A DNA stretch of 32,000 nt from Gemmata obscuriglobus (GCF_008065095.1 NZ_CP042911.1:5640001-5672000), one strand, 5' to 3'; counted from the stretch's first letter, positions 1 to 32,000 are shown. Made by a program: numbers and translations. The notes: generated by a model from the sequence alone, not told the origin.

Positions 1-847
1 CGTTTGGCCTCGGACCGTCCGCTCACGCGTCAACTGGAAGCCCTGCTTCACCCCCGCCCACGTCGGCGAGCACGTCAGAATCGAGGTCGTTTGCAGCGTC
101 CGCTTCTCGATGCGGCCGTGACCCTTATCGACGGTCGTGGCGATGCGGCTCGGGGCGGGCGGAGGCCGATCCCCAGGGGGAAGTGGCCGCCGCGATCGAT
201 CGGGCGGCGGTCTCGAAGGCGAACCCGGCTCGGATGTCGATCCCCAATCCGGGTTGGTTGTCCTTCACCGTGAGCACGTAGTCGCCGCCGGCCCCGACCA
301 CCTCCTCGGCCAGGTCTCGCTGGCAGAACATGGCGTCGCCGACCACGACCTTCCCTCGCAGCGGCAGAATGCCGAGGAGCGTCAAGGCGGCCTTGTGCTC
401 GTTGGTGCTCGCATCGACCTTGACCTGGGCGAGTACGGCACCGACGGTGGGGGCGTATGCGGCCAGCAGGTGCTGACCGGGGATCGCGCCGTTGCGAGAG
501 CCTCGAAGGGTCTTGCCGTCGATGGAGATGTGTGTGAAGGCGGCCGGGTCGACGCGGCTGGCGATCCAGTACGAGAGGACGTGCTCCAGTTGGTCGGCGT
601 CGAAGCGTCGCAGGGTGCGGGAGAGCGTGGAAACGGCCGGGGTCTTGCCGCGTCGGAAGCCGAGGGCATGGGCGAGGGCGGGTCCGTGCTGTCGCCCGAA
701 GCGAGCGATGCCATTGAGGCTGGTGCGCCCCATGAGCATGGCGAGGGCGACGAGTCCGAGGAAGGGGGCGAGTGGGTGGATAAGGCCGTGCTTGCTGCGG
801 GGATCGGGAACCGCCGCCAGGGCATCGACCAGGGTGCAAGGAGACAT
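1..847 (-). pseudogene. ISAs1-family (H-repeat-associated) DDE transposase, apparently frameshifted; 3' end runs off the left window edge
   Basis: The minus ORF from ATG 847 reads MSPCTLVDALAAVPDPRSKHGLIHPLAPFLGLVALAMLMGRTSLNGIARFG...IDGKTLRGS...GDAMFCQRD...TVKDNQ, which is the ISAs1 layout. This frame stops at TAA 125-127. The expected downstream motif DKGHGRIEKRTLQTTS is readable in a different minus frame from 129 to the edge. A frame change must therefore lie roughly between 130 and 200. Confidence 0.7.
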
Positions 848-1361
848 GGGTACCTTCCTGGCTGCGAGAAGGCGCCCCACATAGCCACGTTCCCTCGTGT
901 AAGCAAGGTGAAATAAGGAAAGGCCCTGGGTTGCAGGCCGGGCCGACTCGTCGGAGTTGCGCGTCCCGGGCCTGGACACGCAAACGCTCTCCGTCACGGA
1001 GTTCGTCGGAGCGGACGCGGGCACCCCGACGCACGACATGCTGCGGTGGATCGGCACGCAGGGTGAGACGGAAGCGTGGTCGGCAACCGTCACCGCCACG
1101 ATACCCGATTGGCCCAATTGTTCCGGCCACTTCCTGTTCTGCCACCGGGTCACGATGCACCAGTCCCCGGTGACCTTTCTTGAAGGACTGACTCTAGTAG
1201 TTTCAATTTCGCCACGTGTATGCGACACTCATCTGCTGACCGAAGCGGTTCGACCATGGCTCGTCGAACCGCCTCCGTCAGCAGGTGGGAGTATGCTCGG
1301 CGTACTGCGGACGCTCAGCCGATCGCCGAGGCCGCGCGAACTTGAAACGACAGGGCTCAGC

Positions 1362-3173
1362 ATGAACCGCGCATGGACGCTGGCCGCTTTCGTCACCGTG
1401 GCGGCCGCCCTTCTCACCGCACAGGCCAGCGGCCAGCCGAAGCCGCCCGCGGCCGTGCCGGCGGTGGCCGACCCGCTGCGGACCGCGCTGGAGAAGCGGG
1501 GCTACGTCGCCGTCCCGCTCAGCGAAGACGAGGGGCCACGGTTCACGGTCGCATGCCGGGTCGGCAACAAGCCGTGTCGGTTGCTCCTCGACACGGGGGC
1601 GGAGACATCCACGCTCGACGCGGCCTTTGTCAAGAACCTCGGCCTGAAGCCCGGGGGCGAACTCCCGTCCGTCGGCATCGGAGGTATCGAGAAGGGCCAT
1701 GAGGTTTCCGTTCGGGGACTGTTGATCGGCGACTTCGATACGAGGACCATGGCCCACACCCTGCCCCTCCGATCTGTCGATCTTTCGGCCCGCAACCCCG
1801 CCCGGGACCGTCGCAAGCACGAACGGATCGAAGGAGTCTTGGGCGACGGGGGTTTGAAGCTGACCGCCGCAGTCATCGACTACCCCAACCGAACACTCTA
1901 TTTGCGCACGCCGCTCGCCGGCCTGTGGCCCGAAATCGAGGGGCGGTGGGTCGCGACCGGCGGTCAGGAGGACGGGCGCGTGCGGCCGATCGACCCAAAA
2001 GCCCCTCCCCGACTGGAGTTCAAGGACCGACGGCTCTACCTCACCGACGGGACCAAACGGCACACCTTCGGCCTTCACGTCAGACCGGAGGCGGATCACT
2101 ACACGTTGGTTTTCTTCGACCCCGAGAAGGAACTCGCCAAGGAGCTGAAGTACGAGGCCGGCGGGTTGTTGAAGGTGTCGGGCGGCAAGCTAACGGTTTG
2201 CCTCTGTCTCGACCCGCTCAAGGCGAAAAAGGGCGAAGAGTTCCCAGAGGATTTCAAGACGGCGACCGGTAGCGGTCACCTTCTATTGGAATTCCAGCGC
2301 GAGAACGCGGCCGGTCGGCCCCTTGCGGCACCCGATCCGCTGCGGACCGTGCTGGAAAAGCGGGGCTACGTCGCAGTCCCGCTCACCGAGGAGGAAGGCG
2401 GGTGGGGTTTCATCGTCGGGTGCAAGTGCGGAACCGAAGCCGCCCGCCTGCTCCTCGATACGGGCGCCGAAGTTTCCGCCCTGGACGCGAGCGTGGTCAA
2501 GAAGTTGGGACTGAAGCCCGGGCGGGAGGTCACCGGAGTGGGCACCGGGGGCGAGCTAGACGGCGCAGAAGTCTCCCTCCGGGGTCTGTCGCTCGGTGAC
2601 TTCGACACGAGAACCACGACCGACACGATCACGTTGGCCGCGTTCGACTTTTCCGCCATGAATAACGCATTAGTCCAACGCCGCAAGGCGCGGCCGATCA
2701 ACGGGCTCTTGGGCCAGGCGCACCTGCGATCTTACGCCGCGGTCATCGACTACGCGGCCCCCGCTCTGTACCTGCGGACGCCCCTGGCCGGGCTGTGGCC
2801 GGCGGTCGAGGGGCGGTGGGTGGCGACCGAAGGACAGGAGGACGGCCGGGCGCGTCCGATCGACGCCGCGGCCCCTCCCAGACTGGAGTTCAAGAACCGC
2901 ACTCTCCAATTGACCGACGGGAAGAAGCAGTATCGCTTTGGCGTTCACGTCCTACCGGTCAAAAACGGCCACGCGATGTGGCTCTTCGATCCCGAAAAGG
3001 AGTTGGCCAAGGAGTTGGACTACCAAGCGGTCGGCATTTTGAAGGTCGTTGATGGCCGGCTCACGGTGTGCCTGTGCTTGGATTTGGCAACGGCCGCCAA
3101 GGGGATGCCCGACGACTTCAAAGCTCCGGCCGGCAGCGGTCGCCTCGTGTTGGAGTTTCGGCGCGAGAAGTGA
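1362..3173 (+). CDS. Secreted protein made of two tandem copies of [retropepsin-like aspartic protease domain + TIGR03067-like planctomycete domain]
   Basis: ATG 1362 gives the signal-peptide-like MNRAWTLAAFVTVAAALLTAQASG. Two DTGA active-site motifs are present (LLLDTGAETSTLD and LLLDTGAEVSALD). Each is followed by a GRWVATxGQEDGR...LTVCLCLD...GSGxLxLEFxRE module typical of TIGR03067-type domains. The 957 start in the ORF track adds a non-coding-looking extension. Confidence 0.8.
   Translation: MNRAWTLAAFVTVAAALLTAQASGQPKPPAAVPAVADPLRTALEKRGYVAVPLSEDEGPRFTVACRVGNKPCRLLLDTGAETSTLDAAFVKNLGLKPGGELPSVGIGGIEKGHEVSVRGLLIGDFDTRTMAHTLPLRSVDLSARNPARDRRKHERIEGVLGDGGLKLTAAVIDYPNRTLYLRTPLAGLWPEIEGRWVATGGQEDGRVRPIDPKAPPRLEFKDRRLYLTDGTKRHTFGLHVRPEADHYTLVFFDPEKELAKELKYEAGGLLKVSGGKLTVCLCLDPLKAKKGEEFPEDFKTATGSGHLLLEFQRENAAGRPLAAPDPLRTVLEKRGYVAVPLTEEEGGWGFIVGCKCGTEAARLLLDTGAEVSALDASVVKKLGLKPGREVTGVGTGGELDGAEVSLRGLSLGDFDTRTTTDTITLAAFDFSAMNNALVQRRKARPINGLLGQAHLRSYAAVIDYAAPALYLRTPLAGLWPAVEGRWVATEGQEDGRARPIDAAAPPRLEFKNRTLQLTDGKKQYRFGVHVLPVKNGHAMWLFDPEKELAKELDYQAVGILKVVDGRLTVCLCLDLATAAKGMPDDFKAPAGSGRLVLEFRREK
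1470..3170 (+). repeat. Intragenic tandem duplication, period 864 nt (288 codons)
   Basis: gacccgctgcggaccgcgctggagaagcggggctacgtcgccgtcccgctc at 1470 is repeated as gatccgctgcggaccgtgctggaaaagcggggctacgtcgcagtcccgctc at 2334. The protein halves align colinearly to the stop codon. Confidence 0.9.
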
Positions 3174-3524
3174 TCGCAACCAGAATGGTTCGCCCCAGCC
3201 GCGGGGTGCTTCGCACCGGCCGCGATCGGATGAAACCGCATCCGATACCGCTCACCCAGGTCGGAGGTGGGCGAGTCGGTTCGGTGAACGGCTCATCCGT
3301 AGCCCATAATCCGCGGCCACGGCTTGTAGCCGCGATCACCAGCCCCCGCCGTTCACGCAGAAGCCGCTTTACTTCCCTGACATGTCAGCAACAACGTTCA
3401 GCACCCGCACGACCGATGCGCAATCGCCAAATGATCCGTGCGGGTGTTTCGAGATGGGTGATCTTCGGCGTGAACTCCGGACGCGACCGCGGCCCCAGCG
3501 AGCAGCGGTTCGTAAGCGTGCGGC

Positions 3525-4802
3525 TTACCGCAGCGGTTCAGCGTCCGTTGCAACGAGGTACGGTTTCTGAAGCCCGGTTCGGGATGTCGGCGAACCATAC
3601 ACGTTCACACGCCGCCCAAGGTAACGGTTCAGATCAACGCCCGCACCGGCGGCGACGTACAGTTCTACCACGCCTTGCGGGGTTTCGAGCATGTAGAGTT
3701 GACGGTTCGGGCCGTCCGGCGTCATGTTCGACCGCCGGAGCGTACCCGCGTGCCACCCGCCCCGCTCTTGCGGATCGGCGGCGGGGGGCAACGGCTCGGG
3801 AACCCCGACCGTCACCCGGCGCTCGCCGCTGCTGCTGGGACGCGCCACAAGTTCGTCCCGTCCCGCCGGCCGCACAGCGTTCGGCACTGGCGTCGCCGTG
3901 GCCGTGCGGGTCGTGCCGCGCTGCTTCTCGTGGATGGCGTGGACGCGGGTGAAGCACAGGGTCGCAATGTCGTAGTCGCCGTTCGTCCGGCGTATTTCCG
4001 CGGCGTACTGGTAGTAGAGCTTTTCCGCATCACTGAGCCGGTTCTCGCGCTCGGCCGCTTCCGCCTGTGCCCAAAGCGGGTGGTTCACGATGGGCTTGCT
4101 TGCGGTTGCGCTGTCGGCGGCCGCAGGTGTAACCGCGGGGCCTGGGACGGACGCAATCGCTCCACCCGCGGGCGTCGCGGACAACGGTTTCGCCCCGGCA
4201 TCCGCACCAGGGGGCAAGGGGGTTATCGTTTCGTTGACGCGAACGGTGTAGCTGCTACTTGCGGCCTTTTCGAGCTGCAATGCGGTCTTGGGCAGGTAGC
4301 GAAAGTCTCCCGCGGGCGACTGGACCATGTACCACGTTTTGCCCTGATAGGTCGCTTTCGGCCCGAGCAAGACGAGTTCCGTGCCGTGCGGGATCTTGAC
4401 GCGGCGAATGTCGAGCGGTTGGTTGACGCCGACTTTACCGGCTGCCAGAGTAACGTCGTCCCCATCGCTGTGGACGATCACGTTTCGTGGAACGGCCAGT
4501 TCGCGCGTCGGTTCTCCGCCAAGTTCGGCGCTTTCGCGGGCAGGGTCTCGAATGAAGTGGGTTTGTACCCAGCTCACGGAAGTACCGTAACTGGTTACGG
4601 CGAGCCAACCGTTCCCCTCGTCCTTTTCCACGAGGACCGTGGCGCCTTTGCGGAGCGTACCGGTATCGGGGAAGCTGTCAGTAGGGCCGGCGCGCAGTTT
4701 GACCTCTTCATCGATCACAACTGCTTTATAAGGTTGCGATTCCGCCGACGCGGTGACCGCAAAAGACAGCGCGAGCAACCCGACGAGCGGGATTCGGAGC
4801 AT
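3525..4802 (-). CDS. Secreted SH3b-domain protein (hypothetical)
   Basis: ATG 4802. Signal peptide MLRIPLVGLLALSFAVTASA. Bacterial SH3-like segments are present (VKLRAGPTDSFPDTGTLRKGATVLVEKDEGNGWLAV, and a second near GTELVLLGPKATYQGKTWYMVQSP). The opposite-strand ORF 3675-4859 is Arg/Gly-rich antisense noise. Confidence 0.75.
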   Translation of the reverse strand: MLRIPLVGLLALSFAVTASAESQPYKAVVIDEEVKLRAGPTDSFPDTGTLRKGATVLVEKDEGNGWLAVTSYGTSVSWVQTHFIRDPARESAELGGEPTRELAVPRNVIVHSDGDDVTLAAGKVGVNQPLDIRRVKIPHGTELVLLGPKATYQGKTWYMVQSPAGDFRYLPKTALQLEKAASSSYTVRVNETITPLPPGADAGAKPLSATPAGGAIASVPGPAVTPAAADSATASKPIVNHPLWAQAEAAERENRLSDAEKLYYQYAAEIRRTNGDYDIATLCFTRVHAIHEKQRGTTRTATATPVPNAVRPAGRDELVARPSSSGERRVTVGVPEPLPPAADPQERGGWHAGTLRRSNMTPDGPNRQLYMLETPQGVVELYVAAGAGVDLNRYLGRRVNVYGSPTSRTGLQKPYLVATDAEPLR

Positions 4803-4955
4803 GGGGGATTCTCCGGGTCAGTGCTCATGGATTCGAGCGTTACTCCACGCATACCATGACCCCGGAACCGATCAAGGTCGGTCGGCGGCGGCGCAAGGGT
4901 CCTATCCTGACGGGGACGCTCCTAACCCGGATTCTCCTTACCTCCTCGGTGCCCG

Positions 4956-5642
4956 ATGTCGAACCCCACGCTCGCCGAACTTGCGCGCATGTTCGATCAC
5001 TCACTGCTCCAGCCGAACTTGACCGACGCGGACCTGGAGCGCGGTTGCCTGCTGGCGCGCGAGTTGGGAGCCGCGTCGGTGTGCATCAAGCCCTACGCCG
5101 TTCGCCTCGCGGCCAAACTGCTCGCGGGGAGCACCGTTCAGGCGAGCACCGTCATCGGGTTCCCGCACGGCGCGCACCTTACGGCGGTCAAGGTGTTCGA
5201 GGCCGAACGCGCGATGGACGACGGGGCCACCGAACTCGATATGGTCGTCAACATCGGCAAGGTGCTGAGCGGCGAGTGGAACTACGTCGCCGACGACATC
5301 GCGGCGGTGGTGCGTGCGGCTCACGACCGGGTCGCAAAGGTGAAGGTGATCTTCGAGAACGCTTACCTGAAGGACGAACACAAGCGCGAGTTGTGCCGGA
5401 TTTGCGGCGAGGTGCGTGCCGACTGGGTGAAGACGAGCACCGGCTACGCCGAAACCGGTGCCACGATCGAAGACTTGAAACTGATGCGCGAGCACAGCCC
5501 GGCGTGGGTACAAGTAAAGGCCGCAGGCGGCGTTCGCACGTTCGAGAAGTTAATGGAGGTGCGGGCGATCGGGGTGACCCGGGTCGGCGCCACCGCGACG
5601 AAAGCCATCCTCGACGACGCGAAGGCAAAGGGCGTTGTGTAG
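4956..5642 (+). CDS. deoC: Deoxyribose-phosphate aldolase
   Basis: Full-length 228 aa match to the DeoC pattern: FDHSLLQP..., VCIKPY, VIGFPHG, ELDMVVNIG, KVIFE, VKTSTGY (Schiff-base Lys context), VKAAGGVRT. Confidence 0.9.
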   Translation: MSNPTLAELARMFDHSLLQPNLTDADLERGCLLARELGAASVCIKPYAVRLAAKLLAGSTVQASTVIGFPHGAHLTAVKVFEAERAMDDGATELDMVVNIGKVLSGEWNYVADDIAAVVRAAHDRVAKVKVIFENAYLKDEHKRELCRICGEVRADWVKTSTGYAETGATIEDLKLMREHSPAWVQVKAAGGVRTFEKLMEVRAIGVTRVGATATKAILDDAKAKGVV

Positions 5643-5648
5643 CGCCCC

Positions 5649-5930
5649 TCACGGACAAATGCGGTTCGTGGCCCCCTGCGCCTCCAGAGCCTCGAATTCC
5701 GTCTCCATCTCGTCGTAGTAATCGGATAACTGAATGTGAGCGTGCCGGGCACACCAGTCGTCAAACGGACCGAGCGCGCCCGGCTTGTCAAGCACTGATT
5801 CACCCAAGCTCACCACAAGCCGGTTCGGGCGGTGTCGGGTGGGATCGAGTACCGCCAGCGCGTCAGCAACACCGCGCGATTGGTAGGTGATGAGGTACGC
5901 AAGTGCGACACTTCGCCCTATCCGATTCAA
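5649..5930 (-). CDS. Hypothetical small protein (start uncertain)
   Basis: The 93-codon ORF is convergent with deoC. Its only full-length start is a TTG that lies inside the outer arm of the palindromic element at 5920-6050. No family was recognised. An internal GTG-GTG (VVSLGES...) would give about 55 aa. Confidence 0.3.
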   Translation of the reverse strand: MNRIGRSVALAYLITYQSRGVADALAVLDPTRHRPNRLVVSLGESVLDKPGALGPFDDWCARHAHIQLSDYYDEMETEFEALEAQGATNRICP

Positions 5931-6050
5931 GAGTAACTACTTTCTGTAGCCGGCCTCACAGAGGCCGGTGCGATACGACCGATGTCGCACCGGCCTCTGT
6001 GAGGCCGGCTACAGAATACGGCGTGCATACTCATCAACCGGATTCGGTAT
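5920..6050. repeat. Composite palindromic element: conserved outer inverted arms flanking a 30-bp perfect hairpin
   Basis: Inner arms ctgtagccggcctcacagaggccggtgcga (5944-5973) and tcgcaccggcctctgtgaggccggctacag (5985-6014) are perfect reverse complements with an 11-nt loop. Outer arms atccgattcaagagta (5920-5935) and tactcatcaaccggattcggtat (6028-6050) resemble the outer arms of the 9682-9833 element. Confidence 0.85.
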
Positions 6051-6164
6051 CACCCGCGCCCCCGAGCCGACCCGTGTGACGCGGCACGGCCTACGAGGCT
6101 CCAGCGCCGCGCGCAGGTCCGCTGCAGTGCTGATGGCAGGAGAGCGTTTCGGCTCGTCCTCCGA

Positions 6165-7586
6165 TCACCCGCGAAGCAGATCGCGGATAGGCCACACTTT
6201 CACGCACCCGTCACCGCCGGCGCTGAACAGTTTCTCCCCGTCCGCCGAAACCGCCAGCCCCGCAATCGGGCCGAGGTGCCAGTCGAACCGGGCGTGCGGC
6301 CGGAGCGAGCCCGCCTCGAAGACGTACAACTGGCCCTCGTAAGTTCCGGCGTAAACGAATTCGCCGCCCGGATCGGCCGCAACCGCCGTGACGAGTCCCA
6401 AGCGACTGGGCGGGACGGACCGGCTGCTGTTCGCGAGCAGCGCCCCGGTGGCGATGTCCAGCGCCCGAAGCCCCTGGTTCCACACGAACACCCGCCGGCC
6501 GTCGTGCGAAAAGGTGCCGAGCGGCGCCTCACCGAGGTCCATCAGCCGGCGCCCGGAGTTGATGTCGTAGACCCGTCCGGGGCTCCCACACTGCAAGAAT
6601 TGCGATCCGTCGGGCGACACCGCGCTCTGTGCGGTGCCCACGTCCGCGACGAACCCCCGCACCCGCTCGCCCGACGGCACCCGCACCAGTTCGGCGTGTC
6701 CCGTACCGGTCGTCGAGCGGTAGGCGTGAGCCAGTACGAGGTCGGGCTCCGGAAGCGTGTGGACCGCCAGCACCGCCGCCCCGAACGGGTGCTCCGTCTC
6801 GACGCGCACGGGCTGATCGCCGGAGAGGTCGAACACCGTCACCTCGTACCCGTCAGCGGCCCAGGCCCCGCCGACGATCAGGTGCCGGGCGTCGGACGTG
6901 AACCCGACGGACAGCACCCGCTGGTCGAACGTCATCGTCGTGCGGGTCCGGTCCACGATGTCCCAGTAGGAAACGCGGGTGTCGCCCTCGCGCGCCGCCA
7001 CCCGGCTCCCGTCCGGGGCGCAGGCCACCGCCCGCAGCGGTTCGCGGTCCCCGTACAGCACGCCCGGGAAGTTCGCCCGCAGCCCGTCGGGGCCGAGTTC
7101 CTCCTTGCGGTCGAAGCACGGGCCGCACATCGGCCCCATCCAGCTCAGCGACTCCGGGGTCCCTACCGCCCCGCAGCCGCACGCGCACACGACCTGTTCG
7201 GCGCCGTTCAGTGTGCGGCGGCACACGTACTCGGGGTACGCGTGGAACAGCGGCGGCCGTTTCTCAAGATCCTCCTTGTAGAGCAGCCGCTTCGCCTCGT
7301 CGTGCTCGACCCGCCGGCCACGCACCACCACGTGCTTGCGCCCGATGGCGTCGGTCCACCACGCCGCGAGCACCTGCGTCGCCGGGACGCCCCCGCGCCC
7401 GCCGCGGAACATCTGGTGCCCCTCCGGCGCGCCGGCGATCGCCCGGGCGCACTTCTTCCACCGCGCCGGGTTGTCGTCGAGCAGCCGCGACCGGCACCGC
7501 TTGTTCGCCGCCTCCGTGGCCCGCGTGATGGTTTCAACGACGGCCTCTTCGTCCGGGTCGATGAGTCGCACTTCGTGCTTGAGCAT
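6165..7586 (-). CDS. WD40/beta-propeller repeat protein with Cys-rich N-terminal region
   Basis: ATG 7586, 473 aa. The C-terminal two thirds has repeated propeller-like units ending ...LAVSADGEKLFSAGGDGCVKVW. An upstream Cys cluster reads VVCACGCGAVG...MCGPCFDRK. Confidence 0.75.
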   Translation of the reverse strand: MLKHEVRLIDPDEEAVVETITRATEAANKRCRSRLLDDNPARWKKCARAIAGAPEGHQMFRGGRGGVPATQVLAAWWTDAIGRKHVVVRGRRVEHDEAKRLLYKEDLEKRPPLFHAYPEYVCRRTLNGAEQVVCACGCGAVGTPESLSWMGPMCGPCFDRKEELGPDGLRANFPGVLYGDREPLRAVACAPDGSRVAAREGDTRVSYWDIVDRTRTTMTFDQRVLSVGFTSDARHLIVGGAWAADGYEVTVFDLSGDQPVRVETEHPFGAAVLAVHTLPEPDLVLAHAYRSTTGTGHAELVRVPSGERVRGFVADVGTAQSAVSPDGSQFLQCGSPGRVYDINSGRRLMDLGEAPLGTFSHDGRRVFVWNQGLRALDIATGALLANSSRSVPPSRLGLVTAVAADPGGEFVYAGTYEGQLYVFEAGSLRPHARFDWHLGPIAGLAVSADGEKLFSAGGDGCVKVWPIRDLLRG

Positions 7587-7736
7587 GGGTTACCGGAGCG
7601 TGGGCCACTGGCCCGCTCGCGCCCTTTCAGAATCGCCCGGAATAAACGCCGAACGCACCGCCGCCCGGCCGAAGCGCCGCGGCCCCTAGAATGACCGCGT
7701 GCCCGATGTTCATTCTAACTCCACGCGTGTATCGTC

Positions 7737-8609
7737 ATGTCTGCCGACCCCTTGTTGCAAAGTCAGGTGCCCGGACACACCCCGCGGCGCGGCAAAGTGC
7801 GCGACGTGTACGACCTCGGCGACACCCTCGTCATCGTCGCGACCGACCGCATCAGCGCGTTCGACTGGGTGCTCCCCACGCCGATCCCGGGTAAGGGCCA
7901 GATCCTCACCCAGATGACGCTGTTCTGGTTCAAGTGGCTCAACATCCCGAACCACCTCATCAGCGCGAACCTCTCTGATTTGCCGCCGGCGTTCCAGCGC
8001 GAGGAACTCGAGGGGCGCGTCATGCTCGTGAAAAAGGCCACCGTCGTGCCGGTGGAGTGCGTTGCGCGCGGCTACCTGCTGGGGTCCGTCTGGAAGGAGT
8101 ACCAGCGCCACAGCACCGTCTGCGGGCTCGCGCTCCCGAAGGGGCTGCGGCTCGCGAGCAAACTGCCCGAACCGCTGTTCACCCCCGCGACCAAGGCCGA
8201 GGACGGCGCGCACGACGAGAACATCACGTTCGAGGTGATGGCGAAAGCGGCCGGGGCCGACACCGCGGCCGAGCTGAAAGCGAAAACCCTCGACGTGTAC
8301 CGCCGCGCGGCGGCGCACGCCGAGAGCCGCGGCATCATCCTCGCCGACACGAAGCTCGAATGGGGCCGGCTCCCGAGCGGCGAGTTGATCCTGATTGACG
8401 AGGTGCTGACCCCGGACAGCTCGCGGTTCTGGCCCAAGGACCGGTACCGCGAGGGGGAATCGCCGTCGTCGTTCGACAAGCAGTTCGTGCGCGACTGGCT
8501 CGAAGCGAGCGACTGGGACAAGGCCAGCCCGCCGCCGGTGCTGCCGGAAGGGGTGGTGAACAGCACCCTCGACAAGTACCGCGAAGCGCTCGACCGGCTC
8601 ACGAGCTGA
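7737..8609 (+). CDS. purC: Phosphoribosylaminoimidazole-succinocarboxamide (SAICAR) synthase
   Basis: 290 aa with GKVRDVYD, ATDRISAFD, GKGQILT, ECVARGYL, KLPEPLFTPATKA, ILADTKLEWG, DEVLTPDSSRFW and SFDKQFVRDWL. These are hallmark PurC (long form) motifs. Confidence 0.92.
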   Translation: MSADPLLQSQVPGHTPRRGKVRDVYDLGDTLVIVATDRISAFDWVLPTPIPGKGQILTQMTLFWFKWLNIPNHLISANLSDLPPAFQREELEGRVMLVKKATVVPVECVARGYLLGSVWKEYQRHSTVCGLALPKGLRLASKLPEPLFTPATKAEDGAHDENITFEVMAKAAGADTAAELKAKTLDVYRRAAAHAESRGIILADTKLEWGRLPSGELILIDEVLTPDSSRFWPKDRYREGESPSSFDKQFVRDWLEASDWDKASPPPVLPEGVVNSTLDKYREALDRLTS

Positions 8610-8727
8610 CGTTGTTCTCGGTGCAACGCGGGCGCCCGCTCTTGGCCCCGCACACGAGAAAACTCCTCAGCAGATTGACACGCAAACCCGAAAGCGGGCG
8701 GGACGCCCGCGCTCCACAGAGAACGAC

Positions 8728-9489
8728 GTGCCCACGTCACACGACCTCGACCTGACCGCCCTCGCCCGCTGGGCCAACGAGCGCGTCCCCGACGCGCTGT
8801 TCTGGACCGTCAGCGGGTCGCACAGTTACGGGTTCCCGTCCGCGGACAGCGACATCGACCTGCGCGGGTGCTTCCGCGCGCCGCTCCGCGCCCTCGCGGG
8901 GCTGCGCCCGCCGGCCGAAACCCTGGAGCCGAAGGGGACGCTCGACGGGCGCGAGGTCGAGGCGGTGGCGCACGAGGCCGGCAAGTACCTGCGGATGCTG
9001 TGCAAGCACAACGGCTACGTTCTGGAACAGGTGTTCTCGCCGCTCGTGGCGCACGGGGCGGATTTCCTCGCGCGGCTGCGCCCCGTGGCCGCGAAATGCG
9101 TGACGAAGCACTGCTACAACCACTACCGGGGGTTCCTGCACACCCAGCGGCAGCAGTTCGAGAAGGAAAGCCCCAAGCGCGCCAAAACGCTCCTGTACGC
9201 GTACCGGGTGGCCCTCACCGGGGTTCACCTGCTCGAAACGGGCGAGGTGGAAACGCACCTGCCCACGCTCAACGAGCGGTTCAAACTCCCCTTCGTCCCC
9301 GAACTGATCGAGCGCAAGGCGGGCGCCGAGTTCGGTGCCCTGAGCGCCGTCGATGTCGAGTTCCACACCCGCCAGCTTACCGAATGGGAGCACCGGCTCG
9401 CCGCCGCGCACGAAGCGAGCACGCTGCCGACCGACGCGCCCGCACACGAACTGAACGCGCTGCTGCTCGAACTGCGCGACCTGCGCTGA
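8728..9489 (+). CDS. Nucleotidyltransferase-fold protein (PF10127 / RlaP-like, Pol-beta superfamily)
   Basis: GTG 8728. The N-terminal GSHSYGFPSADSDIDLRG is the GS-x-YG...SDxDxRG minimal nucleotidyltransferase signature, followed by a helical C-terminal domain. The family assignment is from memory. Confidence 0.6.
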   Translation: MPTSHDLDLTALARWANERVPDALFWTVSGSHSYGFPSADSDIDLRGCFRAPLRALAGLRPPAETLEPKGTLDGREVEAVAHEAGKYLRMLCKHNGYVLEQVFSPLVAHGADFLARLRPVAAKCVTKHCYNHYRGFLHTQRQQFEKESPKRAKTLLYAYRVALTGVHLLETGEVETHLPTLNERFKLPFVPELIERKAGAEFGALSAVDVEFHTRQLTEWEHRLAAAHEASTLPTDAPAHELNALLLELRDLR

Positions 9490-9517
9490 ACTCACCCATG
9501 AACCCACCTGCGGTGTC

Positions 9518-9596
9518 GCGTTCTTGACGAGCCGCGACCGCCAGGGAGTGGTGCCACGTCTCCCGCTCCCTGGCGGTCGCGGCTCGTCAAGAACGC
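9518..9596. repeat. 31-bp perfect inverted repeat (long hairpin), 17-nt loop
   Basis: gcgttcttgacgagccgcgaccgccagggag (9518-9548) is the exact reverse complement of ctccctggcggtcgcggctcgtcaagaacgc (9566-9596). It starts 29 nt after the stop of the 8728-9489 gene. Confidence 0.9.
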
Positions 9597-9681
9597 GGCA
9601 ATACTACCGGCTACGTGTATCAGAAACGGCACAGGCGCGACGGCGTGGGGTGCGGACGGCCGCGCACGTGCCGCGTGCGTC

Positions 9682-9833
9682 ATACCAAATCCGATTGAAG
9701 AGTATCGGTGATTGGGAGCGCCACCCGCCGGCTGACACCGGCGGTTCGACCGCGGCTCGTCGAACCGCCGGTGTCAGCCGGCGGGTGCAACCGACGCACT
9801 GCCGAGTAGTTACTCTTCAAGCGGATTTGGTAT
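9682..9833. repeat. Composite palindromic element: 23-bp outer inverted arms flanking a 29-bp perfect hairpin
   Basis: Outer arms ataccaaatccgattgaagagta (9682-9704) and tactcttcaagcggatttggtat (9811-9833) have 1 mismatch. Inner arms cacccgccggctgacaccggcggttcgac (9722-9750) and gtcgaaccgccggtgtcagccggcgggtg (9759-9787) are perfect with an 8-nt loop. Confidence 0.9.
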
Positions 9834-10029
9834 CAGACGGTCCCGCGCGCCGGGTTGGCGAGCGGTGGGGTCTTGCTCCGACAACCCAGACACAAACGCG
9901 AAACGCCCCTGCTGTAAGGCCCGGAGCGACCAGACGCCCCCAAGAATCGCAGAGAACCGGCCCCCCCAAGTTAAACTCACTCGCTGCCCTTCCCGTTCAG
10001 CCACCACGAATCACGCCGACGGGCATTTG

Positions 10030-10785
10030 CTACCCGCGGCCGACGAGCGGCATCTGCGTGGCCATGACGGTCATGAACAGCACGTTCGCGTCGAGCGGCA
10101 GGCCCGCCATGTACACGACCGCCCGCGCGACGTGTTCCACGTCCATCCGCGGTTCCGGGGCGACGGTGCCGTTCGCTTGAAGCACCCCGCCGGTCATGCG
10201 CTCGGTCATCTCGGTGGCGGCGTTCCCGATGTCGATCTGCCCGCACGCGATGTCGTACTTGCGGCCGTCCAGCGCCGCGGACTTCGTCAGACCCGTGATC
10301 GCGTGCTTGGTGGCCGTGTAGGGCGCGGAATTGGGGCGCGGGGCGGTTGCCGAAATGGACCCGTTGTTGATGATCCGGCCGCCGCGCGGGGCCTGCCCCT
10401 TCATCAGCCGGAACGCCTCCTGCGTGCAAAGGAACACGCCGGTCAGGTTCACGTCAACGACCGTCCGCCACTGGTCGAAGGTGAGGTCCTCCAGCGGCAC
10501 CGCGGGCGCGCTCACCCCGGCGTTGTTGAACAGCACGTCGAGCCGGCCGAACGCCTCCTGTGTGCGCCCGAAGAGCGCACGAACGGCGGCCGGATCGGTC
10601 ACGTCTGCGGCGACCGGCAGCACACCGGCACCGGCCGGCGCCAACGCGGCGGTAGCGGCGAGCGCGTCCGCCCGGCGCCCGGCGAGGACCACGCGGTAGC
10701 CCTCGCGCACGAGCGCGAGCGCCACCGCGCGGCCGATCCCCGACCCGGCCCCGGTCACCAGGGCCACTTTCCCCGTATGGGACAT
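10030..10785 (-). CDS. SDR-family oxidoreductase (short-chain dehydrogenase/reductase)
   Basis: ATG 10785. [10 protein letters not shown] glycine-rich NAD(P) motif, NNAG, and the catalytic YTATK (YxxxK). 251 aa. Confidence 0.88.
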
Positions 10786-10795
10786 GACGCCCCCC

Positions 10796-11674
10796 TTATT
10801 TCTGCTTGAGGTGTTTGTCGAAGAAGGCGATCGTCGCCCGCTCGGCGGTCTCGGCGTCCTTACCTTTGAACCCGTGACCGGCGCCTTCGAGCTTGAGCAG
10901 TTCGGCCTCCACCCCTGCGGCCTTCAGCTTGTCCACGAGCCACTCGGCCTGTTCGACGTGGACGTACTTGTCCTCGGTGCCGTGGACGCACAGCGTCGGG
11001 GCCGCGTTCGGGGTCACCCAGTACAACGGGCTCGCCTTGATGTGCAGCGGCCGCGCCTTCTCCAGGTTCCCGCCAAGGAACAGCGGCAGCACCTCGGCGG
11101 CGTCGACGCTCTTGCCGTAGGACTTGGTGAAGTCGCTGGGGCCGTACACGTTCACAACGCACTTCACGGCGCTGGAGAACGTCGAGTTACCGCCCGCCCC
11201 TTCAAACTCCTTGACGCCGGCGGTGACGCCAAGGAACTGTGCGAGGTGCCCGCCCGCGGACCCGCCGGTGACGCCGATGCGGTCGGGATCGATGCCGTAC
11301 TTCTTGGCGTTCGCGCGGAGCCAGCGGATGGCGGCCTTGGTGTCGTGGATCGCGGCCGGGAACGGGTACTTCGGCGCCAGCCGGTAGCTCACCGTGACAG
11401 CCACGTAGCCGCGCTCGGCGAGCCGGACGATCTGGCCGTTGTACCCCTCACGCGAGCCGGCGCGGAACCCGCCGCCGTGAATGCACAGCACGCACGGGAA
11501 CGGCCCGTCGCCCTTCGGCCGGGCGATATTGAGTTGCAGGTGCTGGTCGTCCGGGTTCGTGTACTCGACGCCCTTCTCGAACGTCACCGCGTCCGGAACG
11601 GGCGGGTCTTTTTGTGCGAACGCGGGCGAACCGGAGAAGGCAAGGGCGGCGAGGGCGGCAAGCGAGCGGATCAT
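10796..11674 (-). CDS. Secreted alpha/beta hydrolase (esterase/lipase, HGGG-type fold-3 family)
   Basis: ATG 11674 gives the signal peptide [20 protein letters not shown]. Oxyanion-hole motif CIHGGGF, nucleophile elbow [10 protein letters not shown]-terminal GAGHGF. The 11764 start in the ORF track adds 30 non-signal residues. Confidence 0.85.
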
Positions 11675-11782
11675 GCGGAGCGGCTCCGGCGCGGGGTGGG
11701 AGGTGGCGAGATTGTAACCCCGCCCGCCCGAGCCGCCAGTCCGTTTTCGCGGCACCACGCGCAAAACCGGATGGCCCCCGCG

Positions 11783-14668
11783 TCACCTCCGCTTCGGGTC
11801 GAACCGGTCGCGCACGGGGGCGAAGTCCGCGGCCCGCGCCGCGTACCACTCCAGCCGGCCCGGGTTCTCAAACTCCCCCGCCGAACGGGCCGCTTCCAGG
11901 CACCGGACCGCGTTGTCCGCCGCTTCCCGGGCCGCGACCGCACGGTCCTCAGGCGAAAGAGCCGGATCGGCCCCGATCTGCTTGGCGACCAGGCACCAGA
12001 CGAGCCCCTGTTCGGCCGACGCCCAGCCCGGCTGCCGCTTCCCCAGCGCACACAGCCCGGCGTCGTACGCGCCCCGCCAGTCGCCCGCGCGCAACCGCGC
12101 GTGCAACCCGTTCAGCTCCCACCGGGAACGGTTCCGCACCCGCGGGTCCTCGTCGGCGAGTGCCGCCCACTCGTTCGCCGACGCGCGGTGCCGGCCGGTG
12201 CGATCATACAGCTCCGCGCGCCCCGCCCGGGCGTCGGAGGCCGCGTCGACCGCCGGACGGAACCCCGGCGCGCGGCGGAGCACCGGCGCGAGCGCCCCCA
12301 GCGCTTGGTTGTACCGCTTCTCCGCGTCCGCGGTCAGCTCGCGCGCGCGGAGGCTGTTCGCGTGGCGGATACAGGCCCGGGCCAGTTCGACGCTCAGCCA
12401 GGAGTCGGGCGCGTCCGCGGGCTGGGCCGCGAACGACCGCTCCATCGTGCCGACCGCCTCGCGGAACGCCTCGTCGGCGCGGGCGGGGTGGTTCCGGGCG
12501 TGCCGGTAGTCCGCCAGCTCGAGCAGCCCCCCCACTCGGGCCGCGGAGTACGGCGCGTCCCGTGGCCCCAGCACCGGGTGCCGGTCCGCGACCTCGAGGG
12601 CGGCAGCGAACTGCCTCTCGCCCTCGTCCCAGCGCCCGAGAGCGCCGAGCGCGTGCGCGTACCCCTGGTGGGCCAACTGGACGAGCCGCAGGTGCTCCCC
12701 GCCGGCCGGGCCGGTTGTGGGCAGCTCGCGCGCGTGGTCCAGTGCCTTCCGCGCGGCCCGCTCACAGTCGGCGCGGTTCCCGCGGCGGTGCAGCAGCCGC
12801 GCCCAACGGTCGTACAGTTCGCGCGCGCGGCGCCGCTCCGCCCCTTCGAGCGGGTGCCGGAGCTTCGCCCGCTCCGCCACCACACCTTCGATCAGCCCGG
12901 CGGCCTCGCGGTACGCCCGCTCGGCCTCGTCGAGGCGCCCGAGGCTCGCCAGCGCCCCCGCCGCGCACATGAGCGATTCGCACCGCCGCCCCCGCGCGTC
13001 CGGGTTCGCCGGTTCCTTCCGCGCCCACCGCCCGGCCGCGTCGGCCGCCGCCCCGTATTCCGCCGCCGCCCCCGCATGGTTGTCGTTACGGGCCTCCAGG
13101 TAGCCCAGCCAGTGCGACACGTCGGCGAGCATCTGGAGCCACTCGGGCGTGTCGGACTTGCCGGCCAGCACGGAGGTGCAGAACGCGCGACCGGACTCCA
13201 GCAGCAGGAGCCGGGTGCCGCGCAGCTCGTCGTCCGCGAACCGCGGCTCGCGGGCCAGCTCGCGGACCGCGTCGCAGATCACCCGCCCCGCGACGCGCAG
13301 GTCGGCTTCGGACTGGTTCCGGGCCGCGTCCGCGTGGCCCTGTTGCTTCACCGCGGCGGCGTGCTCCGCCAGCGCGGTGGCTTGTTCCCGCTCGGCAGCG
13401 GCCAGCGCGCGGGCCAGTTCGTCCCGGGTCCGCTCGGCGGCGGCGCGCTGCTCCTCCGCCTCGCGCCGCGCCGCGTCGGCGGTGTCGCGGGCCGCGCGCT
13501 CGCCGTTGCGCGAGTGCAGCAGCTCCAGAGCCATCCCGCCGGTGAGCAAGCAGCCGGCGCTGGAAATGAGAAGGAAGCCGGCCGCGACGGGGTGGCGCCG
13601 ACTCCACCGCCACGCCCGCCCCGCCGGCCCCACCGGGCGCGCGGCGATCGGCTTGGCGCCCAGATAGCGGTCCAGGTCGTCCGCCAAGTCGCGCGCCGTC
13701 GCGTACCGCCGCGCCGGGACTTTCTCCAGGCACTTCGCCACGATCACCGCCAGGTCGCGGGGCGCCCGCGGTGCGAGGCGGCGCACGTCCGGGGCTTCGG
13801 TGCGGAGGATCTGGTTCAGGACGTCCGCGGCGTCCGAGCCGGCGAACGGGGGGCGCCCCGCGAGCATTTCGAACAGCAGCGCGCCGAGCCCGTACACGTC
13901 CACACTGGGGCCCGGCGGCGCCCCGCTGACCTGCTCCGGTGCCATGTAATTCGGGGTCCCGCACAGCACCCCGGTGCCGGTCAGGTCGGTGCCCCCGGCG
14001 AGCGCCTTCGCGAGCCCGAAGTCGGTCACCTTGGGGCGCACGTTCGGAAGCTGCAGCCCGTCGGTCCCGTCGCTGTTGCCGGGCCCCGCCCCCGAACCCG
14101 CCACCTGCGCGAGCAGGATGTTGGCGGGCTTGAGGTCGCGGTGAATGATCCCCCGCTCGTGCGCGTGGTGGATCGCGCGGGCCACGGCCGATGCCAGCCG
14201 GGCCGCGTCCCGCGCCGCGACCGGGTGCCCGTTCTGCCACTGCCGGAGCGTGCCGCCTTCGACCAACTCCAGTGCCATGTATGCGAACCCGGCACACTCG
14301 CCGACGTCGTACACCTGCACGATGTTCGGGTGGTGCAGCCGTGCCCCGGCTTCGGCCTCAATGCGGAACCGGGCCTTGTCTTCGTCGCGCGCGAGCGGCC
14401 CGCCCAGGATCACCTTCAGCGCCACGAGCCGATTCAGGCCGAGGTGCCGCGCTTTGTACACGACGCCCATGCCGCCGCGCCCGAGTTCGTCGAGGATCTC
14501 GTAACCCGGGAACGTGACCGGCGCGCGTGCCCGCGTGCCCGCGCCGGTCGGCACGCTGAAGAGTGTCCGTTCCGCGGTTTCGTCCGGCGGGGGCAGGGTG
14601 GAAACGGGTTCGGCGGGTACGGGACACGCGTGGGCCTGTTGTGGCCAGCGTCTGATGATTCGCGACAT
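11783..14668 (-). CDS. Membrane Ser/Thr protein kinase with large TPR-like extracytoplasmic C-terminal region
   Basis: ATG 14668. Hanks kinase motifs GRGGMGVVYKA, ALKVI, HRDLKPANILL, DFGLAK, GTPNYMAPE. One TM segment (HPVAAGFLLISSAGCLLTGGMAL), then about 560 aa of helical repeats rich in A/R/E/L. Confidence 0.9.
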   Translation of the reverse strand: MSRIIRRWPQQAHACPVPAEPVSTLPPPDETAERTLFSVPTGAGTRARAPVTFPGYEILDELGRGGMGVVYKARHLGLNRLVALKVILGGPLARDEDKARFRIEAEAGARLHHPNIVQVYDVGECAGFAYMALELVEGGTLRQWQNGHPVAARDAARLASAVARAIHHAHERGIIHRDLKPANILLAQVAGSGAGPGNSDGTDGLQLPNVRPKVTDFGLAKALAGGTDLTGTGVLCGTPNYMAPEQVSGAPPGPSVDVYGLGALLFEMLAGRPPFAGSDAADVLNQILRTEAPDVRRLAPRAPRDLAVIVAKCLEKVPARRYATARDLADDLDRYLGAKPIAARPVGPAGRAWRWSRRHPVAAGFLLISSAGCLLTGGMALELLHSRNGERAARDTADAARREAEEQRAAAERTRDELARALAAAEREQATALAEHAAAVKQQGHADAARNQSEADLRVAGRVICDAVRELAREPRFADDELRGTRLLLLESGRAFCTSVLAGKSDTPEWLQMLADVSHWLGYLEARNDNHAGAAAEYGAAADAAGRWARKEPANPDARGRRCESLMCAAGALASLGRLDEAERAYREAAGLIEGVVAERAKLRHPLEGAERRRARELYDRWARLLHRRGNRADCERAARKALDHARELPTTGPAGGEHLRLVQLAHQGYAHALGALGRWDEGERQFAAALEVADRHPVLGPRDAPYSAARVGGLLELADYRHARNHPARADEAFREAVGTMERSFAAQPADAPDSWLSVELARACIRHANSLRARELTADAEKRYNQALGALAPVLRRAPGFRPAVDAASDARAGRAELYDRTGRHRASANEWAALADEDPRVRNRSRWELNGLHARLRAGDWRGAYDAGLCALGKRQPGWASAEQGLVWCLVAKQIGADPALSPEDRAVAAREAADNAVRCLEAARSAGEFENPGRLEWYAARAADFAPVRDRFDPKRR

Positions 14669-14945
14669 CGCCGCTCCGGGCGTTGGTGGTTCTCACCCAA
14701 CCATACAACCGGCTACCGCCGGAGGCGCGCAGAGCGAACTTCACTTTTTCAGACTGCGGGGGGTCCCGACACGGTTTGCGTCGCAGCAGGGCCGTTCCTT
14801 GTTTCACGCCGCGCTGTTGAGGTCCGAAGTGAACATACGTTGTTGTTCTTCCCTGCTTCGGCACACGCCGTGTGGAACAAGGAACGGCCCTGTCCGCGAA
14901 GTGATCTTGTCTAGCTGAGTGCCCGTCGCTATGGCGGGCGGAACT

Positions 14946-17105
14946 ATGAAAACAACCTATTACCTCGTCACGGGCGCGGCTGTGGCCGTGGCCGCGCTGG
15001 TCGTGTACGCCCAGCTCCCGAATCTGAACGGCCCACTGCCGCCGGTCGAAGCGGCCGTGAACGCCGCGCCACCGGCCGATGTACCGCGTCTGCCGCTGCC
15101 CGCCGTCCCGGCCCCGCCGGATGAACCGCTGGGTATGCCCACAGCCCAGGCCAAACCGGACGAACGGCCGTCCCTCCCGATCCCGAGCGGCGCATCATCG
15201 GCCGAACTCGCGGCACCGCCACACGTGACACCGGTCGCACACAGCGACCCGGTTGGCACAGCACTCCCCCCTCTGCCGGTGATTCCGGCCGCGGCGGCAG
15301 TTCCACCGAGCTTGCCCGAGCTGCCGATCCCAACGGTTGCGGGTGCCGTGCCGGTGCCGCCGCCCGCCCCTCCGGTGAGCGTGCCCCCAGTTCCGGCGCC
15401 GGAACTTGTAATCCCGACTCCCTCGGTCCCGCCCCCGCCTCCGGCTTCAGAACCTGCGCCCTCTGCGGCACCGGTTCTGCCGCTCCCGACTCCGGATCCG
15501 ATCCCGGGCTCCAAAGTGGAGGCCGTGCCCCCTCCCCCGGCGGTCCCACCGCTGCCGGCTCCGGCCCCCGCGCCTGCGGCACCGGGAACGGCCGAGCGCC
15601 CGGCCGTCCCGTCGGCCAAGCCCGACGCGCCGGTTGATCCGGTCGTACTGCCGAGCCCCGCGCCGCAACCGGTTCCCACGCCGCCCGCAGCTCCCGCGCA
15701 GCCCCTCCCGGTCCCGACACCGGTGCTGCAACCGCCGGTCCAGACGGCTCCAGCCGCCCTCGCGCTCGCAGTCGTCGGTGGCAGCACGCCGGCGCACGAA
15801 GAAGCACTTCCCGGGACAAAATATGTCGTTCTGAAAGATGACAAGATCATTGAGGGAGGGGTGACGCTTCGCGGCGATATCGTCGTCGTTCGTCAGGGGG
15901 CGTTGGACCTACAATTTGGGAAGGGGCAAGTACAGTTCGTCGCGAACAACAAGGATGAGGTGTACAAGTTCCAGCTCGCGAAGGTGCCGGCGACCGACGC
16001 CACGGCTCGGTTGAAGGTCGCGCGGTGGTGCATGTTCAGTGGCCTCCGCGAGCAGGCCCTCGCCGAGGCGCGTGAGGTGCAAAAGCTGCAACCGGCGAAC
16101 GCCGACGCGGCGTCGCTCGTGCGCTCCCTGGAGCTCATGCTGCAACAGTTCCCGTCCGGCGCTGCTGTCAAAATGAACACGCCCGCGCCGCCGAACTTCC
16201 CAACGCAACTGTCCGCACGCCCGACCGCGCCAGCGGGTCCGAACGACTGCGACCCGGACCTGCCGCCCGAAGCGATCAAGCTCTTCGCGACGAAAGTGCA
16301 GCCGATTCTGGCGAATCAATGCGCCGAGTGCCACGCGAAACCGGACATTGCTGGGGCGTTCAAGATGGCCCGAGTCGATCCGGCCAACGCGACACCGAAG
16401 GCGACACGGGCGAACCTGTGGACCGTCGCCGGGCAACTGCGCAAGGACGACCCGGCGGCCAGCCCGCTGCTCCTAAAATCGCTCCAGGCGCACGGCGGGC
16501 AGCGGGCGCCGTCGTTCGCCACGCGTCAGGCGGTTGCTTACCGAACACTCGAAGCCTGGGTCGCAATCACGGCTGCAAAAACGGCTCCGATGATTCCTGC
16601 CGCTTCGGAAGTGTCCACGCCAGCCGCTCCGGTTCCGGTAGCACCTGCGCCCGCGTTTCCGCCGGTCGGAGTACCTGCGATCGAGCCGTCCCTTCCGCCG
16701 GCCGGTCCGGCGGTGGTTCCAGTTCCGACCACCCCGGCCGTTCCTTCCGTCCCCGCGCCGGCAGTTCCGGCGGCACCCGCCCCGAGCGTCGATCCGGGTA
16801 TGTCGCCCGCGATTCCGTCGGTTCCGTTGGCGGCTCCACCGGCCCCCGCTCTACCTTCGGTGCCCGCGGTTCCGTCGGTGCCGGCCACACCAGGGGTTCC
16901 GAGTGCTCCGTCGGTCCCGTCCGCAGCCCCGCCGCTCCCGGCGATTCCGGCTACCGCGCCGGCGCTGCCGAAGCCGCCCGCTTTGCCCGCGGCACCGCCG
17001 ATCCCGCCGGCCAGCGGGTTCGGTGAGGCAACTCCGCCCAAGCCGACCGGGCCGGTGGGCGGCGACGAATTCGACCCGGCCGGATTCAATCAACCGAAGA
17101 AGTAG
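14946..17105 (+). CDS. Membrane-anchored proline-rich protein with central globular domain and PSCyt-like CxxCH motif
   Basis: ATG 14946 gives MKTTYYLVTGAAVAVAALVVYAQ (TM anchor). In-frame alternatives are GTG 14919 and ATG 14931. Long P/A/V tracts flank a central region containing ILANQCAECHAKPD, which resembles the planctomycete cytochrome c (PSCyt1) motif. Confidence 0.75.
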   Translation: MKTTYYLVTGAAVAVAALVVYAQLPNLNGPLPPVEAAVNAAPPADVPRLPLPAVPAPPDEPLGMPTAQAKPDERPSLPIPSGASSAELAAPPHVTPVAHSDPVGTALPPLPVIPAAAAVPPSLPELPIPTVAGAVPVPPPAPPVSVPPVPAPELVIPTPSVPPPPPASEPAPSAAPVLPLPTPDPIPGSKVEAVPPPPAVPPLPAPAPAPAAPGTAERPAVPSAKPDAPVDPVVLPSPAPQPVPTPPAAPAQPLPVPTPVLQPPVQTAPAALALAVVGGSTPAHEEALPGTKYVVLKDDKIIEGGVTLRGDIVVVRQGALDLQFGKGQVQFVANNKDEVYKFQLAKVPATDATARLKVARWCMFSGLREQALAEAREVQKLQPANADAASLVRSLELMLQQFPSGAAVKMNTPAPPNFPTQLSARPTAPAGPNDCDPDLPPEAIKLFATKVQPILANQCAECHAKPDIAGAFKMARVDPANATPKATRANLWTVAGQLRKDDPAASPLLLKSLQAHGGQRAPSFATRQAVAYRTLEAWVAITAAKTAPMIPAASEVSTPAAPVPVAPAPAFPPVGVPAIEPSLPPAGPAVVPVPTTPAVPSVPAPAVPAAPAPSVDPGMSPAIPSVPLAAPPAPALPSVPAVPSVPATPGVPSAPSVPSAAPPLPAIPATAPALPKPPALPAAPPIPPASGFGEATPPKPTGPVGGDEFDPAGFNQPKK

Positions 17106-17114
17106 TCAACTGCC

Positions 17115-17185
17115 CGTAACGCCGGACGTGCCGGGGCCGAAGATCCATTATGTGGTTCTTCGGCCCCGGCACGTCCGGCGTTACG
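17115..17185. terminator. 29-bp perfect hairpin between convergent genes (putative bidirectional terminator)
   Basis: cgtaacgccggacgtgccggggccgaaga (17115-17143) and tcttcggccccggcacgtccggcgttacg (17157-17185), with a 13-nt loop. It lies between stop TAG 17103-17105 (+) and stop TAA 17188-17190 (-). There is no clear U-tract. Confidence 0.55.
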
Positions 17186-17187
17186 AA

Positions 17188-17799
17188 TTACAGAGAGGAA
17201 AAGTTGCGGAGCATCTGAACACCGATCCGCTGACTTTTCTCAGGGTGGAACTGTGTCGCGTAGACGTTGCCCTTCCACACCACCGAGCAAAACGGTGCGG
17301 GGTAATCGGCGGTCGCCACAACGATCTCACCTGCGGCTGGGGCTGCGAAATACGAGTGGACGAAGTACACCGCCGGGTCCGCGGGCAGTCCCTGGAACAG
17401 TGGGCAATCGGGCCTGACCAGCTTCAACGTGTTCCAGCCCATGTGCGGCACCTTCAGCGCCGGCGACGGGGGAAACTTAACAACGTCCCCCTGGAACACA
17501 TTCAACCCGGCGTGAACACCGTCTTCGTGGCTGCGCGAGAAGAGCAACTGCATTCCGAGGCAAATGCCGAGGAACGGGCGGCCCGCGTCAATGTGGCGCC
17601 GCACGGCCTCGTCGAGTCCCGTCTCGCGCAGCCGCGCGATGGCGTCTCGAAACGCACCGACCCCCGGTAGGACCACGCGCGACGCCGTCGCCACATGCTT
17701 CGGGTCGCCGCTGATCGTGGCGTTATGGCCGACCTGCTCGAACGCCTTCTGGACGCTCCGCAGATTCGCCATCCCGTAATCCACGATCACTGTTGCCAT
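17188..17799 (-). CDS. hisH: Imidazole glycerol phosphate synthase, glutamine amidotransferase subunit
   Basis: ATG 17799. MATVIVDYGMANLRSV, VLPGVGAF, catalytic GICLGMQLL, and FVHSY...TQFHPEKS (His/Glu of the triad). 203 aa. The longer 18114 start is an Arg-rich extension overlapping the upstream gene. Confidence 0.92.
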   Translation of the reverse strand: MATVIVDYGMANLRSVQKAFEQVGHNATISGDPKHVATASRVVLPGVGAFRDAIARLRETGLDEAVRRHIDAGRPFLGICLGMQLLFSRSHEDGVHAGLNVFQGDVVKFPPSPALKVPHMGWNTLKLVRPDCPLFQGLPADPAVYFVHSYFAAPAAGEIVVATADYPAPFCSVVWKGNVYATQFHPEKSQRIGVQMLRNFSSL

Positions 17800-17837
17800 C
17801 GAACGCACCTCAATTGGGAGAAAAACGCAACACGGTG

Positions 17838-19013
17838 TTATTTTACCGCGGTCAAAGGCGTCTCCGCCGGCCGGCGCATGAACAGCGCGGCGGCCAGCAA
17901 CCCGACACCCATGAACCCGCACAACATGAGCATCGTAGTCCCGTCGAAGAACGGGAACTGCAGTTTCGGGCCGAGCCACGGCCACGCGAACCACGTCACC
18001 ACGACGCCGATCGCCAGCCCCGGGCCGAACGGCAACTCGCGGGGTTGCACCGGCCCGCTCACCGGGGTGCCGGCGGACGAACCTTGGCGCGCGGCCGGAG
18101 CCGAGTTCCAACACACCGATTCGAACACTTTCAGCACCAGTGCGGCGACCGCGCCAGTGAACAGCGACAGCATCGGGATCTGCCAGCCGAGGAACGCGCC
18201 GGCCATCATCAGCAGGTCCGCATCCCCCAACCCCAGCGCCTCACGCCCGAACCCGGTTTCGAAAAACCACTTGGTCGCCCGAACGACCAGGGACCCAACG
18301 AACGCACCGATCACGCTGTTGAGTAGCCCCATCTTCCAACTGCCCGGGGGGGCGGCATCGAACGTCGGCCCCCAAAACGGCCACGGCTGAACGCCGACCG
18401 GAATCTTCCCCGCCACGTCGTCGAGGATCCACGAAGTAAAATGGGGCGGGATGGCATCGACGGCCGCAGCCGGTTGCGGCCACGGCCACGGCATCAGCAC
18501 TCCCCCGATCACGCCGACCGTCATGACCGTATAGGTCACTTGCGCCGGAATGATACGGTGTTCCGCGTCAATGGCCGCAGCGGCGATCAGCCCCGACATG
18601 AGGGTGGCATGGTACAGGAACAGCGCCCAGAACCGGGCCGGGGGGAACGCTCCGTCGGCACCAAGGTAGTTGTACTTCATGCCCGGAATGCCGGACCAGT
18701 TGAACAGCACTTCGGCGAGAAACAGGGCCAGGAACGCGACCCCGGTTCCGACCTCCACCCACAGGTAGCGGGCGGAAAAGGTGGCACCGCACGCTCGACA
18801 CCGGCCGCGGAGGCGCAAGAACCCCAGGACCGGAATGTTGTCGGTGAGCCGGATCGGTTGGTAACACGCGAAGCACCGGGACGACGGCCACACGAGGCTC
18901 TTTTCGTACGGCAGCCGGGCGATCACAACGTTCAGGAACGACCCGATCATCAGCCCGAGGGTGAAGACCGTCACGCACCAGAACACGGCCGGGAAGTGGA
19001 ACCACCAGTCCAT
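17838..19013 (-). CDS. Prepilin peptidase (A24 family, PilD-like), unusually long
   Basis: ATG 19013. N-terminal DiS-P-DiS-type segment with CFAC...CRAC, AIDAEHRIIP, GLGDADLLMMAGAFLGW and LPFGPGLAIG boxes. 391 aa with Trp/Pro-rich insertions between the conserved boxes. Confidence 0.85.
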   Translation of the reverse strand: MDWWFHFPAVFWCVTVFTLGLMIGSFLNVVIARLPYEKSLVWPSSRCFACYQPIRLTDNIPVLGFLRLRGRCRACGATFSARYLWVEVGTGVAFLALFLAEVLFNWSGIPGMKYNYLGADGAFPPARFWALFLYHATLMSGLIAAAAIDAEHRIIPAQVTYTVMTVGVIGGVLMPWPWPQPAAAVDAIPPHFTSWILDDVAGKIPVGVQPWPFWGPTFDAAPPGSWKMGLLNSVIGAFVGSLVVRATKWFFETGFGREALGLGDADLLMMAGAFLGWQIPMLSLFTGAVAALVLKVFESVCWNSAPAARQGSSAGTPVSGPVQPRELPFGPGLAIGVVVTWFAWPWLGPKLQFPFFDGTTMLMLCGFMGVGLLAAALFMRRPAETPLTAVK

Positions 19014-19413
19014 GACGTGAGGACACCGTTGACGGTTTCAGTGGGGACGGCGATCGGTCCGCGTTTGTGTCGCCACCGACAACTATACCGAGCGTCCCAA
19101 TATTCGGCCAAAGCGGCCCCCGGATCGCGCCGCGGAACCGGGGCCGGGTGCGGTTACAAGCGCCGGACGGCAATCGCGTCTTTGCCCGTTCCGGAGCCCT
19201 CACCTCTCGTGAGCGCCTCATAAACGAACATGACAAAACCTAATCGATCAACCAACCGTCACAAACCACAACCGGTGTCGTAGTTCGCTCTGCTGCGTTC
19301 AGGCGCCAACGTTGCGGATGCCCCTTCGCGTTCGCAATTCCGATCGGATTCGGGCCGTCCGGCGGTGGTACTATGAGCTAAAGTAATCGGATGTCTCGGT
19401 CGGAGGACCAACC

Positions 19414-20145
19414 GTGAACGCTCTCCCCCGGCTCGACCAAACGGACTGCTTGCTCGAGGTGGTCCAGCGCCTCTCATCGGTCCGCTCGCTGGCCGAGATC
19501 ACAGACATCGCGAAGGTCGCGGCCCGGCGCCTCACCGGCGCCGACGGGGCGTGCTTCGTTCTGCGCGACGGGGACAAGTGCTACTACGTCGACGAAGACG
19601 CCATCGCCCCGCTGTGGAAGGGCAAGCGGTTCCCGCTCGAGGCCTGTATCAGCGGGTGGGTGATGCTCAACCGCCAGCCGGCTCTGATCCCTGACATTTA
19701 TGCCGACGACCGGATCCCGCACGACGCGTACCGACCGACGTTCGTGAAGAGTTTGGCAGTGGTCCCGATTCGCTCGCTCGGCCCGGTTGGGGCACTGGCC
19801 GTGTACTGGGCTGACACGGCCCGCCCGACGGCCACCGAAGTGCGGTGGCTTCAGTCGCTCGCGGACTCGACCGCCTTGGCTCTTGAATACCTCGAATCGC
19901 AGGCCGAAGTGAACAAAGCGCTAGGGGTTGCGAGCTTCTTGGAGGGTGAAAACGCGCGCCTGCGTGACACGGTTAAGCCGGCTGCGCCGGGCGATCTCGT
20001 GCGGATGTGTTTCCTTACGAAGCGGTTCGAAATAGGAGGTCGGTGGGTGGCAATCGAGGAACTCCTCGAGTTGTGTTACGGAGTACACGTCACCCACGGG
20101 CTGAGCCCCGAAGGGCTGGACCAGATAAGCGCCGGCCGGCGGTGA
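19414..20145 (+). CDS. GAF domain-containing protein
   Basis: GTG 19414. LLEVVQRLSSVRSLAEITDIAKVAARRLTGADGACFVLRDGD...VPDIYADDR...SLAVVPI...GALAVYW is a classic GAF pattern (about 160 aa). An unassigned C-terminal tail of about 80 aa follows. Confidence 0.8.
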   Translation: MNALPRLDQTDCLLEVVQRLSSVRSLAEITDIAKVAARRLTGADGACFVLRDGDKCYYVDEDAIAPLWKGKRFPLEACISGWVMLNRQPALIPDIYADDRIPHDAYRPTFVKSLAVVPIRSLGPVGALAVYWADTARPTATEVRWLQSLADSTALALEYLESQAEVNKALGVASFLEGENARLRDTVKPAAPGDLVRMCFLTKRFEIGGRWVAIEELLELCYGVHVTHGLSPEGLDQISAGRR

Positions 20146-20214
20146 ATGATCCATTTCCGTCGTCGTTGGTCTGGGTCGGTCGATCAGGTGAACCCGCCCG
20201 CCGGAGCCGTCCCG

Positions 20215-21264
20215 TTGGCTTGGTTCCACATCGCGCGGACCGAGGATGAGCAACGGACCGTCAACGCCGAGCGTGACACGGACGTCCGCTGCAAGATGAT
20301 GGTGTTGTGGGTGCTCCACCACGGCGATACCCGCGAGCGAGCCGCAACCGTTACCGGACTCGGGCGAGCGACCGTCCAGCGGTACGTCCGGACGTACAAG
20401 GACGGCAGACTCGACGGGCTCCGCCGATGGGGCGTCACCGGCCCGGTCAGCGCCTTAGCCACCCATTCCGACGTGGTCCGAGCGTCCCTCACGGCCAACC
20501 CGGTTCGAACCACCGCCCAGACGGCCGACCGGATCGAGCAGCTGACCGGGATCCGTCGCCAGCCGACTCAATCCCGCGTGTTCTTGGCCGGACTGGGGTT
20601 CAGCGATGCGCGTTCGGGCGATCCCGATCCCCCCAAAAAGCGCTCGCCGAGCACTTCGCGACCCAGCGCGGGTTCCTCGGCACGCAACTGAGGCCGGCTT
20701 GGATGCGGCCGTCGCCGGGCGTGGGCACGTGTAGTTCGTGGACGCGACCACTGCGTGTACGGGACGTACCTGTGTTGCCGGTGGTCGATCCTGCGGGTGT
20801 TCGTTCGGGCCGCGAGTGGGCGTCAGCGGTTCAACGTGCGGGGCGCGTGGAACGCGGTCACCCGGACATGCGTGTCGGTCACCAACACGACGGTAGTGAA
20901 CACCGATACCATGTGCGAGCTACTCCGCAAGATTGCGGCCCTCGGGTCGGTCGGCCCGGTCACGGTCGTGCTGGACAACGCGCGCTAAGAGCGGAACAAG
21001 GTGGTGCAGGCGCGGGCGGCCGAGTTGTCAATCACCCTGTTGTACCTGCCCAGCTATTCGCACAACCTGAACCTCATCGAACGCCTCCGACGGCTCCTCA
21101 AACGCAGGAGCGTTTACGGCAAGTACCGTCCCAACTTCGCCACCTTCAGGGCCGCCATCGAGGACACGCTGAGCCAACTGACCACCGCCCACGCCGAACC
21201 GTTGGCCGCGCTCATGACACTCCAATTCCAGGAGTTCGAAGATGTCTCACTCCTGACCGAGTAA
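20215..21264 (+). pseudogene. IS630-family transposase, degraded (multiple frameshifts plus one nonsense codon)
   Basis: The HTH part (GLGRATVQRYVRTYKDGRLDGL) is in the 20146 frame. RVRAIPIPPK, KALAEHFATQRGFLGTQL and HCVYGTYLCCRWSILRVFVRAASGRQRFNV sit in different frames around the C6A5 run at 20629-20639 and near 20690-20760. TAA 20986-20988 interrupts VLDNAR*ERNKVVQ where IS630 proteins have DNARY. The C-terminus LLYLPSYSHNLNLIERL is intact. Confidence 0.85.
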
Positions 21265-21290
21265 AGTATATCTCGCTTGCAACGCCACAA

Positions 21291-21349
21291 CCCGAACAGC
21301 GGTGCATCCCAAATCAGACGGCGGTGTCAGCAGGCGCGCCGGGTTCGGC
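21291..21349 (-). repeat. Array repeat copy R1 (attC-like), 59 nt
   Basis: Minus-strand reading: GCCGAAC CCGGCGCGCCTGCTGACACCGCCGTCTGATTTGGGATGCACCGCT GTTCGGG. The stop codon of the 21314-21676 ORF lies inside it. Confidence 0.65.
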
Positions 21350-21676
21350 GTCTTGCCAAACGTCGATGAAGCCTTGGCCGTCTATCATAAACCGCCAGCC
21401 CGGCGGCAGGCCGAGGAACGGGACGGCGAGGCGGCAGTAATCTGCCATGTGCTCGACGCACAACGGCTGGTAGAAGTCGGCGGCGTCCGACCACTCGCCG
21501 CCGGCGTAGATGTACCATCCGCACGTTGTGTCGGTCGGGGCCAGCCGGACGCCGTGGATCGGGATGCGATCGAGCGTCGGGATGGCGAGCCCGACCTTCG
21601 ATCCCGGCGCGGGCGGCTCGAACCCTGCTCCGTAGGTGCGGCAGATACGCTGTTGCAGTTCTTGCAGCGGCTCCAC
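21314..21676 (-). CDS. Cassette ORF G1: Imm33/DUF2185-like putative immunity protein
   Basis: GTG 21676 is preceded by GGAGGGCAAAGAG. QQRICRTYG...IPIHGVRLAPTDTTCGWYIYAGGEWSDAADFYQPLCVEHMADYCRLAVPFLGLPPGWRF matches my recollection of the Imm33-type GWYIW-GE...DFF.PLH..HL...YL.LPPGWRF pattern. The 22138 start in the ORF track overlaps G2 and is Arg-rich. Confidence 0.6.
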   Translation of the reverse strand: MEPLQELQQRICRTYGAGFEPPAPGSKVGLAIPTLDRIPIHGVRLAPTDTTCGWYIYAGGEWSDAADFYQPLCVEHMADYCRLAVPFLGLPPGWRFMIDGQGFIDVWQDAEPGAPADTAV

Positions 21677-21750
21677 CTCTTTGCCCTCCGCCGACGAAAA
21701 TAAAGCTGACCTGCCGGCTGGGCACGAGCGAGCAACACGTTCCAGAAAGC

Positions 21751-22113
21751 CTACAAGCCCCGCCGGTTTGGTGCTGCGACTCGTTCGGCGTCCGAGTCTC
21801 CCGCAACCGAGGGCTGCGGAGGACGGACGGCCAGCACGATCGCCCCGTGCAGTGTGCCCGCCAGCAACCCGCCAAGCAAGCAAAACAGGTCGAACCCGAT
21901 CGCCCCGTTGGGCAGGTCGGCGCCCGCCACCAGCGGCCCAAGCGGCCCGCCGACGGCGACCGCACCAACCGCCCACCAGAACACGTACCGGCCGTGGATG
22001 CGGCGGGCCTCGGACTCGGCCCCGATGCCCCGCCGCAGGGCTCGGCCGACGAAGAAGACCATCGCGGTCATCACGGCATGATCGCCGAGGTACGACAGGT
22101 ACGCTTCCACCAT
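21751..22113 (-). CDS. Cassette ORF G2: small membrane protein (hypothetical)
   Basis: ATG 22113 is preceded by AAGAGGGCGCGG. 120 aa with about 3 hydrophobic helices (AVMTAMVFFVG, YVFWWAVGAVAVGG, FDLFCLLGGLLAGTLHGAIVLAV). Confidence 0.6.
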   Translation of the reverse strand: MVEAYLSYLGDHAVMTAMVFFVGRALRRGIGAESEARRIHGRYVFWWAVGAVAVGGPLGPLVAGADLPNGAIGFDLFCLLGGLLAGTLHGAIVLAVRPPQPSVAGDSDAERVAAPNRRGL

Positions 22114-22129
22114 CCGCGCCCTCTTCTTG

Positions 22130-22216
22130 GATGAACAAACAGCACAGCGGCCGCGCATCGCAATCGGTGCGAGAAGCAAGCTCTGTGCAGCGGTGCGGTG
22201 CCGCGGCGGGTTCGGA
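22130..22216 (-). repeat. Array repeat copy R3 (attC-like), 87 nt
   Basis: Minus reading starts TCCGAACCCGCCGCGGCACCGCACCGC 2 nt after the TAG stop of G3. It ends ...GCGGCCGCTGTGCTGTTT GTTCATC, 16 nt before the G2 ATG. Confidence 0.65.
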
Positions 22217-22218
22217 CT

Positions 22219-22647
22219 CTACGCCTTCCGGTCACGGAACGCGCCGCGAACGTCCGGGCTGCCGGCGGTGACCAACGCCCAGACGCCGATGGGCAGCCCG
22301 AGGATCAGGCGCGGGGAGACGCACGGCACCATCGCAGTGATGCTCCCGGTGCGCGCGAGCCCGTAGGCATCCAAGCGGAGCAGGTTGAGACCGCCGGCGA
22401 AGGTGACGAGCCCGGCCAGCGCGTGGAACAGACCGATGACACCTTCCGCTCCGCCCAAGTTCATCCCACCCACCACGAACGCCATGACGGCGATGAACAC
22501 GCCCAACCCGCTGTTGATGAGCCCGACCAGCATCAGCGCGATGGCCGGCGGTTTGACCCGGCGGAGTGCGGCGGCGCGATCGACCAGCGGACGCTCGTCG
22601 GTGTCATCCCGCGACCGCTTCCACGGCTTCGCTTCATCACCATCCAT
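22219..22647 (-). CDS. Cassette ORF G3: membrane protein (hypothetical)
   Basis: ATG 22647 is preceded by GGAGGGTTGA. It has a charged N-terminus, then 3-4 TM helices (PPAIALMLVGLINSGLGVFIAVMAFVVGG, GLFHALAGLVTFAGG, LILGLPIGVWALV). Confidence 0.65.
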   Translation of the reverse strand: MDGDEAKPWKRSRDDTDERPLVDRAAALRRVKPPAIALMLVGLINSGLGVFIAVMAFVVGGMNLGGAEGVIGLFHALAGLVTFAGGLNLLRLDAYGLARTGSITAMVPCVSPRLILGLPIGVWALVTAGSPDVRGAFRDRKA

Positions 22648-22661
22648 TCAACCCTCCATTT

Positions 22662-22750
22662 ATCGAGCATCAGTCTCACCGGCCACGCACAACGCGACCC
22701 GGTCACGAAGTACGTACTCTCCCGCGGTCTGGTGCGGCGCCCGGTTCGCA
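22662..22750 (-). repeat. Array repeat copy R4 (attC-like, right core degenerate), 89 nt
   Basis: Minus reading: TGCGAACCGGGCGCCGCACCAGACCGCGGG ... GGCCGGTGAGACTGAT GCTCGAT, 14 nt before the G3 ATG. Confidence 0.55.
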
Positions 22751-22758
22751 CCGGAGAT

Positions 22759-23169
22759 TCAATCTGACGGAATAATTGCGGGCAAGAGAACCGCCGCGAC
22801 GCACACGATGAACGTCATCACCCCAACGGCTGCAACGGCCAACGCCGGGATGATCCGCCCGCCGGGCAGCCGCGCCCGGACCCAGCCGGCGTACACGACG
22901 ACCAACAGCGCAACGGCCCCGGTGCCGATCATCGCGGCCGGTCCGGCGCCGAACCGCCCGAGTGGCATGAGCATACGAGTCAGCACAGGCATTTCGACGC
23001 CGGTGGCCGCGAGTTTGTCGAACACGCGAACGAATCGAGGCAAGACCGCACTCACGAACACCACCGTCAGCAGCCATCCACCACCAATGATCGCCGCACC
23101 GGCGGCGAGTGGCATGGGCGCGCCACTCGGCCGAGGAGGCGCAATCGGCTTCGTCAACGCATTCGCCAC
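22759..23169 (-). CDS. Cassette ORF G4: membrane protein with a single T2SS-F (GspF/PilC)-like domain
   Basis: GTG 23169 is preceded by AGAGGGCGTGCC. LPRFVRVFDKLAATGVEMPVLTRMLMPLGRF resembles the P.F..+F...G..+P..T core of T2SSF domains and is flanked by TM helices. 136 aa. Confidence 0.55.
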   Translation of the reverse strand: MANALTKPIAPPRPSGAPMPLAAGAAIIGGGWLLTVVFVSAVLPRFVRVFDKLAATGVEMPVLTRMLMPLGRFGAGPAAMIGTGAVALLVVVYAGWVRARLPGGRIIPALAVAAVGVMTFIVCVAAVLLPAIIPSD

Positions 23170-23185
23170 GGCACGCCCTCTGATG

Positions 23186-23279
23186 ACCTAACAACCAGTA
23201 AGCTCACCGGCACTGCACTTAAAATGGAGCGAGTCCATCCACACTACCTGGCGGTATCGGGTGTAGCGCCGGGTTCGGC
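23186..23279 (-). repeat. Array repeat copy R5 (attC-like), 94 nt
   Basis: Minus reading: GCCGAACCCGGCGCTACACCCGATACCGCCAGG ... GTGCCGGTGAGCTTACTGGTT GTTAGGT. The right core is a perfect GTTRRRY, 16 nt before the G4 GTG. The G5 stop lies inside the repeat. Confidence 0.7.
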
Positions 23280-23555
23280 TGAGCCGCCTGCCCCTTGGCC
23301 CGTAGTCCCCAGCCGGTCGGGAAGCGGGCGGAACCCGTCCGGCCACTGATCCGGTGGCCGGACGGGACGCCGGCGCCACGCCAGGTATACCGCTCGCACG
23401 ATTCCCCACCCGACAAACGCGGGCAAGGCCCCGACGACCGGCGGCAGGGTGAAGTGCGCGCGACACCCAAGGACGGCCCCGACCACTCCCGTCACGAGGA
23501 AGAAGGCACCGAGCACGAACGCCAGCGAGGCACAGACCTTATCGAAGACATTCAC
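23244..23555 (-). CDS. Cassette ORF G5: small membrane protein (hypothetical)
   Basis: GTG 23555. Two TM helices (VCASLAFVLGAFFLVTGVVGAVLG, VVGALPAFVGWGIVRAVYLAW), then a P/G/R-rich tail that reads into repeat R5 (..SAEPGATPDTAR). Confidence 0.55.
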   Translation of the reverse strand: MNVFDKVCASLAFVLGAFFLVTGVVGAVLGCRAHFTLPPVVGALPAFVGWGIVRAVYLAWRRRPVRPPDQWPDGFRPLPDRLGTTGQGAGGSAEPGATPDTAR

Positions 23556-23571
23556 TCGACGAAGACTCCGG

Positions 23572-23662
23572 GGCCGACAAACAGGTCACCGGCCGCGGGG
23601 CCACGCGCTCGGTGCTAGAAACAACGTATTCAATCGCGGTCCGAAGCAGAGCCGGGTTCGGC
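23572..23662 (-). repeat. Array repeat copy R6 (attC-like), 91 nt
   Basis: Minus reading: GCCGAACCCGGCTCTGCTTCGGACCGCG ... GCGGCCGGTGACCTGTTT GTCGGCC. The right core has lost one T. It ends 16 nt before the G5 GTG. Confidence 0.65.
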
Positions 23663-23671
23663 GCGACCGCC

Positions 23672-24268
23672 TCACCGGAAGAAGCCGACCAAGATCGAAC
23701 CGGGCGCCGCCTCCGCCGCCCGTAACCAGCCGGCCACGGTAACGAGTGCCGCCCGCTCCTCGGCGTCGGCCACCGTCGGCAGCAGCCGGCCGAGCGGGGC
23801 TGATGCCGCGAGCATGGCACCCGCCGACCAATGGCCGAACTCCAGCAGCCGGTCCCACGGCGGTCGGAGAGGTGGCGCGATGCACCACAGATTGACGAGC
23901 GACAGCGGCACACCACCGGCCGTAAGAATACCGTCCAGGCGATTGAACCACTCCACCCGGCAGGGACTGAAGTAGTTGTTGCTGGCCCACGCACCGTAGT
24001 ACCGGCACACCAGCTCGAACGCGGTGGCGTACAGCCCGGCGTCATCCTCGTCCATGCTCGGGCGGCTGCCGATCAGCTCGGCCACCGCCCCGGCAGCGGT
24101 CGGCCCCTCCCAGCAATCGGGGTCGCCGGTCTCGAAGTCGCTGTCGAGTTGCTCGATGTCCTCGGCGAACGACTCCAGGATATCCGTGACAAGCTCGCGA
24201 TCCCCGCTCCCGGGAGCGGCCAGAACCTCATCACGAGGCACCAGGTACGCCGTCAGACCCTGGCTCAC
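23672..24268 (-). CDS. Cassette ORF G6: acidic cytosolic protein (hypothetical, immunity-protein-like)
   Basis: GTG 24268 is preceded by GAGGAGAGCTTTAC. 198 aa, no TM segment, acidic N-terminal half (DILESFAEDIEQLDSDFETGDPDCWEG). No family recognised. The 24331 start would begin inside repeat R7. Confidence 0.55.
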   Translation of the reverse strand: MSQGLTAYLVPRDEVLAAPGSGDRELVTDILESFAEDIEQLDSDFETGDPDCWEGPTAAGAVAELIGSRPSMDEDDAGLYATAFELVCRYYGAWASNNYFSPCRVEWFNRLDGILTAGGVPLSLVNLWCIAPPLRPPWDRLLEFGHWSAGAMLAASAPLGRLLPTVADAEERAALVTVAGWLRAAEAAPGSILVGFFR

Positions 24269-24310
24269 GTAAAGCTCTCCTCGGTCCGCGGCTTCAACGC
24301 CGCATAAACA

Positions 24311-24390
24311 ACTCAACCGCACCGCCATCACCGGATGAGCGGTGCGTCACAAGCCCAACGGCGGTGTCAGGTGTAGCGGGGGGGTTCGGC
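24311..24390 (-). repeat. Array repeat copy R7 (attC-like), 80 nt
   Basis: Minus reading: GCCGAACCCCCCCGCTACACCTGACACCGCCGTTGGG ... CGCACCGCtcatccggtgatgGCGGTGCG GTTGAGT. The right core is a perfect GTTRRRY. An alternative core GTTGAAG lies at 24292-24298. Confidence 0.65.
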
Positions 24391-24399
24391 ATGCCGCGC

Positions 24400-25035
24400 T
24401 CACCGTAGCCGCTCCAGCCGCGAGACGGTGAGCCGCCACCCATCGGGCGAGACGTACACCGGTCCGCACGTCTCGGCGTCCAGGTGCGTGTGCTGCGCCG
24501 GCTCGGCGCGGGCCACCCGCAGGATCTGTTCCGCCAGCCACACCAACCCAGGGCACGTGCCAACCAACTCGACCTCAGAGAACGTGTCGGGGCCGGCCGT
24601 AGGACGAACTGTAACGGCCAGTTGCGGTGCGTCTTTCGCCTCCGCCGGGTTAACCACTTCAACGAGTCCGAATCGTGAGATGGAAGGCCCTTCCAGGCGC
24701 GTGCCATCCGGATGGCCAAAATGTTCGCGATGGTTTCTCGTCACGGCACCGCGACCGACTTTGAAATTGACCTGACTCCGGACCTCGTTGTTCCAATTTG
24801 TTGCGTCCGTCCGAACCAGAATGTTGCAAATCAATCCTCGGTACCGAGACGGTCCGCTCAAGACTGGACCGAACAGCCCGTAGAAGAGTTGCCCGTCGAA
24901 GAGATGGCCTTTCACCTGGAAGTAGAACGGCGTTTCGTCCTTGCAAACGTTGTAAACACCGTCGCTTGAAGCGATCACCAAATCGTCCTGTGGCGTCAGC
25001 CGCAGGACGGCGCCGATGTCCGCGATGACAGACAT
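24400..25035 (-). CDS. Cassette ORF G7: cytosolic protein (hypothetical; C-terminal part Imm32-like)
   Basis: ATG 25035 is preceded by TAGGATAAT. 211 aa. The C-terminal FSEVELVGTCPGLVWLAEQILRVARAEPAQHTHLD...GWRLTVSRLE resembles the G..GL..LA..L..L...HxHLD pattern I associate with Imm32. This is a weak, memory-based call. Confidence 0.5.
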   Translation of the reverse strand: MSVIADIGAVLRLTPQDDLVIASSDGVYNVCKDETPFYFQVKGHLFDGQLFYGLFGPVLSGPSRYRGLICNILVRTDATNWNNEVRSQVNFKVGRGAVTRNHREHFGHPDGTRLEGPSISRFGLVEVVNPAEAKDAPQLAVTVRPTAGPDTFSEVELVGTCPGLVWLAEQILRVARAEPAQHTHLDAETCGPVYVSPDGWRLTVSRLERLR

Positions 25036-25042
25036 ATTATCC

Positions 25043-25138
25043 TACGAACAAACAGCACCCCTGTACCGCAACATCCCGAGCGGCAATGCGTCCCAATACC
25101 GCGATCGGTGTCAGGCGCGGCGCCGGTTTGAGTTCGCC
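25043..25138 (-). repeat. Array repeat copy R8 (attC-like), 96 nt
   Basis: Minus reading: GGCGAACTCAAACCGGCGCCGCGCCTGACACCGATCGCGG ... GGGGTGCTGTTT GTTCGTA, 7 nt before the G7 ATG. Confidence 0.65.
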
Positions 25139-25142
25139 GCCC

Positions 25143-25469
25143 TCAGCCACCGAACAGACCGATTGCGGCCCCTCCAAAGCCAAGAGCGGCACCGCAGCCG
25201 CAGATAGCCCGCGCGGCCAGCGGATAATCCCGTCCGAACCAGCCCGCGATGTCCGGATCGGCCAACCAGCGGGTCGGGCCAAAAGCGTATACCCCGCAGA
25301 ACGTGCCGCCCCCGACGCCCGCCAGGACCATTGCCCCAGCCTCGCCGCCAACCGCTCGCAAAACGGCCCAGACGGCGGCCTCGGCCAGGGGCATCACGAC
25401 CAAGGCGCAGACCACCGATTGCGCGGCGGGCGACAACCCGCCCGTTCGACTCCGGCTCCGATCCGACAT
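25143..25469 (-). CDS. Cassette ORF G8: small Gly/Ala-rich membrane protein (hypothetical)
   Basis: ATG 25469 is preceded by GAGAGGTTTCCTGA. 108 aa with 3 hydrophobic segments (VVCALVVMPLAEAAVWAVL, AMVLAGVGGGTFCGVYAF, ICGCGAALGFGGAAIGLF). Confidence 0.6.
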   Translation of the reverse strand: MSDRSRSRTGGLSPAAQSVVCALVVMPLAEAAVWAVLRAVGGEAGAMVLAGVGGGTFCGVYAFGPTRWLADPDIAGWFGRDYPLAARAICGCGAALGFGGAAIGLFGG

Positions 25470-25486
25470 TCAGGAAACCTCTCTGT

Positions 25487-25576
25487 GCCGAACAATCAGA
25501 TCACCGGCTACACACGTTGCGACACGGGTTAAAAACTCCGCACTCCACAGCGGTCCGGTACAGGGCCGGGTTCGGC
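25487..25576 (-). repeat. Array repeat copy R9 (attC-like), 90 nt, best preserved
   Basis: Minus reading starts GCCGAAC one nt after the TGA of G9. It ends ...GTAGCCGGTGATCTGATT GTTCGGC, the exact reverse complement of the left core, 17 nt before the G8 ATG. Confidence 0.7.
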
Positions 25577-25577
25577 C

Positions 25578-26039
25578 TCACGGTGACATGCCAGTACCGG
25601 CGACATTCAGGTTGAAGGACAGTATCACCGCCCCTTTGAGGGGGCTGTTGGCCTGTTCCCGCAACTCCAACATTCCGGTCCTTGGGTCCACCGCCACGGC
25701 GAGATGGACGACTCCTTCCAGGTCCGCCAACAGGCACCGCCGGAACGTCCCATCTTTTTTGGGTGAGTAGACGGCGACTTTCTTGTAGGAGTTCCCAATG
25801 CCGGTGTGGGTATCGATCACCCAGAACACCTTCTTGTCGTACTCCACGCGAGAGTACGTGATTGTTCCGGGCTTCTCCGCGACCTCCCGTTGACACTGCT
25901 CGAACGTCCCGGCCGCCACCTCCTGAGGGGGCGTGGGGAGGAGAAGGGCTTCGGCGGAGAACTCTCGGGGAACATCCGCGTACACGCCGCGCGTGACGCA
26001 CGAGATGGTGAGTGCCGCGACGGCAATGAAAATGCGCAC
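25578..26039 (-). CDS. Cassette ORF G9: small secreted/lipoprotein-like protein (hypothetical)
   Basis: GTG 26039 is preceded by AGGAGCGAAC. The N-terminus VRIFIAVAALTISCVTRG is signal-peptide or lipobox-like. 153 aa. The in-frame extension to 26357 has no signal and no RBS support. Confidence 0.55.
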   Translation of the reverse strand: MRIFIAVAALTISCVTRGVYADVPREFSAEALLLPTPPQEVAAGTFEQCQREVAEKPGTITYSRVEYDKKVFWVIDTHTGIGNSYKKVAVYSPKKDGTFRRCLLADLEGVVHLAVAVDPRTGMLELREQANSPLKGAVILSFNLNVAGTGMSP

Positions 26040-26300
26040 GTTCGCTCCTGCTACGAAAGGCCCAACGCCTCTTACGCCAAAACTACTGCTAGCTCGTGAG
26101 ACATCGCACACTAAACACGGGACCATCTCGCCCGCGCGCTGCACGCGATCGGGGCTGAACTCGATGTCCCGCTCCGACAGCTCGAATGTGATTAGATCAG
26201 CACGCCACCGAGGCGCCAAGCTGTGAGCGGGCGCGATTGCTCGATTGAGGGCGCCGCCATCGGGCAAAGAAATTCGTACCGCCTGAGTCGCGCAGTTCAG

Positions 26301-26364
26301 GGCTAACGTGACGAGCCCCCGGAGAGTGCGACTGCGGTGGGGACGCCCCACACCCAAGTTCGCA
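26301..26364 (-). repeat. Possible degenerate tenth repeat copy (R10)
   Basis: Minus reading: TGCGAAC TTGGGTGTGGGGCGTCCCCACCGCAGTCGCACTCTCCGGGGGCTCGTCAC GTTAGCC. Core-like ends and a CACCGC box are present, but the inner boxes are poorly conserved. Confidence 0.3.
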
Positions 26365-26867
26365 GCGATATTCGAGCAGGTGGAGCATCCGTTCTAACTG
26401 GCACCAACCCGGCGTTCTGCACAGGCCCCCGATGCACCCGCCGGCTTCTTCGCTCCTTCCTAGCGGCGCCTGTTCCGCCCACAGAACCGCCAAAGGTAAC
26501 CAGGCGGGACGGGAAGCAGTACCCGACGCAGTGGCAGACGGTGTGTAAAACCGAAACAAGGCAAAACGTGGCGAACGGAACGTTGTTACCGAATATGCTA
26601 GGTGATCGGCGACTTTAGACCGAGGTGATGAGCGGACCTGGGAGGACCGAAAGATCAAGAGATGCGGGTCGTCTGCGGTGATGGACGTGTTGGCAAGTCC
26701 GAAAGGCGGGTCGGTACTGCACCGGCCCGCCGGGGCTCCGGTGTCTCGGCTCAGTGCCCACTGTCATCGATCGGCGGAGCGCCGCCGGCGCTGCGGATGT
26801 CGTTCTGTTTAGGAGGGCCACTCTTCTTACCAGGATTGCGACCGGACCGGCCGCTGCCACAGCCCTG

Positions 26868-27470
26868 TCACTGCGAGGGAAGCGGTAAGCCCTGCAGTTC
26901 GGACAGTTCGAGCCGGGCGAGCCGGATGGACGACTCCAGGTCCTCGCGGTGCTTGGCCGCCGCGGTCGCGTCGCCCCGCTTGTCCGCCTGCTCGGCTAAC
27001 AGCCTGTAGGTCTGCCGGGAGGACTCGATTTCCGGCTCCCACACGTCGCGGTTCTGCCCCTCGAGCCGCATCAGCCAGGTCATGTAGTACTGGCTGTTGG
27101 CCTGAGCGGACCGGGCGTCGGCCAGTACCTTCGGATCTGCGCCCCCGTCCGCAGCCATCTCGTCCACCAGGGTACGGAGTTCGCTGTGGGCCTCCGGGAG
27201 CTGCCTCGCGAGCATCTGGGCCTTCGCCTTCTCCAACCGAATTTTGCGCGCCTCGGCCCCCCGCCCTTCCGGGAGGGCCTTCAGCGCCAGGCCGAACTCT
27301 TCGACCGCCGAAGAGTAGTCTTCGGCCGCGACCGCCTTCTCAGCGGTGCGGAGGTGTCGGGCGGCGAGGTCGAGCTTCCGCCCGTCCACCCCCGGCCCGA
27401 ACCAGTGAGCGACTGCGGCGCCGACGCCGAGCAGTAGCCAGCCGGTTAAGAACAGAACACGGATCGCCAT
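26868..27470 (-). CDS. Membrane-anchored helical (TPR-like) protein, hypothetical
   Basis: ATG 27470 gives MAIRVLFLTGWLLLGVGAAVAHWF (N-terminal anchor). An A/E/R/L-rich helical region of about 175 aa follows. The 27614 start adds a non-coding-looking leader. Confidence 0.65.
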   Translation of the reverse strand: MAIRVLFLTGWLLLGVGAAVAHWFGPGVDGRKLDLAARHLRTAEKAVAAEDYSSAVEEFGLALKALPEGRGAEARKIRLEKAKAQMLARQLPEAHSELRTLVDEMAADGGADPKVLADARSAQANSQYYMTWLMRLEGQNRDVWEPEIESSRQTYRLLAEQADKRGDATAAAKHREDLESSIRLARLELSELQGLPLPSQ

Positions 27471-28056
27471 TAAGACGCCCTCCGAACAGAATGGGAATGG
27501 GAAGCGAAACCGAGACAACGGACAAGCTAACGATACCGGATCTGTGCCGCCCCGCGAACTGTTTTCGCGGGAAGTGACCCGCGCCTCTTGGCCCGTCCCA
27601 GGGTGCCCCTTCACGCTTCACCCACCGCCGTCCGCACCCTCACCAACGCCCCGCCGATAACTGGTCCCACGCGGGCCACACGCCGCCCGTGTTCGCACGC
27701 CAGATTTGTCGGCGTCTTGCCGGAGCAACTTGCGCGGCCGGTTTGCGGGGTTGTGCCGGTGGAAACAGATGAGATTAGCGGGGGCGCAAAAGCACGAAAC
27801 CGCACCAACCGTCCCAGCCGTTGCAAAAGGCGTGTCGAAGCCAACGAGGACGGGCCGGTCCACCCGAATCAGGGTTGCCCTCCTCACTGCTTCTTCACAT
27901 TTCATTCCTATAGATAAGTTTTGACCCGCCCTCGCCCTCTCTCGCAGATGACCGCTTCAACAAGCTCGCCCTTCTGACATTCGGCCGCAGTTAAGACAAA
28001 GTTCCAAACACTTGATCTATTACTTTTTAACGTCACTCGCCCTTCTAGAGGGTCCC

Positions 28057-28506
28057 ATGCTGCGCTGTTGTGCCGTCGGGCTGCTCCTTCTCGGTCTGCC
28101 CGCGCTCGTCGGGTGCTCTGGTAACAGCAAGACCGCCGGCAAAGTCTCGGTTTCTGGTAGCGTCTCGGTCAAGGGCGTTCCGCTCGCGGACGGGGTGGTC
28201 CTGTTCGAACCGCTGGAGAAGCAGAACACGTCCGCGTCCGCTGTTCTGGTCGGCAGCAACTTCTCGATCAGCGCGGCGAACGGCCTCCAGCCGGGGATGT
28301 ACCTGGTGCGCGTCTCGACGAGCGGCGAGGAGAACAAGCCGGTGGACCCCAACGCCCCGCTGACCCCGAGCGGCAGCAACCTGCCCGGCAGCAACAAATC
28401 GGAAACGAAGAAGCCGACCATTCCCCCGGAATGGGGCGGGAAGTCGAAGCAGCAAGTGGAAATCAAGGCCGACGGGCCGAACAAATTCGACTTCGACATC
28501 AAGTGA
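28057..28506 (+). CDS. Lipoprotein with carboxypeptidase-regulatory-like beta-sandwich, the usual partner of DUF1559 genes
   Basis: ATG 28057. MLRCCAVGLLLLGLPALVGCSG has an LVGC lipobox. VSGSVSVKGVPLADGVVLFEP...GMYLVRVS follows. Confidence 0.75.
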   Translation: MLRCCAVGLLLLGLPALVGCSGNSKTAGKVSVSGSVSVKGVPLADGVVLFEPLEKQNTSASAVLVGSNFSISAANGLQPGMYLVRVSTSGEENKPVDPNAPLTPSGSNLPGSNKSETKKPTIPPEWGGKSKQQVEIKADGPNKFDFDIK

Positions 28507-28610
28507 TCCGCCCGGCCGCCGCGCCCACGGCCCTCGGCCGGGGAGCGCGGGGCCAACTTCGCCCATGCCCTCCCTCTATCCGTTGCGTCCTTTTTTCCAG
28601 GAGGTGCTCG

Positions 28611-29588
28611 ATGCGTGCTCACCGAAGTGCGTTCACGCTAATCGAACTGCTCGTCGTCATCGCCATCATCGCCATTCTCATCGGGCTCCTTCTGCCGGCC
28701 GTGCAGAAGGTCCGCGAGGCCGCCGCCCGGATGAGCTGCCAGAACAACATGAAGCAGCTCTCGCTCGCGAACATGAACTACGAAAGCACGTACCAGAAGT
28801 TCCTCCCGGGGGTGAGCCAGCCGGGCGGCTGCTGCGCCGGCACGTGGATCGTCCCGGCCATGCCGTTCATCGAGCAGCAGAGCCTGTACGCCCTCGCGCA
28901 GCCGAACTTCGGCGTCGCCAACTACGGGAGCAACGCCACCGTGGTTCAGACCCGCCTGAAAACGCTGACCTGCCCGAGCGACACCCCGGGCCTCGTCGGC
29001 AGCAACACCCTGCACAGCTACGTCCTCAACGCGGGCAACACGAGCTTGTACCAGCAGAACATCCCGAACGGCTGCACCGGCGGGACCACCATCGGCACCG
29101 GCTGCACCACGTTCGGCGGCGCGCCGTTCGGCTTCTACGGCGACCCCTCCAACGTGGCCAACAACAACGACGCGGGGTACGCCCAGACCGGCAAGCAGTA
29201 CACCATCGCCAGCATTTCCGACGGCACCAGTAACACCCTCGCCATCGCCGAGATCCTGCAAGCGCCGGGCGGGTCGGGCGACTACCGGGGCTTCCTCTGG
29301 TGGGGCGGCTCGGCCGGCTTCACCACGTTCCAACTGCCGAACAGCAGCAGCTCGACCGACGTGATCACCGGCGCGGGGTGCGGCCCGGGCAACGCCCTGT
29401 ACCCCTGCACCACGACGAGCGACGTCAACGCGCTGCCGCGGCAGCTCGTCGCCCGGTCGCGGCACACGGGCGGCATCAACGTGGCCCTCTGCGACGGGAG
29501 CGTGCGGTTCGTGAGCAACAGCATCGACCTGCCGACCTGGCGCGCCGCCGGGAGTTCGCAAGGGGGCGAAACGCTGCCGCTGCAGTAA
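28611..29588 (+). CDS. DUF1559 protein with prepilin-type N-terminal cleavage/methylation signal (type II pseudopilin-like)
   Basis: ATG 28611 is preceded by CAGGAGG. MRAHRSAFTLIELLVVIAIIAILIGLLLPAVQKVREAAARMSCQNNMKQL is the canonical planctomycete DUF1559 N-terminus. The C-terminal HTGGINVALCDGSVRFVS box is present. Confidence 0.9.
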   Translation: MRAHRSAFTLIELLVVIAIIAILIGLLLPAVQKVREAAARMSCQNNMKQLSLANMNYESTYQKFLPGVSQPGGCCAGTWIVPAMPFIEQQSLYALAQPNFGVANYGSNATVVQTRLKTLTCPSDTPGLVGSNTLHSYVLNAGNTSLYQQNIPNGCTGGTTIGTGCTTFGGAPFGFYGDPSNVANNNDAGYAQTGKQYTIASISDGTSNTLAIAEILQAPGGSGDYRGFLWWGGSAGFTTFQLPNSSSSTDVITGAGCGPGNALYPCTTTSDVNALPRQLVARSRHTGGINVALCDGSVRFVSNSIDLPTWRAAGSSQGGETLPLQ

Positions 29589-29630
29589 GAAGCGGCCTGT
29601 GGAGAAAGTTGATATCGCCAGAGCCCAAGC

Positions 29631-29651
29631 GGGCCGGGGTGCTCCCGGCCC
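29631..29651 (+). terminator. GC-rich hairpin downstream of the DUF1559 gene
   Basis: GGGCCGGG gtgct CCCGGCCC lies 43 nt after the stop. The following sequence (gtatccgtttgaa) is only weakly T-rich. Confidence 0.4.
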
Positions 29652-29982
29652 GTATCCGTTTGAATGGGCAAATCAAACGGAAAAGTTCGCCGTTCGCCTC
29701 CGGCACAGCAGTTCACGCCACTGCGCCAGCTTCACCCGGCCGATCAGCGCAGCCGCCTCCATGTTCACGTCGCCCGGCCGGCGGTAACGCACCAGCACAT
29801 CTCCTCACAGCGGCCAGCACCGCGGCTACGCCAGCCGCGTAGCAAAACCGAGTAGCGGGCGGTGCAAAAATCAAATTCATGTTAACAAAATAAACAAAAC
29901 GTACGATTACCAGATCCATATCGAACTAGGGTTTCCCCTTTGGCAATCTGGGGGCACCTGTCGGTAAGCTTCTTTACATCTC

Positions 29983-29997
29983 TTGACAACCTGTCAA
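29983..29997 (+). promoter_or_regulatory. Palindromic TTGACA-ACC-TGTCAA site upstream of the 30017 ORF (candidate -35 box/operator)
   Basis: A perfect 6+3+6 palindrome lies 20 nt upstream of ATG 30017, just after an AT-rich island. A second cTTGACAAt lies at 30448-30456 upstream of ATG 30491. Confidence 0.3.
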
Positions 29998-30016
29998 CGG
30001 GAGTTGAGGCAGTACC

Positions 30017-30295
30017 ATGAACCCGCACGAGCAGTTGCTCGCTGACATCGATGCCTGGCTGCAGAGCATCCGCGGTGAGGCATGGAACAGCCCGGGATTG
30101 CTTGCGATCCGTGTCGAGGCGTGGCTGTTGCGGTTCCACGGCGGTGCCGCGTGGGCGGTGACCCCGTCCCGCTCTCCGGAAGGCGGGCACGTCCGCATTT
30201 GGATTGATGCCCTTGGCTCCGCCCCCCCGACGGTCCGGCACCTCATGATTCGTAACGGGCGGGTCGACGTTCCCCTCGAAACATTTTCCGCCTGA
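30017..30295 (+). CDS. Hypothetical small protein (92 aa)
   Basis: ATG start with a reasonable amino-acid composition (MNPHEQLLADIDAWLQSIRGEAW...). No family recognised. Confidence 0.4.
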   Translation: MNPHEQLLADIDAWLQSIRGEAWNSPGLLAIRVEAWLLRFHGGAAWAVTPSRSPEGGHVRIWIDALGSAPPTVRHLMIRNGRVDVPLETFSA

Positions 30296-30490
30296 CGCGT
30301 ACCCTCGGCACGCAACCGGTTTTATTCACGATCCGGCTGGTTGTGTCTGTTTCTTGTGGCACAGGCATGCCTGTCTGTACGGCGCCCCAAGATCGGACAG
30401 GCAGGAATCAGTAGTTGCCACGGTGGTTGAGCGGCGCATGAGTTTCCTTGACAATGGTTTGTGCTGCCAACCCATTGAGCGGAGTTCGCC

Positions 30491-31318
30491 ATGCGCCGTT
30501 CCCGATGTACCGCCGTCGCGGTGCGGAGCCAACACGCCTGGGCGGGCGCGTTGGCCGACGTGCTGCACTTGACCGACGGTCCGTCGGTGACCCGGGTGGC
30601 GGTGGCCCGGTGCCTGCTGGTCGCGTCGGCCCTGCGGGTGGCCCTCTCGGCGGTCGCCCGGCGGGTCGCCGCCGTGGGCCGGGAGACGGTCCGCAAGGCC
30701 CTGGCCGGGGATCTGCCGCGGGACCGGGACACCCTGGAACGGTACCTGGCGGCCGGGTTCCGTCGGCACCTCCCGCGGTCGTTCCAGGAGCACCCGATCC
30801 CGATCGCCATCGGCACCCACCCGCGGCCGTTCTACGGGGACTACGAGAACACACCCGGAGTGGTCGGGGGCAAACCCAAGGACGGGGCCAAGTGGTTCTG
30901 GGGGTACGCCACGGCGGTGGCCCTGGTGCCCGGTCACCGGCACACCCTGGGGCTCACCGCGATGCGCCCCGGGGACACACCTGACGCCCGGGGAGAGCGG
31001 CTCCGGGCCCAGCTCGGGTGGGCCGGGGTGAAGGTCCGGTACGTGCTCCTGGACCGCGGGTTCTACTCGGCCCGGGTGGCCAACGCGCTGGCCCGACGCC
31101 CGCTCCGGTTCATCATCCCGATGGTGCGGCGCGGCAAGGCGGTGCAGCCGTTGTTCCGGCGCGGCACCCGGGGGTGGTTCGAGCACACCATCCGGTGCCG
31201 CAAGTGCCGGGCCGATTCGGCCACCGTGCGGGTGGCGGTGGTGCCCGGACCCGACGGCCGGCGGCCGCTCGTGTTCGCGTGCTCCGACGGGTTCGACCGG
31301 TTGCCCCGGGTGGTGTAA
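30491..31318 (+). pseudogene. DDE transposase (IS4/ISH3-like), C-terminally truncated by IS insertion
   Basis: IAIGTHPRPFYGD...TPGVVGGKPKDGAKWFWGYATAV...YVLLDRGFYSARV...RFIIPMVRRG resembles the first two thirds of IS4/ISH3-type transposases. The ORF ends at TAA 31316-31318, immediately followed by GTGACTGTCCCATATG, the likely terminal repeat of the neighbouring IS5-family element. The third catalytic (E) region is missing. Confidence 0.55.
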
Positions 31319-31340
31319 GTGACTGTCCCATATGTGAGAT

Positions 31341-32000
31341 TTATGCCACCGTGTGGTATTGAAACTCGGCGTCGCCCCCTTTCGGCTCAAGCCGGTTGAG
31401 CATCAGGTGGATCATGGCCAACTTGACGAACGCCTCCGACGACCGCACCGTCTTCTCCCGGTCCTTGGACAACCGCCGGCACGTCCCCAGCCAGGCGAAC
31501 GTCCGCTCCACCGTCCACCGCCGCGGTAACTTCACCCACCCCTTGGCCCCGTCCGGGCGGCGGACGATGACCAGCTCCCACCGGGCGTTCGTCTCGACCC
31601 ACTCGTACAGGGCGTAGTTGTGGTACTTGCGGTCGGCGAACACCCGGCGCACCTTCCCCATCGGTTGCTCGTCCAGCCGGCCGAACAGTTCGGCCGCCGC
31701 CTTGGCATCATCGACGCTCGCGGCCGTCACCAGCACGGCCAGCAGCAACCCCATGGAATCCACGAGGATGTGCCGCTTCCGCCCGTCCACGTTCTTGGCG
31801 TTGTCCCGGCCCCGCTCCTCGCCGCCGGAGGTCGTGTCCACCGACTGGCTATCCACGCTCGCGGTCGTCCGGGGCGAGTACGGCCTCTCGGCGGTGCGGA
31901 CCTTTTTGCGGAGAAGGTCATGGATCGTGTCGCGGGTGCCGTTGTGTCGCCACTCGTCGAAGTACCGCCCGACCGTGGACTTGGGCGGGAAGTCCTTGGG
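31341..32000 (-). mobile_element. IS5-family transposase gene (DUF4096 N-terminal type plus DDE), 5' part beyond the window
   Basis: The continuous minus frame from 32000 reads PKDFPPKSTVGRYFDEWRHNGTRDTIHDLL...VDSQSVDTTSGGEERGRDNAKNVDGRKRHILVDSMGLLLAVLVTAASVDD...ADRKYHNYALYEW...LPRRWTVERTFAWLGTCRRLSKDRE, a hallmark IS5 (IS427/IS1031-type) sequence. Stop at 31341. Confidence 0.88.

Follow-up and report, generated by a model that had tools for sequence, protein, structure and literature searches.

A probable integron cassette array fragment without an adjoining integrase in Gemmata obscuriglobus

Described integron arrays and the Gemmata locus

An attC site is an imperfect palindrome whose L'' and L' arms pair, with the structure conserved more than the sequence, and its bottom strand folds as a hairpin. 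The R box (GCCGAAC/GTTCGGC) spans 7 bp, the central spacer stays unpaired, and the L box, which is interrupted by two bulges of one base each, ends in a loop that varies between sites. The extrahelical bases and the spacer identify the strand that recombines. IntI, the integrase of integrons, reads the shape of this hairpin and cuts between the G and the TT of the R' core; the cassette is excised as a circle that can be re-inserted at attI. In the superintegron of Vibrio cholerae, which carries the VCR repeats, small cassettes of mostly unknown function form a sedentary array that is built on one homogeneous attC family.

Clusters of attC sites that lack an integron integrase are referred to as CALINs, and a rearrangement that splits an integron has been proposed as one of their origins (Cury et al., 2016; PMC4889954). 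A covariance model for the attC sites of Planctomycetes is available, with the consensus GCCUAAC-AAuGC-GUU-G-CAgC-GGA ... GCUG-AaC-UucGuC-GUUAGGC (Ghaly et al., 2021; PMC8352920). For G. obscuriglobus itself, Table S3 of IntegronFinder 2.0 (PMC9024848) lists one complete integron with 78 attC sites and four CALINs with 39, 47, 133, and 48 attC sites, 345 sites overall. The listing of a complete integron implies that an intI gene exists in this genome, contrary to the objection that an earlier reading of the locus, made from sequence alone, had anticipated.

We analyzed a 32-kb stretch of DNA (the window) from G. obscuriglobus UQM 2246, placed in contig ABGO01000050 by an exact protein match. 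Its minus-strand segment 21266–26095 is very probably a fragment of an integron cassette array with no integrase beside it. Since neither intI nor attI was found in the window, we classify the array as a CALIN. As in the CALINs described by Cury et al. (PMC4889954), two or more co-oriented attC sites with cassettes are present and no intI lies within 4 kb; nine sites occur in 4.3 kb, and the definition of a CALIN asks for a cluster of two or more attC sites within 4 kb with no intI nearby. The arrangement of a complete integron, in which intI, attI, and Pc adjoin the first cassette, is not found, and the first element of the array is a truncated attC site. The main proposal of the sequence-only reading, that a planctomycete chromosome here carries a cassette array or a CALIN, is borne out by the arrays of other Gemmataceae, their linkage to integrases, the attC architecture, the Planctomycetes profile, and the records in Table S3.

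These records concern the same species and the same kind of element as the array in the window (PMC9024848). None of the listed elements has about nine attC sites, a comparison by counts alone because the table gives no coordinates. Hence, the array appears to belong to a known kind as a minor member that is probably unlisted, and the standard tool may not call it. With hundreds of recombination sites already on record for G. obscuriglobus, it is real but ordinary.

In each of the nine cassettes, a short ORF that has a ribosome-binding site of its own precedes an attC site 84–97 nt long. The nine head-to-tail ORFs on the minus strand had been recognized correctly beforehand, and the public gene calls give 153, 108, 211, 198, 103, 118, 142, 120, and 120 amino acids (aa):

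25578–26039, minus strand: G9, 153 aa, lipoprotein-like signal peptide (MRIFIAVAALTISC); ORF and public gene call
25143–25469, minus strand: G8, 108 aa, hydrophobic small protein; ORF and public gene call
24400–25035, minus strand: G7, 211 aa, weak match to Imm32 (PF15566, 24.7 bits, below the cut-off of 27)
23672–24268, minus strand: G6, 198 aa, DUF7691 (Pfam PF24740, E 2e-35); locus tag GobsT_48150
23244–23555, minus strand: G5, 103 aa, hydrophobic; stop codon within attC a5
22759–23169, minus strand: G4, membrane protein, 136 aa from GTG 23169 with AGAGGG 6 nt upstream; the public call starts at ATG 23115 (118 aa)
22219–22647, minus strand: G3, 142 aa, membrane protein; ORF and public gene call
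21751–22113, minus strand: G2, 120 aa, membrane protein; stop codon within attC a8
21314–21676, minus strand: G1, 120 aa, Imm33-like (Pfam PF24719, E 1.5e-35); last codons come from attC a9

A purine-rich, Shine-Dalgarno-like run precedes every start codon, as had been stated, at a spacing of 4–10 nt. The repeats had been described as starting at or just after the stop codons; this does not hold for G5, G2, and G1, whose stops fall inside the repeat. Searches of Pfam and NCBIfam returned no family match for G9 or for G8, while the exact G7 protein is present in public G. obscuriglobus records. A crude pattern test gave no match to a sigma-70-like promoter in the region 21000–27700. We infer a cargo of one lipoprotein, five small membrane proteins, and three immunity-protein-like proteins; at least one cassette, and perhaps three, encode an immunity-type protein of polymorphic-toxin systems. 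Little literature was found that describes immunity-type cargo in integrons.

The attC sites and their erosion

We built a covariance model (R1) from 23 sites in six loci of other Gemmataceae and Planctomycete contigs (L025, L034, L089, L104, L118, and L124), none of them from G. obscuriglobus. Over the 32-kb window, R1 yielded nine matches of 26.7–57.1 bits (E 1e-12 to 7e-5), all on the minus strand and within 21256–25576, one after each of the nine ORFs. Elsewhere in the window nothing exceeded 17.5 bits, the next best match, on either strand. A strict three-block pattern matched four times in the window and not once in 100 shuffles. One site at each ORF end in a shared orientation is also the rule in L104, L089, L118, L025, and L125. 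The nine copies are:

25487–25576, minus strand: attC a1, R'' GCCGAAC, R' GTTCGGC, 7/7 complementary, GTT intact; 50.9 bits with R1
25043–25138, minus strand: attC a2, R'' GGCGAAC, R' GTTCGTA, GTT intact; 35.2 bits
24299–24390, minus strand: attC a3, R' position reads ATGCGGC, GTT lost; top-scoring copy, 57.1 bits
23573–23662, minus strand: attC a4, 1-nt deletion in R' (GT-CGGC); 46.2 bits
23186–23279, minus strand: attC a5, R'' GCCGAAC, R' GTTAGGT, GTT intact; 41.0 bits
22662–22750, minus strand: attC a6, R'' TGCGAAC, R' GCTCGAT, GTT lost; 33.5 bits
22130–22216, minus strand: attC a7, R'' TCCGAAC, R' GTTCATC, GTT intact; lowest-scoring copy, 26.7 bits over 22133–22213
21693–21789, minus strand: attC a8, at the G2/G1 junction, R'' GCCGAAC, R' TTTCGTC, G of GTT lost; 34.9 bits
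21266–21349, minus strand: attC a9, R'', L'', loop, and a degenerate L' (GGCGTTGCAAGCGAG) kept; 34.8 bits

The sequence-only reading had counted eight copies; the one overlooked is a8, and a tenth exists as a 3' stump only. Two of the right ends that it had assigned are misplaced: GTTGAGT in the third copy lies inside the L' arm, the homologous R' position being ATGCGGC, and GTTCGGG in its eighth copy lies in the loop of a site whose L' arm runs on to about 21266. The word CTGACACCG, taken to be shared among the copies, occurs in only three of them. The AAC triplet is retained in the R'' core of all nine copies, whereas GTT is found in four of the nine R' cores (a1, a2, a5, and a7); the other five are mutated, deleted, or replaced by an IS element. 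The R'' core GCCGAAC differs from the textbook motif RYYYAAC at position 4.

The reference set from which R1 was built shows what intact members of this family look like. In these sites, 92.6% of the cells are paired, compared with 81.6% in shuffles and at most 59% with slid partners, and their covariation score of 0.278 (0.093 in shuffles) was equalled in none of 500 shuffles. The L box comprises 13 pairs, of which 90.3% are paired and eight show compensatory changes (e.g., CACCTG/CAGGTG, CAGCAG/CTGCTG, and CACCGG/CCGGTG). AAC and GTT are invariant in all 23 sites. In the L'' arm an unpaired A is invariant and an unpaired G is conserved, corresponding to T and C in the bottom strand. In the DNA folds, an internal loop of 6 x 5 nt accompanies two bulges of a single base each; the second bulge is a C here and a G in attC-aadA7. 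The predicted bottom-strand folds of well-formed copies display the R box, spacer, bulged L box, and loop, with z values of −3.9 to −6.1.

Copies in the window fall short of this standard: 79% of their cells are paired, in an alignment fitted to R1. The folding of their bottom strands, which the sequence-only reading had put forward as a check, predicts a 7-bp R box for a1, a copy that scores 9.5 bits with R1 on the plus strand and 50.9 bits on the minus strand; for the window copies in general, however, the folding energy is not clearly better than that of shuffles (z +0.3 to −2.2).

The consensus of the Gemmata family is GCCGAAC-CCGGC-GCT-G-CACC-TGA ... GGTG-AGC-T(N4)-GTTCGGC. It resembles the Planctomycetes model (PMC8352920) in the order and spacing of the blocks and has the unpaired G at the same position, but its R'' and R' cores carry G/C at position 4, where the model has 76% U and 62% A, and its spacer is G+C-rich, unlike that of the model. 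When the sequence-only part of the Planctomycetes profile was run on about 1 Mb of DNA, high in GC and for the most part unrelated, the Gemmataceae arrays ranked first (up to 21.7 bits, E 1.5e-4). On the window copies this part of the profile gives only 5.5 and 4.6 bits (E 0.57 and 1.1), its weak top match being a8 (5.5 bits).

Ends of the array and related arrays

The array is bordered by the following features:

26096–26867, no strand: stretch of about 770 nt without a called gene, upstream of the array
26076–26095, minus strand: 3' stump of a tenth attC site, GAGCT ... GTTTTGGC; the R''-L'' half is missing
20146–21264, plus strand: IS630-family transposase pseudogene, an HTH ORF and two DDE_3 fragments in different frames (Pfam HTH_23/28/29 and DDE_3)

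R1 does not match the stump at 26076–26095. In a column-by-column alignment, the stump matches the L'-spacer-R' end of an intact attC site (L104:4166-4260) that precedes the G9 homologue in G. algarum, and, judged by this alignment, it is the truncated upstream end of the array. The sequence-only reading had placed an attI x attC junction at the motif GTTGGGC (26060–26066). The motif does occur there, but the proposed junction is not supported, because GTTGGGC is not homologous to an R' core: the G. algarum alignment puts the true, degenerate R' at about 26076–26083. Further upstream, neither an attC site nor an attI-like core nor a remnant of intI occurs in the segment 26096–26867, which resembles none of the other loci that we retrieved. 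At the opposite end, the IS630-family pseudogene forms the downstream boundary: the end of this element replaces the last R' core, that of a9, and in the alignment the R' region shares positions with the stop codon at the end of the transposase ORF. Terminal repeats of the element were sought, and none could be defined.

A tblastn search with three IntI proteins over window positions 1–35035 detected no intI gene, which leaves about 9 kb upstream and about 21 kb downstream of the array free of intI. The attI-like core TCTAATTACAWGTTCGGC, located beside intI in L034 and L124, is likewise absent from the window.

In other Gemmataceae the same attC family forms same-strand arrays. In L034, a TIGR02249 integron integrase (398.7 bits; cut-off 265) that is 54% identical to IntI1 and lacks about 42 N-terminal profile positions is situated directly upstream of two sites of the family. 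[quoted passage not shown] In both of these planctomycete integrons intI is co-oriented with the cassettes and the attI-like core lies 3' of intI, even though the two integrases share about 70% identity with IntI of proteobacteria (Methylomonas, Thiobacillus).

Cassettes of the window recur in other arrays. G9 has a homologue in the G. algarum array (86% DNA and 80% protein identity), and an 81% homologue of G6 sits between two attC sites in L125, an unrelated metagenomic array of at least 24 attC sites. In both cases the neighbors differ, which is the behavior of cassettes. A 69% homologue of G6 in L126 has a non-integron context.

History of the array and alternative explanations

Like the V. 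cholerae superintegron, the array in the window is sedentary and chromosomal, carries small cassettes of mostly unknown function, and is built on one attC family. The Vibrio array is active and directly adjoins intIA and attI, whereas the array in the window is detached, short, and eroded. We regard it as eroded and truncated on the grounds of the R1 alignments, the reduced pairing relative to the reference set, the attC stump, and the IS element at the last R' core. It also departs from CALINs as described (PMC4889954) in that degeneration is visible in several sites and each end is truncated within an attC site; the IS elements at its flanks recall the integron-splitting rearrangements considered there. 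A rearrangement, perhaps IS-mediated, probably detached the array from a larger integron, and the detached array is eroding. The IntI of the recorded complete integron could still act in trans to mobilise a few cassettes at most, and the others are probably fixed chromosomal genes by now. The erosion can be ordered: R' goes first, while R'' is kept and the pairing of the L box is kept in part. This order is usable as a marker for dating detached arrays. Beyond annotation the array carries little weight, as it adds one small eroded block to a genome rich in integron sites; degenerate arrays of this type may be missed by generic tools, and a lineage-specific attC model from neighboring species recovers them.

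The array could instead be a working, split-off block from which the resident IntI regularly excises and recaptures cassettes in trans. The AAC triplets kept in all nine R'' cores and the GTT triplets kept in four R' cores, the complete integron recorded for the genome, and the presence of G9 and G6 in other arrays would fit this explanation, and Cury et al. (PMC4889954) argued that CALIN cassettes may be mobilised in trans. We consider it unlikely, given that five of the nine R' cores are missing or lack the crossover triplet, that pairing stands at 79% against 92.6% in intact arrays, that the R1 scores lie at the low end of the family, and that the array is truncated at both ends. Somewhat more doubtful still is a domestication, in which an IS-mediated split would have ended IntI control and the loss of GTT would have frozen a block of immunity-like and small membrane proteins into the chromosome as a stable operon. 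If this were true, the roughly 345 attC sites of Gemmata, spread over at least six blocks, would offer a natural series for the passage from mobile to fixed cassettes.

Very improbable is an orphan immunity-gene island of polymorphic-toxin systems, whose repeats would be homologous-recombination scars of serial toxin/immunity displacement and not integrase substrates. The Imm33-like G1 (E 1.5e-35), the weak Imm32 match of G7, and the occurrence of G6 (DUF7691) outside integrons speak for it, but an immunity signature is missing from six ORFs, neither a toxin gene nor the C-terminal fragment of one was found in the array or its flanks, and the repeat is a conserved hairpin with compensatory changes that adjoins integron integrases elsewhere. 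Since an integron cassette may itself carry an immunity gene, the island would account for the cargo and not for the structure.

As had been predicted for a cassette array, the repeat is not scattered in either orientation away from ORF ends, in the 32 kb or in the related loci. That the repeats are REP- or MITE-like palindromes or transcription terminators merely resembling attC sites is the least probable explanation and may practically be set aside: two palindromes in the window (1222–1289 and 9718–9785) also contain the words CTGACACCG and GTTCGAC, and a few attC 3' ends fit a crude terminator pattern, but these palindromes score at most 12 bits with R1, the score drops from 50.9 to 9.5 bits on the opposite strand, the nine copies lie within 4.3 kb on a single strand, one per ORF end, with none on either strand of the other 27 kb, and in other genomes the family builds same-strand arrays that adjoin intI.

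Nine ORFs and the repeats behind them

Nine small ORFs lie head-to-tail on the minus strand between positions 21314 and 26039 of the window, as described in the sequence-only reading, and all of them are also called as genes in the public record of G. obscuriglobus UQM 2246 (GCA_000171775.1, ABGO01000050). Designated G9 to G1 in coding order, they encode proteins of 153, 108, 211, 198, 103, 118, 142, 120, and 120 amino acids, and a GGAG/AGAGGG-type run is positioned 4-10 nt 5' of the start in every one of them. A crude scan of positions 21000-27700 detected no sigma-70-like promoter, a consensus from which Planctomycete promoters may deviate. Pfam and NCBIfam profiles gave the following matches:

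G1, minus strand, Imm33-like (Pfam, E = 1.5e-35)
G6, minus strand, DUF7691 (Pfam, E = 2e-35)
G7, minus strand, weak Imm32 (Pfam, 24.7 bits, under the cut-off of 27)

The remaining six of the nine ORFs had no family match among these profiles; judged by eye, one product resembles a lipoprotein and the other five are small and hydrophobic.

A strict three-block pattern (GCCGAACCC ... ACCGC ... CCGGTGA) matched four times on the minus strand, versus not once in 100 shuffles. We ran a covariance model (R1), trained on 23 well-formed sites from six contigs of other organisms without any window sequence, across the whole window with filters off. Nine matches resulted, with scores of 26.7-57.1 bits and E-values of 1e-12 to 7e-5; every one is on the minus strand, one behind each ORF (a1 to a9, following G9 to G1, respectively), and the best remaining score on either strand was 17.5 bits. 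Since a true site scores far lower when read on the wrong strand (e.g., 9.5 versus 50.9 bits), the orientation of the repeat is defined. The attC-like copies claimed earlier are therefore real, but they number nine rather than eight, the missed one being located at 21693-21789 between G2 and G1. The end formerly assigned to the eighth copy, GTTCGGG (21291), was dropped; the R1 alignment continues there into a degenerate L' arm. Neither an Rfam match above the gathering threshold nor a tRNA was found in the window.

The stop codons of G5 (ORF-attC overlap 23244-23279), G1 (overlap 21314-21349), and G2 (at 21751) fall within their own attC. Because the tails of G5 and G1 are translated from the R''-L'' arm, their C-termini are near-identical (...AEPGATPDTAR versus ...AEPGAPADTAV).

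The repeat family in other genomes and its link to integrase

The structure proposed for the 23 reference sites pairs 7 bp in the R box and 13 bp in the L box, and leaves the spacer and one base within the L box unpaired. In these sites, 92.6% of cells hold a pair, versus 81.6% in shuffled sequences and at most 59% with slid partners. Compensatory changes occur in eight pairs, the covariation score (0.278 versus 0.093) was matched by none of 500 shuffles, and the AAC of R'', the GTT of R', and the unpaired A are invariant. DNA folds of the bottom strand of well-formed copies reproduce the proposed structure (z = -3.9 to -6.1); in these folds, single bases (T and C) bulge out at two points of the L'' side, and the internal loop measures 6 x 5 nt. 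An R box, a spacer, L'' bulges, and an internal loop define attC sites, and the repeat family has this architecture by alignment and predicted folds. The MFE DNA folding energies of the window copies (z = +0.3 to -1.6) are indistinguishable from those of shuffles, so that bottom-strand folding, to which the sequence-only reading had looked for confirmation, bears out the well-formed copies but lends those of the window no structural support; the case for the latter was hence built on comparative evidence.

The Gemmata family (GCCGAAC-CCGGC-GCT-G-CACC-TGA ... GGTG-AGC-T(N4)-GTTCGGC) agrees in its blocks, their spacing, and the unpaired G with the Planctomycetes attC consensus GCCUAAC-AAuGC-GUU-G-CAgC-GGA ... 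GCUG-AaC-UucGuC-GUUAGGC (Ghaly et al., 2021, supplement; PMC8352920). We applied the published model as its rebuilt sequence-profile (HMM) half only. When some 1 Mb of fetched DNA, high in GC and for the most part unrelated, was searched, Gemmataceae and Planctomycete arrays ranked first (up to 21.7 bits; E = 1.5e-4), and the top matches agreed with R1 in coordinates and strand. On the window, this sequence-profile half responded weakly (5.5 and 4.6 bits), both matches being among the nine R1 sites.

When genome contigs were scanned with a 21-base three-block pattern, five of the 120 loci among the matches listed were real arrays; nearly all listed matches arose by chance in Actinomycetota and Proteobacteria of high GC content, and none of those listed came from G. 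obscuriglobus. A profile of the 5' half of the repeat singled out, among the matches listed, five loci with multiple same-strand copies:

L104, Gemmata algarum, multi-copy same-strand array
L034 and L089, Gemmata sp. MAG, multi-copy same-strand loci
L118, Gemmataceae MAG, multi-copy same-strand locus
L025, unclassified bacterium, multi-copy same-strand locus

In L034, an integron integrase gene (intI) is positioned immediately 5' of two repeat copies. With TIGR02249 (cut-off 265) its product attains 398.7 bits, and with IntI1 it shares 54% identity (E = 6.5e-76); its nearest relatives, among the 120 listed of at least 8000 matches in a large protein collection, carry the name integron integrase. 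One of these relatives, encoded on contig L124 of a Planctomycete MAG, is a full-length IntI (TIGR02249, 459.5 bits). 3' of its gene and on the same strand lie TCTAATTACAAGTTCGGC, then an ORF, then a site scoring 75.5 bits with R1. L034 shares TCTAATTACATGTTCGGC 3' of its intI, and we read this common sequence as a putative attI core.

The attI-like core TCTAATTACA(A/T)GTTCGGC lies 130-190 nt past the intI stop (L034, 1-2058, minus strand; L124, 10001-11786, plus strand), and intI, attI, and cassettes follow each other on a single strand, the reverse of the classical divergent integron layout. Despite this co-oriented layout, the two integrases share about 70% identity with the IntI of Methylomonas and Thiobacillus. 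About 42 N-terminal positions are missing from the L034 intI.

Cassettes of the window recur elsewhere. G9 has a counterpart in the G. algarum array (86% DNA and 80% protein identity), where both neighbors are different, and an 81% homologue of G6 sits between two attCs in the metagenomic contig L125 (ENA ERZ26692472 ctg32104), in which at least 24 attCs point the same way within 8.9 kb. A 69% homologue of G6 occurs amid housekeeping genes without attC context; the G6 gene family is thus not confined to integrons. Collectively, the attC architecture, the IntI link in relatives, the re-use of cassettes, and the lack of intI in the window support the earlier proposal of a chromosomal cassette array or CALIN (an attC cluster without a nearby integron integrase) in a planctomycete.

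The rows of Table S3 of IntegronFinder 2.0 for G. obscuriglobus GCF_003149495.1 list a complete integron (78 attC sites, 43 proteins) besides four CALINs with 39, 47, 133, and 48 attC sites; the rows shown for GCF_008065095.1 hold identical counts (PMC9024848). Integron arrays in this species are hence already on record, and the complete integron implies that its genome has intI, a statement resting on the published table. These rows, which give counts without coordinates, contain no G. obscuriglobus element of about nine sites, so that the window array is probably missing from the list. With the integron content of the species already catalogued, the array is a minor new example of a well-known element type.

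In L125, seven attCs at 3629-5311 (72-80 bits) are spaced 214-316 nt start-to-start with 120-220 nt between sites, and these units resemble micro-cassettes that are very short or have no ORF. This agrees with the G. obscuriglobus rows, in which attC sites outnumber proteins (e.g., 47 attC, 15 proteins).

Ends and erosion of the array

No similarity to IntI was detected across window positions 1-35035, no attI-like core in the window, and no attI-like motif in 26040-27000, a stretch without significant similarity to any fetched locus. The array is truncated at both ends. In alignment with G. algarum, only the last ~20 nt of an attC (GAGCT ... GTTTTGGC, 26095-26076) remain 5' of G9, followed by unrelated DNA. 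The same alignment places GTTGGGC (26060-26066) in a non-attC spacer rather than in R', which leaves the attI x attC junction once proposed there unsupported. At the other end, R'', L'', and the loop of a9 are present and its L' is degenerate, and at the place of R' a transposase pseudogene of the IS630 family begins with its 3' end; terminal repeats of this element were not definable, and no second copy was present in the fetched DNA.

While the AAC of R'' is kept in all nine sites, the GTT of R', the crossover triplet, is kept only in a1, a2, a5, and a7. The R1 alignment gives for the others:

a3, R' ATGCGGC
a4, R' GT-CGGC
a6, R' GCTCGAT
a8, R' TTTCGTC

Pairing over the nine copies is 79%, versus 92.6% in the reference set, and their R1 scores are among the lowest in the family. 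Two further assemblies of the locus (L002 and L003; Logan SRR9494610 and SRR5887567) stop at most ~80 nt past the G7 stop, inside a3, the outcome to be expected should the repeat family confuse short-read assembly.

In integrons, IntI binds the bottom strand of attC in its folded form, and strand exchange takes place between the G and TT of R'; cassettes leave as circles and are integrated at attI. We infer that the block, with IS elements on both sides, was split from a larger array by rearrangement and would now be eroding. A split array could still be active for four sites, at most that number being potentially usable as substrates in trans. An orphan immunity-gene island would account for part of the cargo, but it leaves the structured repeat unexplained, and no toxin gene is nearby. 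A reading of the repeats as REP/MITE elements or terminators does not account for their clustering on one strand at the ends of ORFs or for the family link to intI.

Surroundings of the array

The locus is bounded by a GAF gene (19414-20145) and a gene of 200 aa (26868-27470). Several transposase genes are grouped 4-9 kb upstream of the array (window 30491-31856 and L001 907-3695): one matches DDE_Tnp_1 weakly (E = 0.008), another is a clear DDE_Tnp_1 transposase of IS4/IS5 type, and a further one is a second DDE_3/HTH copy of IS630 type. With the IS630-family pseudogene (20146-21264) on its other side, the array lies in an IS-rich patch.

Two near-perfect palindromes of 68 nt (1222-1289 and 9718-9785; 76% alike; CTGACACCGGCGGTTCGAC ... 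GTCGAACCGCCGGTGTCAG) reuse attC L''/R-box words in inside-out order, score at most 12 bits with R1, and may represent a separate REP-like or terminator family. Within a 738-aa ORF (957-3173), a tandem duplication of ~870 nt (1461-3173; 72-85% identity over several blocks) points to two paralogous domains of ~290 aa. Positions 11500-14000, within a 1376-aa ORF (10784-14914), have a G+C content of 0.75-0.78, versus ~0.65-0.68 over most of the window.
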